The notes under the pieces: generated by a model | What the model was told of the DNA's origin: nothing | Databases searched by the model: none | What the model saw: only the letters and a program-made list of their open reading frames with translations | Shown here: one piece after another, positions 1 to 64,000 of the stretch | How the letters are laid out: each line of letters opens with the position of its first letter | How positions within the stretch are numbered: the first letter of the stretch is position 1 | Source of the DNA: Spirochaetia bacterium | Lineage (GTDB): Bacteria > Spirochaetota > Spirochaetia > UBA9216 | Assembly (NCBI GenBank): GCA_963677925.2 | Contig: CAXXYH010000003.1 | Span: 1,696,001-1,760,000, forward strand | Direction: 5' to 3' | Length of the DNA stretch: 64,000 nucleotides | Program-made: the position numbers and the translations under genes

Positions 1-1316
1 GCCGCTTCAATCGCTGCATTCATTGCAAGAAGTCCGGTCTGTGCTGCTACAGACTGTATAATGGAAACCGTTGTTCTTATTTCATCAATATTGGAAGTTA
101 TCTCCTGGATAATACCTATGGTTTCATTCAGTTTTTCACCGCCTATATTGGCAGTCTTGACAAGCTCTTCAGTCGCATTTTTCTTTTTGCCCGTTATATC
201 GGCAACATTGTCAATCGAAGCTATCATCTGTGTAACTGCTGATGTTGACTCCTCAATCATTGCAAACTGTTCATCAAGCATGGTCCTGACTTCAGAAACC
301 TTTGACTTAACTGTTCCCATCCCCTGTCCGGAATCCCTGACCTGAGAATCCAGGCTTCCCATTCCATCCTTAATCTCATTCATCACTGTTGCAATCTGTG
401 TTGTAGATGCTGTAGAACTTATCGCGGCACCAATCAGCTCGTCTTTCATGGCAATATTTTTCTCGGAAGATTCCTTAATCTTTTCGATCGACTCCCTCAG
501 TTCTCCTGAAAAACTGTTCAGGTTTCTGCCTAGAGTCCCTATTTCATCCTTGGTGACAGCAGTAAATTTTCTAAGAAGGTTTCCGTGCCTGAGTTCTGCA
601 ACACCTGACTCAAGCTGGGTAACACTTTTAGCCATCCGGCCCGCCATAATTGCAGCAGCTATAATTATTCCGATAACTATAAGAATAAAAATTATTACAC
701 TTCTGATGATTACCGATACCGTTTTTCCGGCAACCTCGGTCTCGATAACTTCAAACTGCTTATCAATGACCTCGTAAGCAGAACTAAGTGCTCCATTGCA
801 TATATCAACACTGCTCTCAAGATCAAGAGCTCTTTCCATTATCTCAAAATAGTCATCATTCCGTTTAATTATTGTTGATGTATAAAAGGTTTTAAGCGAA
901 ACCATCTTTGAGAAAAGAGTCCGCTCCGCATCATCCATTACAATGGGCATTATATCGACATATCTTTCCCAGCGTTCCTCAAAAAGCTGCTGAAGCTGGA
1001 TCACAGCATCCATTGATCTGTTAACCTTTGCATTCAGATTGCTCAGCCTGCGCTGGCTGGAGACTATATTGAAAACCTCATCCATCTGGCTTTTTGCATC
1101 GTTAACTTCTTCAAACTGCTGCTCAAGCGGTGCCGTAAAAAGCCTGTTCATCTCAGCCCTCACCAGAAGAACCTTTTCACCAAGAAGCCTCAGGTCCTCG
1201 GTTTCCCGGTTAATCTCAAGAACAGGTATAATAAATAGAATAATCAAACCGACAGCAAGAAGAAAAATTACAAATTCGCCGAAAACAATTGCGAAAAGTT
1301 TATTTTTAATAGTCAT
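1..1316 (-). CDS. Methyl-accepting chemotaxis protein (3' end runs off the window)
   Basis: Not in the ORF track because it is open-ended. ATG at 1316 after GGGGG; N-terminal TM segment (MTIKNKLFAIVFGEFVIFLLAVGLIILFII); in-frame signalling motif VAAQTGLLAMNAAIEA at positions 50-3. Confidence 0.9.
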   Translation of the reverse strand, partial: MTIKNKLFAIVFGEFVIFLLAVGLIILFIIPVLEINRETEDLRLLGEKVLLVRAEMNRLFTAPLEQQFEEVNDAKSQMDEVFNIVSSQRRLSNLNAKVNRSMDAVIQLQQLFEERWERYVDIMPIVMDDAERTLFSKMVSLKTFYTSTIIKRNDDYFEIMERALDLESSVDICNGALSSAYEVIDKQFEVIETEVAGKTVSVIIRSVIIFILIVIGIIIAAAIMAGRMAKSVTQLESGVAELRHGNLLRKFTAVTKDEIGTLGRNLNSFSGELRESIEKIKESSEKNIAMKDELIGAAISSTASTTQIATVMNEIKDGMGSLDSQVRDSGQGMGTVKSKVSEVRTMLDEQFAMIEESTSAVTQMIASIDNVADITGKKKNATEELVKTANIGGEKLNETIGIIQEITSNIDEIRTTVSIIQSVAAQTGLLAMNAAIEA

Positions 1317-1524
1317 TTATCCCCCGGTAATCAACCAATTTGAACAAATAGTTTATTACAGATAGCTGCTAATAAAAACCACAAAAATTTAATTGAAACG
1401 ATTACATCCATATATTCTAGTAAATTTTACATACAGATTCAAACTACCAATGTGAAATTCCAGTTTCAGTATCAGCTCACCCCCGGTCTTTTCAACTATC
1501 CTCATATCGTAGTAAAATCCGCCC

Positions 1525-3588
1525 ATGAAAACACTGGTTCTTGCAGAAAAGCCCAGCGCGGGCAGAGATATAGCACGGGTACTCGGCTGCCGAAAACAGA
1601 CACGAAGCTTTATTGAGGGAGACAAGTACATTGTAACATGGGCAATGGGGCACCTGGTTGAGCTTGCCGATCCAGGAACTTATGACAGCAGATACAACAG
1701 CTGGAATCTCGATGATCTGCCCATGCTTCCCGAAAGGATGAAACATCACGTTATAAAGCGTACTTCCTCCCAGTTTTCAACTGTTAAGAAGCTTCTTCAC
1801 CGGAATGATGTTGCGGATGTAGTGATAGCCACAGATGCAGGAAGAGAGGGAGAGCAAGTAGCAAGGCTTATCCTCAGGCTAGCCGGCTATAAAGGGAAAT
1901 TCTCAAGACTTTGGATAAACTCACTTACCGACAAGGCAATTAAGAACGGGTTTGGTTCACTCAAGCCCGGCCACGACTTCGACAACCTGCTGAGGGCTGC
2001 AGAATGCCGGGCAGAGGCTGACTGGATTATCGGCCTGAATATAACAAGAGCCTTAAGCTGCCATTACGATACCAGGCTCTCAGCTGGAAGGGTTCAGACA
2101 CCTACACTTGCTATGGTAAAAAACCGTGAAGAACAGATTAAAAACTTTATTCCCTCAAAGTACTGGAATCTTGAAGCGGGTTTTGGAAGTTTTTCCGCCC
2201 GATGGCGAGACGGGAAAGGCAATACTCTTATTAAAACCGGGGAAGAAGCTGAAGCACTTAAATCAAAACTTCTTAATTCAGAGGCGGAAATAATCTCAGT
2301 AAAATCATCAGACAAAACAGAACCGCCGCCCCTTGCATATGACCTGAACTCGCTTCAGCAGGAAGCAAACAGAGTACTCGGATTCTCAGCAAAAAAAACA
2401 CTTCAGGTTCTTCAGGGCCTGTATGAAAGACATAAAATAGTAACCTATCCCAGAACCGACTCGCGTTATCTTCCGGAGGATATACGGGAAACAATAAGCG
2501 AGAGACTCTCTGCGCTTAAAAATACCGGCTGGAAAAAACAGGCTCATCAGATAGGTAAAAATGAGATAAAGGCAGGAAAAAGGCTGTTCAACAATGCCGG
2601 AGTCAGCGATCACCATGCAATAATTCCGACTGAAGAAACAGTAATTCCCGAAAGACTTTCCGCAGAGGAAAAAGCGCTGTGGGATATTGTAGTAAAGCGG
2701 TTTATAGCTGTGCTCTCGCCACCCTTCCGCTACAAACGTATAAGTGTGGAAATTACAGCAGGAGGAGAAAGCTTCAGAGCATCTTCCAATATCCTTATCG
2801 ATCAGGGCTGGAAGGCGGTGGAATTTGTTTCCACAGAGTCGGAAACTGATGAGGCCGAGGGGCATGGAAGCCTGAAAGACCTTCAAAAGGGGGATACTCT
2901 CAGCATCAAAGAAATTAATATTTCCACACACCTGACGAAACCGCCGGCACCCTGTACAGAGGCGGTACTTCTGGGGCTTATGGAGGACCCGTCAAAATTC
3001 CTGCGGAACAGCGAATTAAAAGAAAATATAAGAAAGGCCGGACTAGGAACCCCTGCAACAAGGGCTGATATAATTGAAAAGCTTATATCAAACCACTATC
3101 TGGATCGTAAAAACAAGATACTAAGCGTTACTCCGGCCGGAGAAGAAGTCCTTCTTCTGGCACCTGATGAATTAAAATCCCCGGAACTGACGGCACGGTG
3201 GGAACAGCGCCTTGAAAACATTGCTGAAGGCAGGGAGAAAGCCGGAGCCTTCTCGGCAGAAATCAGAGAGCAGACAAAAAAAATGGTCAGTGAGGTTATA
3301 AGCTCCGGAAAAACACTGAAGCCGGCAGCCGCCGGCGGCCCTCCATGCCCTCTCTGCGGAAGGCCCATGATGAGTTCCCACGATAAAAAAGGCCGCGAAA
3401 TCAAAGTATGCCGCTCCCTGACCTGCGGGTACGAGGAAGAACCTGAAAACCGCGGCGGAATGAGCAAGCCTTCCAAGAGAGAGAAAGCAGTGGCCCGCAA
3501 TCTTATGAAAAAATATTCAGCAGACAGCGGAGATACATTCACCCTTGCCGACATGATAAAAGAAAAGCCGAAAAGGAACAGGAAATGA
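1525..3588 (+). CDS. topB: DNA topoisomerase III (type IA)
   Basis: LVLAEKPS, ATDAGREGE, SAGRVQTPTL, TYPRTDS (catalytic Tyr), GLGTPATRA; C-terminal zinc ribbon CPLC..C....C. Confidence 0.93.
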   Translation: MKTLVLAEKPSAGRDIARVLGCRKQTRSFIEGDKYIVTWAMGHLVELADPGTYDSRYNSWNLDDLPMLPERMKHHVIKRTSSQFSTVKKLLHRNDVADVVIATDAGREGEQVARLILRLAGYKGKFSRLWINSLTDKAIKNGFGSLKPGHDFDNLLRAAECRAEADWIIGLNITRALSCHYDTRLSAGRVQTPTLAMVKNREEQIKNFIPSKYWNLEAGFGSFSARWRDGKGNTLIKTGEEAEALKSKLLNSEAEIISVKSSDKTEPPPLAYDLNSLQQEANRVLGFSAKKTLQVLQGLYERHKIVTYPRTDSRYLPEDIRETISERLSALKNTGWKKQAHQIGKNEIKAGKRLFNNAGVSDHHAIIPTEETVIPERLSAEEKALWDIVVKRFIAVLSPPFRYKRISVEITAGGESFRASSNILIDQGWKAVEFVSTESETDEAEGHGSLKDLQKGDTLSIKEINISTHLTKPPAPCTEAVLLGLMEDPSKFLRNSELKENIRKAGLGTPATRADIIEKLISNHYLDRKNKILSVTPAGEEVLLLAPDELKSPELTARWEQRLENIAEGREKAGAFSAEIREQTKKMVSEVISSGKTLKPAAAGGPPCPLCGRPMMSSHDKKGREIKVCRSLTCGYEEEPENRGGMSKPSKREKAVARNLMKKYSADSGDTFTLADMIKEKPKRNRK

Positions 3589-4463
3589 TTATATATGATG
3601 AACCTCTTTACAGGCCGCCTTCAGAAGCTGAGAGTCTCATAATACAGGCAACTCTGGGCTGCAGCCATAACCGCTGCGTTTTCTGCGGCATGTATAAGTC
3701 AAAAACCTTTAAAGCCAGACCGATTGAAAAAGTTCTGGGTGAAATAAGCTACGCAGCCGCCAATTACCCGGGCGTCAGAAGGGTTTTTCTGGCAGACGGG
3801 GATGCAATGGCCCTTGGAACCGATACTCTTCTTCAAATATCAGAACACCTGCATAATGAACTTCCCCGGCTTGAACGCATATCCCTGTATGCAAATCCGG
3901 GCAATATCCGCAAGAAATCGGATGAGGAACTTAAAGAAATCAGAGACAGCGGAATCAAGCTGCTGTATCTTGGAATTGAATCGGGCTCCGATCTCATCCT
4001 CAAGAAAATCAGAAAAGGTGCAGATGCAGAACTGATGAACGAAGGCATAAGCCGTTCCAGACAGGCCGGAATAAAAGTATCCGCGACTCTAATAACAGGA
4101 TTAGGCGGAGCGGAACACTGGGAAGAGCATATAAGCGGCAGTGCTGAACTGATAAACCGCACTCCCACTGATTACCTGTCAACGCTCACTCTGATGGTAG
4201 ACCGTAATACGATTAAACAGCTGGAAGAATCATACGGACACAGTTTCACCATGCAGAACGATACCGCCATAATGAAAGAAAACAGAATGCTGATTGAAAA
4301 GCTGAATCCGGAGAGCAATATTGTATTTATGTCGAATCATGCGTCTAATGCACTGCCGCTTCGGGGAATGCTTCCGGCCCACCGTGAAAAACTACTTGCT
4401 CAGATAGACAGTGCGCTAAGCGGTAATGAAAGAATCAGGCCATCGTGGATGCGTGGATTGTAA
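3585..4463 (+). CDS. Radical SAM protein of unknown function
   Basis: YRPPSE, GCSHNRCVFC (Cx4Cx2C), FLADGDA, YLGIESG; ATGA overlap with topB. Confidence 0.85.
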   Translation: MIIYDEPLYRPPSEAESLIIQATLGCSHNRCVFCGMYKSKTFKARPIEKVLGEISYAAANYPGVRRVFLADGDAMALGTDTLLQISEHLHNELPRLERISLYANPGNIRKKSDEELKEIRDSGIKLLYLGIESGSDLILKKIRKGADAELMNEGISRSRQAGIKVSATLITGLGGAEHWEEHISGSAELINRTPTDYLSTLTLMVDRNTIKQLEESYGHSFTMQNDTAIMKENRMLIEKLNPESNIVFMSNHASNALPLRGMLPAHREKLLAQIDSALSGNERIRPSWMRGL

Positions 4464-4470
4464 AGAGTCC

Positions 4471-4728
4471 TCAGCCGGCTTCCCGGTAGCTTTTAAGAGC
4501 ATTTGCAAGCTGGTCGGGGCATGAAGTACTGCGGCTTCCGCATTTTACACCTTCAACACAGCTGATCACCTCGTCGACACTTCGGCCCTCTACAAGCCGC
4601 TTTATTCCGATCAGGTTTCCCGGACAGCCTCCGCGAAACTCAACTGATTCTATTATCTCATTCTTAATCTTGATATTAATTTCTTTAGAGCAGGTTCCTG
4701 ATGTTTTATATGAAATGTGTTTAGGCAT
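4471..4728 (-). CDS. TSCPD-domain small protein (TIGR03905-like)
   Basis: GTCS, GGCPGN and CGSRSTSCPDQLA motifs. Confidence 0.85.
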   Translation of the reverse strand: MPKHISYKTSGTCSKEINIKIKNEIIESVEFRGGCPGNLIGIKRLVEGRSVDEVISCVEGVKCGSRSTSCPDQLANALKSYREAG

Positions 4729-4817
4729 AGACTTTTTTAACGATTTTTCATAATTTCATCAATGCCCTTGAATTGCTTCCTTATGATTTCTTAGAATATA
4801 GTATAGGATTTTTTAAT

Positions 4818-5216
4818 ATGGACGAAAGACTGAAGGCTCTGGAACAGATTAACTCCGCAGATAAAGGGATTAGCGCAGCAGGAAGGATACTTGGAGAGAC
4901 TGCCCCCTGGGGTGTTCTTATCGAGATTTCAGGAAAGCTTGACAACTACAACTCCAATATTTTTACCGAACATGTATCAAGTATCATATCCGAAAACAGC
5001 ACAATCGATGTACTTATAATAGATATGAAAGAAATAAACTATGTATCCTCCACAGGAATCGGCTCATTGACGAATCTGCTTATCCAGACTCATAAATTCA
5101 ATATCGAATTTAAAATTGCAAGAGCCGGAGAAAAAATCAAATCACTTATTGATCTGCTCGGCTTCACCTCATTTTTTCAGTTTGTCGATGATCTGAATAC
5201 AGTCAGGGGGGAATAG
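4818..5216 (+). CDS. STAS-domain anti-sigma-factor antagonist
   Basis: ISGKLD, IIDMKEINYVSSTGIG, LLGFTSFF; ATG 4818 after AGGA preferred over TTG 4773. Confidence 0.85.
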   Translation: MDERLKALEQINSADKGISAAGRILGETAPWGVLIEISGKLDNYNSNIFTEHVSSIISENSTIDVLIIDMKEINYVSSTGIGSLTNLLIQTHKFNIEFKIARAGEKIKSLIDLLGFTSFFQFVDDLNTVRGE

Positions 5217-5222
5217 CCGCTG

Positions 5223-6446
5223 ATGTATGAGACGTTCAGGGATCTGCTTGAACTGACCCATTTTATCTATTTTACCATCACAGATGAAGGAATCATCAGC
5301 TTCCTTAATCCTGCGGGAAAGGCCTTCTTCGGTGTAAACGAAGCGGAAACCGAACTCAGACTGCCGGACCTCTTCGAACATCACATAGACTATGTGACCA
5401 CACAGAATATACTCCTTGAAGAAGGCCGTCTGACTGAATGCGAGGTGGCTCTTAAATCATCAGCCGGAATGCGTGTAATGTCAATTACTGCTATCCAAAA
5501 TAAGAATCTCGAAGCAAAATCATGCAGAATTAAGGGATTAATGCATGATGTAACTGAGAAAATCAGAAGTGATCAGCAGTCCATTAAAAATAATCTTGAG
5601 CTCGTAGAATTAAACAAAAAACTCAAGGAAACTCAGGCAGCACTTATTCAAAATGAAAAAATGGCTTCCCTCGGGCAGCTTGCCGCCGGTATAGCGCATG
5701 AAATCAATAATCCGTTGAGTTTTGTACAGAGTAATTTTATAAGTCTTCAAAAATACACCCCCGTGATACTCGGCTATATAGAAAAAATCGAAGAGATCTG
5801 CAGAGAGAATTCAGGGACAAATGATAATCTTGCTAAAATCAGGGATGACATGGACATCGAATTCATCCTCAGCGATTTAGACAGCATTCTTTCTGAATCA
5901 CAGGACGGATTCTCCAGGATTATCTCCATAGTCAAGGAAATGAAGTCCTTTTCCCGCTCAGATGCAGCTGAAACAGCAGACTATGATATCAACAACGGAA
6001 TCAGATCTACTATAATAGTAGCCGGCAACGCCTATAAATATTCTGCCGATCTGGAAACCGACTTCGGGAAAGTTCCAAGAATTAGGTGTGTAAGCAGTGA
6101 AATAAACCAGGTTCTGCTTAACATTATCATTAATGCCTCCCAGGCCATGAGCTCTGAAAAAAAAGGGATAATAAAGATAAAAACATGGAGTGAAGACGGA
6201 GCTGTATACTGTTCAATCTCAAATAACGGAGAACCTATACCGCAGAACAGACTAAGCCGTATCTTTGAGCCTTTTTACACAACAAAACCTCCGGGAAAGG
6301 GTACTGGTCTTGGTTTGAGCCATGCACATAACATTATAGTAGAAATTCACAAAGGAGAGCTGATTGTAGAATCCGGTGAATGGACAACTTTTACAATAAA
6401 ACTTCCGGCCCCTGAAGAGAATTCGCAGGTACGGGATGATAAATAA
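5223..6446 (+). CDS. PAS-domain sensor histidine kinase
   Basis: EKMASLGQLAAGIAHEINNPL H-box, N-box QVLLNIIINA, FEPFYTTK, GKGTGLGL. Confidence 0.92.
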   Translation: MYETFRDLLELTHFIYFTITDEGIISFLNPAGKAFFGVNEAETELRLPDLFEHHIDYVTTQNILLEEGRLTECEVALKSSAGMRVMSITAIQNKNLEAKSCRIKGLMHDVTEKIRSDQQSIKNNLELVELNKKLKETQAALIQNEKMASLGQLAAGIAHEINNPLSFVQSNFISLQKYTPVILGYIEKIEEICRENSGTNDNLAKIRDDMDIEFILSDLDSILSESQDGFSRIISIVKEMKSFSRSDAAETADYDINNGIRSTIIVAGNAYKYSADLETDFGKVPRIRCVSSEINQVLLNIIINASQAMSSEKKGIIKIKTWSEDGAVYCSISNNGEPIPQNRLSRIFEPFYTTKPPGKGTGLGLSHAHNIIVEIHKGELIVESGEWTTFTIKLPAPEENSQVRDDK

Positions 6447-6499
6447 AAACTGACAATAGGCGGTTTTCGCTATATAATTAAAATTCCAGGATGGGTGAA

Positions 6500-6883
6500 A
6501 TGAGTGACATCAGAGATAGAAAATTAAAAGTACTCGTAACTGAAGATGAAGCTATAAACAGAATGTATATTACTACAATTCTTGACAGGATAGGCTGGGA
6601 AGTTCACGAAGCTTCCGATGGTCTTGAAGCCCTGGAAAAAATAAAAAGCGATAAATATGATGTTGTTCTTATGGACATAAGCATGCCTAAACTTAACGGT
6701 CTTGATGCGGTTACACAAATAAGGAACAGTGAGGCCGACGGCACTCATCTGCCCGTAATTGCCCTTACGGCCCATGCCTTCCCTTCTGACAGGAAGAAAT
6801 TCCTTGAAGCCGGCATGGACGATGTTGTAGTGAAGCCTCTTAATGAAGAAGCTCTGATAAATGTTATTTCTAAGCTGGTATAA
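6500..6883 (+). CDS. Single-domain response regulator (receiver)
   Basis: TEDE, DVVLMDISMP, IALTAHA, KP; ATG 6491 is an alternative start. Confidence 0.9.
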   Translation: MSDIRDRKLKVLVTEDEAINRMYITTILDRIGWEVHEASDGLEALEKIKSDKYDVVLMDISMPKLNGLDAVTQIRNSEADGTHLPVIALTAHAFPSDRKKFLEAGMDDVVVKPLNEEALINVISKLV

Positions 6884-6940
6884 AGTAAATTTATATCTTT
6901 TTAATTCCATTTTCCGCCGCACTGTGTTATATTGAGCTCA

Positions 6941-7366
6941 ATGATTCTATTTTCCAAACAGTACGAAATCTCATCAGACAATCCTCTTACATACGGCGAA
7001 GCATCAAGCAGTCTAAAAAAAACTCTTAAACAGATCGGCCTGGCAGCAGATATCATCAAGCGAACAGCTATCGCAATGTATGAGGCAGAGATAAATACCA
7101 TAGTTCACGGACACGGCGGAACCGCAGAGGTCACAATTACAGAAGACAGTATTAAGATAATCTTTGAGGATCAGGGCCCCGGTATACCCGATATTGAGCT
7201 TGCGATGCAGGAAGGTTATTCAACCGCATCCGAAGAAATTCGTGAAATGGGCTTCGGTGCGGGCCTTGGTCTGCCTAATATAAAAAAGAATTCGAGCGAT
7301 CTCCTTATTGAATCCGAACCCGGAAAGGGTACCCGGGTAACCATAGGAATAGATCTTCCGAGGTAA
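6941..7366 (+). CDS. Anti-sigma regulatory factor / RsbT-RsbW-like Ser/Thr kinase
   Basis: YEAEINTIVHG, FEDQGPGIPDIELAMQEGYST, GFGAGLGLPN (HATPase). Confidence 0.88.
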   Translation: MILFSKQYEISSDNPLTYGEASSSLKKTLKQIGLAADIIKRTAIAMYEAEINTIVHGHGGTAEVTITEDSIKIIFEDQGPGIPDIELAMQEGYSTASEEIREMGFGAGLGLPNIKKNSSDLLIESEPGKGTRVTIGIDLPR

Positions 7367-7368
7367 AT

Positions 7369-8679
7369 ATGTCCGAATATATACACTCAGTATATCTTGA
7401 TGAAGATAAATGCAGGGGCTGCACAAACTGCATTGGACACTGCCCTACCGAGGCTATCAGAGTACGCAGGGGTAAAGCCTTTATCATCAGCGACCGATGC
7501 ATTGACTGCGGAGAGTGCATCAGAGTTTGTCCGCATCACGCCAAAAAAGCCCACTCGGACAGCCTTGATGTGCTGAAAAAACACTCCTTCAACGTTGCAA
7601 TTCCCGCACCTACCCTCTACGGCCAGTTTAAAGACCGCTATTCAATCGATACCGTTCTCTCAGCACTTAAAAGGATAGGATTTGACGATGTCTTCGAGGC
7701 GGCAGCCGCGGCTGATATAGTTACTGCTGAACTCAGAAAGGCTCTTGAGAAGAAACCGGGAAACACTCCGTGGATATCATCATCCTGCCCAGCAATAGTC
7801 AGACTGATTCAGATTCGATACCCCGGCTTGATAGATCAGATAGTCAGAATTGAATCACCGATGGAAATTGCAGCCAGAATTATCAAACAGGATATTTACC
7901 CGGACATTGAGGATATTGGCGTCTACTTCATAAGCCCATGCCCGGCAAAGATAACTGCGGTGCGCTCACCCCTGGGGTCGGACCAGACCTGGGTGGACGG
8001 TGTGATCGCAATCAACCAGATCTATCTGCCTCTTCTTGCTGCCGCAGACACCGTAAAAAATCCTCCTCCGCTGGGAAAAGCTTCTTCCGCCGGTATAGGC
8101 TGGGCAAGAAGCGAAGGTGAAAGCAGCGCAACAGGCTGGACAGAAACGGTTGCTGTCGACGGAATCGACAATGTTATAAACTTCTTTGAAGAACTTGAAA
8201 ACGGTAAAATAAAGCACGTAGACTTTATTGAGGCTATGGCCTGCCCCGGAGGCTGTGTCGGGGGAGCACTCACTGTTGAAAATCCATATATTTCAAAAGC
8301 CCGAATCATAAGAAAAGCCTCTCATATGAAAGCTCGCGAAACTCATGGAGAATTGGCGGAAAATTCAAAGGTTCAGCTTGAGATGAATGCAGAAATAGCA
8401 CCGAAGCATATCCTTTCTCTTGATACTGATTTCAGAAAAGCTCTTGAAAAGATGGCTGAAATAGATAGAATCACAGAGACCCTCCCGGGACTGGACTGCG
8501 GTTCATGCGGAGCACCGACATGCAGGGCCCTTGCTGAGGATATCGTAAGGGATACCGCAAAAAAGAACGACTGCATATTTATACTCAGGGATGAAATCAA
8601 GCATCTTACTGAAAACCTTGCGGAACTCGGTTCATGGATGCCTCCACTGCTGTCGGATAAAAACAATCAGGAGAGCTGA
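7369..8679 (+). CDS. [FeFe]-hydrogenase-like Fe-S protein (atypical, putatively sensory)
   Basis: N-terminal 2x[4Fe-4S] (CRGCTNCIGHCP, CIDCGECIRVCP); H-cluster-like motifs SSSCPA, SPCPAK, EAMACPGGCVGG; C-terminal FeS domain LPGLDCGSCGAPTC...C. Confidence 0.85.
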   Translation: MSEYIHSVYLDEDKCRGCTNCIGHCPTEAIRVRRGKAFIISDRCIDCGECIRVCPHHAKKAHSDSLDVLKKHSFNVAIPAPTLYGQFKDRYSIDTVLSALKRIGFDDVFEAAAAADIVTAELRKALEKKPGNTPWISSSCPAIVRLIQIRYPGLIDQIVRIESPMEIAARIIKQDIYPDIEDIGVYFISPCPAKITAVRSPLGSDQTWVDGVIAINQIYLPLLAAADTVKNPPPLGKASSAGIGWARSEGESSATGWTETVAVDGIDNVINFFEELENGKIKHVDFIEAMACPGGCVGGALTVENPYISKARIIRKASHMKARETHGELAENSKVQLEMNAEIAPKHILSLDTDFRKALEKMAEIDRITETLPGLDCGSCGAPTCRALAEDIVRDTAKKNDCIFILRDEIKHLTENLAELGSWMPPLLSDKNNQES

Positions 8680-9371
8680 TGCTTACACCCTACGAAAAAA
8701 AACTCACCGAACATCTGTCGGAATTTACTACTGAACAGAGACTCGAAAAAATAAACCGTGTACTTGATCTTAGAACCCGGTACATGACGGTTGTCCTTGA
8801 GGATATCTTTCAGCCTCATAACGCCAGTGCAGTACTCCGCTCCTGCGACGGGTTCGGTGTTCAGAATGTACATATCATCGAAAACAGGAATACCTTTGCA
8901 CCGACAAAGACTGTAGATATGGGAACCGCCCAGTGGCTGAGTATCAACAAATACAGGGCGGAAAAGGGTACAAGCTCGACCATCCAGACCCTCCGAAAAC
9001 TGAAATCCGACGGCTACAGGATAGTAGCCACAACACCTCATACCAATGATGTAAATCTTGAGGACTTCGATCTTGAAAAGGGAAAGTTTGCAGTTGTACT
9101 GGGAACAGAGCTTGAGGGAATTACAGATGATGTTATGAATGAGGCAGATGAGTTTCTGAAGATTCCGATGTTCGGCTTTGTTGAAAGCTTCAATATTTCT
9201 GTAGCCTGTGCACTCATACTTCATCACCTGAGCTGGAAACTCCGTGATTCCGGAATAGACTGGAAACTCCCGGATGAGGAGAGAGAAGAGGTCCTGCTTT
9301 CATGGCTGAGAGGAACAGTAAAAAATGCGAAAGCCATTGAAAAGCATTTCGCCGATATTAATCTTGATTAG
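8679..9371 (+). CDS. trmH: tRNA (guanosine-18-2'-O)-methyltransferase, SPOUT family
   Basis: VVLEDIFQPHNASAVLRSCDGFG, VLGTELEGI, IPMFGFVESFNISVA. Confidence 0.85.
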   Translation: MLTPYEKKLTEHLSEFTTEQRLEKINRVLDLRTRYMTVVLEDIFQPHNASAVLRSCDGFGVQNVHIIENRNTFAPTKTVDMGTAQWLSINKYRAEKGTSSTIQTLRKLKSDGYRIVATTPHTNDVNLEDFDLEKGKFAVVLGTELEGITDDVMNEADEFLKIPMFGFVESFNISVACALILHHLSWKLRDSGIDWKLPDEEREEVLLSWLRGTVKNAKAIEKHFADINLD

Positions 9372-9398
9372 CCTTAAAAACACCGTTATATTCTTAGT

Positions 9399-9992
9399 AT
9401 GGCAGAAATAAAATCAGCACTTGAAATAGCTCTGGCCCGGACAGAGGGAATAGAGACAGACACAGGTAAATTACGCGAAAAAGAACTTAAGATTGAAGGC
9501 CGGAAGGCCGCAATTTCATTTATAGACAGCAAAACCGATGCAAAAGAACTTAAAAAGTTTTTGAAAGAATATAAAAACGAAGAAAAACAGGCTCTTATGC
9601 GCGGCCTTGCAGAGTCGTTTCTATCAAGGGTAAAACTGCCTATGGCAGAAGGCTTTGAAACCGAAATTCAGAGAACTGCAGAAGGCCTTGCGACAATATC
9701 AGATGACCCTTCATCCATCAACCAGATGTTTGATCAGCTGATCCAGTTTTTCGCGCAGTACCTTCAGAATAAAGAGCAGTTTGTAACACAGCTGACACAG
9801 CAGTTCCAGCCCCTGCTCAAGCAGAAAGAAGACGCAATCTTCGCACAGACAGGCAGCCGCATAAAAATCAACCCCATGGATGATCCTGAATTTCAGAAAG
9901 CTTATTCACAGAACATGGGAAAACTTGAGAAACAGTACACCGAGGCTGTAGACCAGGCAAAGGGCCAGCTGAAGGAATTTTTCGAACTATAA
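9399..9992 (+). CDS. Conserved helical hypothetical protein (DUF6657-like)
   Basis: MAEIKSALEIALART N-terminus and DPEFQK motif; promoter directly upstream. Confidence 0.65.
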   Translation: MAEIKSALEIALARTEGIETDTGKLREKELKIEGRKAAISFIDSKTDAKELKKFLKEYKNEEKQALMRGLAESFLSRVKLPMAEGFETEIQRTAEGLATISDDPSSINQMFDQLIQFFAQYLQNKEQFVTQLTQQFQPLLKQKEDAIFAQTGSRIKINPMDDPEFQKAYSQNMGKLEKQYTEAVDQAKGQLKEFFEL

Positions 9993-10016
9993 AACTTTCA
10001 AAACCAAGAAGGCAGA

Positions 10017-11156
10017 ATGGCGAAATTAAGTACATTGGAGCAGATAGCGGAGTCTGAAGGGACTCCGGTAGTTGTAGTCGATCACGATGTTCTTCGAAGG
10101 AACTACCGCGAATTCAATTCGATGCTTCCCCGCGTTCAGATCTTCTACGCGGTAAAAGCAAACTCAGAACCGGAGATAGTTAAAACACTTTTTGATGCAG
10201 GTTCAAGCTTTGATGTAGCTTCGATGAACGAATTTCTCCTTGTTCACCGGAACATTGAGAACTGGCCCGAAGACAAACGTCAGAAATTCATCTGGGAAAA
10301 GATTATCTACGCCAATCCCATCAAGGACATAAAAACCCTCAAGGAACTTGACTGCTACAAACCTCTGGTAACCTTCGATAATATCGAAGAGGTCTATAAA
10401 ATAAGAGACAACGCTCCTAACGCCGGACTGGTTTTAAGACTCAGAGTCCCCAATACGGGCGCAATGGTTGAACTTTCTTCAAAATTCGGAGCAGACCCCG
10501 GCGAAGCTGTCGCTCTAATAGAAGAGGCGTATAACTGCGGCCTGACTGTTGAAGGACTCAGCTTTCATGTAGGCAGTCAGACCACCAACTTTGACAACTA
10601 TATTCAGGCTCTTGAACTTGCCGCCGGCATCTTTGCCGAGGCTAAACTTAAGGGTTTTGAAAAGATGAAAATCCTCGATATCGGCGGAGGCTTCCCGGCC
10701 CCATACGATGTGAATGTCGAACCATTCAGGGAGCTTGCACGCAGACTTAATTCAGAACTTGACCGGCTGTTCGGTCCTGAAATTGAAGTTATTGCCGAAC
10801 CGGGCAGGTACATGGTTGCTACAGCCTGTACAGCAATAGCATCAGTTGTCGGAAAAGCTGATCGGGACGGAAAACGCTGCTACTATATTAATGACGGGGT
10901 ATATCACACTTTTTCGGGTATAATTTTCGACCATTGTAAATACAGCCTGAGAGCGTTTAAAACCGGCCCAAAGAGTATCTGCTCGGTTTTCGGACCGACC
11001 TGCGACGCCCTGGATACCATCTCACTGGCTGAAGAACTGCCCGACCTGGACATAGGCGAGCACATATACAGCGAAAATATCGGAGCATACAGCAGCGCTT
11101 CATCAACCTGGTTTAACGGCTTTGCTCCGGCCAAAATAATTCATATAAACAGATAA
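10017..11156 (+). CDS. Ornithine/lysine decarboxylase (fold-type III PLP enzyme)
   Basis: FYAVKAN (PLP Lys), FDVAS, FHVGSQ, LDIGGGF, EPGRY, GPTCDALD. Confidence 0.9.
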   Translation: MAKLSTLEQIAESEGTPVVVVDHDVLRRNYREFNSMLPRVQIFYAVKANSEPEIVKTLFDAGSSFDVASMNEFLLVHRNIENWPEDKRQKFIWEKIIYANPIKDIKTLKELDCYKPLVTFDNIEEVYKIRDNAPNAGLVLRLRVPNTGAMVELSSKFGADPGEAVALIEEAYNCGLTVEGLSFHVGSQTTNFDNYIQALELAAGIFAEAKLKGFEKMKILDIGGGFPAPYDVNVEPFRELARRLNSELDRLFGPEIEVIAEPGRYMVATACTAIASVVGKADRDGKRCYYINDGVYHTFSGIIFDHCKYSLRAFKTGPKSICSVFGPTCDALDTISLAEELPDLDIGEHIYSENIGAYSSASSTWFNGFAPAKIIHINR

Positions 11157-11268
11157 ACAGAATAAAATGCTTGACGTGAGCATTAGAGCTGAATATTATT
11201 TTAACTTGATGTTTTCAAAGCTCTAATAAGGCTTTTTAGACATCTTCATAACTTACTTAACTCCTTTT

Positions 11269-11967
11269 TCAGCGGTCCATTCCAGGCCGCTGTACTTTTT
11301 TAAGCATCTTTGAAATACTGTACATTATCCTCGCTGTAAGCCCCCAGATAACCTCGCTGTCATAACGGTAAACTACAAACCTGTTTCTTGTATGGGACCA
11401 GCTGTTCCAGTAACGTTCAGGAAGTCCAAGAGCCTCGGCCGGAAAAAGCTCAACCCGATCGCCTTTTTCATCTGTAAACCAAGGATCAATAGAGAGCCGG
11501 TAATTATATATTTCGGGTTCGGTATTCATAAAAAAATCAACAGGAATTGAAAACAGCTTTTCAACCTCATCAGGATTAGGCTGAAACACATCCATTGAAT
11601 TAACAAGCAGCCTTCCCATGTAAACATCAACAAAGGCCCCCATTGTCGTCAGCATATACCCGGCAGAACCATGAACTTCAATCATATCCCTGGTAATTCC
11701 GGTTTCCTCTTCAGTTTCACGCACCACAGTTTCAATCGAATTGCCGTCCTCTTCATCAACCATTCCGCCTGGAAAACATATCTCACCGCCCTGCCTGATA
11801 TTGGCGGCTCTTTTTTCAAAAAGTATGGATTCTATTCCATTATTATTGAAAAAAGGGATAACTACAGCGGAACGAAAGGCATCCTCACTGCCGATAATTC
11901 TTCTTTCACAGTCTTCAAAGCGTTTACCCGTATAGTCAACAAGACGATCAAAATAGCTGCTGTCCAT
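11269..11967 (-). CDS. Nudix hydrolase, CoA pyrophosphatase type
   Basis: GEICFPGG, RETEEETG Nudix box, NPDEVE, IWGLTA. Confidence 0.9.
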   Translation of the reverse strand: MDSSYFDRLVDYTGKRFEDCERRIIGSEDAFRSAVVIPFFNNNGIESILFEKRAANIRQGGEICFPGGMVDEEDGNSIETVVRETEEETGITRDMIEVHGSAGYMLTTMGAFVDVYMGRLLVNSMDVFQPNPDEVEKLFSIPVDFFMNTEPEIYNYRLSIDPWFTDEKGDRVELFPAEALGLPERYWNSWSHTRNRFVVYRYDSEVIWGLTARIMYSISKMLKKVQRPGMDR

Positions 11968-12038
11968 AATATCTCCAGTAATCTAAATTTAAACCATCCG
12001 GGCCTTTGAGTACAGAATAAAAACTAATAAAACACGGT

Positions 12039-13178
12039 TTAATCAGCCGGAGTCAGCCTTCTCAGCCTTGCGCCGTCTCGATCCTCCAGGATCCAGACAG
12101 CCCCGTCGGGGCCCTGCTCGACCTCCCGAATCCGTCTGCCCATACTGAACCTTTCCGCTTCAAAGGCCTTGCCGCCGGAGGTATTTACCCGTACAAGACT
12201 CTGCGATACCAGCCCGCCGATTAGGGCATTATCCTGCCAGCCCTGAAACAGTTCATCGTCATAAATAATCAGCCCGGAAGGGGCAATACTCGGAACCCAA
12301 TACTCATCGGGGGCATAGAATTCCGGCCTTGTATCATGATCGGGAATATCAGCACCGGAATATTGATTTCCCCAGGAAACCAGCGGCCAGCCGTAATTTT
12401 CCCCTCTTATTATGCGGTTCAACTCGTCCCCGTGACGCGGACCCATTTCAACGGCCCACAGCTGCCATCTGCTGTCAAAGGCTAAACCTAGAACATTACG
12501 ATGTCCCAGAGTCCAGAAAGATTCTGCAAGCTTGCCCTTGTAATAAAAAGGATTATCTTCAGGCACAGTGCCGTTGTCTTTCAGCCTTATTATTTTTCCG
12601 AGGTTCTGGCTCCAGTCCTGTGCGGGCTGCTGTTTCTGCCTTTCACCGGAGGAAATATACAAATATCCGTCCTGATCAAATACCAGCCGATGTGAATAAT
12701 GTCCGGTTCCGCTTACCTTGGGATACTGACGCCATATAACTTCCAAATCTTTAAGTGAAGCTGAATCGCCGGAGCGTTCCAGCACAGCCCGTGCAACTGC
12801 TGCACCGGACAGACCGGAAGATCCTGCTTCGGCATACGAAATATAAATGATTTTGTTATCCATGTAGCCGGGATGCAGAATTACATCACCAAGCCCGCCC
12901 TGGCCACCATAGGCAGTTTGCGGAACTCCGCTGACTTGAATGCGCCTTCCGCTTTCGATGTTGTAAAGAATCAGACTGCCCGTCCTTTCGGTTACCAGAA
13001 GTTCCTGCTCTCCTGCAAAGGTCATTGCCCAGGGCTGATTAAAAACTCCGTAATCCTCGGCAAGAATCCTGCTGCCGGCATTACCTGTAATGATTTCCGA
13101 TTTGCCCTGCGCAGAACCGGCCAGTACGAAAACTGATAACAGCAGCAACATATTGATCGAAAAATGTAAATTTTTCAT
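12039..13178 (-). CDS. Secreted PQQ-dependent aldose sugar dehydrogenase (GSDH/YliI family)
   Basis: Signal peptide; [45 protein letters not shown]. Confidence 0.9.
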
Positions 13179-13326
13179 AATCACTCCTGTTTATAAAATA
13201 AGTATAAACGGCAGATATTGTTAACTATTTTTGTCATGTATTTTTTTTTCAGGAAGTAAAGAACTTTATATCGATATCTTTCCGCATGCTTCCCAGATCA
13301 CCTTAATCATTCTATAATCCAAAGTC

Positions 13327-15576
13327 ATGGATCTTTTCTCATCAAGCCCCGACACAAACGCGCCTCTCGCCCACCGGATGAGGCCGAGAACCATCGATGA
13401 GTTCATCGGACAGGGCCACATTGCAGGTCCCGGCAGACTGCTTAGAAGGCTGATTCAGGCAGACAGGATGTCGTCTATAATCTTCTACGGTCCTCCGGGA
13501 ACAGGAAAAACTACACTTGCCCAGGTAATCGCCAATACAACCGAAAGCTACTTCATTACAATGAATGCAGTTCTTGACGGTGTAAAAAACCTCCGGGACG
13601 CTATTGCCGAAGCGCAGAACCATCGTGATCTTTATGGAAGACGTACAATCCTATTTGTCGACGAAGTACACCGATGGAACAAGTCTCAGCAGGATGCGCT
13701 GCTTCCCTGGGTTGAAAACGGAACGGTCATATTAATTGGAGCGACAACGGAGAACCCCTACTTTGAAGTAAACAAGGCGCTTGTGAGCCGAAGCCGTATT
13801 TTCCAGCTTAAATCACTCACAACAGATGATTTGTATAATATAGCAAGACAGGCCCTGGCCGACAGTCAGCGCGGCTACGGCAGGTTTAACGTCCATATAA
13901 GCGAAGAAGCTCTGGGTCACCTTGTGGATATCTCTTCAGGTGATGCAAGAAGTCTGCTAAACGCTCTTGAACTGGCGGTCGAAACCTCAGCAGACAAGTT
14001 CCCCCCCGAACCGGGTTCCGAGATTAAAATAGATCTGCAGACAGCAGAAGAGAGCATACAGAAAAAAGCCGTCCTCTACGACAAGGAAGGTGATTATCAT
14101 TTTGATACAATTAGCGCATTCATCAAATCGATTCGGGGCTCAGACCCGGATGCGGCACTGTACTGGATGGCTACAATGATAAGGGCGGGAGAAGACCCCC
14201 GCTACCTTTTCAGGCGGATGCTTATCAGTGCCAGCGAGGACATCGGACTTGCGGACCCTGCAGCGCTCGGTGTTGTTGAATCAGCAGCCGCTTCATTCGA
14301 CAGGGTCGGGCTTCCGGAGGGTCAGTTCCATCTTGCCCAGGCGGCCCTCTACCTCGCAACTGCACCTAAATCAAACTCAACGCTGGCGTTCTTCGACGCA
14401 CTTAATTCAATAGAAAAAGACGGCTCAGGCGAAGTCCCCAATCATCTTAAGGATGCCGGACGCGACAAGGAAGGCTTCGGGCACGGCGAAGGATATATGT
14501 ATCCGCATGCCTACCGCGACCACTGGGTTGCACAGCAGTACCTGCCATCAGGGCTTCAGGGAAGGATATTTTACCAGCCTTCAGATCAGGGATTTGAAAA
14601 AGAGATACGTGATTCGGTTGAGAAAAGAAGGGAAATACAGCTCTCTGCGGCTGTTCAGCCTGAGCACGAGGAAATCCTCACCTTCAGCCCGCCTGACAGG
14701 CAGCAGGAAAGGTGGCTCAAAAGAGTGACCGACAGTTCCGGCACTACACTTTCAATAATCAGAAACTCGATTTTTGAAGATCTTAATATCAAGCGGCATG
14801 ACTGTATTCTGGTACTCGAAAACAGGCCCCCGGTACTTCTCTGGGAGGCTGTAAGAAAAACCCCCGAGGGAGGAGTATGGTACATGCCCTCAGGAGGCAG
14901 AGCTGCAGAGATTGCCGCTCATCATTCCCAGGGACTGCCGGAAGACAGAAGGCCTGTTGAAATAAAACAGGCCCCGGACAGTCCAGGCACCGCAGGCACT
15001 CCTGCAGATTCGCTTCGGAGCGGAAAACTTGCGCAATCACTTGAATCCGGCCTCAAATTCGATCTGATAATACTCTCTGATCTTCTGACAAGGGAACCGG
15101 ATAAAACCGCTTTTCTGCAGCAGACGGCAAAACTGCTTCAACCCGGCGGAAAGGCGGTAATCCATCAGATTATTCCCTCCGGCGCCCAACGGCTTTCGGC
15201 ACTTGCAGAAGTAAGCGAGCCCCTCTCTGCTCATGTGGCTCTCTTAACCGCACTGAAGAACGCCGAAGACGCAATTTACAGACAGCCGGATAACCCCCTT
15301 GTAAACTGGGACGGAAATACAGTGGTGAAGTCGGCGGCGGACGCCGGGCTGAAATATATACACAGCATCGAAACGATAACCGAAAAGCGCTCAATTTCAG
15401 CCGAAGATATAAACAAGTGGTTTGAGCCGGGCGGCAGCTATGGCTCAGTCCTGAAGACACTTCTTTCCACTGAGGATATGTCCCGGCTGATACAGATTAT
15501 CAGTGCTGCAGCCTCAGGAAAAACGGTAGCCTGGCAGATGAAATTCATTAAACTTTCATTTACATTAGTATTTTAG
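13327..15576 (+). CDS. rarA: Replication-associated recombination protein RarA/MgsA with a ~300-aa C-terminal extension
   Basis: [52 protein letters not shown]. Confidence 0.92.
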   Translation: MDLFSSSPDTNAPLAHRMRPRTIDEFIGQGHIAGPGRLLRRLIQADRMSSIIFYGPPGTGKTTLAQVIANTTESYFITMNAVLDGVKNLRDAIAEAQNHRDLYGRRTILFVDEVHRWNKSQQDALLPWVENGTVILIGATTENPYFEVNKALVSRSRIFQLKSLTTDDLYNIARQALADSQRGYGRFNVHISEEALGHLVDISSGDARSLLNALELAVETSADKFPPEPGSEIKIDLQTAEESIQKKAVLYDKEGDYHFDTISAFIKSIRGSDPDAALYWMATMIRAGEDPRYLFRRMLISASEDIGLADPAALGVVESAAASFDRVGLPEGQFHLAQAALYLATAPKSNSTLAFFDALNSIEKDGSGEVPNHLKDAGRDKEGFGHGEGYMYPHAYRDHWVAQQYLPSGLQGRIFYQPSDQGFEKEIRDSVEKRREIQLSAAVQPEHEEILTFSPPDRQQERWLKRVTDSSGTTLSIIRNSIFEDLNIKRHDCILVLENRPPVLLWEAVRKTPEGGVWYMPSGGRAAEIAAHHSQGLPEDRRPVEIKQAPDSPGTAGTPADSLRSGKLAQSLESGLKFDLIILSDLLTREPDKTAFLQQTAKLLQPGGKAVIHQIIPSGAQRLSALAEVSEPLSAHVALLTALKNAEDAIYRQPDNPLVNWDGNTVVKSAADAGLKYIHSIETITEKRSISAEDINKWFEPGGSYGSVLKTLLSTEDMSRLIQIISAAASGKTVAWQMKFIKLSFTLVF

Positions 15577-15587
15577 TAATATATATC

Positions 15588-15616
15588 TTGACAACTTAGC
15601 ACCTCCTAATTATCTT
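15588..15616 (+). promoter_or_regulatory. Sigma70-type promoter of rpsD
   Basis: TTGACA-17-TATCTT, then GGAGG Shine-Dalgarno. Confidence 0.7.
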
Positions 15617-15639
15617 AATAAATCTAAACAGGAGGCCAA

Positions 15640-16257
15640 ATGGCAAGATCAAACAACCCGAAGGGCAAAATTGTTAGACGCTTCGGTGATAATATATTCG
15701 AACAGCCGAAATATTCGAAGCTGCTGGACCGAAAACCGAATAAACCCGGTAAAGATCCTAAAACCAGAACCCGCAAAAAAATCAGCGACTACGGGCTTCA
15801 GCTTGAAGCAAAACAGAAACTCAGGTTCACCTATGGACTTTCGGAAAAACAGTTCTACAATCTTTATGAAAAGGCTAAAAAAAGACCGGGCGATACAGGA
15901 ATGAATATGCTTAAAATGCTTGAGCAGAGAATCGACAACACGGTTTTCCGCCTTAACTGGGCAGCAAGCAGAGCCCAGGCAAGGCAGATGGTTTCACACG
16001 GCCATATCCTTGTAAACGGAAAAAGACTTAATATTCCATCAGCACAGATAAATCCCGGAGATGAAATATCTCTGTCTTCAAAAAAAGGAGTCCGCGACCT
16101 GGCCAGACAGAATATTAGCGGCATATCCAGAAGAACCACTTCCTGGCTGAATACTGATAATGATGACTTCAAAGCCGCTGTTGCAGCTTCTCCCGAAGGG
16201 CTTTCAGAGAATGTAAAAGCTAATCAGAGGCTGATAATCGAATACTACTCAAGATAG
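15640..16257 (+). CDS. rpsD: 30S ribosomal protein S4
   Basis: SDYGLQLEAKQKLRFTYGLSEKQF, LEQRIDNTVFR, ARQMVSHGHILVNG, IIEYYSR. Confidence 0.96.
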   Translation: MARSNNPKGKIVRRFGDNIFEQPKYSKLLDRKPNKPGKDPKTRTRKKISDYGLQLEAKQKLRFTYGLSEKQFYNLYEKAKKRPGDTGMNMLKMLEQRIDNTVFRLNWAASRAQARQMVSHGHILVNGKRLNIPSAQINPGDEISLSSKKGVRDLARQNISGISRRTTSWLNTDNDDFKAAVAASPEGLSENVKANQRLIIEYYSR

Positions 16258-17931
16258 GAATCCGGACTTACTATTCTGAGGCGTCTGGAGACAGAAAGAG
16301 AATGAGAAAACGGTTCTTCCGTCCTCTTTTAAAATGTCGAATTCCCCGCCCAGCTGAGAAATAAGATCATTAATCAACTTGAGTCCCAGCCCCTCTGAAT
16401 GCTCGGACTCAAATTTATCCGGCAGGCCTGGACCGCTGTCACTGTATCGGACATGGCCGGTCCCCTCAGTATCGGAATACATGTGAAGACGAATGCTGCC
16501 TTTATTACTGTCAAAAAAAGCATATTTCATTGAGTTTATTATCAACTCATTAAATATCAGCCCGAGAGGTACGAGCTCATTTAATTCCAGGTGCAGGGAC
16601 TCTATTTCAAGCTCCAGATCAATATCATGAAGCCCTGTTATCATACAGAGGTCTTTAACAAGATTCACGAAAAACTCATCAGCAGTGACGCTTGTAACAT
16701 CACTGCCTGAATACAGAGACTCATGAACATATGCAATCGAGTGTATTCGTGATGTTGCACTCATCACAAAATCGGAAATCCTTGGATCAGTCTCACTGGC
16801 TCCCTGAATCTGAAGCAGAGCAGAAATAATTTGCAGATTATTCTTAACACGATGATGTATTTCCGCAATCAGAATATCCTTATCATGCAGAGCTTTCTGC
16901 TGAAGAGTTTCCCGTTTATCAACCTCATCGTTTATTTTTTCCAGCAGATATCCGGACTCGGCAATAAAATGTCTGAATAATGATAAAAGATGACTGTTTT
17001 CAATAAATTCGGTATGTACATCATCAAGCAGCTGCCGAGCTTCACTGATAAAATCTTTGTATAATTCCAGAGTATATGAGGACTCGCTGAGTCCAACTAT
17101 TCTATCTGAAAATGTTTCGGTGGTTTTTACAATTATTTGCTGTTCTTTTTTAAGCAGCTTAATTTTTACAGCCAGCCCTCTCAAATACAGGTAAACAAGA
17201 AGGCAGGTTGCAATTATTACAAATAAAAACAGAAATCCGGATATTACAAGATTTGTAACATCCTGAAAAAAGGCAATATCAAGACTGTCCATCCGATCAA
17301 ACCTGACGGTTTTGACAAGAAATAAGCGCCCTTCGATAAGCATAAACACTTTTGGTTCCAGCATTGAACCTGTCCACCACAATTTGTTTGAATACTGGAT
17401 TCTGGAATTTTTATAAATTGCAAAGATGTCTGCTCCCGCTATCTCGGCAGGAAAAAATTTTTCCGGACTAACATAAGTGGTTATAAGTTTATCTCCAATC
17501 CTTATCACCATATATACCTGCTGAAGTTCAGTCTCAAAATTCGGGTACAGACCAATATGAATTCTGCCATCTGTAAGATTTTTTGTTGAACGATAAAGAT
17601 TACTGGGTGTTATATTCAGACCCTGCAAATTCGGCGTTGTGGATTTTATTATCTCTCCGTCCAGGGTATAAATAAACCCGTCGGCTTTCGGATTATACTG
17701 TATCGATTCTTCTGACAGGAATCCGGATTCCTTTGCAAATCTAAGGTTGGCTTCAAGAGATATCTTCCATTTTTCAGTTCTTTCATTCAACCCCGAAAGC
17801 TGATTATAAGAAAATATAACAAACAGCCCGACAACAATTATTGTAAAAAAGATAATCACCCAGATGATAAATCTGTAAACGGATACATAAATGGAGATGA
17901 CAGAGTTGGATTTTGTCTTTGCTTTATTCAT
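16249..17931 (-). CDS. Membrane sensor histidine kinase, HisKA_2/PdtaS type
   Basis: Two TM segments; EIHHRVKNNLQ, NELIINSMKYAF, DSGPG, GLGL. Confidence 0.9.
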   Translation of the reverse strand: MNKAKTKSNSVISIYVSVYRFIIWVIIFFTIIVVGLFVIFSYNQLSGLNERTEKWKISLEANLRFAKESGFLSEESIQYNPKADGFIYTLDGEIIKSTTPNLQGLNITPSNLYRSTKNLTDGRIHIGLYPNFETELQQVYMVIRIGDKLITTYVSPEKFFPAEIAGADIFAIYKNSRIQYSNKLWWTGSMLEPKVFMLIEGRLFLVKTVRFDRMDSLDIAFFQDVTNLVISGFLFLFVIIATCLLVYLYLRGLAVKIKLLKKEQQIIVKTTETFSDRIVGLSESSYTLELYKDFISEARQLLDDVHTEFIENSHLLSLFRHFIAESGYLLEKINDEVDKRETLQQKALHDKDILIAEIHHRVKNNLQIISALLQIQGASETDPRISDFVMSATSRIHSIAYVHESLYSGSDVTSVTADEFFVNLVKDLCMITGLHDIDLELEIESLHLELNELVPLGLIFNELIINSMKYAFFDSNKGSIRLHMYSDTEGTGHVRYSDSGPGLPDKFESEHSEGLGLKLINDLISQLGGEFDILKEDGRTVFSFSFCLQTPQNSKSGFLS

Positions 17932-19027
17932 CTATATAATCCCCGGGAAGAAAAAAATCATTTATTATATGATTCTCAATTCTTATACCGGACTGCTCAA
18001 GAACTCTAAGATACAGCTCCTCCGGATTTCCATCACCGAATTCATTCAGATAAACGTCGCAGTAACCGTTTCTAAAGTATGCAGGCTTTGAAAATTCCCG
18101 GAGAAGCCGCTCGGGAGAATTTCCGACAACAGACATTTTCTGATGAATAATTTCAAGGACTATAATAGCTGTCAGAGCACCGTAGGAGGGTATGATATTA
18201 AAAGCTTCAAAATACTGACTGAGGACATCCTCATATTTACTGTCCAAATAACCGCTTCTGCTTACTGAATAGAAACCATCTATGTCAGGGATAGCAAAGA
18301 GGGAGCCGAAAGCTGAAACGCCCCAGTCTGCTGCAAAAACATCAGTATCAGGTTTTCTGTCCTTAACAGCATTAATAATGAGCAGCATTTCCATAGATGG
18401 AGAAATGCACATGACTGCATCTGTATTGAGGTCCAGCAATTCTTCGAAGCCTGAATAGTACTCAGTCACCGTGTATTCGCTATGAAAATTTTTAGTAATC
18501 GAATCGGTCAAGCGCTCGGAATAATTAGTATTAATTGAAGCTCGTACTATCAGTATTTTCCTGTACCCCTTCTGTTCAAAAACCTTAGCATAAGCAGCAC
18601 CCATTACTTCAGTGGAAGGCTGTATACGGAAAAAATTGTCTTTCCTGTTACTTAAGATATCAGTCGATGCAGTTACGCCCCAGAAGGGAATCCCTGACTC
18701 CTTTAATTCATCTAGAACAATCAGGCTTGCGCTGCTGATACTGCCTCCGATAATTACAGAGACATTATCATCAATTAATTCACGGCAGGCTTTCCTGATG
18801 CTTTCCTCATCATTCTGACTGGCTTTAAGAATAACTTTAACGGGATGTAGTCCGATATTTTCCAGCCTGTCTTTATAAAAGCTCACAGCCAAAAATTCTT
18901 CATATCCCAGCATCATATCAATGGAGAAGATAACCCCTATTTTATAGGGCCTTGTCAATCTATAGAACAAAAATCCGGAGGAAACAACTGCAATTATTAG
19001 AGTAATACTGATGAGCCTTCTTCTCAT
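17924..19027 (-). CDS. Periplasmic-binding protein (branched-chain amino acid/Peripla_BP_6-like), probable partner of the kinase
   Basis: N-terminal anchor; KIGV, VSVIIGG, LSNRKDNFFRIQPS, DEFGD-like C-terminus; overlaps the kinase start. Confidence 0.75.
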   Translation of the reverse strand: MRRRLISITLIIAVVSSGFLFYRLTRPYKIGVIFSIDMMLGYEEFLAVSFYKDRLENIGLHPVKVILKASQNDEESIRKACRELIDDNVSVIIGGSISSASLIVLDELKESGIPFWGVTASTDILSNRKDNFFRIQPSTEVMGAAYAKVFEQKGYRKILIVRASINTNYSERLTDSITKNFHSEYTVTEYYSGFEELLDLNTDAVMCISPSMEMLLIINAVKDRKPDTDVFAADWGVSAFGSLFAIPDIDGFYSVSRSGYLDSKYEDVLSQYFEAFNIIPSYGALTAIIVLEIIHQKMSVVGNSPERLLREFSKPAYFRNGYCDVYLNEFGDGNPEELYLRVLEQSGIRIENHIINDFFLPGDYIDE

Positions 19028-19114
19028 ATTTAAATTATAATTATATGGATGCGGGAATCAAATTTAATACTATTTCGTGTAAGGTTTAAGCGGTTTTTAG
19101 ATTATGCTTTCGGG

Positions 19115-19143
19115 TTGACAAAAATGCTAAAATATAGCATATT
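19115..19143 (+). promoter_or_regulatory. Promoter of the tRNA cluster
   Basis: TTGACA-17-CATATT, 17 nt upstream of tRNA-His. Confidence 0.6.
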
Positions 19144-19159
19144 CCTACGCACGTAATAT

Positions 19160-19233
19160 GGTGGATATAGTTCAATCGGTAGAGCACCAGATTGTGGTTC
19201 TGGGTGTTGCGGGTTCAAGTCCCGTTATCCACC
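19160..19233 (+). tRNA. tRNA-His (GTG)
   Basis: Cloverleaf GTGGATA/TATCCAC, anticodon loop TTGTGGT, TTCAAGT T-loop, G-1 and C73. Confidence 0.95.
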
Positions 19234-19262
19234 CTAGCGCCTGACTTTGCGTACAGGAGCAT

Positions 19263-19336
<74 letters not shown>

Positions 19337-19364
19337 GTCTTTGTTTTTTGGCAATTTAAATAAC

Positions 19365-19437
19365 GGGCCGTTAGCTCAGCTGGGAGAGCAGCAGACTCTT
19401 AATCTGCGGGTCGTAGGTTCGATCCCTACACGGCTCA
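19365..19437 (+). tRNA. tRNA-Lys (CTT)
   Basis: GGGCCGT/ACGGCTC acceptor, GCAGA-CTCTTAA-TCTGC arm. Confidence 0.95.
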
Positions 19438-19524
19438 AAACTTTTTCAAATATATTGACCTATATTAGAAAAAGTGTAATAATGCGGAAACTTCCTGATG
19501 GAAGCCACGCTCCGCAGTAAAGCT

Positions 19525-19605
19525 GCGAGAGTGGTGAAATTGGCAGACACGCCAGACTTAGGATCTGGTGCCTTTGGCGTAAGGGTTCAAGTCCCTTCTC
19601 TCGTA
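19525..19605 (+). tRNA. tRNA-Leu (TAG)
   Basis: GCGAGAG/CTCTCGT acceptor, CCAGA-CTTAGGA-TCTGG arm, long variable arm. Confidence 0.95.
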
Positions 19606-19654
19606 TATCTTTTTTTAAAGATGTGCCCATGGGTACTTAGTTTCAGAACATCAA

Positions 19655-19726
19655 GCGGGAGTAGCTCAGCGGTAGAGCTCCACCTTGCCAAGGTGGATGT
19701 CGCGGGTTCAATTCCCGTCTCCCGCT
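19655..19726 (+). tRNA. tRNA-Gly (GCC)
   Basis: GCGGGAG/CTCCCGC acceptor, CCACC-TTGCCAA-GGTGG arm, U73. Confidence 0.95.
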
Positions 19727-19734
19727 CTACAGTA

Positions 19735-19774
19735 AGGCGATCGAGGGCATTTCCCTAGGTCGCCTTTTTTTTTT
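19735..19774 (+). terminator. Intrinsic terminator after the tRNA cluster
   Basis: AAGGCGATC...GGTCGCCTT stem followed by a long T run. Confidence 0.85.
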
Positions 19775-19836
19775 CAGTTTCTCTAGAAACATAATTATTC
19801 ACCGTATAAACATAACGGAAAACAGCGAGGACGCAG

Positions 19837-21204
19837 ATGATCGTAAGTAAAAACCTGGAAACACTTGAGAACTCACAAGTTAAACTGACAGTCACAGTTT
19901 CCAAAGATGCAGTTAAAAAGGAATATGACGAACTGCTGAAAAAATACACCAAATCAGCACATATCAAGGGGTTCAGAAAGGGAAAAGCTCCCGCAAGTGT
20001 TCTTGAACAGAAATTCGGAGATTCCATTAAAGGTGAAGCTACGATGAACCTTATGGAGAACGCTCTGAAGGAAGCCTACGAAGATGTTGAAAAGAAACCT
20101 CTTCCCTATGCTACACCGGTTCTTCAGGAAGATGAAAACGAAGAACTCCTCATCGAACTTGATAAGGACTTCACTTTCGCAGTTGTATACGACACAATGC
20201 CTGAAGTTACAGTCGGTAAATACAAGGGCCTCGAGATTGAATCTCCCGTATGCTCAGTACTGAAGAAAGATATTGACGCGGAACTTGAAACCCTCAGAGA
20301 ACAGAATTCTGTTGTTGTTGAGAAGGCAGAAGGCAGCAAGGCCGAAAAAGACGATATTGTAACCGTAAATTACTGCGAAGTAGATGAAGACGGAAACGAC
20401 ATTGAAGATACTAAAAGAGAAGATTTCGTATTTACAATCGGAACCGGATATAATCTTTACAAACTTGATGACGATGTAACCGGAATGACTACAGGCGAGG
20501 AAAAGGTTGTAGAAAAGGATTTCCCTGAAGACTACGACTACAAGGACCTGGCCGGTACAAAGAAGAAGATTAAAATCAAACTTGTTACTGTAAAAGTTAA
20601 AGACCTTCCGGATCTTGATGACGAACTTGCACAGGACATCAGTGATGAATACAAAACACTCGAAGACCTTAAAAAAGCTACAAAGAAAAAACTTCAGGAA
20701 AATGCAGACAAGAAAATTGAAGAGATTAACAAGCAGAAGCTTATCGATCTTATTCTTGAAGATTCCAAGGTTGATGTTCCCAAATCAATGCTCGATGCTG
20801 AAATTGATCAGGCATGGCAGCATTTTGTTTCACAGTCAAGAATGCCTGAAGAGCAGATCGTTCAGATTCTTGAAATGCAGGGAAAAACCAAGGAAGACAT
20901 GCGTGATGAATGGAGACCCTCTGCAGAGAAGAATGTTAAAACATACCTTATATCTGACAAACTGGTAGAAGAAGAAAAAATAGAAGTAAGTGACGAAGAA
21001 GTTGACGAAGAGATCAAAAAGCAGGGTGAAGCTGCCGGTATGAGCTTCGAAGACACAAAGAACTACTTTGACCAGAACGGCATGACCTCTTATCTTAAGG
21101 ATGAGATGAAAGGAAATAAACTCTTTGATTTACTGCTTAAGAGTGCCGAGATCAAGAAAGGAGCAAAAAAAGATTATCTGGACTTGATGCAGAATAAGGA
21201 GTAA
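19837..21204 (+). CDS. tig: Trigger factor
   Basis: IKGFRKGKAP ribosome-binding motif, FKBP-like domain, position before clpPX-lon. Confidence 0.95.
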   Translation: MIVSKNLETLENSQVKLTVTVSKDAVKKEYDELLKKYTKSAHIKGFRKGKAPASVLEQKFGDSIKGEATMNLMENALKEAYEDVEKKPLPYATPVLQEDENEELLIELDKDFTFAVVYDTMPEVTVGKYKGLEIESPVCSVLKKDIDAELETLREQNSVVVEKAEGSKAEKDDIVTVNYCEVDEDGNDIEDTKREDFVFTIGTGYNLYKLDDDVTGMTTGEEKVVEKDFPEDYDYKDLAGTKKKIKIKLVTVKVKDLPDLDDELAQDISDEYKTLEDLKKATKKKLQENADKKIEEINKQKLIDLILEDSKVDVPKSMLDAEIDQAWQHFVSQSRMPEEQIVQILEMQGKTKEDMRDEWRPSAEKNVKTYLISDKLVEEEKIEVSDEEVDEEIKKQGEAAGMSFEDTKNYFDQNGMTSYLKDEMKGNKLFDLLLKSAEIKKGAKKDYLDLMQNKE

Positions 21205-21213
21205 ATTAACAGC

Positions 21214-21825
21214 ATGAACGAACAAATGAACAGCCTTGTCCCTGTCGTAATTGAACAGACAGGAGTAGGAGAAAGATCCTACGACATTTATTCACGTCTG
21301 CTGAAAGACCGAATTATTTTCATTGATGGAGAAATCAATGACCTGACTGCCGACTTAGTGGTAGCTCAGCTTCTTTTCCTTGAATCACAGGATCCCGAAA
21401 GGGATATAAGCATCTATATTAACAGTCCCGGCGGCTCAGTAACCGCGGGACTGGCTATCTACGACACAATTCAGCACATAAAAACAGATGTACAGACAAT
21501 TTGCCTTGGACAGGCAGCTTCCATGGGAGCACTGCTGCTCACATGCGGAAGCCCGGGAAAAAGATTTTCCCTGCCCTCTTCAAGAGTACTGATTCACCAG
21601 CCCTGGGGCGGTGTTCAGGGTCAGGCCACCGACATTGGTATCCAGGCCAAGGAAATTGTAAGACTCAAAAAACTTACAATCGATTATTTTGCAAGCCACA
21701 CAGGCAAAGATGCTGCCGTTATAGCAAAAGATCTCGAACGGGATTTCTTCATGTCCGCACATGAGGCTGTTGAGTACGGAATCGTAGATAAAGTACTTGA
21801 GAGAGGTGAAAATGGCACGAAATAA
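21214..21825 (+). CDS. clpP: ATP-dependent Clp protease proteolytic subunit
   Basis: [34 protein letters not shown]. Confidence 0.97.
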
Positions 21826-23056
21826 AACAGACAGCAATAATAAAGTCTGTTCATTCTGCGGCAAAAGCTCGGATGCAGCCAGACGTCTTATTGCAGGACC
21901 GGGTGTATTCATCTGTGACGACTGCGTATACGTCTGTAAGAAAATCCTTGAAGAGGAAGAAGACATCCTCACAGGAGAATACCTGGACGAGGTACCCAAG
22001 CCGCAGGAAATCAAGGAATATCTTGACGAATACATCATAGGCCAGGATTCAGCCAAAAAGGTTCTGTCTGTAGCCGTTTACAACCATTACAAGCGAATTA
22101 CCCAGAACGTTAAACTTGATAAAGATGTTGAGCTTGAAAAGGCCAATGTCCTTCTTATTGGTCCTACAGGAACAGGTAAAACCCTGCTCGCCAAAACTCT
22201 TGCAAAAAAGCTCAAAGTACCCTTTGCAATAGCTGATGCAACTACTCTGACAGAGGCCGGCTATGTTGGTGAAGATGTTGAAAACATACTTCTCAAACTT
22301 ATCCAGAATGCAGGCAATAATATTGCCGCTGCTGAAAAGGGCATCATCTATATTGATGAAATTGACAAGATTTCAAGAAAAGGCGAAAACGTATCAATCA
22401 CAAGAGACGTTTCAGGTGAAGGTGTACAGCAGGCTCTTCTCAAGATAATTGAAGGAACCTCTGCTTCTGTACCTCCTCAGGGCGGAAGAAAGCACCCTAA
22501 TCAGGAAATGCTTAAAATTGATACAAAGAACATCCTTTTTATCTGCGGCGGGGCTTTTGTAGGCCTTGATAAGGTTATTGAAACCAGAATCAGCCAGCAT
22601 CCTATGGGTTTCGGTGCAGATGTACGCCCCAGCGGAAATAAAGATCTTGTAAAGCTTTTTGAAAACCTTCTTCCGGACGACCTTATTAAATTCGGACTCA
22701 TTCCAGAGTTTATCGGAAGGCTTCCTATTAATGTAACTCTCTCCAATCTTGAAGTTGACAGCCTCAAAAAGATTATCACAGAACCGAAGAACTCAATCAT
22801 TCGCCAGTATAAAGCCCTCCTTGAGCTTGATGATGTTGAACTTGATTTTGAAGATTCTGCAATAGAAGCAATCGCCGAGCTGGCTGTAAACCGGAAAACC
22901 GGGGCCAGAGGCCTTCGTGCAATAGTAGAAACCATAATGATGGATATTATGTACGATATTCCTTCTATCGAAGGCGAAAAGAAAGTCCGCGTTACAGCAG
23001 ACGTAGTGAACAACAAAGAAAAACCGGAGATTATATTTTCTAAAAAATCAGCATGA
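21812..23056 (+). CDS. clpX: ATP-dependent Clp protease ATP-binding subunit
   Basis: CSFCGK/ICDDC zinc finger, [20 protein letters not shown]; ATG 21812 after GAGGTG. Confidence 0.97.
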
Positions 23057-25398
23057 AGATACTACCATCAGGATCAAAAACCGAAAAACAGGACTTGCCC
23101 TTAGTAGCCCTGAAGGACCTGGTGGTTCTTCCTTTCATGGTTACACCCTTTTTTACCAGCCGTCAGACAACCATTAATGCAATAAACGCCGCCATGGCTT
23201 CTGATCGGATGGTATTCATTTCATGTCAGTCAAATGACGCTGAAGACCCCGAAATCAACGATATTCACCCTACAGGTACTACCGCTAAGATTCTTCAGGT
23301 TCTAAAACTTCCGGACGGGACTGTCCGTGTACTAGTAGAGGGTAAGCAGAGGGCCGTTGTCAGAAAACTAAGGCATGAACGAAACTTTTCTTTTGTAAAC
23401 GTTAACCTTATAAGGCTGCATACGGCGACTCCGGAGCACCTTGTTCCCTCAATGGCTGCCGTACTTAAGGCATTCACTAAATACGCATCCATAAAAAAGA
23501 ATTTCCCGAAAGATTCAGTCACCGCAGCAGAAAAGGCTGAATATCCGGATAAGCTTGTTGATGTTATACTTGCAGCCCTGCCTGTTAAAAAAGAATTGAA
23601 GCTCGAAATCCTGTCGATAGTGGATTCCAACGAGAGGCTTGATTCTCTTTCTGTTTTAATCGAGGCCGAAATCGAGATGCTCAACCTTCAGAATAAAATC
23701 TCCACCCGGGTCCGTCAGAAGATGGAAAAAAACCAGCGTGAATACTTTCTGAATGAGCAGATTAAGGAAATAAACAAGGAACTTGGCAAAGAAAAGGACG
23801 AGGGCCAGGAGATCAACGAGTTCGTTGAGAAGATCGAAGCAAAGAAAGCCCCCTCCGAGGTAATTGAAAAAGCCAAAAAAGAGGGTGCCCGACTGTCGAG
23901 GCTTCAGCCGATGAGCCCGGAGTCCGGAGTCCTAAGAACCTACCTCGAATGGCTGTCAGATCTGCCATGGGGACTTAAAACCCTGGACAACAAGAACCTC
24001 ATCGAAGCCGCCAGAGTCCTCGATGAAGATCATTACAACATGAAAAAACCCAAGGACAGAATCCTTGACTATATAGCCGTAAGGCAGCTTAAAGAGAAGA
24101 TGAAGGGGCCGATACTCTGCTTTGTAGGGCCTCCCGGTACCGGTAAGACCTCTCTAGGTAAATCCGTGGCAAGAGCTCTTAACCGTGAGTTTGTAAGAAT
24201 TTCTCTGGGCGGGGTACGTGACGAAGCGGAAATACGCGGACACCGGAAAACCTACGTCGGAGCGCTGCCCGGCAAGATCATACAGTCAATCAAAAAAGCC
24301 GGCAGTTCAAACCCCGTATTTCTTCTTGATGAAATAGACAAGATGAGCTCCGATTTCAAGGGGGACCCGGCATCAGCTCTGCTTGAGGTTCTGGATCCGG
24401 AGCAGAACAGCACCTTTGTCGACCACTACCTTGAAGTGCCCTATGATCTTTCAGGTATTATGTTTATTACAACTGCAAACTCGATTCACAACATCCCCTA
24501 CCCTCTTCGGGACAGGATGGAAATTATAGAGATTCCCGGTTATACCGATTTCGAAAAAACTACCATTGCAACCGATTTTATAATCCCTAAGCAGAAAGAA
24601 GAGAACGGACTTGCTGAAACAAGCATAGATTTCCAGAAATCCGCTCTTCTTAAGATTATACGAAATTACACTATGGAATCCGGTGTTCGAAGTCTCGAAA
24701 GACAGATTGCCACAATACTTAGAAAAACAGCACGTGAAGCCCTCACAAAGGGCGAAAACCTTGACTCTGAATATAAACGCGTTATTACTTCCAAAAGCCT
24801 TAAAAAGTTCCTGGGCAAGGAACTGCATCAGGATGATCTGGTTTATACCGAGACCCGTTCAGGTCTGGCTCACGGCCTTGCATGGACTGAACTTGGAGGA
24901 ACCCTTCTTCCGATTGAAGCTGCGCTGATAGACGGTAAGGGCGAAGTCATACTGACTGGCAGCCTCGGAGATGTGATGAAGGAGAGTGCCAGAACTGCAT
25001 TGTCTTTCATCCGTGCCAACCACGGACTTTTCGATCTTGATGACGGCTTTTTCAAGGATAAGGGCATGCATATCCATGTTCCCGAAGGAGCCATCCCCAA
25101 GGACGGGCCCTCGGCCGGAATCACCCTGCTTGCAGCACTTCTTTCACTGTTCAAGGATAAACCGGTGAACAAGGGAATAGCGATGACCGGAGAGATTACG
25201 CTCACAGGCCGGATTCTACCCATCGGCGGACTCAAGGAAAAAACACTTGCAGCCTACCGGAACAAGATGACAGATGTCATTATTCCGGAAGGAAACCGCA
25301 AGGATACCGATGAGCTGCCGAATGAAGTGACATCAGCTCTGACCTTTCACTTTGTAAAAACAGCAGAAGAAGCATATCCAATACTCTTTGGCGAGTGA
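23053..25398 (+). CDS. lon: Lon protease (endopeptidase La)
   Basis: Lon N domain, [34 protein letters not shown]. Confidence 0.97.
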
Positions 25399-25415
25399 TT
25401 CCTTAATTAAGTTAT

Positions 25416-25444
25416 AGCCGTTGAGTGTGATTACCGGCGGCTTT
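25416..25444. terminator. Hairpin between convergent lon and MFS genes
   Basis: AGCCGTTG...CGGCGGCT stem. Confidence 0.45.
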
Positions 25445-25454
25445 ACACTAAACT

Positions 25455-26666
25455 CTAAGCTTTTGTCTTTCCTGCCAGTCTTTTAACAGCCTCTGAACAG
25501 AATGCTGTTAAAAGCATACAGCCGGCAAGCATAAATGGATACAGCCCCATCGATACATTCTTGAGAAGTATTCCAAAGAGCGGTGGAAAGACCGCACAAC
25601 CGGCATAGGCCGAGGCCATCTGAAAGCCTATTATATACTGTGAATTCTGTTTCCCGAAACGTGCGGGAGTCTCATGGATCATCGAAGGAAATATTGGAGC
25701 CATCCCAAGTCCGAAGAGAAAAAGCGGTGCTATAACCATACCGGAAGGCAGCGGAAGGGCAATCAGAGCTCCTGCTGCTGCAGAAATCAGGACTCCGGCT
25801 CTTATCATAGTAACACTGCTGACTCTTAAAGACACAAAACCTGACAGAAAACGTCCCGCCATTATTCCGCTGTAATACATTGAAACAAAAAGTGCAGCCT
25901 TCTCAACAGGCAGGCCTCTCACTCCTACAAGGTAGCTGCTGCCCCATAGTCCGGCACTGACCTCTGCTGCACAGTAGAATACAAATGTAAGAAGAGCAAA
26001 TGGAACGCCGCGAATTGAGAGCATCTGAAAAGGCTTTAAAGGACGGATCTCATCAGAAGCCCGTACTTCATCCTCATTATCCGGGTTTTCAGAATTAGAT
26101 ACGGATGTTTTCCGGGCATGCATCCGCCATAGGGGCAGGCTTATAAACAGCAGAAAAGCCAGAAACAGCTGAACTGATCCGACCTGCCTGTAACCGACTC
26201 TCCAGGAAAGCTCATGTGCAAAAGCATTTGAAATAAACAGCGGCCCGACAGTGGCGCCTACACCCCAGAAGGAATGAAGCCAGTTCATATGGTGGGCCTT
26301 AAAATGAAGGGCCACATAGTTATTAAGGGCCGTATCTACAGAGCCGGCCCCGAACCCGAGTGTAACGGATAGGACAACAAGCCAGAGGTATGAGGGAACG
26401 AATGATATACCGAGAATTGAAAGTCCGGTCATCAGGCAGCTGAAAAAAGTTACCTTGCCGGTTCCAAGCTTTTTGATTATAACACCGCTGAGCAGGCTCG
26501 ACACAACCGTTGCTATAACAATAAAAACCGATACGAAGCCGGCGTAATCAAGGGGGAGCGCCCAGTCTATGCGCATCTGAGGCCAGGAAACTCCAAAAAG
26601 AGAATCGGGCAGGCCCAGACTGATAAAGGCAAAATAAATGAGAATTAGAAGTAGTATGGTAATCAT
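25455..26666 (-). CDS. MFS transporter (fucose-permease-like)
   Basis: FISLGLPDSLFG, DTALNNYVA, MNWLHSFWGVGA; ~12 TM segments. Confidence 0.9.
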   Translation of the reverse strand: MITILLLILIYFAFISLGLPDSLFGVSWPQMRIDWALPLDYAGFVSVFIVIATVVSSLLSGVIIKKLGTGKVTFFSCLMTGLSILGISFVPSYLWLVVLSVTLGFGAGSVDTALNNYVALHFKAHHMNWLHSFWGVGATVGPLFISNAFAHELSWRVGYRQVGSVQLFLAFLLFISLPLWRMHARKTSVSNSENPDNEDEVRASDEIRPLKPFQMLSIRGVPFALLTFVFYCAAEVSAGLWGSSYLVGVRGLPVEKAALFVSMYYSGIMAGRFLSGFVSLRVSSVTMIRAGVLISAAAGALIALPLPSGMVIAPLFLFGLGMAPIFPSMIHETPARFGKQNSQYIIGFQMASAYAGCAVFPPLFGILLKNVSMGLYPFMLAGCMLLTAFCSEAVKRLAGKTKA

Positions 26667-27661
26667 ATGTTCTCCTGAAGGAGAGCATTATCAGATTTAA
26701 GACTCTCCGAATATTTTTCAAGCCCGGCAAAAATCAGGCCTGCAGCGTAACTATTTCTGAAATCCTTTTCAAAAATTATTGAAGGAAGATGCCCGCCAGG
26801 AATTACAGAGGCGGCAGATTTCCGTATACCTTCAATTATCTCATCATCAAGGAATATACCTGATATTATTATCTGCTCCGGATTTATAACGCAGTTGACA
26901 GAAACCGCAGCCTCTGCAATTTTAAATGCGATATCATCCTTTCCCGATCCCGGCAGCCATCCTATCTCACCTGCAAAATTACTTGCTCCGCGATGGATCT
27001 TTCCGCCTATGACAATACCGGCACCCGGGTTATGTCCGTCTGGATAGTAGATATATGCGAGTGAAGATGCTGCTCCGCAGCAGTTTTGGCGATAATATCC
27101 GAAAGCCGCGGCATTCACATCATTCTCGATAACAATGTCTAATGAATACTTTGAATAAAGATATTCTTCCAGATTGACATCTTCAAAATCTCTGAAATCA
27201 CAGTTTCCAATCCTGCCGTTCCAGATAACCCCCGGGATACCTACTGAAATAACCGAAACACCTGGATATTTCCTGAGCATTGAATCTGCCTTTTCCTCAA
27301 GTTCGGGAATTCCAATCCGGCCGTACTGCAGACTTCCCTGTTCTACGACCTCCCCAAGCATATCAGCGACTGCATAATTCAGAGTCAGAACGTCGGCCTC
27401 GGTTCTGGGAAAAATGGAAAGTATATACGCATGATTTCGGTTAAATTTAAAGCGTCTGGAAGGTCTTCCGCCGGTAGAATCTGCCGCATCAACCTCGACT
27501 GCCATTCCCGACTGGATTAGTTCTGCAAGAAGATTACCGCATGTTGCAACACTCAAGCCTGTTTCCCTTGAAAGGGAATTTTTGGTTCCGACATCTTTTA
27601 CTTTAAGCGCTTCAAGCAGCTTCATTTTATTAAAAACCCTTAAATCTATAGTGCTTGGCAA
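26663..27661 (-). CDS. ROK-family transcriptional regulator
   Basis: N-terminal wHTH (TGLSVAT..STGGRP), GIPG, IENDVNAAA, FAGEIG. Confidence 0.9.
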   Translation of the reverse strand: MPSTIDLRVFNKMKLLEALKVKDVGTKNSLSRETGLSVATCGNLLAELIQSGMAVEVDAADSTGGRPSRRFKFNRNHAYILSIFPRTEADVLTLNYAVADMLGEVVEQGSLQYGRIGIPELEEKADSMLRKYPGVSVISVGIPGVIWNGRIGNCDFRDFEDVNLEEYLYSKYSLDIVIENDVNAAAFGYYRQNCCGAASSLAYIYYPDGHNPGAGIVIGGKIHRGASNFAGEIGWLPGSGKDDIAFKIAEAAVSVNCVINPEQIIISGIFLDDEIIEGIRKSAASVIPGGHLPSIIFEKDFRNSYAAGLIFAGLEKYSESLKSDNALLQENI

Positions 27662-27817
27662 GAAAACACCTCACTTTCAATATATCTTATCATAAGTATT
27701 TTCTATTAACAAACATTTTTAATCAAGCACTACCCCTGTTTCAAATAATAATTTTGTACTTGATTTACCGTTATCAAAGACTATATAATTGGTTATAGAA
27801 CTCAAGGAGGCAGAGCT

Positions 27818-28219
27818 TTGAAAAAAAACATACTCGTGATCCTTATACTTCTGTGCGTTTCTACAGCAGTTTTCGCTGAAGCCACGGAATCTCCATATTA
27901 TGTAAAAAGTGTACCAATCGTTAAGGTTTATTCAGTTGAACAGGGTTACCGACTCGTTTATATGAACAGTTCAATGAAATATTCAGCCGTATATGTTCCT
28001 ATCGAGTGGTTCGGAGGCGCAGCAGCAAAGGCTGAAGTTGTATATGGCAGATCAGAATCATATCCGTACTTTTCAATCTTCTGGAAAGACGGGGCTTTCG
28101 ATCATATCAGACTCTACCTGAAGTCCGACAGAACGGACCTGACATGGGGTGATGTTGATTCAACCGATGATATTTCAGGCAAGTTTGAAGGAGTCGAATC
28201 AATCGAGCTCAAATTCTGA
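27818..28219 (+). CDS. Secreted hypothetical protein
   Basis: TTG start after AGGAGG, signal peptide ending AVFA; upstream TTGATT/TATAAT. Confidence 0.75.
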   Translation: MKKNILVILILLCVSTAVFAEATESPYYVKSVPIVKVYSVEQGYRLVYMNSSMKYSAVYVPIEWFGGAAAKAEVVYGRSESYPYFSIFWKDGAFDHIRLYLKSDRTDLTWGDVDSTDDISGKFEGVESIELKF

Positions 28220-28233
28220 CAGCAGCAGATAAC

Positions 28234-29391
28234 ATGGATTTGATAAAAATGCAGAAAGCCATCGCGGGGGAAAACCTCGACGGATGGCTTTTTTTTAACT
28301 TCAGACACCGAGATCCCGTTGCAGACCGTATACTCGGGATAAATCCGGAAACAATGAATACCAGGGCATGGTACTATCTGGTGCCTGCCTTGGGAGAACC
28401 GGTAAAGATTCTTCATGAAGTTGAACCCGATCAGTTAAAGAACCTTCCCGGAAATACGGTGATGTATATGGATCGCCAAAGGCTTATCAGCAGCCTGGGA
28501 CAATTCAGCGGACGATGGGGAGCCCAGTACTCGGAAGAGCTAAGTGCCCTTTCCTGCCTGGATTTCGGAACAGCACTGACAATACAGTCTGCCGGGATAA
28601 CCCTCGAATCATCAGCCTCTCTCATCCAGCGTTTCTGCGGCCTTATTGATAATAATCAGATTCAGATGCATGAAGAGGCTGCAGACCATCTCTACGACAT
28701 AGTTGAAAAGGTCTGGGCGCGTCTGTCGGCAGCCATAAGTACACCCGGAAAAAAGCTGTATGAACGTGATGTGCAGCAGTGGATTCTTGATGAATTTAAT
28801 CTTAGAAACCTTGAAACCGAACACCTTCCCGTAGTTGCGTGCGGAAAGGCGTCAGGAAACCCGCATTATGCGGCGGAGGACAACGAAGGCCTCATATTAA
28901 AGGATTCAGTCCTGCAGCTTGATCTATGGGCCAGGCAGAAGAAACCGGGTTCTGTTTTTGCCGACATTTCCTGGGTCGGTTTTACAGGGAAGGATATTCC
29001 GGAGGATGCAGAGAAGCTGTTCTCAACAGTGGCAGAGGCTCGTGATCGCTGCGCCGGTTTCATATCAGAGAGACTTGCTGAAGAAAGATCTGTTACCGGA
29101 GCAGAGGCTGATGAGGCAGCAAGAAGGGTACTGATTGACAGCGGGAATAAACAGTATATAAAGCACAGAACCGGCCACGGCATTGATACGGAACTTCACG
29201 GGAATGGTACAGGCCTCGACTCGGTTGAATTTCCCGACAAACGGTTTCTGCTTGAAGGCTCCTGTTTTTCTATTGAACCTGGCCTGTATCTGCCTGAATT
29301 CGGTATGCGCACCGAGATTGATGCCTATATAAACCGCGGGAGGCTGATAATATCCGGCAGAACACCCCAGAAGAGATTATTAACCATCTGA
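28234..29391 (+). CDS. M24-family metallopeptidase (Xaa-Pro aminopeptidase-like)
   Basis: NPHY, DLWA, ADISW, HRTGHGI, SIEPGLY, RTEID. Confidence 0.9.
   Translation: MDLIKMQKAIAGENLDGWLFFNFRHRDPVADRILGINPETMNTRAWYYLVPALGEPVKILHEVEPDQLKNLPGNTVMYMDRQRLISSLGQFSGRWGAQYSEELSALSCLDFGTALTIQSAGITLESSASLIQRFCGLIDNNQIQMHEEAADHLYDIVEKVWARLSAAISTPGKKLYERDVQQWILDEFNLRNLETEHLPVVACGKASGNPHYAAEDNEGLILKDSVLQLDLWARQKKPGSVFADISWVGFTGKDIPEDAEKLFSTVAEARDRCAGFISERLAEERSVTGAEADEAARRVLIDSGNKQYIKHRTGHGIDTELHGNGTGLDSVEFPDKRFLLEGSCFSIEPGLYLPEFGMRTEIDAYINRGRLIISGRTPQKRLLTI
29378..29391 (+). repeat. Left copy of 14-bp direct repeat TATTAACCATCTGA
   Basis: Identical to 36835-36848; contains the M24 gene stop codon. Confidence 0.85.
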
Positions 29392-30885
29392 ATAAACAGC
29401 TGAATATTGTTTTCTGAATTCAGAGGGCGAATATTCGGTTATTTTACGGAATACTTTACTGAAATACAGATTATCGCTGAAGCCCAGAGTATAAGCAATC
29501 TGGGCAATAGGCATATCCGGCTGATCCCGCAGCAGAGCCTTTGCCTCCTCCATCTTCATCTGAGTCAGATAATCAATAAAGGATGTACGGCAGTATTTTT
29601 TAAAAATTCGGTTCATTTTAGTCTGGGAGATATAAAAATGTCTGCAGATCTCTTCAACACTGATTTTGGAAGTTATATTCTCTTTTAAATAGGATTCAAT
29701 AAGAAGCATCAGTTCCTGGTCACTGGAGGAAATGTTACCATAATTGATTGAGAAGATTTCACATAAAAAATTCAGGTATTCCCTTGTTAAAACCTGGTAA
29801 TCTTCTGATTCATCCACTATTTTCTCAATCTGGTTTTCAATATTCAGTTCTGTAAATTGAGGGAGAATTGAATAATTCTTCTCTACCGATATGGTAATTC
29901 TGAAAAGGAATTTTTTTATAAGCAGAGCTGAAATCTTCTCTGTCTGACAGTATTCAAAAGTTTTTTTAATTAATTCGGAGAAATCATACCAGTGATGGGT
30001 TAAAAGCGCATTCTGCAGTTTCAGCTTGAATCTGCTCTGGAGCTGATTATATATTTCAGTATTATCCGAAAGATATTCCTTATCGCTGACAACTGTACAG
30101 GATTGACCAAGAACCTGATAGGAATCTTTTTCATTTTTAATTTTATTCACTACCCGTTCCAGTCTTCTGATATCACTGAATCTCTGACTGACAACGACAA
30201 CACTTGCCGGCATTTTACTCTTTAATATCTTTTCACCTATTACTCTTGATTCGTCGGATATTCTGTTTATTATTCCAAATATGATTAAAGTACATTCATT
30301 AAAGTATTGATCGAAAATCCAGCATGTCTCATTATCACCGAGAGATTTTTCAATCTCGGTTAAATTTCTGTCATTCACCGATACCGCAGGATAAATCAGA
30401 CAGCAGCAGTACTGAGAATAAGCACTGAAATAGTTTAACAAATCACTGTCCCGGGGAATAATATTTTTCATTATGCACTTTAACAGACCTGTCTGATAAT
30501 TCTTTTTTAAAAATTGAATGTGACTGGAAGCTCGCATTAAAACAGTGTGCAGCAGATTCTTTTCGACGGGTTTAAGAAGATAGTCATCTGCACTTGCTCT
30601 TAATGCATCACGTACAAGATTAAAATCCTGATAACCGCTGAGGACTATTAAAATAATATGCTTATAGATTTTTTTTATTTCTTTAATCAGGGTAATGCCG
30701 TCAATACCAGGCATTTTTATATCAGTAAAGATAATGTCAGGATTAAACTTCCCAATATTCTTAAGTGCATCACTTCCGTCAAAAGCTTCATATACTACTT
30801 CATACTCGGGGCCTATACTCCGAATGGTATCCCGCAGATCATTAATAAAAATCGGTTCATCATCTACAAGCATAATTCTAGGCAT
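29380..30885 (-). CDS. YesN-type response regulator (receiver + AraC HTH)
   Basis: LVDDE, TDIKMPGIDG, YLLKP; LGFSDNLYFSKVFRK. Confidence 0.92.
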   Translation of the reverse strand: MPRIMLVDDEPIFINDLRDTIRSIGPEYEVVYEAFDGSDALKNIGKFNPDIIFTDIKMPGIDGITLIKEIKKIYKHIILIVLSGYQDFNLVRDALRASADDYLLKPVEKNLLHTVLMRASSHIQFLKKNYQTGLLKCIMKNIIPRDSDLLNYFSAYSQYCCCLIYPAVSVNDRNLTEIEKSLGDNETCWIFDQYFNECTLIIFGIINRISDESRVIGEKILKSKMPASVVVVSQRFSDIRRLERVVNKIKNEKDSYQVLGQSCTVVSDKEYLSDNTEIYNQLQSRFKLKLQNALLTHHWYDFSELIKKTFEYCQTEKISALLIKKFLFRITISVEKNYSILPQFTELNIENQIEKIVDESEDYQVLTREYLNFLCEIFSINYGNISSSDQELMLLIESYLKENITSKISVEEICRHFYISQTKMNRIFKKYCRTSFIDYLTQMKMEEAKALLRDQPDMPIAQIAYTLGFSDNLYFSKVFRKITEYSPSEFRKQYSAVYSDG

Positions 30886-30887
30886 TC

Positions 30888-32723
30888 TTATCCTTCCTGA
30901 ATCTCTTTTATATGGATTTTAATTTCGCTTCCGGATCCTGCAATATTATGAATATCAAAAACAAGCTGCTCATCATACAGCAGTTTTAATCGTATAAAGG
31001 TATTTAAAATACCCAGCTTGCTTGATTTTAGATATACGTTATCATTAAGCCAGTTACTGCTGTTATCAAAATGATATATCTCATCCTTTATTCTTTTAAG
31101 TTCACCTTCATCTATTCCTGTTCCATCATCGCTGATAACTATCTCCCAGCCGTCATCAGTCTGTCTTCCAAAAACTGAGATTTCTATAGCCCGGTCCAGA
31201 CCGTACATTCCGTGTTTAAAGCAATTTTCAACAAAGGGCTGCAGAGTCATCCTGGGCAGAAGTTTATTCTGAAGCTGATCCTCGATCACTATCTTATACT
31301 CCATCCTGTGTTCATAACGGTATTTAAGCAGGCCCAGGAATGAATCTATATTTTCTTTTTCTGCCCGCAATGTCACATAGTTTTCTGAAATATCCGATGT
31401 GTACTTCAATATCGTATTTAATTTACTGCAGATATCAGGAATTTTGCCATCACCGAGGTTCTTTGCCATTATTGATATCACCGATATAGTATTATGCAGG
31501 AAATGCGGATTCATCTGGGACTGCAGAAGTTTATAGTAGGCTTTCTCAATCTGCTGCTGAGTCTGGATTGTTTCATCCAATGAATTTTTCAGTTTAAGCG
31601 CCATCTTATCAAAGCTGCGGTTAAGAATAGCAATTTCACCATCGACATTAGAAAAGGCGTAGGCGCTCATATCCGGATTAATATTCTGATAATCAATATT
31701 CTCCACTTTTTTCTTGAGCTCCCGAAGCGGTGTATAGATATGAAGGGCTATTATATATGCTATAACAAAGGATATTGCTGTTCCGAATATTCCTATTATT
31801 ATTATCAGCCGTAGAATATTAAATATCGGCTCATTCAGGATAGTACGGGGAATCATGTAAAGAACAATCCAGTCGGGATATGAAGCAACTCGGCTTACGG
31901 CAACATAGCGGATACCTGACTTCTGCTCTATAAATTTTACTGCAGTATACTCTGACATCTTTTCGGCGTTTTTATAATCATTTATCAGCTTTTCATCACT
32001 ATTATCAGTTGACGACTGCCCTGAATATATAAAATTATCACTTCTATCCAGAATAAATATCCTGCCGGAATTAATAGGACTGATATTACAAATCTCAGCG
32101 ATGATGTTGTATTTTGCCTGCACTTCAATGATTCCAATAGGCCCATGGGAGCTTTGCACTACTCTTTGAAGTGAAAATATCTTTTCACCGGAGTCCTCTT
32201 CCCATTCATTATCATGAGGAGGGAGAACCCGGTATGAATAACCTGCTTCAAGCTTTATATCTCCGGGTTTCGGGCGGGAGAGCAGCTGTTTCCTGACCTC
32301 ACCTGAATCTGTATCAAACCTCTTGCTTGAAAAATACATATTACTGTCACTGAAGACATTAACCCTGTCTATATCCGGAAAAGGCTGAGAAATGGTAAAA
32401 ATATTGTCCGTAATCATGTTGTATGAACTTAAATACATCAGCATATTCACCGTCTCATAATTATATCCGCTTAGATACAGCAAAGACTGTCTAACATAAG
32501 TATTAGTCAGAACCCCAAATGAAATCTGATTCATTTCCTTGATTCGCAGGTTAAGCTGCTCTGAGATTAATGCAGTTACATTGTTCATATCCCTGATTTC
32601 ATTATTTTCTATATTCTGAGTCAGAATAATAAAGACAATTGTACAGATGCCGGTAATTAGAAAAGCTATCAGGATTGTGTAGAACATGTATATTCTGGTG
32701 AACAGACTTCTGAAAATCTTTAT
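30888..32723 (-). CDS. YesM/LytS-type sensor histidine kinase (start uncertain: ATA 32723 or ATG 32687)
   Basis: Two TM segments, HAMP, LQSQMNPHFLHN, LQPFVENCFKHG, ISDDGTG. Confidence 0.88.
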   Translation of the reverse strand: MKIFRSLFTRIYMFYTILIAFLITGICTIVFIILTQNIENNEIRDMNNVTALISEQLNLRIKEMNQISFGVLTNTYVRQSLLYLSGYNYETVNMLMYLSSYNMITDNIFTISQPFPDIDRVNVFSDSNMYFSSKRFDTDSGEVRKQLLSRPKPGDIKLEAGYSYRVLPPHDNEWEEDSGEKIFSLQRVVQSSHGPIGIIEVQAKYNIIAEICNISPINSGRIFILDRSDNFIYSGQSSTDNSDEKLINDYKNAEKMSEYTAVKFIEQKSGIRYVAVSRVASYPDWIVLYMIPRTILNEPIFNILRLIIIIGIFGTAISFVIAYIIALHIYTPLRELKKKVENIDYQNINPDMSAYAFSNVDGEIAILNRSFDKMALKLKNSLDETIQTQQQIEKAYYKLLQSQMNPHFLHNTISVISIMAKNLGDGKIPDICSKLNTILKYTSDISENYVTLRAEKENIDSFLGLLKYRYEHRMEYKIVIEDQLQNKLLPRMTLQPFVENCFKHGMYGLDRAIEISVFGRQTDDGWEIVISDDGTGIDEGELKRIKDEIYHFDNSSNWLNDNVYLKSSKLGILNTFIRLKLLYDEQLVFDIHNIAGSGSEIKIHIKEIQEG

Positions 32724-32856
32724 AGCAGCTCTCCTAATTTACACATTAAAGACGATACTATACTTTGAAAATCCAGCACATAGATGTACACTTGTATAAC
32801 AGTTAAAGATTCTAACTGCTTTTATCCGATTTGGCTAATTAATTCGAAAGATTGAC

Positions 32857-32917
32857 TTAATATTACATATCTTTGTTTTAATATTCCATTTATGTATACG
32901 GTAACTGCACTTACACT
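32857..32917 (+). promoter_or_regulatory. Direct repeat TTAATATT(A/C)CAT (21-bp period) plus -10 TACACT upstream of dctP
   Basis: Copies at 32857-32868 and 32878-32889 (11/12 identical); -10 at 32912-32917. Confidence 0.55.
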
Positions 32918-32962
32918 TCTGTCAAAACGGAGCTTCCGTTGAAACTTTATGGAGGATGTAAA

Positions 32963-34072
32963 ATGAAAAAAGAGAGGTTGTTTAGATTAGGCTATGTCTT
33001 ATTAGCAGTCATGCTGATAATCTCGGGTGCAGGGTGTAAATCCGATTCAGAAAAAACTGCACAGAGCAATGACGGTTCAAAAAATGCGGAAAAACCAATA
33101 GAACTGTCCTTTGCCGGACTGATGCCGGCAGCAAGCCCCTGGGAATCAAAAGTGATGGTTCCCTTGCTTGCAGAAATTGATAAAGAAACCAACGGCAGGG
33201 TAAAAATCAATACATATCCCGGCGGAACGCTGCTTGAAGGCGGAAAGATTTATGACGGTGTTGCCATCGGTGCAGCTGATATAGGTCATGAATCGCTTTC
33301 CTGGGTAAACGGCAGATTTCTGACGAGCGATATTCTAAAAAAATCAGGAGTTCCCTTTAAAAGCGGAGAGGCTGCCAGCCGAACCTTCAAGGAATTTGTA
33401 GAAAAACTCGATCCGAAGGAATTCCACGATGTAAAGGTCCTGATGCTTATATGCACCGGTCCCGGAAATATCCATACGGTTAAACCGGTATCTTCGCTGG
33501 AAGATCTGGCAGGCATGGAAATCCGCTGTATTGGTTCTGATGCCCCGTCACTTACTGCACTCGGAGCAAAGCCGGTTTCAATGTCACATCAGGATGGCTA
33601 TGAAGCTCTGCAGAAGGGCATTGTACAGGGAACCCTTGCCAGCAACGAAACTCTTCACACCTGGCATAATGCTGAAGTAACAAAGTACACGACTCTCACT
33701 CCATTCATGTATAACGGTCTTCAGGCTGTAGTAATGAACCTGGATACATGGAATTCTCTCCCGGCCGACATTCAGACTGGAATTGAAAATGCCTGCAACA
33801 AGATATGGGAAGATATTGTAATCCATTTTTACGATGAAGAAAGCGACAACGGTATGACATATGCAGTGGAAGAAACAGGACAGGAAGTGATAACACTGAC
33901 ACCTGAAGAAACTGAACGCTGGAAAGAAAAAATCGCCCACATTCTTGATCACTATGCTGAAGAACTGGACCAGAAAGGACTCCGTGGAGAAGAAGCAAAA
34001 GAGCTGCTTTTTGAACTCGGTGAAAAATACAATAAGGTTCATGACAATTATCTCGCAGAACTAGCCAAATAA
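32963..34072 (+). CDS. dctP: TRAP transporter solute-binding lipoprotein
   Basis: Lipobox GAGC, ETNGRVKINTYPGGTL, DLAGMEIR, YEALQKGIVQG; ATG after GGAGG. Confidence 0.9.
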   Translation: MKKERLFRLGYVLLAVMLIISGAGCKSDSEKTAQSNDGSKNAEKPIELSFAGLMPAASPWESKVMVPLLAEIDKETNGRVKINTYPGGTLLEGGKIYDGVAIGAADIGHESLSWVNGRFLTSDILKKSGVPFKSGEAASRTFKEFVEKLDPKEFHDVKVLMLICTGPGNIHTVKPVSSLEDLAGMEIRCIGSDAPSLTALGAKPVSMSHQDGYEALQKGIVQGTLASNETLHTWHNAEVTKYTTLTPFMYNGLQAVVMNLDTWNSLPADIQTGIENACNKIWEDIVIHFYDEESDNGMTYAVEETGQEVITLTPEETERWKEKIAHILDHYAEELDQKGLRGEEAKELLFELGEKYNKVHDNYLAELAK

Positions 34073-34092
34073 TTTTCTATCATTCTTACCCA

Positions 34093-34122
34093 ATTGCGTA
34101 CCTGAACTCTCAGGTACGCAAT
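34093..34122 (+). terminator. Intercistronic stem-loop after dctP (stabiliser or attenuator)
   Basis: Perfect 13-bp stem ATTGCGTACCTGA / TCAGGTACGCAAT, 4-nt loop, no T tract. Confidence 0.7.
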
Positions 34123-34143
34123 GATTCTTAAAAAGAGGAACAT

Positions 34144-34650
34144 ATGGATACCGCTATTCGATTTTTGAAAACATTTTCCAGAAAACTGGATTATCTGGCA
34201 GCTGCAATCCTGTTTTTGAACTGCCTTCTTGTAGTTGCCAATGTTATTACACGAAGCCCGGTGCTTGAAATGCCGATTTTCGGCGTATATGAAATTGTAT
34301 GTTATTTATCGCTGTTATCAATCAGCTTTGCACTTTCAAGATGTGCCTTTGAAGGAGGGCACACAAATCTGACATTCTTACTTGAAAAACTTTCAGAGAA
34401 GAAAGCAAAAATAATCGGAATCATAACAAATATTATTGTTTTGATTAATTTCATCCTGATAGCATGGAATATGGTTCTTTATACAATCGACCGGGTTGCA
34501 GTCGGAGATGTAAGCCCGGTAATGAGGATTCCCATTGTATATGTTATGGCATTTCTTTGCCTGGGTTTTGTCCTTCTTACAATCACTCCGCTGGTAAAAA
34601 TTGTGGAAAGCATAATGGATTTAAAATTGGAAGGAGAAAATAAGCAATGA
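34144..34650 (+). CDS. dctQ: TRAP transporter small permease
   Basis: 4 TM segments, NVITR, GVYEIV, GGH. Confidence 0.88.
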   Translation: MDTAIRFLKTFSRKLDYLAAAILFLNCLLVVANVITRSPVLEMPIFGVYEIVCYLSLLSISFALSRCAFEGGHTNLTFLLEKLSEKKAKIIGIITNIIVLINFILIAWNMVLYTIDRVAVGDVSPVMRIPIVYVMAFLCLGFVLLTITPLVKIVESIMDLKLEGENKQ

Positions 34651-35960
34651 GTGCAGCATTAGTAGGTTTATTAGGTCTAATTATTTTTATAATAGTGATG
34701 TTTCTTGGAGTCCCAGTCAGCTTCTCAATGCTGCTTACCGGATTCTGGGGACTGTCTTTTCTCCGTTCTCCCCAGGCAGCATTTAATATTATATCCAAAG
34801 ATATTTTCTCCAGTTTTTCATCATACTCACTTACCGTTGTCCCCATGTTTGTATTCATGGGCTTTGTTGCTTATTATTCCGGTATAGGTTCTGGTCTGTT
34901 TAGGCTTTCACATAAGGTTATAGGACACCGTAAAGGCGGCCTGGCACTGGCGGCTCAGCTGGCCTGTGCTTTATTCGGAGCAATATGCGGCTCACTTGCA
35001 GCGAGTGTGGCAACTATCGGAACTATCGCCTTCCCAGAAATGAAGAGGTATCACTACAAGGATGAATTATCGGCTTCCAGTATTGCAGCAGGTGCTTCGA
35101 TCGGCAGTCTCATTCCGCCCAGTGTTCTGTTTATAATCTACGGAATTGCAACTGAACAGTCTATCGGACGCCTTTTTGTAGCAGGTATACTGCCGGGAAT
35201 TCTTCTTACGGTTGCGAATATGCTGACCATCTATATCCTGTGCAGAAGAGACCCCTCACTTGGTCCGGCCGGAGAAAAAGCAAGCCGGAATGAAATAATA
35301 TCAACAATAAAAAAAGACGGATTACTTGAAGTTTTAGTGGTTTTCGTAGTTTCACTAGGCGGGCTGTTTATAGGCTGGTTTACTCCGACAGAGGCAGGAG
35401 CCGTCGGAGCTATTGCCCTGCTGGTTCTAACCCTGTTTGAAAAGAAAATGGATTTTAAGAAACTAAAACTCGCGCTTCTTGATACAACAAAATTAAGTGC
35501 AATGATTTTCATGCTTGTAGCCGCAGCAACAGTCTACGGAAGATTCTTTGCACTCACGCGAATCCCTTTCCAGCTTTCAACCTGGGTATCGGAGTTCAAT
35601 CTTCCAAATTTTGCGGTAATGGGGCTTATCGTTCTCATCTATCTGATTCTTGGATGTGTAATCGACGCACTGGCCTTGATTCTTCTCACTGTTCCCATTT
35701 TCTTTCCGCTTGTTGTAGGAACACTGCATTATGACCCAATATGGTTTGGTGTAATAATCCTGCTTGTAACAGTAATGGGAAGCATAACTCCGCCTGTCGG
35801 TTTAAATATTTATGTAATGAAGAGTGTAGCCCCTTCGGTAAAAATTGAAACCCTGTTCAAGGGTGTCTGGCCGTTTGTAGGTGCACTGCTGGTATGTATT
35901 GCTTTGATAATTATATTCCCGGCAATAGCCACCTGGCTTCCCGGGCTGATTTTCGGTTAA
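34647..35960 (+). CDS. dctM: TRAP transporter large permease
   Basis: GVPVSFSM, VPMFVFMG, LIPPS, LFVAGILPG, FTPTEAGA, ITPPVGLN. Confidence 0.93.
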   Translation: MSAALVGLLGLIIFIIVMFLGVPVSFSMLLTGFWGLSFLRSPQAAFNIISKDIFSSFSSYSLTVVPMFVFMGFVAYYSGIGSGLFRLSHKVIGHRKGGLALAAQLACALFGAICGSLAASVATIGTIAFPEMKRYHYKDELSASSIAAGASIGSLIPPSVLFIIYGIATEQSIGRLFVAGILPGILLTVANMLTIYILCRRDPSLGPAGEKASRNEIISTIKKDGLLEVLVVFVVSLGGLFIGWFTPTEAGAVGAIALLVLTLFEKKMDFKKLKLALLDTTKLSAMIFMLVAAATVYGRFFALTRIPFQLSTWVSEFNLPNFAVMGLIVLIYLILGCVIDALALILLTVPIFFPLVVGTLHYDPIWFGVIILLVTVMGSITPPVGLNIYVMKSVAPSVKIETLFKGVWPFVGALLVCIALIIIFPAIATWLPGLIFG

Positions 35961-35970
35961 GGAGCAAATA

Positions 35971-36717
35971 ATGAACGATAAAATAGATTTATCAATATTC
36001 AAGGAATTTAATTTTAAATACAGTCCCGTTGGTGTCAAATTCCTTTTAACTAAACCTGTCGGAGTTGAACACATAGAAAAAAAGCTGGCATTCTGCGAGA
36101 TGCTCAAAGAGGCTCAGGAATACGACAGACCGTTTTATACAACTGCAGAAAACCATGAATGCAAAGCAGGCCCTATTCTTCTGGGAATGGAAGAGGGAGA
36201 TCCTATATTTGAAAGCGGCCAGGTTGGGCCGCGGCTCGGAGTATATGAAGATCCGAGAGCGAACAGGAAGCTGTATACCAACATGTCAAAATTTGAAAAA
36301 AACAGTGTTAAGTATGTTTTATATTCAAAACTCGATACCCTTAATTTCAACCCTGATCTGCTCATATTAACTGCCGATGCAGATCAGGCAGAGATTATAA
36401 TGAGAGCATATACCTACCGCTCCGGCGCAGCATGGAATGCAAAGGGAACAACCGTAGTAGGATGTGCATTTTTATACCTGTATCCGTATTTCAGCGGAGA
36501 GCTGAACATGATGGTCACGGGTCTGCATCATGGAATGAAAGCAAGAAAACTGTTCCCGCCGGGATGGCTCTTTTTGTCGATTCCCTACAATGCAATACCT
36601 GAAGTCACAGAAAACCTGAAAACCATAGAATGGGATCTTCCTCAATACTCCTGGGGAAAGGAAAACCATCTCAAACGAATGCAGGAAATCGTCGCTGAAG
36701 TTAAAGAGGAGCTTTAA
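35971..36717 (+). CDS. DUF169-family protein
   Basis: PVGVKF, AFCEM, HECKAGPILLG, PDLLI pattern. Confidence 0.7.
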   Translation: MNDKIDLSIFKEFNFKYSPVGVKFLLTKPVGVEHIEKKLAFCEMLKEAQEYDRPFYTTAENHECKAGPILLGMEEGDPIFESGQVGPRLGVYEDPRANRKLYTNMSKFEKNSVKYVLYSKLDTLNFNPDLLILTADADQAEIIMRAYTYRSGAAWNAKGTTVVGCAFLYLYPYFSGELNMMVTGLHHGMKARKLFPPGWLFLSIPYNAIPEVTENLKTIEWDLPQYSWGKENHLKRMQEIVAEVKEEL

Positions 36718-36739
36718 CCTTTTCTCCCAACAATCCTTT

Positions 36740-36786
36740 GAAAACCGGAGTTCCCGTGTTACGGTGCGCTCCGGTTTTCTCTTTTT
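36740..36786 (+). terminator. Intrinsic terminator of the TRAP operon
   Basis: GAAAACCGGAG / CTCCGGTTTTC stem followed by T-rich tail. Confidence 0.75.
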
Positions 36787-36801
36787 AAACCGCTAAAATT
36801 A

Positions 36802-36830
36802 TTGCATATTACCGTCTAAATGCGTAAATT
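36802..36830 (+). promoter_or_regulatory. Promoter for nrnA at the cassette's right end
   Basis: TTGCAT-17-TAAATT. Confidence 0.5.
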
Positions 36831-36834
36831 AATG

Positions 36835-36848
36835 TATTAACCATCTGA
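36835..36848 (+). repeat. Right copy of 14-bp direct repeat TATTAACCATCTGA
   Basis: Identical to 29378-29391; directly precedes the nrnA ribosome-binding site. Confidence 0.85.
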
Positions 36849-36860
36849 TAAGGACATAAT

Positions 36861-37874
36861 ATGCTTAAAGAAATACCTCAGGAACTTATAAGTTTTATTG
36901 ATAAATACAGCACTTTTTTCATTCTCGGTCATGAAGAACCCGATGGAGACTGCCTGGGTTCACAGACTGGACTTGCAGATCTGATATACAATCTTGGAAA
37001 AAAAGCGGCACTATGCTCTCCCGGTCCATTTATCAGACCTGAATCAATGGCGATGATGTCGATGTTTTCAGCAAGCATTGCAGAAGCTGCTGAAAAAGCA
37101 GGAAAAGACATCAGCAATCCCGATGTCAAAGCTGAATGTGCCGTAATAATTACAGACTGCTCAACCCCGGACAGAATAGGTGCAGGATTTGCTGAAGAAA
37201 TTAAGGAATATCCCGTGGCAGTAATAGATCATCACGCATCAGGCAGGCCCTTCGGTGATGTGAGTTATGTTGAGGGTAAATCACCTTCAACCACAGTACT
37301 TGTCTACAAGCTTATGAAGGAATTAGGCTGCAAACCGCAGGAGACGGCAGCCGAGGATCTTTTATTCGGATTCATAACCGACACAGGATACTTCAGACAC
37401 CTTGATGCTACTGAAACCGATTCTGAAGCAATGCTGCTTGCAGCCGAGCTGCTGGCCTATGGAGCTTCCCCCAAAAAGCTTTTCTACCGCATGTACGGAG
37501 GGAGACCTCTGGAGAGCAAGATACTTACAGGCCGCATACTTTCGAGAGCGGAAAGTTTTCTGGACGGCCGCTGTATATTCATCTATGAAACCCTTGAAGA
37601 AAAGAACAAATACGGCTCAAAGAACCGTGACTCAGATACTATCAACAGTCAGCTCTTCGGAGTTAAGGGCTGTGAAGCCATTATCTTTGTACGTGAAGAA
37701 GAGGACGATAAATGCTCAGTAAGCCTCAGAAGCCTTGAAGATCTTGATGTAGGCGCTGTCGCCGCTTCTTTCGGAGGCGGCGGACATAAGAGAGCAGCCG
37801 GCTTTGAATGGAAGGGAAGCCGCAGTGACGCAGAAGCGGAACTCAGGAAGGTGTTCACAGAGCTTATGTCCTGA
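36861..37874 (+). CDS. nrnA: DHH/DHHA1 phosphoesterase (nanoRNase / pAp phosphatase)
   Basis: HEEPDGDCLGS, IDHH, TDTGYF, SLRS, GGGGHKRAAG. Confidence 0.9.
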   Translation: MLKEIPQELISFIDKYSTFFILGHEEPDGDCLGSQTGLADLIYNLGKKAALCSPGPFIRPESMAMMSMFSASIAEAAEKAGKDISNPDVKAECAVIITDCSTPDRIGAGFAEEIKEYPVAVIDHHASGRPFGDVSYVEGKSPSTTVLVYKLMKELGCKPQETAAEDLLFGFITDTGYFRHLDATETDSEAMLLAAELLAYGASPKKLFYRMYGGRPLESKILTGRILSRAESFLDGRCIFIYETLEEKNKYGSKNRDSDTINSQLFGVKGCEAIIFVREEEDDKCSVSLRSLEDLDVGAVAASFGGGGHKRAAGFEWKGSRSDAEAELRKVFTELMS

Positions 37875-37921
37875 AAAAAAGCCTTCCGGATTATTTCCCT
37901 GTTCTGTGGACCTGCATTATA

Positions 37922-37943
37922 GAGGCTCCGGCAGCGGAGCCTC
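37922..37943. terminator. Hairpin between convergent nrnA and HIT genes
   Basis: GAGGCTCCG-GCAG-CGGAGCCTC. Confidence 0.6.
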
Positions 37944-37946
37944 CGT

Positions 37947-38381
37947 TCAGATTTTAAGTTTATTTCGGATTGATTCGGCGTTGCCTTTCAGCTCATCAGC
38001 ATCAGCCATCCCCTTGGCCTTTCCGGGATATATAAATTTGACTCCATCACCCTCATACCTCGGTACACAGTGAAGATGGGAGTGAAATACCTCCTGAGAA
38101 GCGGCGACCCCGTCTGAAAGGATGAAATTCACAGCTTCACACTTAAGCCCGCTGCTACGGAGTGCGGTATTCACCTTCCGCCCTACTTCAAACATCCTTG
38201 CAGCAGCTTCGTCCGAAACATCGGAAATATACTGCTGATGCTCTCTTGGTATCACAAGTACATGACCGGGGTTGATGGGAAAAACATCCATAAATGCCAT
38301 AACAAGATCGTCTTCATAGACTATTGTTGCAGGCATTTCCTTTTTCAATATTTTGCAGAATATACAGTCATTATTTTCCAT
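37947..38381 (-). CDS. HIT-family nucleotide hydrolase
   Basis: CIFCKI, GHVLVIP, HSHLH triad. Confidence 0.93.
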   Translation of the reverse strand: MENNDCIFCKILKKEMPATIVYEDDLVMAFMDVFPINPGHVLVIPREHQQYISDVSDEAAARMFEVGRKVNTALRSSGLKCEAVNFILSDGVAASQEVFHSHLHCVPRYEGDGVKFIYPGKAKGMADADELKGNAESIRNKLKI

Positions 38382-38387
38382 GGATGA

Positions 38388-38416
38388 ATCTTAGCAACTG
38401 AATATCAGACTGTCAA
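38388..38416 (-). promoter_or_regulatory. Leaderless-type promoter of the HIT gene
   Basis: TTGACA-17-TAAGAT-6-ATG with extended TG; no Shine-Dalgarno. Confidence 0.75.
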
Positions 38417-38499
38417 TCAGAGCTGTTTTATTCAGCCTCCTTCGGACCTCTTGCCCACAAGGGCTTTTACTGGAATAATAGTAGCTCTGGAGATAATCA

Positions 38500-39093
38500 A
38501 TGGAACTACTGCTTGCAACAAACAATCAGCATAAAAAACACGAACTTTCACAGATCCTCAGCGGTCATAAAATTATAACCCCTGATGAGATTGGAATAGA
38601 CTTTGACTGCGACGAAACAGGGACGACCTTTCTGGCGAATTCTCTTCTAAAAGCTGAAACCCTGTTCAAATTAGCCGGAAGGCCGATAATTGCCGATGAT
38701 TCCGGTCTATGTGTTGACAGCCTAGGCGGTGAACCTGGAATATATTCAGCACGCTACGGAAGCAGCGGTGGTCCAGACCTTTCAAGTGAGGACCGAAACC
38801 TGTATCTGCTTGATAAAATGAAGCATCTGGAAACAACTGCGGAGAGAACCGCTCATTTTGTATGCTGTATGAGTCTTATAATTGATGAATACCGTGTGTA
38901 TACGGTACAGGAGTCGGTTGACGGAAGTATAACCTTTGAACCGGCAGGCTGCGGAGGCTTCGGTTATGATCCCGTCTTTTTCCTGCCCCGTTACGGAATG
39001 ACGGTAGCAGAAATAGGCGAAGCTGAAAAGAATAAAATAAGCCATCGGGGCAGAGCTGCTTCCAGACTGGCAAAACTAATAATTGGAGAATAA
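38500..39093 (+). CDS. rdgB: Non-canonical purine NTP pyrophosphatase (Ham1/RdgB)
   Basis: ATNNQHK, ADDSGL, PGIYSARY, GFGYDPVF, KNKISHR. Confidence 0.95.
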   Translation: MELLLATNNQHKKHELSQILSGHKIITPDEIGIDFDCDETGTTFLANSLLKAETLFKLAGRPIIADDSGLCVDSLGGEPGIYSARYGSSGGPDLSSEDRNLYLLDKMKHLETTAERTAHFVCCMSLIIDEYRVYTVQESVDGSITFEPAGCGGFGYDPVFFLPRYGMTVAEIGEAEKNKISHRGRAASRLAKLIIGE

Positions 39094-39094
39094 T

Positions 39095-40888
39095 ATGAGT
39101 AAAATACCGGAAAGACATGAAGTAGATGATAAAGACAAATGGGATCTTTCAGGTTTATATAAAACAGAAGAAGACTGGGAGGCTGATCTAAAGGCTTTTC
39201 AGAAAATGATACCCGGAATAGAAAAATTCAGGGGGACCCTGGGGGACTCCGCTGAAAAGCTCAAGGAATGCCTTGATTATATGAATGGATTTGAGCTGAT
39301 GGAAGAAAGACTCGGATCCTATGCCCATCTGAGACTCAACGAGGATGAAGGAAACAGCAGCGGACAGGAGCGGTTTTCAAGATTCATGTCTCTTGCGGCA
39401 CAGGCCTCAGCTGCTGCCAGTTATCAGACCCCGGAGATACAGGCGGTTTCCGAAGATAAAATGAAATCCTTTATGGCATCCCCCCTGCTCTCGGAATATT
39501 CTATTATGCTGAACAAGATCCTCCGGTACAGACCTCATATCCTGTCCGAGAAGGAAGAGAAGCTGATAGCCATGCAGGCAGAGGCGAATCAGACTGCTTC
39601 AAGGACATTTTCATCACTGACCAATGTCGATATGTCTTTTGGAAATATAAAGATTGAAGAGGGAGAAATTCCCCTCACACAGTCAACATTCGGCTCCTTC
39701 CTGATAAACCCCGACAGGGAAATCAGAAAGCAGGCATATTTTCAGTTCTACTCCGGCTTTGAATCTCATAAAAACACACTTTCAACTCTCTATGCAGGAA
39801 ATGTTCATCTGGACATATACAAATCACGCATACGCAATTACAGTTCCTCAAGAGCCGCAGCCCTCTTCCCGGACAAGGTTGAAGAAACCGTTTATGACAA
39901 CCTTCTGAGCACCATAGGCGAAAATCTCCCGGCCCTTCACCGGTATTACGATCTGCGGCGCCGTGCGCTTGGCCTTGAGAAGCTCAGCCACTATGACGTC
40001 TATGTTCCGCTTGTAAAGGATATAAAGGTAAAGCATAGCTATGATGAAGCTGTTGAAGTAATAATCAAAGCATTGGAACCGATGGGTGAAGAGTACTGCA
40101 GTACGCTCGAGAACGGACTCAGGAGCGGGTGGGTTGATCGCTATGAGAACAAGGGAAAACGCTCCGGAGCCTTTTCCGCAGGGTCCTACATCGGCGATCC
40201 ATATATCCTGATGAACTTCAAGGAAGACGTTCTTCGAGATGTGTTCACACTTGCCCATGAGGGCGGACACTCGATGCATTCCTGGTACAGTGTCAGAAAC
40301 AACCCATTCCAGAATTACAGCTATACAATATTTGAGGCTGAAGTAGCATCTACCTTCAACGAACAGCTGCTTGCAAAATATCTTTTCGAAAGAGCGGAGT
40401 CCGATGAAATGAAGGCCTACCTGATTGGAAAACAGGTTGATGATATTATTGCAACAATATTCAGACAGACCATGTTTGCCGAATTTGAACATCTTGCCCA
40501 TAAGATGGTTGAAGAAGGCCAGCCTTTAAGTGTTGAATCGGTAAGAAAACTCTACAGAAGCCTGCTGGAGAAATACTTCGGGCCTGATGTTGAACTGTTC
40601 GCAGAAAGTGATCTTGAAGGACTCAGAATCCCCCATTTCTACAGGGCTTTCTATGTTTACAAGTATGCTACCGGTCTTGCTGCCGCCATAGCGCTGTCAA
40701 CGAAGGTTCTTAACGGTACTGAACTTGATCGTGACCAGTACCTCTCATTTCTCAAATCAGGAGGGTCGAAATATCCACTTGAATCTCTTGCTGCGGCAGG
40801 AGTGGATATGAGCAGTCCTGAACCGGTACAGGCGGCAATGAAGCGCTTCGGAGAGCTTTGCAGTCAACTTGAGGGGCTGATCAAATGA
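39095..40888 (+). CDS. pepF: Oligoendopeptidase F (M3B)
   Basis: KWDLS, GKRSGAFS, TLAHEGGHSMH, AEVASTFNE, RIPHFY, YVYKYATG. Confidence 0.95.
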   Translation: MSKIPERHEVDDKDKWDLSGLYKTEEDWEADLKAFQKMIPGIEKFRGTLGDSAEKLKECLDYMNGFELMEERLGSYAHLRLNEDEGNSSGQERFSRFMSLAAQASAAASYQTPEIQAVSEDKMKSFMASPLLSEYSIMLNKILRYRPHILSEKEEKLIAMQAEANQTASRTFSSLTNVDMSFGNIKIEEGEIPLTQSTFGSFLINPDREIRKQAYFQFYSGFESHKNTLSTLYAGNVHLDIYKSRIRNYSSSRAAALFPDKVEETVYDNLLSTIGENLPALHRYYDLRRRALGLEKLSHYDVYVPLVKDIKVKHSYDEAVEVIIKALEPMGEEYCSTLENGLRSGWVDRYENKGKRSGAFSAGSYIGDPYILMNFKEDVLRDVFTLAHEGGHSMHSWYSVRNNPFQNYSYTIFEAEVASTFNEQLLAKYLFERAESDEMKAYLIGKQVDDIIATIFRQTMFAEFEHLAHKMVEEGQPLSVESVRKLYRSLLEKYFGPDVELFAESDLEGLRIPHFYRAFYVYKYATGLAAAIALSTKVLNGTELDRDQYLSFLKSGGSKYPLESLAAAGVDMSSPEPVQAAMKRFGELCSQLEGLIK

Positions 40889-41430
40889 ACTGCCTCAACT
40901 GCAGCTCCAAGGCATGCAAATCCGACGGACGCGACTGCAACGGAGCCCACGACAGCATAGTTAAAGAATATAAAAAAGACGGCATTCCCGAGTTTTACGA
41001 GAATGCCGATAAACTCGTTGCCGGAGGAAGAGCCGGCAGCCTCTCAAGACTTGATGAAGTAATTGAATTTTCAAATCTTCAGGGGTGGAAGAAAATAGCA
41101 CTGGCCTACTGTTTTTCCATGGAAAAGGAAGCTCTGAAACTTTCAGGGATACTGAAGGAGAAGGGGCTGAAACCTAGTTCTTTCCGCTGTACTGTTAACG
41201 GAATTAAGGAATCTGAGATAAGCGATAATCTTAAAGGCGGCGTCAACTGCAATCCTATAGGACAGGCTGAGGCGATTAACCAGAGCGATGCGGATCTTGT
41301 AATCGAGATGGGACTCTGTCTTGGCCATGATATCCTGTTTCATCAGTATCTGAAAAAACCGCTTACAGTTCTTGCTGTTAAGGACAGGCTATATAAGCAT
41401 AATCCGCTTCAGGCATTAGTTGAAGACTAA
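40885..41430 (+). CDS. DUF1847-family putative metal-binding protein
   Basis: CLNC..C..C, SRLDE, CNPIGQA, GLCLGHD, VLAVKDR, HNP. Confidence 0.82.
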   Translation: MNCLNCSSKACKSDGRDCNGAHDSIVKEYKKDGIPEFYENADKLVAGGRAGSLSRLDEVIEFSNLQGWKKIALAYCFSMEKEALKLSGILKEKGLKPSSFRCTVNGIKESEISDNLKGGVNCNPIGQAEAINQSDADLVIEMGLCLGHDILFHQYLKKPLTVLAVKDRLYKHNPLQALVED

Positions 41431-41464
41431 TAAACCTGAAACAGACAGTCGATTCGGTGTTAAT

Positions 41465-42547
41465 CTAAAGCCACTCACTTCCGTCGGACTCTCCGGTTCC
41501 GGAAGAGTCACGGAAGATCAGCTGCATCTCAAGCCTTACCCGAATCGGACTTCCAGCAACCAGTCTGCCGTTGATGATATCTGATACCGCATTTATACAT
41601 AGCATAGCAGTGAGCTGATCGGGGCTTTTAATAGTAGTTAAAGACGGATCCAGGGCTTCGGAAATATCCTGGTTGCCGGCCCCGGTTATACCGATATCAC
41701 CTGGAACTTCAAGCCCTGCCTCCCTGCAGGCCTTAAGAGCTCCTGCGGCAAGCGTATCAGTTGCGCAGATCACGGCATCAGGATACTCCTCATTAAGCAG
41801 AAGCTGCTGCATGGCAGTTTTTCCCTGCTCAGTCTCGTATCCTCCTGCAGACACCGTGTATTCTTCCCGGAAGCCGTATCGTGTACCTTCGCCTGCATCC
41901 CTGCAGGCGGCATAACCGGGTTCCAGCTTCAGCTCTTTGGAAGTTCCAATGTAAGCCGGGTTCCGGCGGCCGGATTCAAGCAGATGAACAGCCATCCGGT
42001 AAAAGGCATCATATCGGTCAACAACGATAAAATTACCTTCGAATTTTTCGGTAGGATTAAAGTCACCGGTAAAAAGAATCGGTATATCGATTGCGGAAAA
42101 TGCAGTCGCAGAAATTCCGGGTGAAGGAATAACAATTACAGCGGAACAGCCCAGTTTTTCCATTTCAGACGCAATGGCAGCTTCAGTTCCTGATGATGAA
42201 CTTCGAATCGACAGGCCTGTACCGGCTGCCGCGGTATACTTTTCGATCTGCCTGACCAGCCCTGCATTAGATGGAGCGGCAATATCCTGAACAATGAGCC
42301 CAATTGTATAAGTTGTCTCAGACCGAAGTTCAGAAGGCTCGCAGACAATCATTCCCCTGCCCGGCTTCTTGTCTATAAGCCCTTCTTTCTGCAGAAGATC
42401 CACGGCCTTGATAACCGTATTTCCGCTTGTCTCCCACTGTTCTGCGAGTTCCCGTACTCCGGGGAGTCTGACGCCTGAGGGAATGCTGCCGCTGACTATC
42501 TCTTCACGGAGATGTCTGTATATCTTTTGATAAAGAAGTTCTTTCAC
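41465..42547 (-). CDS. GntR-HTH / LacI-type ligand-binding transcriptional regulator (AraR-like)
   Basis: LYQKI..RLPGVRELA HTH; YPDAVICATD, VPGDIGITG, PSLTT. Confidence 0.88.
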   Translation of the reverse strand: MKELLYQKIYRHLREEIVSGSIPSGVRLPGVRELAEQWETSGNTVIKAVDLLQKEGLIDKKPGRGMIVCEPSELRSETTYTIGLIVQDIAAPSNAGLVRQIEKYTAAAGTGLSIRSSSSGTEAAIASEMEKLGCSAVIVIPSPGISATAFSAIDIPILFTGDFNPTEKFEGNFIVVDRYDAFYRMAVHLLESGRRNPAYIGTSKELKLEPGYAACRDAGEGTRYGFREEYTVSAGGYETEQGKTAMQQLLLNEEYPDAVICATDTLAAGALKACREAGLEVPGDIGITGAGNQDISEALDPSLTTIKSPDQLTAMLCINAVSDIINGRLVAGSPIRVRLEMQLIFRDSSGTGESDGSEWL

Positions 42548-42589
42548 CCTGATTAATCCTGGCTACATAGTACATTCAAAGCGAATATC

Positions 42590-42681
42590 AAACAAGAACT
42601 ATTTTTACAGCATTTGTTTGATACTTGTTTTAGCATATCCAGCATTTTGTTTCATATTTGTTTGACTTATAACTCAAACAA
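42590..42681. promoter_or_regulatory. Phased TTGTTT/AAACAA array in the divergent promoter region
   Basis: TTGTTT at 42614, 42625, 42647, 42658; inverted AAACAA at 42590 and 42676. Confidence 0.5.
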
Positions 42682-42712
42682 TGTTATTCTTTTATATCTA
42701 TTGGAGGATTTT

Positions 42713-43807
42713 ATGGCTACAGTAACACTTGAAAATATAACCAAAATTTATCCGGGAAATGTTAAAGCTGTTGACAATGTAAATATTGAGATAAAAGACG
42801 AAGAGTTTGTTGTTCTTGTAGGTCCATCAGGATGCGGAAAAACAACAACTCTTAGAATGATTGCCGGCCTCGAGGAAATATCGGACGGAACATTGAAAAT
42901 AGGCGACAAAGTTGTAAACGATGTACCTCCCAAGGACAGGGACATTGCAATGGTATTTCAGAACTACGCCCTGTATCCTCATATGTCCGTATACGACAAC
43001 ATGGCCTTCGGTCTTAAAATCAGAAAGTTTTCAAAGGATGAAATTGACAAGCGTGTTAAAGAAGCCGCGGCAATACTCGGAATTGAAAGTCTTCTCAAAA
43101 GAAAACCGAAAGCCTTGTCCGGCGGTCAGAGACAGAGGGTTGCTGTAGGAAGAGCCATTGTAAGGCACCCGAAGGTATTCCTCTTTGACGAACCGCTTTC
43201 AAACCTTGACGCAAAGCTGAGGGTACAGATGAGAGCTGAAATTTCCAGCCTTCACCACCGTCTTAAGGCTACCATGGTTTATGTAACACACGACCAGGTT
43301 GAAGCCATGACTATGGCTGATAAAATCGTTGTAATGAAGGACGGTCTTGTTCAGCAGATAGGAAGCCCGCTTACCCTTTACAACGCTCCCGACAACCTCT
43401 TTGTAGCAGGATTCATAGGCTCACCTCAAATGAACTTTATCCCTGTAAAACTCGATATCAACGGAAGTAAAATCATTGCCGATGAGGGCGGTTTTCAGAT
43501 AGAGATTCCATCCGATAAAGCCGAACTTCTTAAAGATTATAACGGAAAAACCGTTGTGATGGGCGTTAGACCTGAAAACCTTAAATATGCAGAAGACGGA
43601 AGCGAAAAGGATTCAATAACCGGATCAATTACCGTTATTGAACAGCTGGGCGAAGAAATACATCTTCATGTAAAAACATCAACAAGCAGTTTCATTGCAA
43701 AGGTACCGCCTCACCTGAGCTTTAAAGTCGGAGACAAGGCATATTTCAAACCGGCTCCTGAAAAAATCTATTTCTTTGATAAAGAATCTGAGCAGACAAT
43801 CAGATAA
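42713..43807 (+). CDS. msmX: Stand-alone sugar ABC transporter ATP-binding protein (MalK/MsmX family)
   Basis: GPSGCGKTT, FQNYALYPHM, LSGGQRQR, DEPLSNLDAK, TOBE domain; ATG after GGAGG. Confidence 0.88.
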   Translation: MATVTLENITKIYPGNVKAVDNVNIEIKDEEFVVLVGPSGCGKTTTLRMIAGLEEISDGTLKIGDKVVNDVPPKDRDIAMVFQNYALYPHMSVYDNMAFGLKIRKFSKDEIDKRVKEAAAILGIESLLKRKPKALSGGQRQRVAVGRAIVRHPKVFLFDEPLSNLDAKLRVQMRAEISSLHHRLKATMVYVTHDQVEAMTMADKIVVMKDGLVQQIGSPLTLYNAPDNLFVAGFIGSPQMNFIPVKLDINGSKIIADEGGFQIEIPSDKAELLKDYNGKTVVMGVRPENLKYAEDGSEKDSITGSITVIEQLGEEIHLHVKTSTSSFIAKVPPHLSFKVGDKAYFKPAPEKIYFFDKESEQTIR

Positions 43808-43808
43808 A

Positions 43809-43902
43809 AAATATCTCAAATAGCCCGGAACAGGTCTTATTTGAGATATTTCCTCCTCTTTTTTCTCCTGGCCCCTGCCGGCAACAGCAGGGGCTTTTTT
43901 TA
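43809..43902. terminator. Two hairpins between convergent msmX and RACo genes
   Basis: 14-bp inverted repeat AAATATCTCAAATA (43809-43851) and GCCCCTGC/GCAGGGGC plus T run (43871-43902). Confidence 0.7.
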
Positions 43903-45726
43903 CAGCTTGTTGAAATACATAGCGTTCATGTATTCCATTTGAAACTGGGCACTTGTTGAGAGTTCAATGTAATCAACATGCCTTGCGGCATCAGACATAT
44001 CAGCAATGACATCAGCAGATAGAGCTGCCATTACCGCACCCTTACCTGCAGTGTTTCCGGCTGCTGCTATCTTTGTTTCAAGGGCTGCCGGAACAAGTCC
44101 GATAACCGCGGCATTATGCCTGTCTAGGGCAGCTCCGAAACCGCCGGCCAGATGCACACATTCAACATCATCAACTGTTTTTCCGGTTTCATGAAGCAGC
44201 GTTGCAATTCCGGCAGCTATTGCAGCTTTGGCCATCTGAATTTCCCTTATGTCCTTCTGAGTGAGCGTTATTCCGCCGGAAACTTTCAGTTCGGGACCGT
44301 CATCTTTTATAATGAGCGGTCCGGAAGTATCTGCCTCCTCGGTCATAATCCTTCCGGTCTCATCAATGTATCCCTGCTGCAGGAAAACAGAAACCGCATC
44401 AACAATTCCTGAACCGCAGATTCCTGCCGGAGTATCTCCGCCAATCACTTCAAAGGAAATATCCTTTTCAGTGGCGGCATATACCCTGTTGATTGCGCCG
44501 GGAACTCCGCCCATTCCGCATGAGATATTAGCGCCCTCAAGAGCCGGGCCGGCTGCAGTTGAACATGCCGTCATACCGCTTTTATTGCCGAGAACAATCT
44601 CACCATTTGTACCTATATCGATTAAAAGAGAGAGTTTATCAGTTCTATGCATTCCGGTGGCAATGATGCCTGCTGTGATGTCTGCACCTACATAGGAGGC
44701 AATAGAGGGAAGCAGTGCTATTGTACATCCCTCGTGAAGACTCAGCCCCAGCTCCGGCGCTGAAACAGCAAGCAGAGAGGTATCAACCGGAATAAAGGGA
44801 GCGGCAGCTATACCTGCGGGATCCAGACCGGCGAAAAGATGCATCATGGTAGTGTTGCCCGCTATTGTAACAAGATCGATTGCAGAAGATTCAATTCCGG
44901 CTTTTAAACAAAGCTTATCGACCATGGTTGATATCTGATTTGTTATTTTCTGCTGCAGAATATCAAGGTTTCCTGATTCCTGCATTGTGAACTCGATTCT
45001 GGAGATAACATCCCCTCCGAAACCCTTCTGAGAATTCAGTGAGGAGACAAAGTCGATCACCTGACCGCGCTCTTCTCCGCTGATGCAGACAAGATATGAA
45101 ACTACTGTAGTGGTTCCGATATCAACTGCAACAGCGTATGAAACCTCAGCAGTATTTTTATCTGACACTGAAACAATTTTACCGAAACAGGTTTTTACCG
45201 AGATTTCATACTCGTATTTTTTCAGAAGTGCAGGCAGGCACCGTATCATCCACAATGGAATATCCGAACTTTCAGGAAGGCCTGATTTAATTCTTTCAAA
45301 GTCGGAACGCTGATCCTCGATTGAAGGCTTATCAAGATTCAGACTGATTAGAGAAACAGGCGCCTCCGAACCTATCAGATCCGGATTAAAAGCCTGTCCG
45401 TCAAAACCTGTCAGAATAGATGCTGATTTCCCTGCGGAAGAAACTGTGATATCAATATCACTCTCCGGGAAAATGCGGCAGGCCAGTCTTGTTCCAGCGC
45501 TTATTTCACTTTCGGTGAGGAATTTGTTTTCTACAGAATCAGGCTTATACTGCCTGGTAAGTTCAGGTCTTACTAGTTTTACCCTGCACTTTCCGCAGGT
45601 ACCCTTGCCACCGCAGGGTGCATCATAGCCTTCAATACCGGCCCTGTTTACTGCATCAAGAAGACTTTCACCTTTTTTGATTTCCGCGGCCTTAATTTCA
45701 CCGTCAGTATGTATCTTAATTTTCAT
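43900..45726 (-). CDS. Reductive activator of corrinoid proteins (RACo / ASKHA ATPase with [2Fe-2S])
   Basis: CGGKGTCGKC, RLAC, DIGTTT, GGDVISRI, DIGTNGE, AAGPALEG, GICGSG, LAGGFG. Confidence 0.92.
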   Translation of the reverse strand: MKIKIHTDGEIKAAEIKKGESLLDAVNRAGIEGYDAPCGGKGTCGKCRVKLVRPELTRQYKPDSVENKFLTESEISAGTRLACRIFPESDIDITVSSAGKSASILTGFDGQAFNPDLIGSEAPVSLISLNLDKPSIEDQRSDFERIKSGLPESSDIPLWMIRCLPALLKKYEYEISVKTCFGKIVSVSDKNTAEVSYAVAVDIGTTTVVSYLVCISGEERGQVIDFVSSLNSQKGFGGDVISRIEFTMQESGNLDILQQKITNQISTMVDKLCLKAGIESSAIDLVTIAGNTTMMHLFAGLDPAGIAAAPFIPVDTSLLAVSAPELGLSLHEGCTIALLPSIASYVGADITAGIIATGMHRTDKLSLLIDIGTNGEIVLGNKSGMTACSTAAGPALEGANISCGMGGVPGAINRVYAATEKDISFEVIGGDTPAGICGSGIVDAVSVFLQQGYIDETGRIMTEEADTSGPLIIKDDGPELKVSGGITLTQKDIREIQMAKAAIAAGIATLLHETGKTVDDVECVHLAGGFGAALDRHNAAVIGLVPAALETKIAAAGNTAGKGAVMAALSADVIADMSDAARHVDYIELSTSAQFQMEYMNAMYFNKL

Positions 45727-46664
45727 ATTTTTATTTCCGCTCCGCTTAGTTCTTCCGCAGATTTTTTAATAAGTTCTAAAACAGTATCATCTGCAGGAGA
45801 AATGATTACAAGCCCTTCACGCTCTGAACCGGAGACATGCCTGCAGTACTGCCCGTCTGAGGCCACGGAGATATCTGCCTGCAGATATCCGTCTTCACTT
45901 TTAAGCCAGCCTTTGATCCTGTAAACGCTGCTGCGGATGCTGTCGATGAAGCGGTTCAAATCCTTTTCATCTGCAGTACTTGAACAGGTAAGCAGTACGG
46001 GAACCGGTCTGCCCTGCCTTCCCCAGCCCGCAAATCGTCTTTCAAACGGTTTAACAGTCTCAATCTCGGGCATCTGCTCAAGCAATGAAGAATCGGCTTC
46101 TCCAAAACTTGTTCGAATAATATCGGCCTCGGGGTTAACGGTAAGAACATCCGACTCGCACAGGCTTGTTTCCATTTTACCTGCCAGGTCTGTTTTATTT
46201 AGAATCACCTTGTTGCTGTAGGCTATCTGTTCATTCACAGCCAGCACAGCCTGAGAGAGTCTGCGGTATGTTGAAGCATCAACAAGGCTAATCATTCCGT
46301 GATATTTAATACGGCCGTTTGAGACTGCTTTAGCTTCATTAATAATTTCAAGAAGCGGTGAAGGCTTAGCCAGTCCGGAAGTTTCTACAAGCAGGTAATC
46401 GATATCAAACCGGGAGAAACTGCCCACGGCCGAAACAAAGGAGCCGGCAAGACAGGAACAGAAGATCTGCCCGTTATTCAGCTCAAGGATACTGTCTTTA
46501 TCCTGAGCACCCAGAAGCTTCGAATCTACTCCGATGCTGCCGAAGTCGTTGACAATAATGCCGAACTTTACGTCCGGCATTATTTTGAAGATGTTATTTA
46601 AAAATGTGGTTTTACCTGATCCCAGAAATCCTGAGATCAGTATTAATTTTATGCTGTCACTCAA
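45723..46664 (-). CDS. CobW/COG0523-like G3E GTPase
   Basis: GFLGSGKTT, VNDFG, NGQIFCSC, ETSGLA, NKTD, RIKG. Confidence 0.88.
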   Translation of the reverse strand: MSDSIKLILISGFLGSGKTTFLNNIFKIMPDVKFGIIVNDFGSIGVDSKLLGAQDKDSILELNNGQIFCSCLAGSFVSAVGSFSRFDIDYLLVETSGLAKPSPLLEIINEAKAVSNGRIKYHGMISLVDASTYRRLSQAVLAVNEQIAYSNKVILNKTDLAGKMETSLCESDVLTVNPEADIIRTSFGEADSSLLEQMPEIETVKPFERRFAGWGRQGRPVPVLLTCSSTADEKDLNRFIDSIRSSVYRIKGWLKSEDGYLQADISVASDGQYCRHVSGSEREGLVIISPADDTVLELIKKSAEELSGAEIKI

Positions 46665-48010
46665 AGGTACTTTTCAACCTCAGCTATAAATTCATTTCTG
46701 CTTGGAATTATAGATGAGTATTTAAGTTCGCCATTGATGTAGATACTGGGAAGCTGCTGTACACCCATTGCTTTGCATCGGGCAATGTTCTGAGGCTCTG
46801 TATATTTATACTCTATCATGTCTACCTTTTCTCCGTAATGTGACTTGATATCATCAGCGGAGGCCTTCATATATGTACAGGCTGCGCAGGTAATTGAATC
46901 GAGTGTGAAAACTTCGATAAAGGGTCTTTCAAGATTTGGATAATCGGGAAGTTCGCCTTCAAATTCTATTTCACTGCCCTCATAATTTGCAACCATTTCA
47001 CGGATCTGTTCAGTCTGATGCACAGCCTGCTCTATTCCGATTGTATTCTCGATTGGGATATCGTATGGCATATCGCAGCCGGGAGCGACAATCAGGAGGT
47101 CCTGGTTATCAAGACTGTCTATTAAATCGATGGTAGTTTTCATGTTGTCCTGCTGTGTTCCGAATAGCATAACGGAAGTAAGCGGAATATTACCGCCGAT
47201 AACAACATTATACTTATCAGTAACTTTTTTTGCTGCGGCAAGATTAACATTCTCATCCACCGAAATACTGTCAGGAGCAGTCTTGCACATGGGTTCGATA
47301 TTTGCCGTAGCGTTTCCGCATACAAAGAAGGATGAAAACGCACCCTTGCTTCTTATATGTTCAAAAACCTCAGAAAACGGGCCGTCCATGAACTCAGCGA
47401 AGTGATCAGGTGAAATCTGGGAGATAAGAGGGTCGACAACCGCAATAATGTCCATTCCTGCATCGGCATAGAAATCAGTCATTGCGTTTGCAACTTTCGT
47501 TGTATATTCCATGAGTGCTTTTACATGCTCCGGATTCATTACCATATCCATAAAAATATTGGTTCCCCGAAGATGAGACGCCAGAGTAAAGGGGCCTGTA
47601 ATAAGACCGTAAAGTGCGGTATCAGCTCCTACTTTTTCCTTCATGGCTTTCATGGCTTTTACAGCCATAGGGATACGTCCGTCCTCAGCCTTGGGCATAG
47701 TATCGGGAATTTCTTCGGTATCGGCAAGCGGATGAGATGCCACAGTAGGCGGAGCATCCTCAGACCATACCAGATTACATCCGAGTATTTCAGCTTCAAT
47801 CTGAAGATCAAACATTACCGGCTGTCCGTCCGGCTTGTAGATTTTATTAACCTCAAGAAGAGATTCAATCAGTTTATCAGCATCAGTAGAAACTTCACGT
47901 GCTGTGTACCCTTTTAGTTTACCTGCATGTACACCGGCAAAGGGGACCCATGGCACCTCGCCTGTTTTTTCCTTTCTAAGTACTGCCAGTAATTTTTCTT
48001 TTCCAGTCAT
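46661..48010 (-). CDS. UroD/MtaA-CmuA-family methyltransferase with a C-terminal thioredoxin-like CxxC domain
   Basis: EAEILGC, GPFTLASHLRG, VVDP, FFVCG, GGNI, APGCDMP; C-terminus IEVFTLDSITCAACTYM...GVQQLPSIYINGE. Confidence 0.85.
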   Translation of the reverse strand: MTGKEKLLAVLRKEKTGEVPWVPFAGVHAGKLKGYTAREVSTDADKLIESLLEVNKIYKPDGQPVMFDLQIEAEILGCNLVWSEDAPPTVASHPLADTEEIPDTMPKAEDGRIPMAVKAMKAMKEKVGADTALYGLITGPFTLASHLRGTNIFMDMVMNPEHVKALMEYTTKVANAMTDFYADAGMDIIAVVDPLISQISPDHFAEFMDGPFSEVFEHIRSKGAFSSFFVCGNATANIEPMCKTAPDSISVDENVNLAAAKKVTDKYNVVIGGNIPLTSVMLFGTQQDNMKTTIDLIDSLDNQDLLIVAPGCDMPYDIPIENTIGIEQAVHQTEQIREMVANYEGSEIEFEGELPDYPNLERPFIEVFTLDSITCAACTYMKASADDIKSHYGEKVDMIEYKYTEPQNIARCKAMGVQQLPSIYINGELKYSSIIPSRNEFIAEVEKYL

Positions 48011-48077
48011 ATATCCTCCGGGTTATTATTGCAATTTAATAGCTTGATATAATTCTAAGACCCTTTCAGGCTGGAGG

Positions 48078-48108
48078 ATTGTAGTAATTAACAAATTTTT
48101 GCATTTTT
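48078..48108 (-). promoter_or_regulatory. Candidate activator site, copy 1 (upstream of the methyltransferase)
   Basis: 23/31 identical to 49043-49073; shared core TTTTGCATTTTT. Confidence 0.5.
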
Positions 48109-48124
48109 ACACACGTCCGAATAC

Positions 48125-48163
48125 AAAAAAAAAGAGGATATCCAAAGCTTGTTGGATATCCTC
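48125..48163 (-). terminator. Intrinsic terminator after the corrinoid protein gene
   Basis: 12-bp stem GAGGATATCCAA / TTGGATATCCTC followed by a T run on the minus strand. Confidence 0.85.
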
Positions 48164-48207
48164 CGTATTTTTATAAAAGAAATTTGCCAATGCAGGCTGT
48201 TTTTGGA

Positions 48208-48843
48208 TTATTTTGTACAAACCTCAAGAGCTTTTTCTGAAGCTGTAGCTGCATCTGCTGTATAGATATCAGCACCGATACTTTCACAGAATTTCTCTGT
48301 TACCGGAGCTCCGCCGACCATAATGGTAACCTTGTCTCTGATACCTGCGTCTACAGCGGCCTTAACTACGTTTTCCATCTGAGTCATTGTTGTAGTAAGA
48401 AGAGCTGAACATGCAATAATATTTGCATTTTCATTCTGTGCGGCTTCAATGAATTTCTCAGCCGATACATCAGCTCCGAGATCCACTACAGTTAGACCCT
48501 TGCCTTCAAACATAATCTTCACAAGGTTTTTACCGATGTCATGAAGGTCACCCTTTACTGTTCCGATAACAACCTTTCCGATTTCTTCGACATCATCGCC
48601 GACCATTGCGGGCTTAAGAACTTCTAGTCCGAAATTCATTGCTCTTGCTGCAATAAGTACTTCAGGTACAAAAACTTCATTGTTTTTGAATTTTACTCCT
48701 ACAATATTCATCGCGGAAAGAAGTCCCTTTTCTAGGATTTCCTTGGGAGCGATGCCCTCTGCAAGAGCGTCTGCACAAAGCTGCTTAACCTCATCAGCCT
48801 TGCCTTTCTGCATCAGTTCTGAAATTTTCTCAAAATCTGCCAT
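48208..48843 (-). CDS. Methyltransferase cognate corrinoid (B12-binding) protein
   Basis: FVPEVLIAARAM cap domain, GTVKGDLHDIGKNLV (DxHxxG), SALLTTT, VGGAP. Confidence 0.95.
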   Translation of the reverse strand: MADFEKISELMQKGKADEVKQLCADALAEGIAPKEILEKGLLSAMNIVGVKFKNNEVFVPEVLIAARAMNFGLEVLKPAMVGDDVEEIGKVVIGTVKGDLHDIGKNLVKIMFEGKGLTVVDLGADVSAEKFIEAAQNENANIIACSALLTTTMTQMENVVKAAVDAGIRDKVTIMVGGAPVTEKFCESIGADIYTADAATASEKALEVCTK

Positions 48844-48860
48844 CCTGTTCCTCTCTTTCT

Positions 48861-48996
48861 CTCATCTCCATCCCTGTACGCGAGGTCTGAGTATGACATA
48901 ATGCCGAGATGAAGTATTCTGGCTTGGTCTGTTTCCGGACCTTCACAGTGACGCGCTCGCGGAAGATTTTCACTTCGCTTCCTTCAGTTCGGTCAT
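48861..48996 (-). ncRNA. Cobalamin riboswitch (compact, class-II-like)
   Basis: Minus strand reads GGAA, T-loop AAGTGAAAATCTT, CGCG loop-CACTGTGA, B12 box AAGCCAGAATAC, and hairpin CCT-CGCGTAC-AGG able to kiss the CGCG loop; directly upstream of a B12-binding protein. Confidence 0.78.
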
Positions 48997-49042
48997 TTTA
49001 GATTTTTCTGATATTATTATCCTATCTGCGGCTTAACACCGT

Positions 49043-49073
49043 ATTGAATTATTTTGTTAAATTTTGCATTTTT
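49043..49073 (-). promoter_or_regulatory. Candidate activator site, copy 2 (upstream of the riboswitch/corrinoid gene)
   Basis: 23/31 identical to 48078-48108. Confidence 0.5.
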
Positions 49074-49090
49074 TTATGTATGCAGAATTC

Positions 49091-50395
49091 TTAATGTACT
49101 TCGTGATTATTCAGCTTTATCTTTCCGCGGTTTTCCCGGAATTTCCCCGGGGAGGTACCTGTAAATTTCTTGAATACCTTTGAGAAGTAACTCTGATCTT
49201 CAAATCCGCACATACCGGCTATATCAATCAGCGGAACATCGGAATTAATCAGGTAGTTCTTGCTTTTTTCAACACGGACCTGATTCAGATAGGTGTTGAA
49301 ATTGAGATCAAGCTCCTTTTTGAAGACCTTGCTGAGATAGGACGGGGAAAGATTTACATGTGCAGCAGTTTCTTCAAGCGAAATCTTGTCGCGGTAATGT
49401 TCCCGTATATACTGCATTGCCCCGTGAATTGCATCGGCATGCTTAATTTCACGCATATCAAAAACCAGTTCAGAGAATCTGTGAATTACCCTTGAAAGCC
49501 AGCCGGCTATGCCTTCCACACTGGTGAACGAGTTGATACGGCTGAGATACTGATAATTCATGCCGAAGATCTGCTCGGCATCTGCACCGCCTCTAACGGC
49601 TGCTCTGGATAGCAGTACTATCAGCTCAAGTACACGGGCTCTGATTACCTTTATGTCACCGCCGGCCGTAAAGAACACGTTTCCAAGTATTTCATTCAGG
49701 ATAGCCTTTGCGTTTGAGGCCTCTCCGTTTTCGATACAGTCTATAAGTTCCGATTCCTTCGCGAAGGGATACCGGGAAATCTCCGCGCTGGAATGTTCCA
49801 TAGTCTTGATATACTGAATATATTCAGAGATTTCCTTCTGCTGGTCGGAGTTTTCCTGCTTCATCTCCAGAGTCAGGGAATCCATCTCGGAAAGACTTGC
49901 TGTAACATAGAATAGCAGCTCGGAAAGACTGCGGGAGCGTTCTGTTGTAATTGAGGGTATATCGGATGCAAGCTTCATCAGACTGAAGATTTCCGATGCC
50001 GGAAGATTCTTGCCGGATATAAGGTCGTTTCTTATAAAATCATCGGAATCTATGATAAGAGCAGGACCGCAGACCATTGAACCGACCTGGATTCCGCCTT
50101 TAAAAAGCGGAGATGTCCAGTGCAGAAGAGACATCGGACAGAAAAACATATATTTTCCGCCGAAACGCTCGGCCTGATAGCTTCCGTAGCGATGAACCTG
50201 ACTGCAGTCCAGCCTGTCCTGAGGAAAAACATGCTCAATACGATTGCAGAAACTGAAGCCCGGGGAGTTTTCATCAGGTTCGGGACCTATCCGTCTGCCC
50301 TCAGTATCGATAACAAAACAGCTTATACCGGTAGATTCAGTATAGTGAACAGCGGCTGAAACAGCTTTTTCCAGAAACAAGTCTTCCATTATCAC
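49091..50395 (-). CDS. PocR-domain AraC-family transcriptional regulator
   Basis: PocR Cys pattern (FSFC, DCSQVH, MFFCPMSL, CGP); LSPSYLSKVFK, GFEDQSYFSKVFK. Confidence 0.9.
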   Translation of the reverse strand: MIMEDLFLEKAVSAAVHYTESTGISCFVIDTEGRRIGPEPDENSPGFSFCNRIEHVFPQDRLDCSQVHRYGSYQAERFGGKYMFFCPMSLLHWTSPLFKGGIQVGSMVCGPALIIDSDDFIRNDLISGKNLPASEIFSLMKLASDIPSITTERSRSLSELLFYVTASLSEMDSLTLEMKQENSDQQKEISEYIQYIKTMEHSSAEISRYPFAKESELIDCIENGEASNAKAILNEILGNVFFTAGGDIKVIRARVLELIVLLSRAAVRGGADAEQIFGMNYQYLSRINSFTSVEGIAGWLSRVIHRFSELVFDMREIKHADAIHGAMQYIREHYRDKISLEETAAHVNLSPSYLSKVFKKELDLNFNTYLNQVRVEKSKNYLINSDVPLIDIAGMCGFEDQSYFSKVFKKFTGTSPGKFRENRGKIKLNNHEVH

Positions 50396-52002
50396 AAGTG
50401 CAGAACCTCTTCCATAACAGCCATTATACTGTATCCTCTGCTTTTTTCTATAACTGATCCGCTGAGAAGAAAAGGCGGGATTTTTACAATTGCCCCGGAA
50501 TCTGCAGCCTCATCATCCTTAGGACGCTTCATAATCAGTTTTTTAAGCAGATTATTTTTTATTTCAGGATAAAATTTTACAATCGGCACTTTAATACCGG
50601 CTTTATCTGCAGCAGCCTTTACGGCATCCGTGAGAAATCCGCAGCTGTCAATAAGACCGTTTTCACTGGCAGCGCTGCCCGACCAGATTCGGCCCATCCC
50701 CAGCGAATCAATTTCATCTGCAGTCTTATTTCGGGCCTTTGCAACCATCGATGTGAACTGGTTGTACATTGATTCAATTTCAGCATCAAGCATTTTAATC
50801 TCATCATCAGTCAGACTTCTCATTGGAGAACCAGTATCGGAATACTCCCCGAATTTTATTAAATCTCCTGAGACTCCAAGCTTTTCCAGCAGGCGGTACC
50901 AGGCCATATAGATGCTGATAACACCTATTGAGCCTGTAAGGCTGGTATTGCAGGCAATAGTCTGTTCTCCGCAGCAGGATATCCAGTATCCGCCCGAACC
51001 GGCGACCTCGCCCATAGAAATATAAAGCGGTTTCTTTTCGGCCAGAAGCTTAAGCGCACTGCGGATATCTTCTGAGGCATAAGGAGAACCTCCCCCGGAG
51101 TTGATCCTGAGAACTACAGCCTTCACCGAGGAATCATCTTTAAGTTTATAGATATGAGGAATAAAGGAGTTTGAACCGACAGCATTGCCTATAAGCAGCT
51201 CACGCCTGGATTTTCCGTCGACTATTGCACCTTCAAATACAAGAACAGCTACCCTGCCTTTTTTGGCGGTAAAAAGTGCGGATTTCATAACAGCATCGGT
51301 TAATGAGACCTTTTTGATTTTATCCTTCTTAAAGCCCGACTCTATGTCGATCAGGGTGGATACCGAACTTACCCATCCTGCCCCGAGGGCGTCTTCTGCC
51401 TGAAAAGTTTCACCGTCAAGCATGGAGTCAAGAGCGTCATCCTTCTTTCCATAGCCTGAGATAATTCCGGATTTCAGCTCGTCAAGAACAGTTTTAAAGT
51501 AAAGTTCATACTGCTCCCTGTTATGCTCGTCCAGAGATTCCTTTGAAAACTGATCTCCGGCGCTCTTATATTTTCCACGCCGGATTACCCGTGCTTCAAT
51601 TCCTGCTTTTTCAAAGAGTTTTTTCAGAAAGGTGAAAGACCAGGCAAGCCCCTGGAATTTAACTGTTCCGACAGGATGGATAATCCTGGTGGTACAGACC
51701 GAGGCAAGATAAAGCTGAACCGGCCCGTATACCGGTGAATAAAAAATGACGTCCTTACCAGCGTCAGTCAGCCTTTTGAGACATTCACGTATTTCCTCAA
51801 GACCGGCGAAGAGTCCGGTCCTGAAATCTGTTCGGCAGTCTACAAGAACTTTCTGAACAGATTTCTTTCTAAGAATATTGGCGGTTCGTATGTAAAAGCG
51901 GTCAAACCGAAAACCTTCATCCGTTCCTATCGATAACAGGTCAGTTCCCTGGTTTCCGGTTTCATGATACTGTCCGGAAAGTACAAGTTTAGTGTATTTC
52001 AT
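50392..52002 (-). CDS. sppA: Signal peptide peptidase SppA (S49, tandem-domain type)
   Basis: GKYKSAG, AVVLRINSGGGS, GEVAGSGGYWI, TGSIGV, GRIWSG. Confidence 0.88.
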   Translation of the reverse strand: MKYTKLVLSGQYHETGNQGTDLLSIGTDEGFRFDRFYIRTANILRKKSVQKVLVDCRTDFRTGLFAGLEEIRECLKRLTDAGKDVIFYSPVYGPVQLYLASVCTTRIIHPVGTVKFQGLAWSFTFLKKLFEKAGIEARVIRRGKYKSAGDQFSKESLDEHNREQYELYFKTVLDELKSGIISGYGKKDDALDSMLDGETFQAEDALGAGWVSSVSTLIDIESGFKKDKIKKVSLTDAVMKSALFTAKKGRVAVLVFEGAIVDGKSRRELLIGNAVGSNSFIPHIYKLKDDSSVKAVVLRINSGGGSPYASEDIRSALKLLAEKKPLYISMGEVAGSGGYWISCCGEQTIACNTSLTGSIGVISIYMAWYRLLEKLGVSGDLIKFGEYSDTGSPMRSLTDDEIKMLDAEIESMYNQFTSMVAKARNKTADEIDSLGMGRIWSGSAASENGLIDSCGFLTDAVKAAADKAGIKVPIVKFYPEIKNNLLKKLIMKRPKDDEAADSGAIVKIPPFLLSGSVIEKSRGYSIMAVMEEVLHL

Positions 52003-52540
52003 CTTTCTCCATTATACCGGCGTACATTGTGAGTGGTAATTCTGCTTCAACAGGGATCTCTTCACCGAAAGCATCGTCTGTATTCAATGAATCTGTTTGA
52101 GCGGTCATCACACTTTCCATATCTTCAGTATCTTCATTCGGACCGTTCTCTACAGGAAAGGTTTCGTTGCTTACATAATATAGAAACTTCCAGGCATTTT
52201 CACCTGCTTTGACAAGGTTAATTGTGAACTCCCTGCCGTCAAGAAAAACACAGGTCAGCTTCAGGTTATCAAAGTCCAGTTCTTCGACGGAATAAAGAGC
52301 CCTGTACTCCAAATCTCCGTAGAGGATCGTAATAAAACTGCCGTCAAGAATTTCTATCGAGGTTATTCCGCTGTACGGGAATGAGTAATAAGCTTCGGGA
52401 GCAGTAAGCAGTCCGTCAGGCTGCTCACAGATATAAAAATTAAGGGTCCATTTTCCGGTAAGATCGTCTTTCACAGCAGCTTCAGCAAATAACGGAAGCG
52501 CAGACAGCAATATGATAGAGACAAGTAATAACCTTTTCAT
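51989..52540 (-). CDS. Secreted acidic hypothetical protein
   Basis: Signal peptide (LPLFA), GAGGA ribosome-binding site, overlaps the sppA start. Confidence 0.7.
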   Translation of the reverse strand: MKRLLLVSIILLSALPLFAEAAVKDDLTGKWTLNFYICEQPDGLLTAPEAYYSFPYSGITSIEILDGSFITILYGDLEYRALYSVEELDFDNLKLTCVFLDGREFTINLVKAGENAWKFLYYVSNETFPVENGPNEDTEDMESVMTAQTDSLNTDDAFGEEIPVEAELPLTMYAGIMEKDEIH

Positions 52541-52547
52541 AAATTCC

Positions 52548-52631
52548 TCACTGGTAGCAGAAACGGAGAATCAGGTAAATTACCAGATACAGCCCCAGTC
52601 CGATCCACCAGATCTTATCCCTGGTTTTCAC
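52548..52631 (-). CDS. Putative 27-aa single-TM micro-protein MKTRDKIWWIGLGLYLVIYLILRFCYQ
   Basis: GTG start overlapping the upstream ORF end; its stop overlaps the next gene's GAGGA; basic-hydrophobic-basic layout. Confidence 0.45.
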   Translation of the reverse strand: MKTRDKIWWIGLGLYLVIYLILRFCYQ

Positions 52632-52773
52632 TGTTCCGCTTTCCGCCGAAAAATCCCTGCTTTCTCATTCCTTTTATATAGCGGTAAACAAGAACAACCA
52701 GCATCACAGCAGCAGCTGCAACAATTACAGCTCCGACGCCAAGGAATATATTAAAAGCAAGTTTCATATCCAT
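52615..52773 (-). CDS. Putative 52-aa single-TM protein MDMKLAFNIFLGVGAVIVAAAAVMLVVLVYRYIKGMRKQGFFGGKRNSENQG
   Basis: Below the ORF-track cut-off; long hydrophobic helix plus basic tail; TTGACT-17-GAAAAT directly upstream. Confidence 0.6.
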   Translation of the reverse strand: MDMKLAFNIFLGVGAVIVAAAAVMLVVLVYRYIKGMRKQGFFGGKRNSENQG

Positions 52774-52818
52774 AAGCCATTTTCATGTGAATGAGGAGTA
52801 TAGTCAAGCACATTTCAT

Positions 52819-53994
52819 TCACGATATTCGCCTTATAATAGAAAGAACCTGAATCAATGCGCGTACACTCAGACCCGGAGCATCGGTAGAACCGAAACTG
52901 CATATAATCGTCAGTCCGGTATCTGGATCTATAAACATCTGGGTGCCAAGAACTCCCATATGGCCAATCATTCTAGGAAAACCTTTTAGTGTCGGCATGT
53001 ATTCGTTAAAATGATATTCCATCATGCCAAGACCGTAATGGATACCCTGAATCCATCTATTGTCAAAGTTTTTCATAAGCGAAAGCGATTCATTATTGAT
53101 TAGTTTCCCGCTGTTCAAAGCCCTAATAAAAACGGACAGGTCGGAAAGGGTTGAGATTATCCCGCCGCCGCTCCAGTCTATGGAAAGGCTTTTATAGTCA
53201 TGTATTTCTCTGCCTTCCAGCCAGATTTCATTTATAGGTGCCTGACCATTCTCAGCTTCGGAGTAGAACATGAGATAGCTGTCATTCATATTAAGCGGTC
53301 TAAATATAAGTCCGTGCAGATTTTCATGAAAGGTTCTGCCGCTGACCTTTTCAATTATCAGCCCCAGCAGAATATAACCGCTGTCCGAATAATGCAGCTT
53401 TCCACCCGGAGCCCCGACCGCTTTCTGGTTATTTCTGGTAAAATCAAGAAGGTCCTGGGGGGTATAGAGCCTATCCGGCTCATTCACAATAAGTTCTTTC
53501 ATGGAATCTCCGCTTTCAACCGGATCTTCAAAGTAATCAGCAATACCGCTTGTATGATTCAGCAGCTGTCTTACTGTTACATCTGCTGAATAATCTTTAT
53601 CCTTATACATAAACAGACCTTTAAGCATATCAATTCCCAGAATATCCGCTGCTCTGTCGTCAATAGTCAGCCTTCCCTGCTCCTGAAGCAGCATCACAGT
53701 TACTGCCGTAAAAAGTTTTCCTACACTGGCGACATGAAAACGCTGTGAAACTGCTGCCGGATTACCGAAAACTGTTCCTTCTGCAAACTCAAACTTGATG
53801 TCCTGTTCCGGAGAATCTACGAGAAGCAGGATATTATTCACTTTCTTCTTCCCGGCAATAGTCTTCTGCAGATATTTGCGTATCATCTGCCGCGCATCTG
53901 CACTGCTGACCGGTCTGCTATTAATAATCATAATGATAAATAAAACTGCAGCTATAAAAATCAGAATTGCAAAGATAATTAAAAAAATCTTCAT
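52819..53994 (-). CDS. Membrane-anchored serine hydrolase, beta-lactamase class C / D-peptidase family
   Basis: ASVGK (SxxK), LLNHTSG, HYSDSGY, GGGIIST, GHMG; ATG 53994 after GGAG. Confidence 0.88.
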   Translation of the reverse strand: MKIFLIIFAILIFIAAVLFIIMIINSRPVSSADARQMIRKYLQKTIAGKKKVNNILLLVDSPEQDIKFEFAEGTVFGNPAAVSQRFHVASVGKLFTAVTVMLLQEQGRLTIDDRAADILGIDMLKGLFMYKDKDYSADVTVRQLLNHTSGIADYFEDPVESGDSMKELIVNEPDRLYTPQDLLDFTRNNQKAVGAPGGKLHYSDSGYILLGLIIEKVSGRTFHENLHGLIFRPLNMNDSYLMFYSEAENGQAPINEIWLEGREIHDYKSLSIDWSGGGIISTLSDLSVFIRALNSGKLINNESLSLMKNFDNRWIQGIHYGLGMMEYHFNEYMPTLKGFPRMIGHMGVLGTQMFIDPDTGLTIICSFGSTDAPGLSVRALIQVLSIIRRIS

Positions 53995-54004
53995 AAAAGC
54001 TCCT

Positions 54005-54023
54005 ATATTACTATTAGTAATAT
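54005..54023. promoter_or_regulatory. Palindromic operator ATATTACTA-T-TAGTAATAT (probable PadR site)
   Basis: Perfect 9-1-9 palindrome between the hydrolase promoter and its ribosome-binding site. Confidence 0.7.
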
Positions 54024-54078
54024 CTAATAATACTAAAGTCAAGGAATTACTGTCCATACTGTACTAAAAACAGCAATT

Positions 54079-54097
54079 ATATTACTATTCGTAATAT
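54079..54097. promoter_or_regulatory. Second operator copy ATATTACTATTCGTAATAT
   Basis: 18/19 identical to 54005-54023; overlaps the padR -10 and start codon. Confidence 0.7.
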
Positions 54098-54647
54098 GGA
54101 GTACGTAATTCTCGGACTTTTATTTTTAAAACCGATGACCATCTATGAAATTAACAGCTCATTCAAACAGGGGATTTCTCTTTTCTACAGCGCCAGCTAT
54201 GGTAGCATTCAGTCCGCCCTAAAAAAGATAACCCGGAATCTATGGGCTGAAGTTTCAGAAACAATCGAGAACGGCAGGCAGAAGAAGTTCTATACGGTAT
54301 CTGCAGCCGGAAGAAGCGTATTTTTCGATTGGATGGAAAGCTCCCCGGATATGAAAAAACTGGAGGTCTCGGTGCTTTCCAGGCTCTTCTTTCTAGGTCT
54401 GATTGAAACGCCATCGAAAAGAAAAACCATCCTTGATACAATAATCTCTGCAATAAATAATGCATATGAAGAACTCGGACAATACCATGACAAGCTTTCC
54501 GGCATGATTGAAGATATTGATGAAGATTCAAAAACAATAGCAGCCTATCAGGTGAACACCCTGGAATACGGCATAATGTCACACAAAGCTGCCCTGGATT
54601 TTTTCATGAAGCTTGCCGAGACGGAAAGCAGACAGCTCGATGATTGA
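54096..54647 (+). CDS. PadR-family transcriptional regulator
   Basis: ILGLL..PMTIYEI, ASYGSIQSALKK, GRQKKFYTVSAAGR. Confidence 0.9.
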   Translation: MEYVILGLLFLKPMTIYEINSSFKQGISLFYSASYGSIQSALKKITRNLWAEVSETIENGRQKKFYTVSAAGRSVFFDWMESSPDMKKLEVSVLSRLFFLGLIETPSKRKTILDTIISAINNAYEELGQYHDKLSGMIEDIDEDSKTIAAYQVNTLEYGIMSHKAALDFFMKLAETESRQLDD

Positions 54648-55083
54648 AATAAAAAACACAGATACAGAGTCTTCAGACTACCAGGAGTTCAAAAAACTGA
54701 TTTCCGAAGAATGGGGAGAGCCCGAACAACCTAACCCCTCTCAGACAGAAAAACATTCAATAACTGTTCCTCCTCCCCTGCTTGCATTTGAAAACAATCT
54801 GCTCGCCGGCGGCTTATCATTTGTTGACTATAAGAACCCGGAGCTGGAAGGTAATGCCCTCTGGATTAACGCTGTGTACGTAAAAGAGAAATACAGAGGC
54901 AGAAAGATTGCTCATACACTTATACAGACAGCACTGAGGCAGTGTCAGGAATCAGGTTTAGAATCTGTTTACGTATACACCGACAAGCCTGAGTTGTACA
55001 GGGAATCCGGCTGGACAAAACTGAATTTCGATGCCGGGAACTTTATAATGAAATATAAGTTTGCAAAGGACTCCTCTGCTTAG
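54640..55083 (+). CDS. GNAT-family acetyltransferase
   Basis: WINAVYVKEKYRGRKIA, LYRESGW. Confidence 0.85.
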   Translation: MIEIKNTDTESSDYQEFKKLISEEWGEPEQPNPSQTEKHSITVPPPLLAFENNLLAGGLSFVDYKNPELEGNALWINAVYVKEKYRGRKIAHTLIQTALRQCQESGLESVYVYTDKPELYRESGWTKLNFDAGNFIMKYKFAKDSSA

Positions 55084-55095
55084 TATATTCAATAA

Positions 55096-55431
55096 ATGGA
55101 AACAATCAGCAATCTTGAATCGGCAGAAAGCCTGATAAAAAATGAAACAATGGCCCTGCTCTACCTGAGCAGACCGGACTGCGGAGTTTGTACAGCAATA
55201 AGACCTAAGGTAGAGGAAATTCTAGGCAGATATCCCGGAATAAAATCCGGCTATATAGACCTCGATCAGCTTCAGGAAGCGGCAGGCGAATTTATGGTTT
55301 TTACAATCCCCGCCGTCATAGTCTATACAGAAGGTAAAGAGGTTGTAAGGGAAGCCCGGTATATAAGCATGGATGAACTGGAAGAGAAGATAGCCAGACC
55401 TTATGGATTTCTTTTTCCCGATGGACTGTAA
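55096..55431 (+). CDS. Thioredoxin-family protein
   Basis: CGVC, VFTIP, EGKEV. Confidence 0.88.
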   Translation: METISNLESAESLIKNETMALLYLSRPDCGVCTAIRPKVEEILGRYPGIKSGYIDLDQLQEAAGEFMVFTIPAVIVYTEGKEVVREARYISMDELEEKIARPYGFLFPDGL

Positions 55432-55461
55432 TTTCCAATTAAGATAGACTGAATACATTCT

Positions 55462-56628
55462 ATGAATAACTTGTGGTCCAAAAATTTTATTCTAATTTTC
55501 ATCACAAATACACTGCTGGCAGCCGCTTTTACCCTTATAAACACTATTGCAACACTATACTTCAGCCATAAAGGTTTTGAAGTCTCAGTAATAGGAACCC
55601 TTGCCGGTGTACTTGCAATAAGCGCAATGATTATGCGGCCTTTTTCAGGACTGGCGATTGATTCAGTGAGCAACAAGCTTACACTTGCAATCGGGCTGAT
55701 AATTTTCGGAATAATGGTACTGCTCCACCTTCACGCTGAAAGCTCAGCTGCCATGATGACAGTCAGAATCATAAACGGATTAGGATGGGGCCTTTCTTCA
55801 ACAGCGACCATAGCCATGGCCGGTAAAATTATTCCGGAAGAAAAAATGGCAGGCGGAATTGGAATATTCGGGCTGGGGCAGATCCTTTCGATGGCTATAG
55901 GTCCGGCGGTTGCTTTATGGCTGCTTGGACTTGCAGGGTTCAGACCGGTCTTTTATTTATCCGTAGTTTTATCTGCTGCTGCTATTATTGTTTCTCAGTT
56001 TATCGATGAAAGCCTTATGCATAAACCGGCAGATAACCGGGAAAAGTTCACATCGGTAAAAAAGTTTTTAAGCTCACTGGCCGCAAAGGAAGCATTAATA
56101 CCGGCCCTGTTCTACTTCTTCACGGCTCTGGTCTACAGTTCACTTGTGGGATTTCTAACCCTCTTTGCCAGAGAGCTTGAAATAGTAAATATCGGGATAT
56201 TCTTCAGCATCTATGCCTGCGCCCTCTTTGCGGTAAGGCTGCTGGCCGGCAAGCTTGCAAACCTGATCAGCGAAAAGCGGGTAATTATGACAGGATTTAC
56301 AATTCTGATTCTCGCCTGTATTTTTATCAGCAGGATTTCAACCATAGGATTATTTATTGTAGCCGCTGTCGGGTTCGGTTTTGGTATTGGGCTCATTCAA
56401 CCGCTGGCCCAGGGCCTGGGAATGAAAAACACGCCGGCAGCAAAACGGGGTGCTGCAGGCAGTACAATAATGCTTGGAGCTGATACCGGGATTGGCCTGG
56501 GGTCGGCAATTGCCGGCTACATAGTGGCAATGTCCGGATTCAGATTTATGTTCGCCTTCTTTGCCTTCTTCCCGCTGATTGGACTGATAATAACCTTATT
56601 CTACAGATTCAAATCACGAACAGAATAA
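55462..56628 (+). CDS. MFS transporter
   Basis: LWSKNF, RPFSG..D, RIINGLGWG, GPAVA; ~12 TM segments. Confidence 0.9.
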   Translation: MNNLWSKNFILIFITNTLLAAAFTLINTIATLYFSHKGFEVSVIGTLAGVLAISAMIMRPFSGLAIDSVSNKLTLAIGLIIFGIMVLLHLHAESSAAMMTVRIINGLGWGLSSTATIAMAGKIIPEEKMAGGIGIFGLGQILSMAIGPAVALWLLGLAGFRPVFYLSVVLSAAAIIVSQFIDESLMHKPADNREKFTSVKKFLSSLAAKEALIPALFYFFTALVYSSLVGFLTLFARELEIVNIGIFFSIYACALFAVRLLAGKLANLISEKRVIMTGFTILILACIFISRISTIGLFIVAAVGFGFGIGLIQPLAQGLGMKNTPAAKRGAAGSTIMLGADTGIGLGSAIAGYIVAMSGFRFMFAFFAFFPLIGLIITLFYRFKSRTE

Positions 56629-56653
56629 TGGACATTTAGCGATCAGTAATTGA

Positions 56654-56686
56654 TTCGGACCTCTGCAGTTTTACAGAGGCCCGAAA
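56654..56686. terminator. Hairpin between convergent MFS and flavoprotein genes
   Basis: TTCGGACCTCTG...CAGAGGCCCGAA. Confidence 0.55.
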
Positions 56687-56712
56687 AGGAGTATATCTTT
56701 TTGGAAAATTAT

Positions 56713-58251
56713 TTATCTTCCTAGAAATTTCGCAGCGTCCTGAGCCGCGAACCTTCCTGAATTAACAGCCCAGCCCTGACATGAGCCTGCGCTGATTACA
56801 ACATCGTAAGAATCACCGTAAATAGCATTTGAATCAGTTCCAATAGCATAGAGCCCGGGAATTACCTCTCCTTCTGTACTGATAACCTGGGCATTTTCAT
56901 TAACCTTCAGCCCTCCGACAGTTGTAAAATATCCTACCGCCAGTTCAAACGCATACCACGGACCTGATGTCATCGGTTTCAGGAATTCAGCAGGCTTACC
57001 GAATGTTTCATCACTTCCATTTTCACAATAGCTGTTATAGATATCCATGGTTTCATTCAGGGTGTCAGCATCAACGCCAATCTGTGCAGATAATTCTTCC
57101 AGTGAAGGAGCTATCTGAATTCCCTCATTCCCCAGTTCAAGCTGGTCATCGATCAGTCCATAGAGATCTGTAAGTTTTGCACCCGGAAGCGTATAGGCTC
57201 CCGCACCTGCAATGCAGCCTTCCTCTACCCAGTAATCAAGGCTGGCCTTGTCTATGATACTGAAAACCTTCTTCTGATTACTCATTGCATTTCCATAGAA
57301 AGAAAAGTTCTGACCGGCAATGCTCTCATCGGCAAATCTTTCACCATCCTGGTTGATACATACCATTGTGGGCTGGAATGATGAAGCGGCAAAAAGGTGA
57401 TTACCAAAGGGTATACCGCGAAGGTTACCCCCGTAAAACATTGCTGTTCCAAGATGAAAGGTATCAGCACCAGCGCTTATTCCCATATTGATACCGTCTC
57501 CGGTTCTTCCCGGTATTCCCATCTGCATGGTGCTTTCAGGTGGAACACCTACATATTTTTCCATCATTTCCGGATTATCCGAGTAACCTCCGGTGGCGAG
57601 AATTACAACGGGAGCCTCGATACTGAGTTGTTCCCCGGCCCTGGTTTCAGCGATAACGCCTTTTATCACACCATCCTCAACTACAAGGTCTTTGCCGGGA
57701 GTTTCGAGCAGAATTTTAACACCAGCTTTTTTTGCGGCTTCGTTCATTGAATGAATATATCCCTCACCAAGACCGTCAAAGATATGCCAGGTTTTTACTG
57801 AATCGCCCATGCTGATTACAGCCTGGAATTTCACCCCCAACGCCTGAAGCCATTCAATTGAACCTGCAGATTCATCAAAAAACCGGTGAAGCACCTTGCT
57901 GTCTGAAAGCCAGTGGTTATACTGCTGTACTCTGCGGAACAGGTCAATTTTGTCAATTTCAATACCCGCCTCTTTCTGCATATCTGAATCCACGGCAAAC
58001 ATGCCTTCAGCCATCAGGGTTGTTCCGCCGACAAATCCGTTTTTTTCAAGCAGAATTACATCCAGCCCGAGCATTGCCGCCTGTGTAGCAGATGACAGTC
58101 CTGCACCGCCTGCGCCTACAACAACAACATCCGCTTTAAGATCGGGAGTACCCAGACTTGCTTTTTTTTCTGTTGTTGAGCATGACACAATAACAACTGT
58201 CCCTGTCAGGATCACAGCTACAACAGCAGCTGCTTTTAGAAGCTTTTTCAT
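56713..58251 (-). CDS. Lipoprotein FAD-dependent oxidoreductase (flavocytochrome c / FAD_binding_2 family)
   Basis: Lipobox IVSC, VVVVGAGGAGL, ILATGG, TGDGI, GERFADE, GGLKVN, PGLYAIG. Confidence 0.88.
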   Translation of the reverse strand: MKKLLKAAAVVAVILTGTVVIVSCSTTEKKASLGTPDLKADVVVVGAGGAGLSSATQAAMLGLDVILLEKNGFVGGTTLMAEGMFAVDSDMQKEAGIEIDKIDLFRRVQQYNHWLSDSKVLHRFFDESAGSIEWLQALGVKFQAVISMGDSVKTWHIFDGLGEGYIHSMNEAAKKAGVKILLETPGKDLVVEDGVIKGVIAETRAGEQLSIEAPVVILATGGYSDNPEMMEKYVGVPPESTMQMGIPGRTGDGINMGISAGADTFHLGTAMFYGGNLRGIPFGNHLFAASSFQPTMVCINQDGERFADESIAGQNFSFYGNAMSNQKKVFSIIDKASLDYWVEEGCIAGAGAYTLPGAKLTDLYGLIDDQLELGNEGIQIAPSLEELSAQIGVDADTLNETMDIYNSYCENGSDETFGKPAEFLKPMTSGPWYAFELAVGYFTTVGGLKVNENAQVISTEGEVIPGLYAIGTDSNAIYGDSYDVVISAGSCQGWAVNSGRFAAQDAAKFLGR

Positions 58252-58347
58252 AATTAGTTTTCCTCCATATCTATATTAGATAAAAAATAATCTATATCTT
58301 TTATAACCGATAAATTCTTATCCGTAAAATTAATTATACCGTTTGAA

Positions 58348-58366
58348 TAATCGGTTTAACCGATTA
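58348..58366. promoter_or_regulatory. LysR-type operator TAATCGGTT-T-AACCGATTA
   Basis: Perfect 9-1-9 palindrome containing T-N11-A in the divergent intergenic region. Confidence 0.7.
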
Positions 58367-58424
58367 CTGAGTTGACCTTATTTAAATTTCGAACTATTTT
58401 AGTGTCCCCGAAGGAGCAAAAACA

Positions 58425-59312
58425 GTGGATACACACAGAATGAAATGCTTTCTAAGCCTTGCTGAAGAACTTCATTTTTCAAAGGCAGCAGAGAAGCAGT
58501 GCCTGGCACAGTCTTCAATGAGTCAGCAGATCCAGAATCTTGAGGAAGAACTTGGAGTTAAGCTGTTCATTCGAAACAACAGGAAGGTTCTGCTTACGAC
58601 AGCAGGTGAGTACCTTCAGAAAGAATTCACCAGGCTGCTGGAGAATTATGAAGCAGTAACAAATGAAGTACGTAAAATAGACGGTCAGAGAAAGAACAAT
58701 CTGAACATCGGCTACCATGGTCCATTCAACTGGAAATTTCTCAATTCCATCCTGCAGACATTCAGGCCCGCACATCCGCAGATAAGGTTATCTCTGATGA
58801 TGGAAAACTGGGGTGAAATCATCAGCAAACTGATAACCAAGGAAATAGATGCAGGTTTCATTGAAGGTGCTGAACTTGATGAGAATAAGCAGATAGCTAA
58901 ATCATTCCTGATGAGGGATTATGTCTGCTTCGCCCTTCACCGCTCACATCCGCTTGCCGGCAGATCAATTCTAAACTCCAGGGACATTATTAATGAACCT
59001 CTTGTAATGGTAGATACTGCTATCGGGAAAAAAAGTATTGAAAAAATACATCAGCGGCTTATAAAGGGAGGCATAGATCTGTACAAGGGCTCTCTGATGA
59101 AAAACTTCGAAAGCTGTATGGCCATGGTGGCCTCAGGTGTTGCAATTTCTCCCATGCCGCGATCATTCAAGCAGACAGATCAGAGCGAAATTGTTTTTAT
59201 AGATTATGACAGTGAAGACGCCTTCGTGGAGATCTATGCTGTATGGCTTAAAGATAATCACAGCCCGGCACTGACCAATTTTATCGAACATCTGGCCAGC
59301 ATAGATAATTAG
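58425..59312 (+). CDS. LysR-family transcriptional regulator
   Basis: LHFSKAAEK..QSSMSQQIQNLEEELGVKLFIR..LTTAG. Confidence 0.94.
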   Translation: MDTHRMKCFLSLAEELHFSKAAEKQCLAQSSMSQQIQNLEEELGVKLFIRNNRKVLLTTAGEYLQKEFTRLLENYEAVTNEVRKIDGQRKNNLNIGYHGPFNWKFLNSILQTFRPAHPQIRLSLMMENWGEIISKLITKEIDAGFIEGAELDENKQIAKSFLMRDYVCFALHRSHPLAGRSILNSRDIINEPLVMVDTAIGKKSIEKIHQRLIKGGIDLYKGSLMKNFESCMAMVASGVAISPMPRSFKQTDQSEIVFIDYDSEDAFVEIYAVWLKDNHSPALTNFIEHLASIDN

Positions 59313-59345
59313 GCTGACCGCCGCAGTTATAAAAGCGGTCAGCCC
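59312..59345. terminator. Hairpin between convergent LysR and FG-GAP genes
   Basis: GGCTGACCGC...GCGGTCAGCC 10-bp stem. Confidence 0.65.
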
Positions 59346-59352
59346 TCCTTAA

Positions 59353-60930
59353 TCAGTAAATACTGAACATATACATAGAGCCTGTGTCCTCTTCGACACC
59401 GTCATCATCGTCAGATACACCGATCAAGGCAAAGCCGTCTGCAATTAAAGCGAACATACCGAAGTAATCGCTTTCTGCAGGCTCCGCAGCTGAGAGCTTT
59501 TCAACCTGGCCCCAATTCTCAGCTCCTCCCTCATTACGGTAATACACATAAGCAGCACCGGCATCAGCTTCACCATCAACATCAGCCTGATACGCGCTGA
59601 CAACCGCATAATCTCCGGATATTGAGCAGGGCCAGCCGAAGTAATCATCTTCAGCCCCGTCGGAAGCGGTAATCTTTGTAACCAGACCCCAGTTATCTGT
59701 TCCGCCCTGATTCCGAAAAAAATATGCGGCACCGGAATCATCTGCAGCTTCGGTATCGCCGGTGGCTCCAACCAGTAAATCATCGCCTGAAAGACAGACA
59801 CTTTCTCCAAAATGATAGCCACCGTCAGCAGCAGCTCCCGGGCTTAAAGTTGCAACACTGCCCCAGCGGTCCGGTCCGTTCTTATCTCTGAAATAAACAT
59901 AGACCTCTCCGGCATCCCCTGCATAGAAATCACCCATAGCAGCATAGGCTCCTGAAATTGATATGCTTAAGCCAAGATGATGGTTCGCAACAGGTGTTGA
60001 AGCTTCCAGAATTGCAATTTCACCCCAGTTATCAGTACCCCCTTCATTTTTTCCAAGAACATAAGCCGCTCCGGATGAGGACGTTGAGTTTGCGGAACCG
60101 TCATAGCCGTAGGCTCCTACCAGTGCATAATTACCGGACATGGAAACACGGACTCCAAAATAATCTGACGCCTCAGCATCCGAAGCAGTAATTTTCTTAA
60201 CCTGCCCCCAGTTATCTGTTCCGCCCTGGTTCCTGTAAAAAATATAGACAGCCCCTGTATAAGAATTGTCGCCATAGGCACCTACAATCAGAATATCACC
60301 TTCTGCCGCCAGAGATTTTCCGAACTGCTGGCCTGCTGAAGGAACAGTAGCAGGAGGAACAACAGAAGTGATTTTCTTTACAAACCCCCATGTATTATCT
60401 CCTCCCTCATTCCGCTGGTATATAAAAACAGCACCGGTTCTTTGAACAGTAGAACTGTGATCAGCTCCGGCCGCACCTACAAAAAGAAAATCATCGGTTA
60501 TTGCAATTGCATCTCCGTAGTAATCATCTGTAGCCGGATATTCAGCGAACTTAAGCTGATGTACATATAAACAACAATCGGCAGTGAAACCTCCATCCTC
60601 CGAAGCGGCTGTTACGACGGCACTGCCGACACCTCCGGCCGCTGTAACAAGACCGGTCTCCGAAACAGTAACGATGGAAGTATCGCTGCTGCTCCAAATA
60701 ATATTTGTGTTCTCAGCATCAGCCGGTTCTATAGTTGCAGTCAGCTGCTGTTCTCCATAATCAAAAAGAGCGGCCTCGGAATAATTCAGACTTATTCCTG
60801 TCACCGATATTGTTGTATTCTCCGGATTTTCGCCATCCGGACCGACCTCCGGATCGGGCTCACATGAGAACATGGACAATGCTGATATGAATGCTGTCAG
60901 CAGCAGTAAAACTGATATTCTGTTTTTCAT
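59353..60930 (-). CDS. Surface lipoprotein with a Big_2 Ig-like domain and FG-GAP (integrin-like beta-propeller) repeats
   Basis: Lipobox MFSC; VTGISL..QLTATIEP..WSSSD; ~7 repeats of FG..SISGD..VGA..GAAY..RN.GG.DNWG. Confidence 0.85.
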   Translation of the reverse strand: MKNRISVLLLLTAFISALSMFSCEPDPEVGPDGENPENTTISVTGISLNYSEAALFDYGEQQLTATIEPADAENTNIIWSSSDTSIVTVSETGLVTAAGGVGSAVVTAASEDGGFTADCCLYVHQLKFAEYPATDDYYGDAIAITDDFLFVGAAGADHSSTVQRTGAVFIYQRNEGGDNTWGFVKKITSVVPPATVPSAGQQFGKSLAAEGDILIVGAYGDNSYTGAVYIFYRNQGGTDNWGQVKKITASDAEASDYFGVRVSMSGNYALVGAYGYDGSANSTSSSGAAYVLGKNEGGTDNWGEIAILEASTPVANHHLGLSISISGAYAAMGDFYAGDAGEVYVYFRDKNGPDRWGSVATLSPGAAADGGYHFGESVCLSGDDLLVGATGDTEAADDSGAAYFFRNQGGTDNWGLVTKITASDGAEDDYFGWPCSISGDYAVVSAYQADVDGEADAGAAYVYYRNEGGAENWGQVEKLSAAEPAESDYFGMFALIADGFALIGVSDDDDGVEEDTGSMYMFSIY

Positions 60931-61022
60931 TTAGTTTTTCTCCTGAATGTTTTTTGATACTCAGATTTTAGGCTATTCAGGAGGATACTTAATGGTAAAT
61001 GAGTCCATATGGACTTATTTAT

Positions 61023-61052
61023 AAAAAAGCCGGCCCGGGGGACGGGCCGGCC
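61023..61052 (-). terminator. Intrinsic terminator after hydA
   Basis: GCCGGCCCG / CGGGCCGGC stem followed by TTTTTT on the minus strand. Confidence 0.8.
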
Positions 61053-61058
61053 GAAAAC

Positions 61059-62786
61059 TCAGTTCAAAGGTTTTCTGTCTGTGTAGCTTGTGTGAAGCAA
61101 ATGGTGGGATTTTTCACCTAACGGCTTTATAAGATATTCCGAATACAATTTGTGGATATCCGGATTCTCGTGTGATTTCCTAAGTGCCATCTGGCCGTCT
61201 ACACGGTAGAGCGCCTTAATACGCTCCTCCCGCTTTGCATTGGTTGTGCCGTATGGCTGTCCGCCTCCTCCGATGCATCCGCCGGGGCAGCACATTACTT
61301 CTATGAAAGAATAATCTGAATCACCGGCTTTTATGGATTCCATGATTTTCTTAGCATGGGAAAGTCCGTGGGCCACTGCCACATTAACCTTCTGACCGTT
61401 AAGGTCTACCGAAGCCTCCTTGACGCCTTCCATACCGCGGACAACATCAAAATCAAGCTTATCAAGCTTCTTTTCGGTTACAACTTCATAAACAGTCCGG
61501 AGGGCGGCTTCCATTACGCCCCCAGTTGCACCGAAGATTGCGGCAGCTCCTGTAGACATTCCAAGCGGCGAGTCGTATTCGCTTAAAGGAATGGAATCAA
61601 AATCAATCCCCTGGGAACGCAGCATCCTGCCGAGTTCCCTTGTTGTAAGGGCAACATCAACATCCTGATATCCGCTGTCGTTCATCTCGGGTCTCTGAGC
61701 CTCATACTTCTTTGCTGTACAGGGCATAATTGAAACAACAAACATCTTTTCAGGCGGTATGCCGACCTTCTCTGCATAATATGTCTTTGCTATAGCTCCG
61801 AACATCTGCTGAGGCGACTTGCATGAAGACACATGGGGAAGAAGTTCGGGGTAATTGAGTTCTATAAAATTAATCCACCCGGGACTGCAGGAAGTAAGCA
61901 TTGGAAGTACTCCGCCGTTTGTTATACGGTGCAGGAGTTCATGTCCTTCTTCCATAATGGTCAGATCAGCCGAAAAATCGGTATCAAAGACCTTATCAAA
62001 ACCGAGGTTCCTGAGGGCTCCGACAAGTTTACCGGTACTGATGGAACCTGCCGGAAGTCCGAACTCCTCTGCGATGGAAACTCTGATAGAAGGAGCGGTC
62101 TGGACTACTACGTGGAGGTCCGGATCGTCGATAGCATCCCAGACCTTCTGAGTTTCATCTTTTTCAAAGATCGCGCCTACCGGGCAGGCAAGGACACACT
62201 GACCGCAGAGGACACAGGAAACCTCGGATAACTGCTTTCCGTATTCCGGAGACACACAGATATCTGTACTTCTGTTATGGCTGTAGAGAACTCCTACTTC
62301 CTGAACATGATGGCAGACCTCAGCACATCTTCCACATTTAATGCACTTGTTCATGTCACGTACAAGTGATGTAGTTGAAAGATCGACAGGCAGAAGTTTT
62401 TCACTCTTCTCGGCCTGAATATTGGTAATGCCGAGCCGGTCAGTCAGCTGCCTGAGTTCACAGTTGCCGTTTCTGACACAGGTTGGACATTCCTGCGGAT
62501 GATCCGCCAGAATAAGCTCTACAACCGTCTTAACCGTTTCTCTTACACGCGGAGAATTCGTTGTGATACTCATTCCTTCTTCAACCGGAGTTGAGCAGGA
62601 AGCTGCCAGGTTTTTACGTCCTTCGACTTCAACAACACAAACCCTGCAGTTGCCCTTAACCTTCTGGTCGGGATGATGACAGAGGCTTGGCAGAGTTATA
62701 CCATTCTGCCTGGCCGCTTCCATTACTGTTATTCCTTCAGGGACAGCAACCCTGTTTCCGTTTAATTTAATTTCCAGTTTTTTCAT
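61059..62786 (-). CDS. hydA: [FeFe] hydrogenase catalytic subunit (group A, HydA/HndD type)
   Basis: [2Fe-2S], His-ligated and 2x[4Fe-4S] motifs; TSCSPGW, MPCTAKKYE, EVMCCPGGCIGGGG; RKSHEN..LLHT. Confidence 0.95.
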   Translation of the reverse strand: MKKLEIKLNGNRVAVPEGITVMEAARQNGITLPSLCHHPDQKVKGNCRVCVVEVEGRKNLAASCSTPVEEGMSITTNSPRVRETVKTVVELILADHPQECPTCVRNGNCELRQLTDRLGITNIQAEKSEKLLPVDLSTTSLVRDMNKCIKCGRCAEVCHHVQEVGVLYSHNRSTDICVSPEYGKQLSEVSCVLCGQCVLACPVGAIFEKDETQKVWDAIDDPDLHVVVQTAPSIRVSIAEEFGLPAGSISTGKLVGALRNLGFDKVFDTDFSADLTIMEEGHELLHRITNGGVLPMLTSCSPGWINFIELNYPELLPHVSSCKSPQQMFGAIAKTYYAEKVGIPPEKMFVVSIMPCTAKKYEAQRPEMNDSGYQDVDVALTTRELGRMLRSQGIDFDSIPLSEYDSPLGMSTGAAAIFGATGGVMEAALRTVYEVVTEKKLDKLDFDVVRGMEGVKEASVDLNGQKVNVAVAHGLSHAKKIMESIKAGDSDYSFIEVMCCPGGCIGGGGQPYGTTNAKREERIKALYRVDGQMALRKSHENPDIHKLYSEYLIKPLGEKSHHLLHTSYTDRKPLN

Positions 62787-64000
62787 TATGCAGTCACCCT
62801 TCTCTCTTCTTCTGAAATATAATCAGCGGCCGCATCAAGATATTCCTGTCTGTAATATTCCAGTGAAGATTTAAGACTGTTTCCAGCTGCCTGTCCAAGA
62901 CCGCAGAATGAAGCCTCCTGCATTGCACGGGTATAGCGTTCCAGTTTGTCAATATCTTCAACAAAAGCTTCTCCGCGCTCGAGTCTCTCAAGGATGATAT
63001 CAGCCTGCCTTAACCCCTCTCTGCACGGCGTGCATTTACCGCAGCTTTCATGAAGGAAAAAGCGGACTCTGTTATTAACATTTTCCAGAATAGATCTCGT
63101 ATCATCAAGAACAAACACAGCTCCCGAACCGATAGTAATATCTTCTTCTGCACAGGTTCCGTATTCAAGTGGAATATCAAGCTTTTCAGGCGGAACAAGA
63201 ATGCCGGAAGCTCCTCCGATATTGACTGCTTTGATAGTTCTGCCTGACTTGGGACCTCCGCCGTATTCATGGATGATGTCAGAAATCTTTGTACCGAATG
63301 GTACTTCATACAATCCCCTGTTGTTTACATCGCCCGAAAGGGAAATCAGTTTTGTGCCCGGACTGTCACTTGTGCCGATACTTCTGTACCATTGTGCACC
63401 GTTCGACATAATCGGCGACAGATTGGAAAGTGTTTCCACGTTGTTTATCAGGGTCGGATGCCCCCAGAGTCCGGAAGTTGTAGGATAAGGCGGTTTAAGC
63501 CGCGGACGACCCTTTTTGCCCTCTATTGAGTTAAGCAGAGCTGTTTCCTCTCCGCAGAGGTAGCTGCCTGCACCGCTGAAAATTTCAAGTTTAAGCGAGA
63601 ATCCGCTGCCAAGAATGTTCTCACCAAGCAGCCCGTTACGCTCAGCCTCGTTTATCGCATCCTGTATTCTTGCTCTGGCTTCCGGGTATTCATGTCTGAC
63701 ATATATGTAACCCTGTTCGGTTCCGGCAATATATGCAGCAATTGTAATTCCCTCAAGAAGCTGGAAAGGCAGATGTGTCATTATAAAGCGATCCTTGAAT
63801 GTTCCGGGTTCGCCTTCATCCGCGTTGCAGATAATATATCTGAACTTATCTGCAGTGTTTCTCACCATGTTCAGTTTAACACCGGTTGGAAAAGCAGCAC
63901 CTCCTCTGCCTCTCAAACCTGATTCCCTGATAACATCCAGTGATTTGGCAGGTCCCTTCTTAACCGCCGTCTTAAGACCGTTATACCCGCCCCGTGATTT
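62786..64000 (-). CDS. hydB: NuoF-like NADH/FMN-binding hydrogenase subunit (5' end outside the window)
   Basis: Frame open to the window edge; SGLRGRGGAAFPTG, NADEGEPGTFKDR, YLCGEETAL, ESCGKCTPCREG, FCGLG. Confidence 0.92.
   Translation of the reverse strand, partial: KSRGGYNGLKTAVKKGPAKSLDVIRESGLRGRGGAAFPTGVKLNMVRNTADKFRYIICNADEGEPGTFKDRFIMTHLPFQLLEGITIAAYIAGTEQGYIYVRHEYPEARARIQDAINEAERNGLLGENILGSGFSLKLEIFSGAGSYLCGEETALLNSIEGKKGRPRLKPPYPTTSGLWGHPTLINNVETLSNLSPIMSNGAQWYRSIGTSDSPGTKLISLSGDVNNRGLYEVPFGTKISDIIHEYGGGPKSGRTIKAVNIGGASGILVPPEKLDIPLEYGTCAEEDITIGSGAVFVLDDTRSILENVNNRVRFFLHESCGKCTPCREGLRQADIILERLERGEAFVEDIDKLERYTRAMQEASFCGLGQAAGNSLKSSLEYYRQEYLDAAADYISEEERRVTA

Follow-up and report, generated by a model that had tools for sequence, protein, structure and literature searches.

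Among published systems, the module described here is closest to type 1 mlp gene clusters but does not share their defining features. Type 1 mlp clusters are proposed S/Se-methyl systems that are widespread in anaerobes (Kountz & Balskus, bioRxiv 2023, PMC10418091), and by the definition given there they contain at least one Mlp2 together with Mlp3 and usually three UroD genes. The same source describes a His-Cys-Cys zinc sphere in Mlp proteins, save for several Mlp1 proteins, and states that retained Cys zinc ligands mark S/Se-methyltransferases while O-demethylases lose them; its text says nothing relevant about thioredoxin, PocR, or COG0523. Marispirochaeta associata is among the type 1 mlp cluster hosts in its supplement, so corrinoid methyltransferase clusters are not entirely unreported in spirochaetes, in which a first-pass annotation of the DNA studied here had called methylotrophy of this kind little described. 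In MtaA/MtbA-type MT2 enzymes the acceptor is the thiol CoM (PMC8318568), and MtsA is a precedent for one enzyme that performs both half-reactions (PMC8630106). COG0523 genes have been described adjoining mtaA, mtaB, mtaC, and ramM (PMC2770081), the PocR sensor is known also from the mec corrinoid cassette, within the sensor kinase MecA (PMC9768040), and some UroD-superfamily MT1 enzymes function without zinc, as described for CdmB (PMC13222342).

The window, the whole stretch of DNA that was analyzed, comprised 64,000 nt from a Spirochaetia bacterium (GCA_963677925.2, contig CAXXYH010000003.1, 1,696,001 to 1,760,000 of the forward strand). On its minus strand lay, in order, a PocR-AraC regulator, a cobalamin riboswitch, a corrinoid protein, a URO-D/MtaA-like methyltransferase, a CobW/COG0523 GTPase, and a RACo activase. 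Pfam domains and a riboswitch search agreed with the first-pass annotation on all six elements, their common strand, and their coordinates, and the overlapping stop and start codons that it had reported for the last three genes were found at 46661-46664 (methyltransferase/CobW) and 45723-45726 (CobW/RACo). The absence of an MT1 and of a pterin-binding THF methyltransferase, previously noted for the locus, held across the entire 64-kb window, as Pfam searches of 55 non-overlapping ORFs, each 100 aa or longer, detected no MttB, MtaB, MtmB, Pterin_bind, MtrH, or further URO-D. The corrinoid gene and the methyltransferase-CobW-RACo genes formed two units, each with an operator-like repeat upstream and with a strong terminator-like hairpin between them.

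The methyltransferase gene (46661-48010, minus strand) encodes a URO-D domain (residues 3-331; Pfam E = 9.4e-54) followed by a thioredoxin-fold domain (about residues 364-446). The AF2 model of the full-length protein (pLDDT 93.6, pTM 0.88) had MtaA as its best fold match (4ay7; TM 0.88, rmsd 2.3 Å), which was also the closest solved structure by sequence (E = 1.5e-23, 22% identity). The best NCBIfam models were MtaA, MtaA/CmuA, and MtbA, and all scored below cut-off (MtaA, 142.8 bits versus 400; MtbA, 126.1 versus 600; TIGR01463, 142.8 versus 235.4). Orthology to a characterized MT1 or MT2 was rejected on the basis of these scores and the low identity to MtaA, in keeping with the earlier suggestion that the system may be uncharacterized. 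The MtaA zinc motif His-x-Cys…Cys is replaced by Phe-x-Cys…Cys in every family member examined, and thus zinc binding is only putative. Both motif cysteines, C231 and C312, are invariant, which by the ligand-retention rule of PMC10418091 argues for an S/Se methyltransferase, and E253 and D313 covary with the His-to-Phe change. We conclude that the single enzyme of the module is best read as an MtaA/MtbA/MtsA-like zinc-thiolate methyltransferase.

The first-pass annotation had called the enzyme fused, a description borne out by a match of residues 372-441 to Thioredoxin_3 slightly below the cut-off (23.1 versus 24.8 bits) and by the thioredoxin fold in the model. Modeled alone, the domain (pLDDT 95.1) matched thioredoxins, with profile matches to 1nho (E = 2.6e-7), 1fo5 (E = 1.7e-4), and 1ilo (E = 4.6e-3). 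A CxxC at the N terminus of helix 1 (CAAC, residues 375-378) and a cis-Pro-type LPS motif (P421) are both invariant, and the CxxC is kept in 34/34 locus-derived and 31/31 database family members, as well as in three of four more divergent fused representatives. It had been proposed earlier that a protein thiol, which here would be a cysteine of the thioredoxin domain, serves as methyl acceptor or donor. The invariance of the CxxC would suit such a relay, as would the fixed domain arrangement implied by the full-length pTM, but a CxxC with cis-Pro geometry is the textbook mark of dithiol-disulfide redox chemistry, a methylated cysteine would require its own turnover, and no precedent was found in the literature examined. 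Moreover, unfused close relatives (P0135, P0138, and others; 37 to 45% identity) keep the F-x-C…C-D active-site pattern without the thioredoxin domain, which argues that the domain is accessory rather than core. We consider a protein-thiol methyl relay highly improbable and a redox-maintenance or substrate-handling role of the CAAC domain at least as likely.

Species genomes yielded at least 549 matches to the fused methyltransferase family, at 58 to 83% identity and across seven phyla. Neighborhoods were surveyed at 80 related loci, 43 of which had at least 6 kb on each side (full-flank loci), by greedy ORF calls with one representative per cluster; 26 + 223 neighbor proteins were scanned, and 97 proteins of 100 to 214 aa and 19 longer than 700 aa were skipped. 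In 29 of the 43 full-flank loci this survey, suggested by the first-pass annotation as a check, turned up no further gene of a corrinoid methyltransferase family within 6 kb, and in the remaining 14 at least one, indicating that the absence of a partner methyltransferase is a family trait and not peculiar to the genome of the window. No Pterin_bind, MtaB, or MtrH protein was detected among the neighbors scanned. We conclude that the five-gene module is tightly conserved and recurs in hundreds of anaerobe genomes.

Second methyltransferases, where present, bear on which half-reaction the fused enzyme catalyzes. An MttB-family gene lay within 6 kb in 5 of the 80 loci (beside a BCCT transporter in two, L027 and L034), MtmB was found in L077, and a divergent UroD-like protein was encoded just 5′ of the corrinoid gene in L019, L073, and L062; ordinary UroD paralogues near 13 loci were compatible with either MT1 or MT2. 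MttB, MtmB, and the divergent UroD proteins belong to families in which the characterized members are donor-specific MT1 enzymes, which would place the fused enzyme on the acceptor side, and its closest fold and NCBIfam relatives, the MtaA-type CoM methyltransferases, point the same way. Moreover, in L016, L017, and L044 the sole corrinoid protein was the MttB-adjacent one, so that the fused enzyme appears in the slot of the THF methyltransferase of known bacterial systems. Counting against an acceptor-side role, only a few loci are MttB-linked, and these have corrinoid proteins of another subfamily (43 to 44% identity to that of the window in these three loci, and 58 to 92% for corrinoid genes in the usual position). 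URO-D also includes the MT1 enzymes OdmB, VdmB, MtvB, CmuA, and CdmB, and thus the fold alone cannot fix the side of the reaction.

Alternatively, the fused enzyme could be a substrate-specific MT1 that loads the corrinoid protein from a PocR-sensed methyl compound, such as a methyl thioether, methyl halide, O-methyl sugar, or methoxy compound, with a MetH-like, AcsE/MtgA-like, or homocysteine-binding MT2 encoded elsewhere. Many MT1 enzymes are described within the UroD superfamily (PMC13222342, PMC8630106), and retention of a small-molecule sensor regulator, a PocR homologue within 6 kb in 34 of the 43 full-flank loci, fits substrate induction. A homocysteine-binding S-methyl_trans gene lies inside the L080 cluster, and a MetH-activation-domain-like gene after CobW in 11 of 43 loci gives a split-MetH flavor in which UroD would stand in for the folate-binding module. 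Several loci have sugar transporters and glycosidases nearby, including a GH67 alpha-glucuronidase gene in L060, but the neighborhoods, although often sugar-related, are heterogeneous, and such genes are common in the host genomes. A donor-side enzyme would leave the MttB- and MtmB-linked loci with two donor enzymes and no acceptor enzyme, the 80 loci show no adjacent MT2 except the single S-methyl_trans case, and both soft Cys ligands are kept, unlike in O-demethylases as described in PMC10418091. We regard the donor-side assignment as rather unlikely.

A further alternative is that the module demethylates methylselenol, dimethylselenide, or methylated arsenic for recovery or detoxification, with the CAAC domain binding the product. 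Use of methyl selenide has been linked to type 1 mlp clusters, which have similar parts, and in vitro ClMlp2 transfers methyl groups to selenide (PMC10418091). DUF2284, encoded at 8 of the 43 full-flank loci and missing from the module in the window, is joined to an arsenite methyltransferase in one of the selenoprotein families tabulated in PMC13188914, and in L003 the module has a tRNA-Sec gene 9 kb away. The NCBIfam models "HUIPC motif thioredoxin-like (seleno)protein" (E = 2.5e-4) and "CobW-related selenoprotein" (E = 1.2e-11) matched the window proteins weakly and far under the family cut-offs, however, and the family members examined had no Sec in place of Cys. The scanned neighbors included no selD, selA, selB, or ars genes, and a dedicated AraC-type activator sits poorly with salvage of a trace element; taken together, selenium or metalloid demethylation is improbable. 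Among the same neighbors no thiol-cofactor biosynthesis or sulfur/selenium gene was consistently adjacent, which counts also against the favored acceptor-side reading.

The remaining genes encode a methyl carrier and two putative maintenance factors. The corrinoid protein (48208-48843, minus strand; 211 aa) matched B12-binding (E = 6e-27) and B12-binding_2 (E = 3.8e-21) and is of the His-on DxHxxG type, the motif reading GDLHDIG; its top NCBIfam model was MtgC_2 (213.3 bits, cut-off 370), and its gene lay within 6 kb of the methyltransferase in 40 of the 43 full-flank loci. The RACo-type ATP-dependent reductive activase of corrinoid proteins (43900-45726, minus strand; 608 aa) comprises an N-terminal [2Fe-2S] ferredoxin domain (Fer2), RACo_linker, Raco_middle, and RACo_C_ter by Pfam, scored 412.6 bits against AcsV (cut-off 800), and was encoded within 6 kb in 29 of 43. 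The CobW/COG0523-type G3E GTPase (45723-46664, minus strand; 313 aa; Pfam cobW E = 9.5e-39), with the P-loop GSGKTT and an invariant C69-x-C71, was present in 39 of 43, and among the 69 loci with sufficient flank it lay directly 3′ of the methyltransferase gene and in the same orientation in 53; one record (P0272) is a UroD-CobW fusion. A predicted methyltransferase-CobW complex scored 0.57 (best control, 0.01), with the runs agreeing in at least 70% of contacts and a partner pLDDT of at least 72, and lends the pairing weak support: of 157 solved complexes 116 attain the mark applied, as do 2 of 215 mismatched pairs, counts that are approximate here given our own alignments, and at scores of 0.60 or below it is attained by 18 of the 157 and both passing mismatches. 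Gene overlap, adjacency, the fusion, the predicted complex, and the precedent of PMC2770081 together argue for a link between CobW and the methyltransferase.

The regulator (49091-50395, minus strand; 434 aa) combines a PocR sensor (residues 18-171; E = 6.4e-16) with an AraC-type helix-turn-helix (HTH_18 E = 5.9e-24; HTH_AraC E = 6.9e-20). Two copies of a 31-nt direct repeat, 74% identical, were found on the minus strand, copy 1 (49043-49073) 5′ of the riboswitch and corrinoid gene and copy 2 (48078-48108) 5′ of the methyltransferase-CobW-RACo unit. The repeat core AAAATGCAAAAWTT occurred three times in the 64 kb (0.26 expected; three copies in none of 100 shuffles), and the copy 1 block is unchanged in an alignment of the window with L001 to L004, in which a GATAAT-like −10 element follows about 20 nt 3′. 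The PocR-AraC protein probably binds this repeat, and the duplicated operator together with the PocR sensor of the mec cassette argues for its control of the module. In the gap between the corrinoid and methyltransferase genes, an intrinsic-terminator-like hairpin (48124-48164, minus strand) has a 13-bp stem (48164-48133) and a T9 tail, TTTTTTTTGT. The B12 riboswitch of the first-pass annotation fared less evenly: in the corrinoid gene 5′ leader an AdoCbl-type aptamer (RF01482; 48861-49009, minus strand) scored 34.2 bits in a 1.4-kb search (E = 3.7e-4), below the gathering score of 50, and no riboswitch in the window reached gathering, but a cobalamin-clan riboswitch exceeded it at the homologous position in 8 of 21 related loci scanned (L001, L002, L003, L006, L013, L015, L021, and L022; none of seven Bacillota-type loci), and the aptamer core is fully conserved in a five-genome alignment.

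We tentatively favor, at somewhat less than even confidence, a self-contained and self-maintaining module that encodes its own maintenance factors and is built around a methylcorrinoid:thiol/selenol methyltransferase, one acting on the acceptor side and possibly bifunctional. The corrinoid protein would alternate between Co(I) and CH3-Co(III), and the URO-D domain would shuttle methyl groups between it and a small sulfur or selenium nucleophile, candidates being sulfide, selenide, methanethiol, homocysteine, or another low-molecular-weight thiol. The hosts of the module are bacteria, which are not known as CoM producers. The fused enzyme would be an MT2, possibly performing both half-reactions as MtsA does, and the donor-side methyltransferase would lie outside the conserved unit, either plugged in locally (MttB, MtmB, or divergent UroD) or encoded elsewhere. 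RACo would re-reduce Co(II) to Co(I) at the expense of ATP, the COG0523 GTPase may load metal into the altered zinc site, and the thioredoxin domain may hold the thiol substrate, or else the catalytic or ligand cysteines, in the reduced state. PocR-AraC would activate the two similar promoters upon a small-molecule signal, and the riboswitch would tie corrinoid-protein synthesis to corrinoid supply. Domain assignments, folds, conservation, gene order, and the lack of a pterin-type methyltransferase among the scanned neighbors were observed directly; we infer the direction of methyl transfer, the S/Se nature of the substrate, and what CobW, the thioredoxin domain, PocR, and the riboswitch do.

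Compared with the three-component bacterial demethylases (MtgB/MtgC/MtgA, the O-demethylases OdmABCD/MtvABC, and Cdm), the module shares a corrinoid protein, a RACo-type activase, and, in the five loci noted above, a nearby MttB-family gene; the terminal enzyme there is a pterin-binding methylcorrinoid:THF methyltransferase, whereas none was found in the window or among the scanned neighbors of the 80 loci. From type 1 mlp clusters, as published, the module differs in its one UroD gene, Phe-Cys-Cys motif, fused thioredoxin, and CobW neighbor. The domain resembles the small methanogen thioredoxins Mt0807 (1nho), MJ0307 (1fo5), and MtH895 (1ilo), all of Thioredoxin_3, in its minimal fold, CxxC, and cis-Pro-type motif but differs in its fusion to a methyltransferase and its CAAC sequence. 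With the soluble methanogen methylcobamide:CoM methyltransferases MtaA, MtbA, and bifunctional MtsA the module has in common the URO-D TIM-barrel fold, both zinc-motif cysteines, a separate MtgC/MttC-like corrinoid protein with an ATP-dependent activase, and COG0523 neighbors of the kind described in PMC2770081. Unlike those systems, it is under PocR-AraC and riboswitch control, and its methyltransferase departs from MtaA in its low identity, Phe for His, covarying E253/D313, and C-terminal thioredoxin fusion.

The module lies on the minus strand at 43900 to 50395 and comprises five genes, the domains of which agree with the first-pass annotation made from sequence alone. A regulator with a PocR sensor and an AraC-type helix-turn-helix, recognized by its domain content (49091 to 50395), is followed by a 211-aa corrinoid protein, in which a GDLHDIG His-on motif accompanies the B12-binding and cap domains (48208 to 48843), a 449-aa methyltransferase of the URO-D family (46661 to 48010; Pfam URO-D E 9.4e-54 over residues 3 to 331), a cobW-domain GTPase (45723 to 46664; PF02492, E 9.5e-39), and a RACo-type activase that carries a [2Fe-2S] domain at its N terminus (43900 to 45726; Pfam). 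Four-base overlaps join the methyltransferase gene to the GTPase gene and the GTPase gene to the activase gene. The [2Fe-2S] ferredoxin, linker, middle, and ASKHA C-terminal domains of the activase all exceed their Pfam cut-offs, and its score against the AcsV equivalog model, 412.6 bits, lies below the cut-off of 800. The canonical metal motif of COG0523/CobW proteins is CxCC. That motif is absent from the window GTPase, which reads FCSCLAG with only C69 and C71 invariant; the P-loop GSGKTT is present and is invariant across the family. Pfam scanning of 55 non-overlapping open reading frames in the 64-kb window detected no MttB, MtaB, MtmB, pterin-binding, MtrH, or second URO-D gene, which bears out the earlier claim that only one methyltransferase is encoded here.

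Directly upstream of the regulator, an S49 (SppA-like) peptidase gene and a gene for a 183-aa protein without a family match (50392 to 52540, minus strand) meet the regulator gene with a 4-nt overlap; the two are kept only in the clade of the window (related loci L001 to L004). Elsewhere in the window, a DUF1847 gene encoding a predicted metal-binding protein (40885 to 41430, plus strand) overlaps by 4 nt the stop of an M3 oligopeptidase gene (39083 to 40888), and the same family occurs near the module in L002 and L048. Five tRNA genes are clustered at 19161 to 19726. A sensor kinase and an AraC-type response regulator are encoded upstream of a TRAP transporter, which a DUF169 gene follows (32939 to 36717). 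Two [FeFe]-hydrogenase-like genes are located at 7369 to 8679 and 61059 to 63916, one of which adjoins a NuoF-like gene in a bifurcating-type arrangement.

In a whole-window scan, no riboswitch reached the Rfam gathering score. A local search found an AdoCbl-type aptamer at 48861 to 49009 (minus strand) with 34.2 bits against a gathering score of 50 (E 3.7e-4), and a riboswitch of the cobalamin clan (CL00101) reached the gathering score upstream of the corrinoid protein gene in 8 of the 21 related loci scanned (L001, L002, L003, L006, L013, L015, L021, and L022). These were 8 of 14 Spirochaetota-type loci versus 0 of 7 Bacillota-type loci. Moreover, the aptamer core was invariant in an alignment of the window leader with those of four relatives (L001 to L004). 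Of the B12 riboswitch reported at first pass, the weak aptamer here and the gathering-level matches in relatives hold up and a gathering-level score in the window does not; we accept the predicted element as genuine and as a feature of Spirochaetota-type loci. The minimum free energy fold of the leader was no better than those of shuffled sequences (z -0.03), and the Sphaerochaeta-type leader contained no terminator. The element precedes the gene for a B12-using carrier, not one for B12 synthesis or transport or for a B12-independent isozyme.

A 13-bp hairpin with nine T's lies between the corrinoid protein and methyltransferase genes (48164 to 48133), and thus the riboswitch probably governs the corrinoid protein gene alone. 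A 31-nt direct repeat is found in two copies on the minus strand, one before the riboswitch-corrinoid protein unit (49043 to 49073) and one before the methyltransferase-GTPase-activase unit (48078 to 48108), and its core occurs 3 times in 64 kb versus 0.26 times expected. In five genomes, the upstream copy does not vary, and it lies approximately 20 nt ahead of a GATAAT box; such a layout is that of an activator-dependent promoter. Judged from its sequence and position, the repeat is the probable operator to which the PocR-AraC regulator would bind. The mec dichloromethane cassette is likewise under the control of a PocR sensor (PMC9768040).

For the neighborhood survey, open reading frames were called in the best 80 related loci of a species-genome collection (L001 to L080), proteins were clustered by BLASTP, and core genes were confirmed by tblastn; 43 loci had flanks of 6 kb or more on each side. 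At a distance of up to 6 kb from the methyltransferase gene, the corrinoid protein was encoded in 40 of the 43 full-flank loci, the CobW-like GTPase in 39/43, the PocR-AraC regulator in 34/43, and the RACo-type activase in 29/43, and all four partners were present anywhere in the locus in 23/43. Of 69 loci with sufficient flank, 53 had the GTPase gene immediately after the methyltransferase gene and on its strand; the corrinoid protein gene was directly upstream in 42 of 78. Other neighbors within 6 kb were a MetH-activation-domain-like protein (11/43), DUF2284 (8/43), a radical-SAM-like protein (5/43), and DUF1638 (5/43). A further gene of a corrinoid methyltransferase family was located within 6 kb in 14 of the 43 full-flank loci and in 20 of all 80. 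The survey suggested at first pass thus found the module recurring without a second methyltransferase in 29 of the 43 loci, and so homologous loci do not usually include a standard second one.

The second methyltransferase, where present, came from families whose characterized members are donor-specific enzymes that transfer methyl groups to the corrinoid (MT1s). Ordinary UroD paralogues (13/80 loci) and MttB family members (5/80, often with their own corrinoid protein and in some cases a BCCT transporter beside them) were found within 6 kb; the other types were an unannotated family of approximately 430 aa (c31) with weak URO-D similarity directly upstream of the corrinoid protein gene (3/80), MtmB (1/80), a UroD-B12 fusion (1/80), and a homocysteine-binding S-methyl_trans protein (1/80). 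Pfam scans of 26 cluster representatives and 223 further neighbors (one per cluster, 215 to 700 aa, within 6 kb, passing over 97 proteins of 100 to 214 aa and 19 longer than 700 aa) detected no pterin-binding domain (PF00809), MtaB, or MtrH, and PF00809 was likewise not detected in the window. In three loci (L016, L017, and L044), the sole corrinoid protein was the one adjacent to MttB, with 43 to 44% identity to that of the window; corrinoid proteins encoded in the usual position were 58 to 92% identical to it.

Several loci had further features of their own. Members of the c31 family (L019:8020-9315, L073:8035-9321, and L062) matched URO-D at a subthreshold E of 0.0017 to 0.031 and had no sequence match in the PDB, and we treat its members as candidate donor-side methyltransferases that are very divergent. 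In a locus from Anaerolineales (L080:15121-16008), a homocysteine S-methyltransferase-domain gene (PF02574, E 1.1e-77) is located inside the module beside the corrinoid protein, RACo, and DUF1638 genes, which resembles a split-MetH arrangement. In a locus from Clostridia (L060:16290-18287 and neighbors), the module is flanked by genes for a GH67 alpha-glucuronidase, for an MFS_2 transporter, and for a sugar ABC system, as well as by a second UroD gene. Near other loci, genes for sulfatase, fucosidase, GH1, and GH20 enzymes are found. Methylated sugars are a possible connection; the neighboring sugar genes were too heterogeneous to be counted as evidence. For a methyl-sugar O-demethylase, the accessible part of the literature gave a P450 sugar demethylase and no corrinoid one.

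The methyltransferase consists of two domains, a URO-D barrel (residues 3 to 331) and a thioredoxin fold (approximately residues 364 to 446). The full-length model (pLDDT 93.6, pTM 0.88) had as its best Foldseek match the methylcobalamin:CoM methyltransferase MtaA (4ay7; TM 0.88, rmsd 2.3 A, 22% identity). Scores fell below the NCBIfam cut-offs for TIGR01463 (142.8 versus 235.4), MtaA_Meth (142.8 versus 400), PRK06252 (141.9 versus 244), and MtbA (126.1 versus 600). In the C-terminal domain, CAAC (375 to 378) starts helix 1 and LPS (420 to 422) forms a cis-Pro-type loop; C375, C378, and P421 are invariant. Pfam Thioredoxin_3 scored 23.1 bits, just below its cut-off of 24.8, and a family profile of the domain matched the small methanogen thioredoxins 1nho, 1fo5, and 1ilo at E 2.6e-7 to 4.6e-3 (2.6e-7 for 1nho). 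Consistent with these matches, the domain modeled in isolation (pLDDT 95.1) matched thioredoxins at a TM of approximately 0.7. We conclude that the C-terminal domain is predicted to adopt a thioredoxin fold in which CxxC opens helix 1, with a cis-Pro loop and a putative redox role.

The zinc ligands of MtaA-type enzymes are His-x-Cys…Cys (PMC10418091, accessible text). When aligned, MtaA lHiCgn … apgCg corresponds to fFvCgn … apgCd in the window enzyme, such that the His is lost and both Cys residues are kept. The resulting motif is Phe229-x-Cys231…Cys312, and F229, C231, C312, D313, and E253 are invariant in the family. Remoter relatives that keep His229 carry Glu at 313 and one of Ala, Gly, Ser, or Gln at 253; residues 229, 253, and 313 thus covary, with Phe229/Glu253/Asp313 in the family. 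The covarying triad suggests a rebuilt metal site in which E253 may substitute for the lost His ligand. The first-pass annotation had proposed, as one of two options, a protein thiol as methyl donor or acceptor. We consider a methyl relay through a thioredoxin cysteine highly improbable, as there are unfused relatives with the same active-site pattern and the accessible portions of the literature examined held no precedent.

Going beyond domain identity, we infer tentatively, with confidence a little short of even, that the fused methyltransferase is an acceptor-side enzyme (MT2), possibly bifunctional like MtsA. This assignment follows from its nearest relatives by sequence, curated models, and structure being methylcobamide:thiol methyltransferases, from the retention of both Cys ligands, and from the donor type of the second enzymes. 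Retained Cys ligands separate S/Se-methyltransferases from O-demethylases in the superfamily, as stated in the accessible text of PMC10418091. Moreover, in the loci whose sole corrinoid protein is adjacent to MttB, the fused enzyme takes the slot held by the folate enzyme in known bacterial systems. The MttB- and MtmB-linked loci speak against the enzyme being a donor-side MT1 with its MT2 encoded elsewhere. That reading, which we consider rather unlikely, draws support from the substrate-type regulator, from MetH-activation-like and homocysteine-binding genes in part of the loci, and from the abundance of MT1s in the UroD superfamily (PMC13222342). A selenium or metalloid function is suggested by analogy with the type 1 mlp clusters and by weak matches to selenoprotein families, but no sel or ars genes were detected among the scanned neighbors, and we rate it very unlikely.

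The fused family is large. A word-indexed search returned 120 full-length proteins among the matches listed, with 61 to 99% identity, and those that were named at all were named only "uroporphyrinogen decarboxylase (family protein)." Among 1.84 billion representatives at 50% identity, the family formed one cluster plus four divergent fused representatives (28 to 39% identity), and unfused relatives began at 45 to 48% identity. The species-genome collection gave at least 549 confirmed matches, the best 80 of which (58 to 83% identity) were from Spirochaetota, Bacillota, Thermodesulfobacteriota, Chloroflexota, Bacteroidota, Victivallales, and Synergistaceae; the hosts span seven phyla and include the human-gut taxa Ruthenibacterium, Christensenella, and Bengtsoniella. 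A FastTree phylogeny of 76 sequences was largely coherent by phylum, with 9 label changes versus a minimum of 6. The window fell in a five-member clade with 100% support that also held three Spirochaetota sequences and one from the unranked "Ca. Thalassospirochaeta," and its synteny with L001 to L004 reached past the module, which marks it as spirochete DNA. In L003, from a related spirochaete, a tRNA-Sec gene (952 to 1038) lies approximately 9 kb from the module.

The methyltransferase and the CobW-like GTPase are linked by gene overlap and adjacency. A predicted complex of the two scored 0.57, versus 0.01 for the best control, with at least 70% of contacts agreeing between runs and a partner pLDDT of at least 72. 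Of 157 solved complexes, 116 reached that mark, as did 2 of 215 mismatched pairs, counts that apply only roughly because our own alignments were used; at or below 0.60, it was reached by only 18 of the 157 solved complexes and by both mismatches that passed. The modeled complex lends weak support to an association. A single 817-aa database record (P0272) is a fusion of UroD(-Trx) and CobW, which is suggestive of the same link and possibly a frameshift artifact; open reading frames of more than 470 aa in the loci were solely upstream over-extensions. In L069 (6383 to 7894), a CobW domain is fused to DUF2284, and the two fusions hint that accessory proteins act with the methyltransferase. That COG0523 genes neighbor the mta genes of methanogens was reported in 2009 (PMC2770081).

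On the acceptor-side reading, the conserved unit would form a back end that is donor-agnostic, in which RACo would maintain the cobalt, CobW would serve the altered zinc site, and the thioredoxin domain would look after the redox state of the cysteines or of the substrate. A more specific proposal, which we rate distinctly unlikely, is that the fused enzyme is a portable, folate-independent methyl sink, a methylcorrinoid:sulfide (or small thiol or selenide) methyltransferase that strips methyl groups from any donor enzyme. If so, fermenters that are neither acetogenic nor methanogenic, together with sulfate reducers, would release methyl groups as methanethiol-type volatiles, and the module would survive oxidative damage through repair by RACo (cobalt), thioredoxin (cysteines), and CobW (zinc). 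Sulfide-dependent methyl transfer has long been observed in anoxic sediments. The methyl-sink proposal would give that activity a genetic identity and, beside tetrahydrofolate (THF) and CoM, would provide a third bacterial outlet for methyl groups bound to corrinoids.

Bacterial corrinoid methyl transfer is understood to proceed from a donor enzyme to a corrinoid protein and on to a folate enzyme. The module described here is strongly conserved without a folate enzyme, and its sole MtaA-like enzyme is fused to a thioredoxin domain and altered at the metal site. If methyl groups pass to or from sulfur or selenium compounds, the module would bear on the formation of methanethiol and dimethyl sulfide, on selenium salvage, on the economy of methionine in anoxic habitats and in the gut, and on the upkeep of B12 enzymes. 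As the module is small, encodes soluble proteins, and is present in cultured strains, among them Sphaerochaeta halotolerans, Marispirochaeta aestuarii, Dethiosulfatibacter aminovorans, and Ruthenibacterium lactatiformans, the question is directly testable.

Among known systems, the MtaA/CmuA family, including MtaA and MtbA, shares the URO-D TIM-barrel fold of the window enzyme, whereas the curated scores of that enzyme lie below cut-off and its His ligand is lost. The three-component demethylases have a pterin-type THF methyltransferase, whereas none was detected in the window or among the 26 plus 223 neighbor proteins. The closest published system is type 1 mlp (PMC10418091, accessible text), which is alike in its kinds of parts, its missing folate enzyme, and its S/Se hypothesis; like type 1 mlp, the window module has a corrinoid protein together with a Ram/RACE activase, and its cluster lacks a THF methyltransferase. 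Unlike the window, with its one URO-D gene, type 1 mlp is defined by at least Mlp2 and Mlp3, that is, by two or more UroD-family genes, and the fused enzyme departs from the His-Cys-Cys rule, to which the same text records several Mlp1 exceptions. The accessible text makes no relevant mention of thioredoxin, PocR, or COG0523. Marispirochaeta associata is in the type 1 mlp host list of the supplement, in the part accessible, and thus spirochetes are not virgin ground for such clusters. No description of the UroD-thioredoxin fusion or of the five-gene set was found in literature searches outside subscription journals. We conclude that the locus is more than a chance assembly and is a widespread, uncharacterized corrinoid methyl-transfer module with a distinctive fused enzyme, for which type 1 mlp is the nearest published counterpart.

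Follow-up and report, generated by a model that had tools for sequence, protein, structure and literature searches.

What does an MtaA-like methyltransferase do when the histidine that should bind its zinc has gone and a dithiol domain follows its barrel? The question is raised by one gene in the window, the 64,000-nucleotide stretch of spirochaete DNA analysed here. An earlier note, made from the letters of this stretch, had proposed that the dithiol could replace the lost metal ligand, accept the methyl group as a tethered thiol, or deliver and reduce a metalloid or sulfur substrate. The gene, its domains and key residues, and the neighbouring features are collected in Table 1.

Table 1. Features of the methyltransferase gene and its surroundings, numbered from the first letter of the window.
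Feature	Position	Strand	Basis and remarks
RACo-type ATP-dependent corrinoid reductive activase	43900..45726	(-)	2Fe-2S ferredoxin and ASKHA domains; 37/80 loci
COG0523/CobW-type G3E GTPase	45723..46664	(-)	TTG start overlaps methyltransferase stop (TTGA); C69-x-C71 kept
Whole methyltransferase ORF	46661..48010	(-)	449 aa: UroD/MtaA-like barrel, linker predicted to be ordered, thioredoxin-fold domain
Thioredoxin-fold domain, residues 364-449	46664..46921	(-)	Secondary-structure order; 1nho, 1fo5; Thioredoxin_3
Pro421 (LPS motif), aligned with cis-Pro of solved thioredoxins	46748..46750	(-)	Profile search; 243/243 fused relatives
C375-A-A-C378 (within TCAAC, residues 374-378)	46877..46888	(-)	Alignments, translation
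Linker, residues 340-363	46922..46993	(-)	Invariant P355-D356-Y357 and L360; block pLDDT 78-93
Barrel domain, residues 1-339	46994..48010	(-)	Pfam URO-D, residues 3-331, E 9.4e-54
Cys312 (APGCD), distal zinc-ligand Cys of MtaA-type enzymes	47075..47077	(-)	Alignment, translation
D252-E253 acidic pair, aligned with MtaA V-E-E	47252..47257	(-)	Alignment, translation
F229-V230-C231, where MtaA has its H-x-C zinc motif	47318..47326	(-)	4ay7 alignment and translation
13-bp hairpin followed by a T run	48133..48164	(-)	Between corrinoid-protein and methyltransferase genes; consensus scan only
Corrinoid protein	48208..48843	(-)	B12-binding_2 cap and B12-binding domain, DxHxxG His101; 48/80 loci
PocR sensor domain and AraC-type HTH regulator	49091..50395	(-)	45/80 loci

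The barrel and its altered metal site

The reading frame starts with ATG, 5 nt downstream of a GGAGGA sequence, and its product is modelled by AlphaFold2 with a pLDDT of 93.9 and a pTM of 0.89. The best solved fold match to the model is MtaA (4ay7; Foldseek target-normalised TM-score 0.89, rmsd 2.2), ahead of the UROD structures (0.74-0.82), and MtaA of M. mazei (4ay7) is also the best solved match by sequence (phmmer, E 1.5e-23), with about 23% identity to MtaA-type enzymes. The protein scores 183.1 bits against a gathering score of 23.9 for Pfam URO-D (PF01208), yet it falls below the cut-offs of the HemE equivalog TIGR01464 (67.5 versus 302.95 bits) and of the NCBIfam models for MtaA and MtbA (MtaA_Meth, 142.8 versus 400; mtaA_cmuA, 142.8 versus 235.4; MtbA, 126.1 versus 600). 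Most homologues bear the database name 'uroporphyrinogen decarboxylase', which is contradicted by these scores and by a genomic context of corrinoid methyl transfer, not haem synthesis.

In the phmmer alignment to 4ay7, 'vlHiCgn' of MtaA lies over 'ffVCgn' and 'laPGC' over 'vaPGC', which places Phe229 at the position of the zinc-ligand histidine and Cys312 at that of the distal cysteine. The barrel is MtaA-like, as the earlier note had recognised together with the missing histidine and the two retained cysteines, and it belongs to a clade of the UroD superfamily in which the ligand histidine is replaced by phenylalanine and Cys231, Cys312 and Asp252 are kept. Phe229 is present in 243/243 thioredoxin-fused relatives, and histidine in 40/40 rows of the His-x-Cys clade, a group defined by that very residue. 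Cys231 and Cys312 are invariant throughout alignment A3, whose 77 rows extend to distant unfused relatives.

The acidic pair behaves differently at its two positions. Asp252 is kept in both clades (243/243 fused, 8/10 unfused His-less and 36/40 His-x-Cys rows, the remaining four having Glu), whereas Glu253 is invariant within the His-less clade only, occurring in 243/243 fused proteins versus 6 of the 40 His-x-Cys relatives. Two histidines follow a similar pattern, i.e., His28 (242/243 fused versus 8/40) and His146 (243/243 versus 10/40), and the conservation makes Glu253, His28 and His146 rival candidates for replacing the lost ligand. Further polar or aromatic residues specific to the His-less clade are Trp21, Gln70, Trp82, Gln198, Asn237 and Asn254, which could equally form a pocket for another acceptor such as tetrahydrofolate.

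MtaA, MtbA and MtsA, the soluble methylcobamide:coenzyme M methyltransferases of methanogens (4ay7/4ay8), share with the window enzyme the UroD TIM barrel, both ligand cysteines and the acidic residue, and have a cognate corrinoid protein and activase alongside. Unlike them, the window enzyme has Phe229 for histidine and so departs from the H-x-C...C triad, occurs in bacterial hosts, carries an extra 110 residues of linker and thioredoxin domain, and has Glu253, His28 and His146 fixed.

The fused domain and its family

The barrel is followed by a linker that is predicted to be ordered and by a domain whose modelled residues 364-448 run in the order beta-alpha-beta-alpha-beta-beta-alpha, the CxxC opening helix 1 and the putative cis-proline preceding strand 3. 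Within the whole protein, Pfam Thioredoxin_3 (PF13192) matches residues 372-441 with 23.1 bits, just below its cut-off of 24.8, whereas the isolated domain reaches 26.1 bits, and 13/13 homologous domains match. A profile search aligns the CxxC and the proline with the CPYC/CPHC active site and the cis-proline of the archaeal thioredoxins 1nho (E 7.4e-8) and 1fo5 (E 1e-5). Model and alignments together support the CxxC thioredoxin-like fusion that the earlier note had described: the C-terminal domain has a thioredoxin fold with a predicted redox CxxC, and its nearest solved relatives, as judged from sequence, are redox thioredoxins, not metal-binding domains. It resembles the small archaeal thioredoxins MJ0307 and Mt0807 (1fo5, 1nho; Thioredoxin_3) in fold order, CxxC and cis-proline; those proteins are free-standing with CPYC or CPHC, whereas the domain described here is fused to an enzyme and reads CAAC or CAPC. 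CAAC occurs in 123/126 relatives with a single thioredoxin domain and CAPC in 3/126, and the 539-residue family with two such domains has CAPC in 117/117; two thioredoxin-like domains mark a sister family in Bacteroidota.

Structural look-alikes of the domain in the ESM Atlas are generic Thioredoxin_3 and glutaredoxin clusters only. When shorter proteins carrying the domain were sought, in a word-based search that is blind to distant relatives, 230/231 candidates matched, and the best 120 of the 230, which share at least 57% identity with it, seem to be parts or fragments of proteins from this very fused family.

Six residues, Phe229, Cys231, Cys312, Cys375, Cys378 and Pro421, are invariant in 26/26 full-length homologues of 61-82% identity. 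The same six occur, with CAAC throughout, in 78/78 full-length genome-derived copies (the window and 77 of 80 fetched genome loci, the ORF filter having returned no gene in the other three); the constancy of F-F-V-C in these copies is partly by construction, that motif having belonged to one of the two locus search patterns, from which CAAC, Cys312 and Pro421 were absent. The earlier note had made its reading depend on conservation of the CxxC among fusion homologues, and 243 of the 244 fused relatives in the protein set have Phe229, both barrel cysteines, the CxxC and the proline. The sole exception, P0154, which forms a cluster of one member, has lost all four cysteines together, and this single case hints that the four may work as one unit.

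The fused architecture with its six key residues is not due to chance. Full-length fusions are present in at least 80 species-level genomes; among the matches listed, 578/590 pattern-matching stretches encode relatives, and record titles place the bacterial hosts in at least seven phyla, across which identity remains close to 60%.

The histidine is missing from every thioredoxin-fused protein, and to this extent its loss goes with the fusion, a link that the earlier note had proposed to check; the converse does not hold, because ten unfused relatives of 300-429 residues also read F/L-x-C...C. In the tree, the two fused families fall within a larger clade (split support 99/97) in which 35 rows lack the histidine and 2 have it; the loss is wider than the fusion and is placed before or beyond it. 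Since the fused families are nested among His-less unfused relatives, the loss of the histidine can be explained without the CxxC, and the ten unfused relatives with F/L-x-C...C suggest that the chemistry of the barrel has no strict need of the thioredoxin domain.

A corrinoid cassette with a metallochaperone-type GTPase

The gene lies in a cassette with the order PocR/AraC regulator, corrinoid protein, methyltransferase, COG0523 GTPase and RACo activase. The usual COG0523 motif is CxCC; the GTPase here (Pfam cobW, E 9.5e-39) has a CxC that is conserved in 98% of 62 sequences. Its gene is found in 60/80 loci, mostly directly after that of the methyltransferase, and in several loci (e.g., L026, L046, L056 and L057) the pair stands without any other cassette gene. 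Judging by the TTGA overlap in the window, the methyltransferase and GTPase genes are translationally coupled, and the RACo gene overlaps the GTPase gene by ATGA. The corrinoid protein keeps the histidine of DxHxxG (His101) in 50/50 sequences and is most like the glycine-betaine-type MtgC (213 bits, below the cut-off of 370), and the hairpin that precedes the methyltransferase gene is possibly a partial terminator.

No second methyltransferase is encoded within about 15 kb in the window, and a second UroD paralogue occurs in only 11/80 loci. Across the 80 neighbourhoods neither a thioredoxin reductase (just 4/80 loci have a gene resembling a pyridine-nucleotide-disulfide oxidoreductase), nor sulfur- or selenium-metabolism genes, nor transporters are conserved. 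A scan of the window with Rfam at gathering thresholds returned five tRNAs only and no B12 riboswitch.

Two kinds of described gene cluster invite comparison. COG0523 subfamily 13 adjoins Zn-dependent corrinoid methyltransferases, according to Haas et al. (2009, PMC2770081), and the window is like these clusters, by gene neighbourhood alone, in having a COG0523 GTPase gene beside a corrinoid methyltransferase gene; it is unlike them in the CxC of its GTPase and in a partner that is His-less and thioredoxin-fused. Type 1 mlp clusters (Mlp1-3), as presented in the preprint by Kountz and Balskus (PMC10418091), likewise combine a corrinoid protein with a Ram/RACE activase, lack a folate methyltransferase and occur in strict anaerobes, and sulfur or selenium methyl chemistry has been proposed for them as it is here for the window enzyme. 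These clusters, which we compared with the window protein by description and gene content, are defined by two or more Mlps (Mlp2 and Mlp3) whose sites read His-Cys-Cys, whereas the window cassette has one methyltransferase with Phe-Cys-Cys; the same text allows exceptions to His-Cys-Cys for 'several Mlps1' only, and a word search of it returns no mention of a thioredoxin fusion or a COG0523 partner.

Proposed function and competing readings

We propose tentatively, at a probability of about 0.4, that the protein is a methyltransferase that depends on a corrinoid, acts on a soft sulfur or selenium nucleophile and has a redox dithiol in cis. A soft substrate is favoured because both cysteines are kept: UroD S-methyltransferases retain their cysteine ligands, whereas O-methyltransferases carry carboxylates or non-ligands instead, and related clusters without a folate methyltransferase have been linked to methyl-S or methyl-Se metabolism (both from PMC10418091). 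The DxHxxG corrinoid protein and the RACo activase support turnover. A metal centre is still expected because a COG0523 GTPase with a conserved CxC mostly adjoins the methyltransferase gene; the site could also be metal-free, since the histidine ligand has been lost and some UroD methyltransferases, e.g., CdmB, have no zinc (PMC13222342). CdmB and MtvB likewise miss the canonical zinc site, but these substrate:corrinoid methyltransferases have aromatic cavities and lack a conserved cysteine pair, whereas the family studied here keeps both cysteines.

On the proposed reading, the genes would form a compact, inducible cassette for corrinoid-dependent methyl transfer, with the product of the gene at 46661..48010 as its only methyltransferase. 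The methylated corrinoid protein would dock on the catalytic face of the barrel, as MtaC does on MtaA, and a thiolate-rich metal site, made up of Cys231, Cys312 and either an acidic or a histidine residue and loaded by the adjacent metallochaperone-type GTPase, would bind and activate a thiol, sulfide or selenol. The methyl group would then move between cobalt and the sulfur or selenium atom. MtsA is one enzyme that serves both half-reactions, and the window enzyme would resemble it if it acted alone on both, as it possibly does. The fused CxxC domain would be the dithiol/disulfide partner in cis, either reducing a disulfide, diselenide or polysulfide at the active site to give the substrate (e.g., dimethyl disulfide to give methanethiol) or holding the two catalytic cysteines reduced. 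Counting against this reading, no thioredoxin reductase, sulfur- or selenium-metabolism gene or transporter is conserved in the neighbourhoods.

Several other readings assign the CxxC a different task. Cys3 zinc sites are known from MetH and BHMT and a Cys4 site from Ada, and one or both CxxC cysteines might similarly join Cys231 and Cys312 in ligating the catalytic metal in place of the lost histidine. The absence of the histidine from all fused proteins (243/243 Phe) and the joint loss of cysteines in P0154 agree with such a composite site, and the pTM together with the ordered, conserved linker suggests fixed packing of the domains. A set of 310 unique fused sequences (about 110 effective) was analysed by mean-field DCA, and its top intradomain pairs are sensible, linking adjacent strands of the barrel and, in the thioredoxin domain, the loops of the CxxC and the cis-proline. 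The analysis gives a weak lead in the same direction: 4/10 of the best interdomain pairs lie on the catalytic face (background 12%) and 5/10 on the active surface of the thioredoxin (background 23%), but the raw covariation is weak or phylogenetic, and the best pairs (309-431, 195-435 and 34-429) show near-independent residue counts or differences fixed by subfamily. We regard the composite site as unlikely, given that the ten unfused relatives share the F/L-x-C...C barrel, that the tree puts the histidine loss before or beyond the fusion, that Glu253, His28 and His146 are clade-specific alternative ligands, and that the nearest solved relatives of the domain are of the redox type. Alternatively, the CxxC may be a docking or ligand-exchange site at which the GTPase delivers zinc or another metal, with no role in methyl transfer. 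The methyltransferase-GTPase pair is the most conserved feature of the neighbourhood (60/80 loci versus 48 for the corrinoid protein), several loci show it alone, both proteins have invariant cysteine pairs, and their genes are coupled; COG0523 genes, however, also accompany ordinary His-x-Cys MtaA/MtaB systems without a thioredoxin domain (PMC2770081), and such a hand-off station seems to us distinctly improbable.

The substrate itself may have changed, e.g., to tetrahydrofolate or a haloalkane, in a metal-free enzyme or one with a different acceptor, the thioredoxin domain then being regulatory or structural; with tetrahydrofolate, the protein would be a methylcorrinoid:tetrahydrofolate methyltransferase serving methyltransferases encoded elsewhere. 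Loss of the histidine, the clade-specific tryptophan, glutamine and asparagine residues, a corrinoid protein nearest to MtgC and the lack of a second methyltransferase in the cassette, as expected of a shared module, are in accordance with this idea, as are the zinc-free UroD enzymes (PMC13222342) and the PocR domain of the regulator, a domain that can bind small hydrocarbons such as dichloromethane (Formimonas paper, PMC9768040). We nevertheless give it little credence: the two ligand cysteines, Asp252 and the CxxC are invariant and would be needless for a thiol-independent enzyme, a metallochaperone-type GTPase is tightly linked, and a UroD-family folate methyltransferase is treated as undiscovered in PMC10418091. 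The accessible portions of PMC8604678, PMC9303578 and PMC12155760 do not state whether MtqA of E. limosum (methylcorrinoid:THF) belongs to the UroD family. Very improbable, in our judgement, are the two remaining proposals of the earlier note, namely that a CxxC thiol is itself methylated or that the four cysteines cycle As(III), selenium or another metalloid in a disulfide cascade of the kind used by ArsM. Four invariant cysteines would suit either, and there is weak similarity to ArsD in 2/13 thioredoxin domains (E 0.0045) and to NCBIfam models far below their cut-offs, i.e., a selenoprotein-type thioredoxin (E 2.5e-4) and a CobW-related selenoprotein (E 1.2e-11). A stoichiometric protein acceptor, however, is ill-suited to a cassette equipped with a corrinoid protein and an ATP-dependent reductive activase for repeated turnover, and the metalloid proposal lacks contextual support: those recurrent neighbour clusters from the 80 loci that were run through Pfam or NCBIfam include no ars, mer or sel gene, and there are no selenocysteine variants of the four cysteines (0 in-frame stops in 81 tblastn alignments from the 80 loci).

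It is also conceivable, at rather long odds, that Cys231, Cys312, Cys375 and Cys378 make up one composite active site, either a redox-coupled site or a cysteine-rich metal centre assembled by the dedicated COG0523 GTPase. In some genomes this assembly would be aided by a BioB-like radical SAM protein and a DUF2284 metal-binding protein, and in the redox version methyl transfer at cobalt would be tied to a two-electron dithiol/disulfide step. If true, corrinoid methyltransferases would have a type of active site that has not been described for them, and anaerobes would be able to use or make methylated sulfur, selenium or metalloid species from oxidised precursors without another methyltransferase.

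Corrinoid methyltransferases of the UroD superfamily keep turning up far outside the methanogens, with substrates that are mostly unknown. The proteins described here are a widespread family of anaerobes, and their UroD-thioredoxin fusion is found in no paper of the full-text literature searched, whose coverage did not extend to bioRxiv supplements or subscription journals. A rebuilt thiolate metal site occurs in this family together with a metallochaperone-type GTPase dedicated to it and a thioredoxin within the same chain, which raises the testable question of whether corrinoid methyl transfer can be coupled to thiol/disulfide chemistry. The family possibly points to an unassigned route in the anaerobic cycling of methylated sulfur or selenium. 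Should the thioredoxin domain serve only in repair or metallation, it would still represent an accessory principle new to zinc-thiolate methyltransferases.

The barrel and its appended domain

The methyltransferase gene is preceded by GGAGGA, 5 nt upstream of its start, and residues 3–331 of the product match the URO-D family in Pfam (E 9.4e-54). The nearest NCBIfam models for this barrel are MtaA, CmuA and MtbA, with scores far under the cut-offs (142.8 versus 400 and 235.4; 126.1 versus 600). The HemE model is further away still (67.5 versus 302.95); scores and gene context alike contradict "uroporphyrinogen decarboxylase", the name given to the family in databases, which is wrong. By sequence, the closest solved relative is 4ay7, the MtaA of Methanosarcina mazei (E 1.5e-23): its 'vlHiCgn' pairs with 'ffVCgn', its 'laPGC' with 'vaPGC', and its V-E-E stretch, one Glu of which is the fourth ligand in MtaA, with V-D252-E253. 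Phe229 therefore occupies the position of the ligand His, with Cys231 and Cys312 retained, and by this substitution and its sub-threshold scores the protein stands outside the MtaA/MtbA equivalogs.

An AlphaFold2 model built from 77 aligned sequences (pLDDT 93.9, pTM 0.89) comprises the barrel and, beyond an ordered linker, a C-terminal domain at 364–448 with the fold order beta-alpha-beta-alpha-beta-beta-alpha. In Foldseek the barrel superimposes on MtaA with a TM-score of 0.89 (on the target) and an rmsd of 2.2, and a search with the model found the fused architecture absent among solved structures. The Pfam family Thioredoxin_3 matches residues 372–441 of the whole protein at 23.1 bits, slightly below the cut-off of 24.8, passes it at 26.1 bits with the last 98 residues alone, and matches the equivalent domain in 13 of 13 homologues. 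The nearest solved relatives of the CxxC domain are redox proteins; its profile matches 1nho (E 7.4e-8) and 1fo5 (E 1e-5), both archaeal thioredoxins, with C375-A-A-C378 aligned to their CPYC/CPHC and Pro421 to their cis-Pro. Taken together, the Pfam, 4ay7, model and thioredoxin-profile results bear out in every particular what the earlier note had observed, namely an MtaA-like barrel that lacks the zinc-ligand His, keeps the distal Cys, and is fused to a CxxC thioredoxin-like domain with a cis-Pro-like motif.

Spread of the fusion and loss of the histidine

Of 7999 candidates scored in a word-indexed protein search, 5014 reached E ≤ 0.001, and the best 120 of the 5014 are all 448–479 residues long, 61–99% identical and aligned over at least 98% of the query. 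Across 26 homologues of 61–82% identity, the barrel residues F228, F229, V230, C231, C242, C312 and D313 are invariant, as are P355-D356-Y357 of the linker and C375, A376, A377, C378 and P421 of the thioredoxin domain. A pattern scan of one genome per species gave at least 590 matching stretches, 578 of which encode relatives, and the best 80 loci were kept. As named in the sequence records, these 80 fall to Bacillota (31), Spirochaetota (25), Chloroflexota (14), Desulfobacteraceae (3), Bacteroidota (2), Victivallaceae (1), Synergistaceae (1) and Ilyobacter (1), with 2 unlabelled. Cultured organisms among the hits include Marispirochaeta aestuarii, Sphaerochaeta halotolerans, Caldicoprobacter oshimai, Ilyobacter polytropus, Wukongibacter baidiensis and Crassaminicella profunda. 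F-F-V-C (part of one scan pattern), E253, and CAAC, C312 and P421 (in neither pattern) are present in 78 of 78 full-length copies, i.e., the window and 77 loci, 3 of the 80 having been missed by the ORF filter.

In the collected protein set, Phe replaces the His, and both barrel Cys and the CxxC are present, in 126 of 127 single-thioredoxin proteins of at least 300 residues and in 117 of 119 proteins of at least 500 residues, the other two being His-x-Cys proteins with a different architecture. A family of 539 residues (proteins P0127 and P0390–P0507), to which 117 of those 119 belong, came to light when distant fused relatives served as queries in a further search; some of its records carry the label Prolixibacteraceae, Draconibacterium or Bacteroidota. 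It combines the F-F-V-C/C312 barrel of the methyltransferase with a CAPC thioredoxin domain, and P0127, the member aligned in detail, has a second thioredoxin-like domain without CxxC. Among 244 fused proteins, loss of all four Cys is confined to P0154, a 455-residue homologue of 29% identity in a one-member cluster, which reads L-A-T-T at F-F-V-C, Arg at C312, and Ser and Asn at the CxxC positions, and which may be a decayed paralogue.

That loss of the His co-varies with the fusion, a point that the earlier note had proposed to check, holds on the fused side, where 243 of 244 proteins have Phe, but not on the other, where ten unfused proteins of 300–429 residues also read F/L-x-C...C. A maximum-likelihood tree of the barrel region was computed from 73 rows (10 of 126 single-thioredoxin and 10 of 117 double-thioredoxin proteins, plus all other complete rows, after fragments exceeding 40 gaps had been removed). 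A split supported at 99/97 separates a 37-row clade (35 without the His, 2 with it) from a 36-row group (33 with it). The two fused families (97/86 and 98/88) are not sisters: unfused F-x-C rows fall between the two, along a backbone of weak support that is compatible with one fusion event or with two. The tree and the unfused proteins together indicate that the His substitution is older or wider than the fusion.

The corrinoid cassette

The protein is an MtaA-like barrel within a corrinoid methyl-transfer cassette, all genes of which lie on the same strand; those for the methyltransferase, GTPase and activase overlap at TTGA and ATGA junctions. The hairpin between the corrinoid-protein and methyltransferase genes may be an internal attenuator that would raise the yield of corrinoid protein above that of the enzyme; a B12 riboswitch was looked for in the window and not found. 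Genes for a further methyltransferase, a folate-binding protein or a dedicated transporter are absent within ~15 kb. The His of the corrinoid-protein DxHxxG motif is kept in 50 of 50 sequences.

Features of the window and of related loci
Feature	Position	Strand	Remark
PocR-sensor/AraC regulator	49091-50395	-	cassette
Corrinoid protein	48208-48843	-	cap and B12-binding domains
Hairpin	48133-48164	-	13 bp, then nine T
Methyltransferase	46661..48010	-	449 aa, ATG start
CobW/COG0523-type GTPase	45723-46664	-	cassette
RACo-type activase	43900-45726	-	cassette
Optional cassette genes (examples)	L008:1143-1823, L079:2562-3116, L027:9602-10585		clusters in other loci
442-aa protein	L079:3295-4623		relatives in L048, L071, L072
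tRNA genes	19161-19726	+	five within ~570 bases
Histidine kinase and AraC-type response regulator	29380-32687	-	upstream of TRAP transporter
TRAP transporter DctP, DctQ, DctM	32939-36717	+	then DUF169 protein
DUF1847 protein	40885-41430	+	immediately after oligoendopeptidase F gene
[FeFe]-hydrogenase large subunit	61059-63916	-	N-terminal 2Fe-2S/4Fe-4S module; beside NuoF-like flavoprotein

Elsewhere in the window, the hydrogenase region has the layout of an electron-bifurcating hydrogenase, which fits a fermentative anaerobe.

Across the 80 loci carrying fusion homologues, neighbour counts are lower bounds because many loci are cut by contig ends: the COG0523 GTPase is found in at least 60, usually directly 3' of the methyltransferase gene, the corrinoid protein in at least 48, the PocR/AraC regulator in at least 45 and the RACo activase in at least 37. 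Optional genes, often immediately 3' of the GTPase gene, encode a DUF2284 "predicted metal-binding protein" (at least 12 loci), a 226-residue protein with a weak match to the MetH activation domain (at least 12) and a BioB/PylB-like radical SAM protein (at least 7), for which corrinoid reactivation or cofactor maturation are candidate roles. [quoted passage not shown] The 442-residue protein, which adjoins the corrinoid-protein gene in 4 loci, has no Pfam or NCBIfam family, its sole signal being a trace of URO-D (E 0.037), and is possibly a divergent substrate methyltransferase.

Proposed chemistry

Related systems have been published. In Methanosarcina and Clostridium botulinum, COG0523 subfamily 13 adjoins the corrinoid methyltransferase genes mtaA, mtaB, mtaC and ramM (Haas et al. 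2009, PMC2770081). [quoted passage not shown] Their sites are His-Cys-Cys whereas ours is Phe-Cys-Cys, which places the present cassette outside the clusters as defined. A word search of the available text of that paper gave no mention of a thioredoxin fusion or COG0523, and no description of a UroD-thioredoxin fusion was found in full-text literature searches. Zinc-free UroD methyltransferases do exist, according to a 2026 paper on CdmB (PMC13222342).

In the UroD superfamily, Cys ligands are retained by S-methyltransferases and lost by O-methyltransferases (PMC10418091). The reading we favour, at a probability of about 40%, is that a metal site still rich in thiolates would act on a soft sulfur or selenium nucleophile, and that the CxxC domain would be its dithiol/disulfide partner in cis, either delivering the reduced substrate or holding the catalytic Cys reduced. 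Being the sole methyltransferase present, it may catalyse both half-reactions.

A composite Cys3/Cys4 metal site that draws on the CxxC is an unlikely alternative in our estimate. The barrel itself offers other potential ligands, fixed in the His-less clade: Glu253 (243/243 fused proteins versus 6/40 His-x-Cys relatives), His28 (242/243 versus 8/40) and His146 (243/243 versus 10/40); D252 is conserved in both groups (243/243 versus 36/40, the remaining 4 being Glu). Further clade-specific residues are W21, Q70, W82, Q198, N237 and N254. A coevolution analysis (effectively 110 sequences) gave a weak, partly phylogenetic lead toward the catalytic face.

It is also conceivable, and in our view rather doubtful, that the CxxC domain is a hand-off station for the tightly linked GTPase, which is of the metallochaperone type. 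The window GTPase has C69-x-C71 followed by Leu, where the COG0523 family usually has CxCC; C69-x-C71 is kept in 98% of 62 sequences, and Pfam found no CobW C-terminal domain in the last 130 residues. A changed acceptor, e.g., tetrahydrofolate, with a regulatory thioredoxin domain, is about equally hard to credit. Tethered-acceptor or metalloid chemistry we regard as very improbable.

The methyltransferase most likely works like MtaA/MtbA and the type 1 mlp systems. In sum, the family is a widespread UroD-thioredoxin fusion whose putative metal site has been rebuilt and which has a COG0523 GTPase as its dedicated partner.
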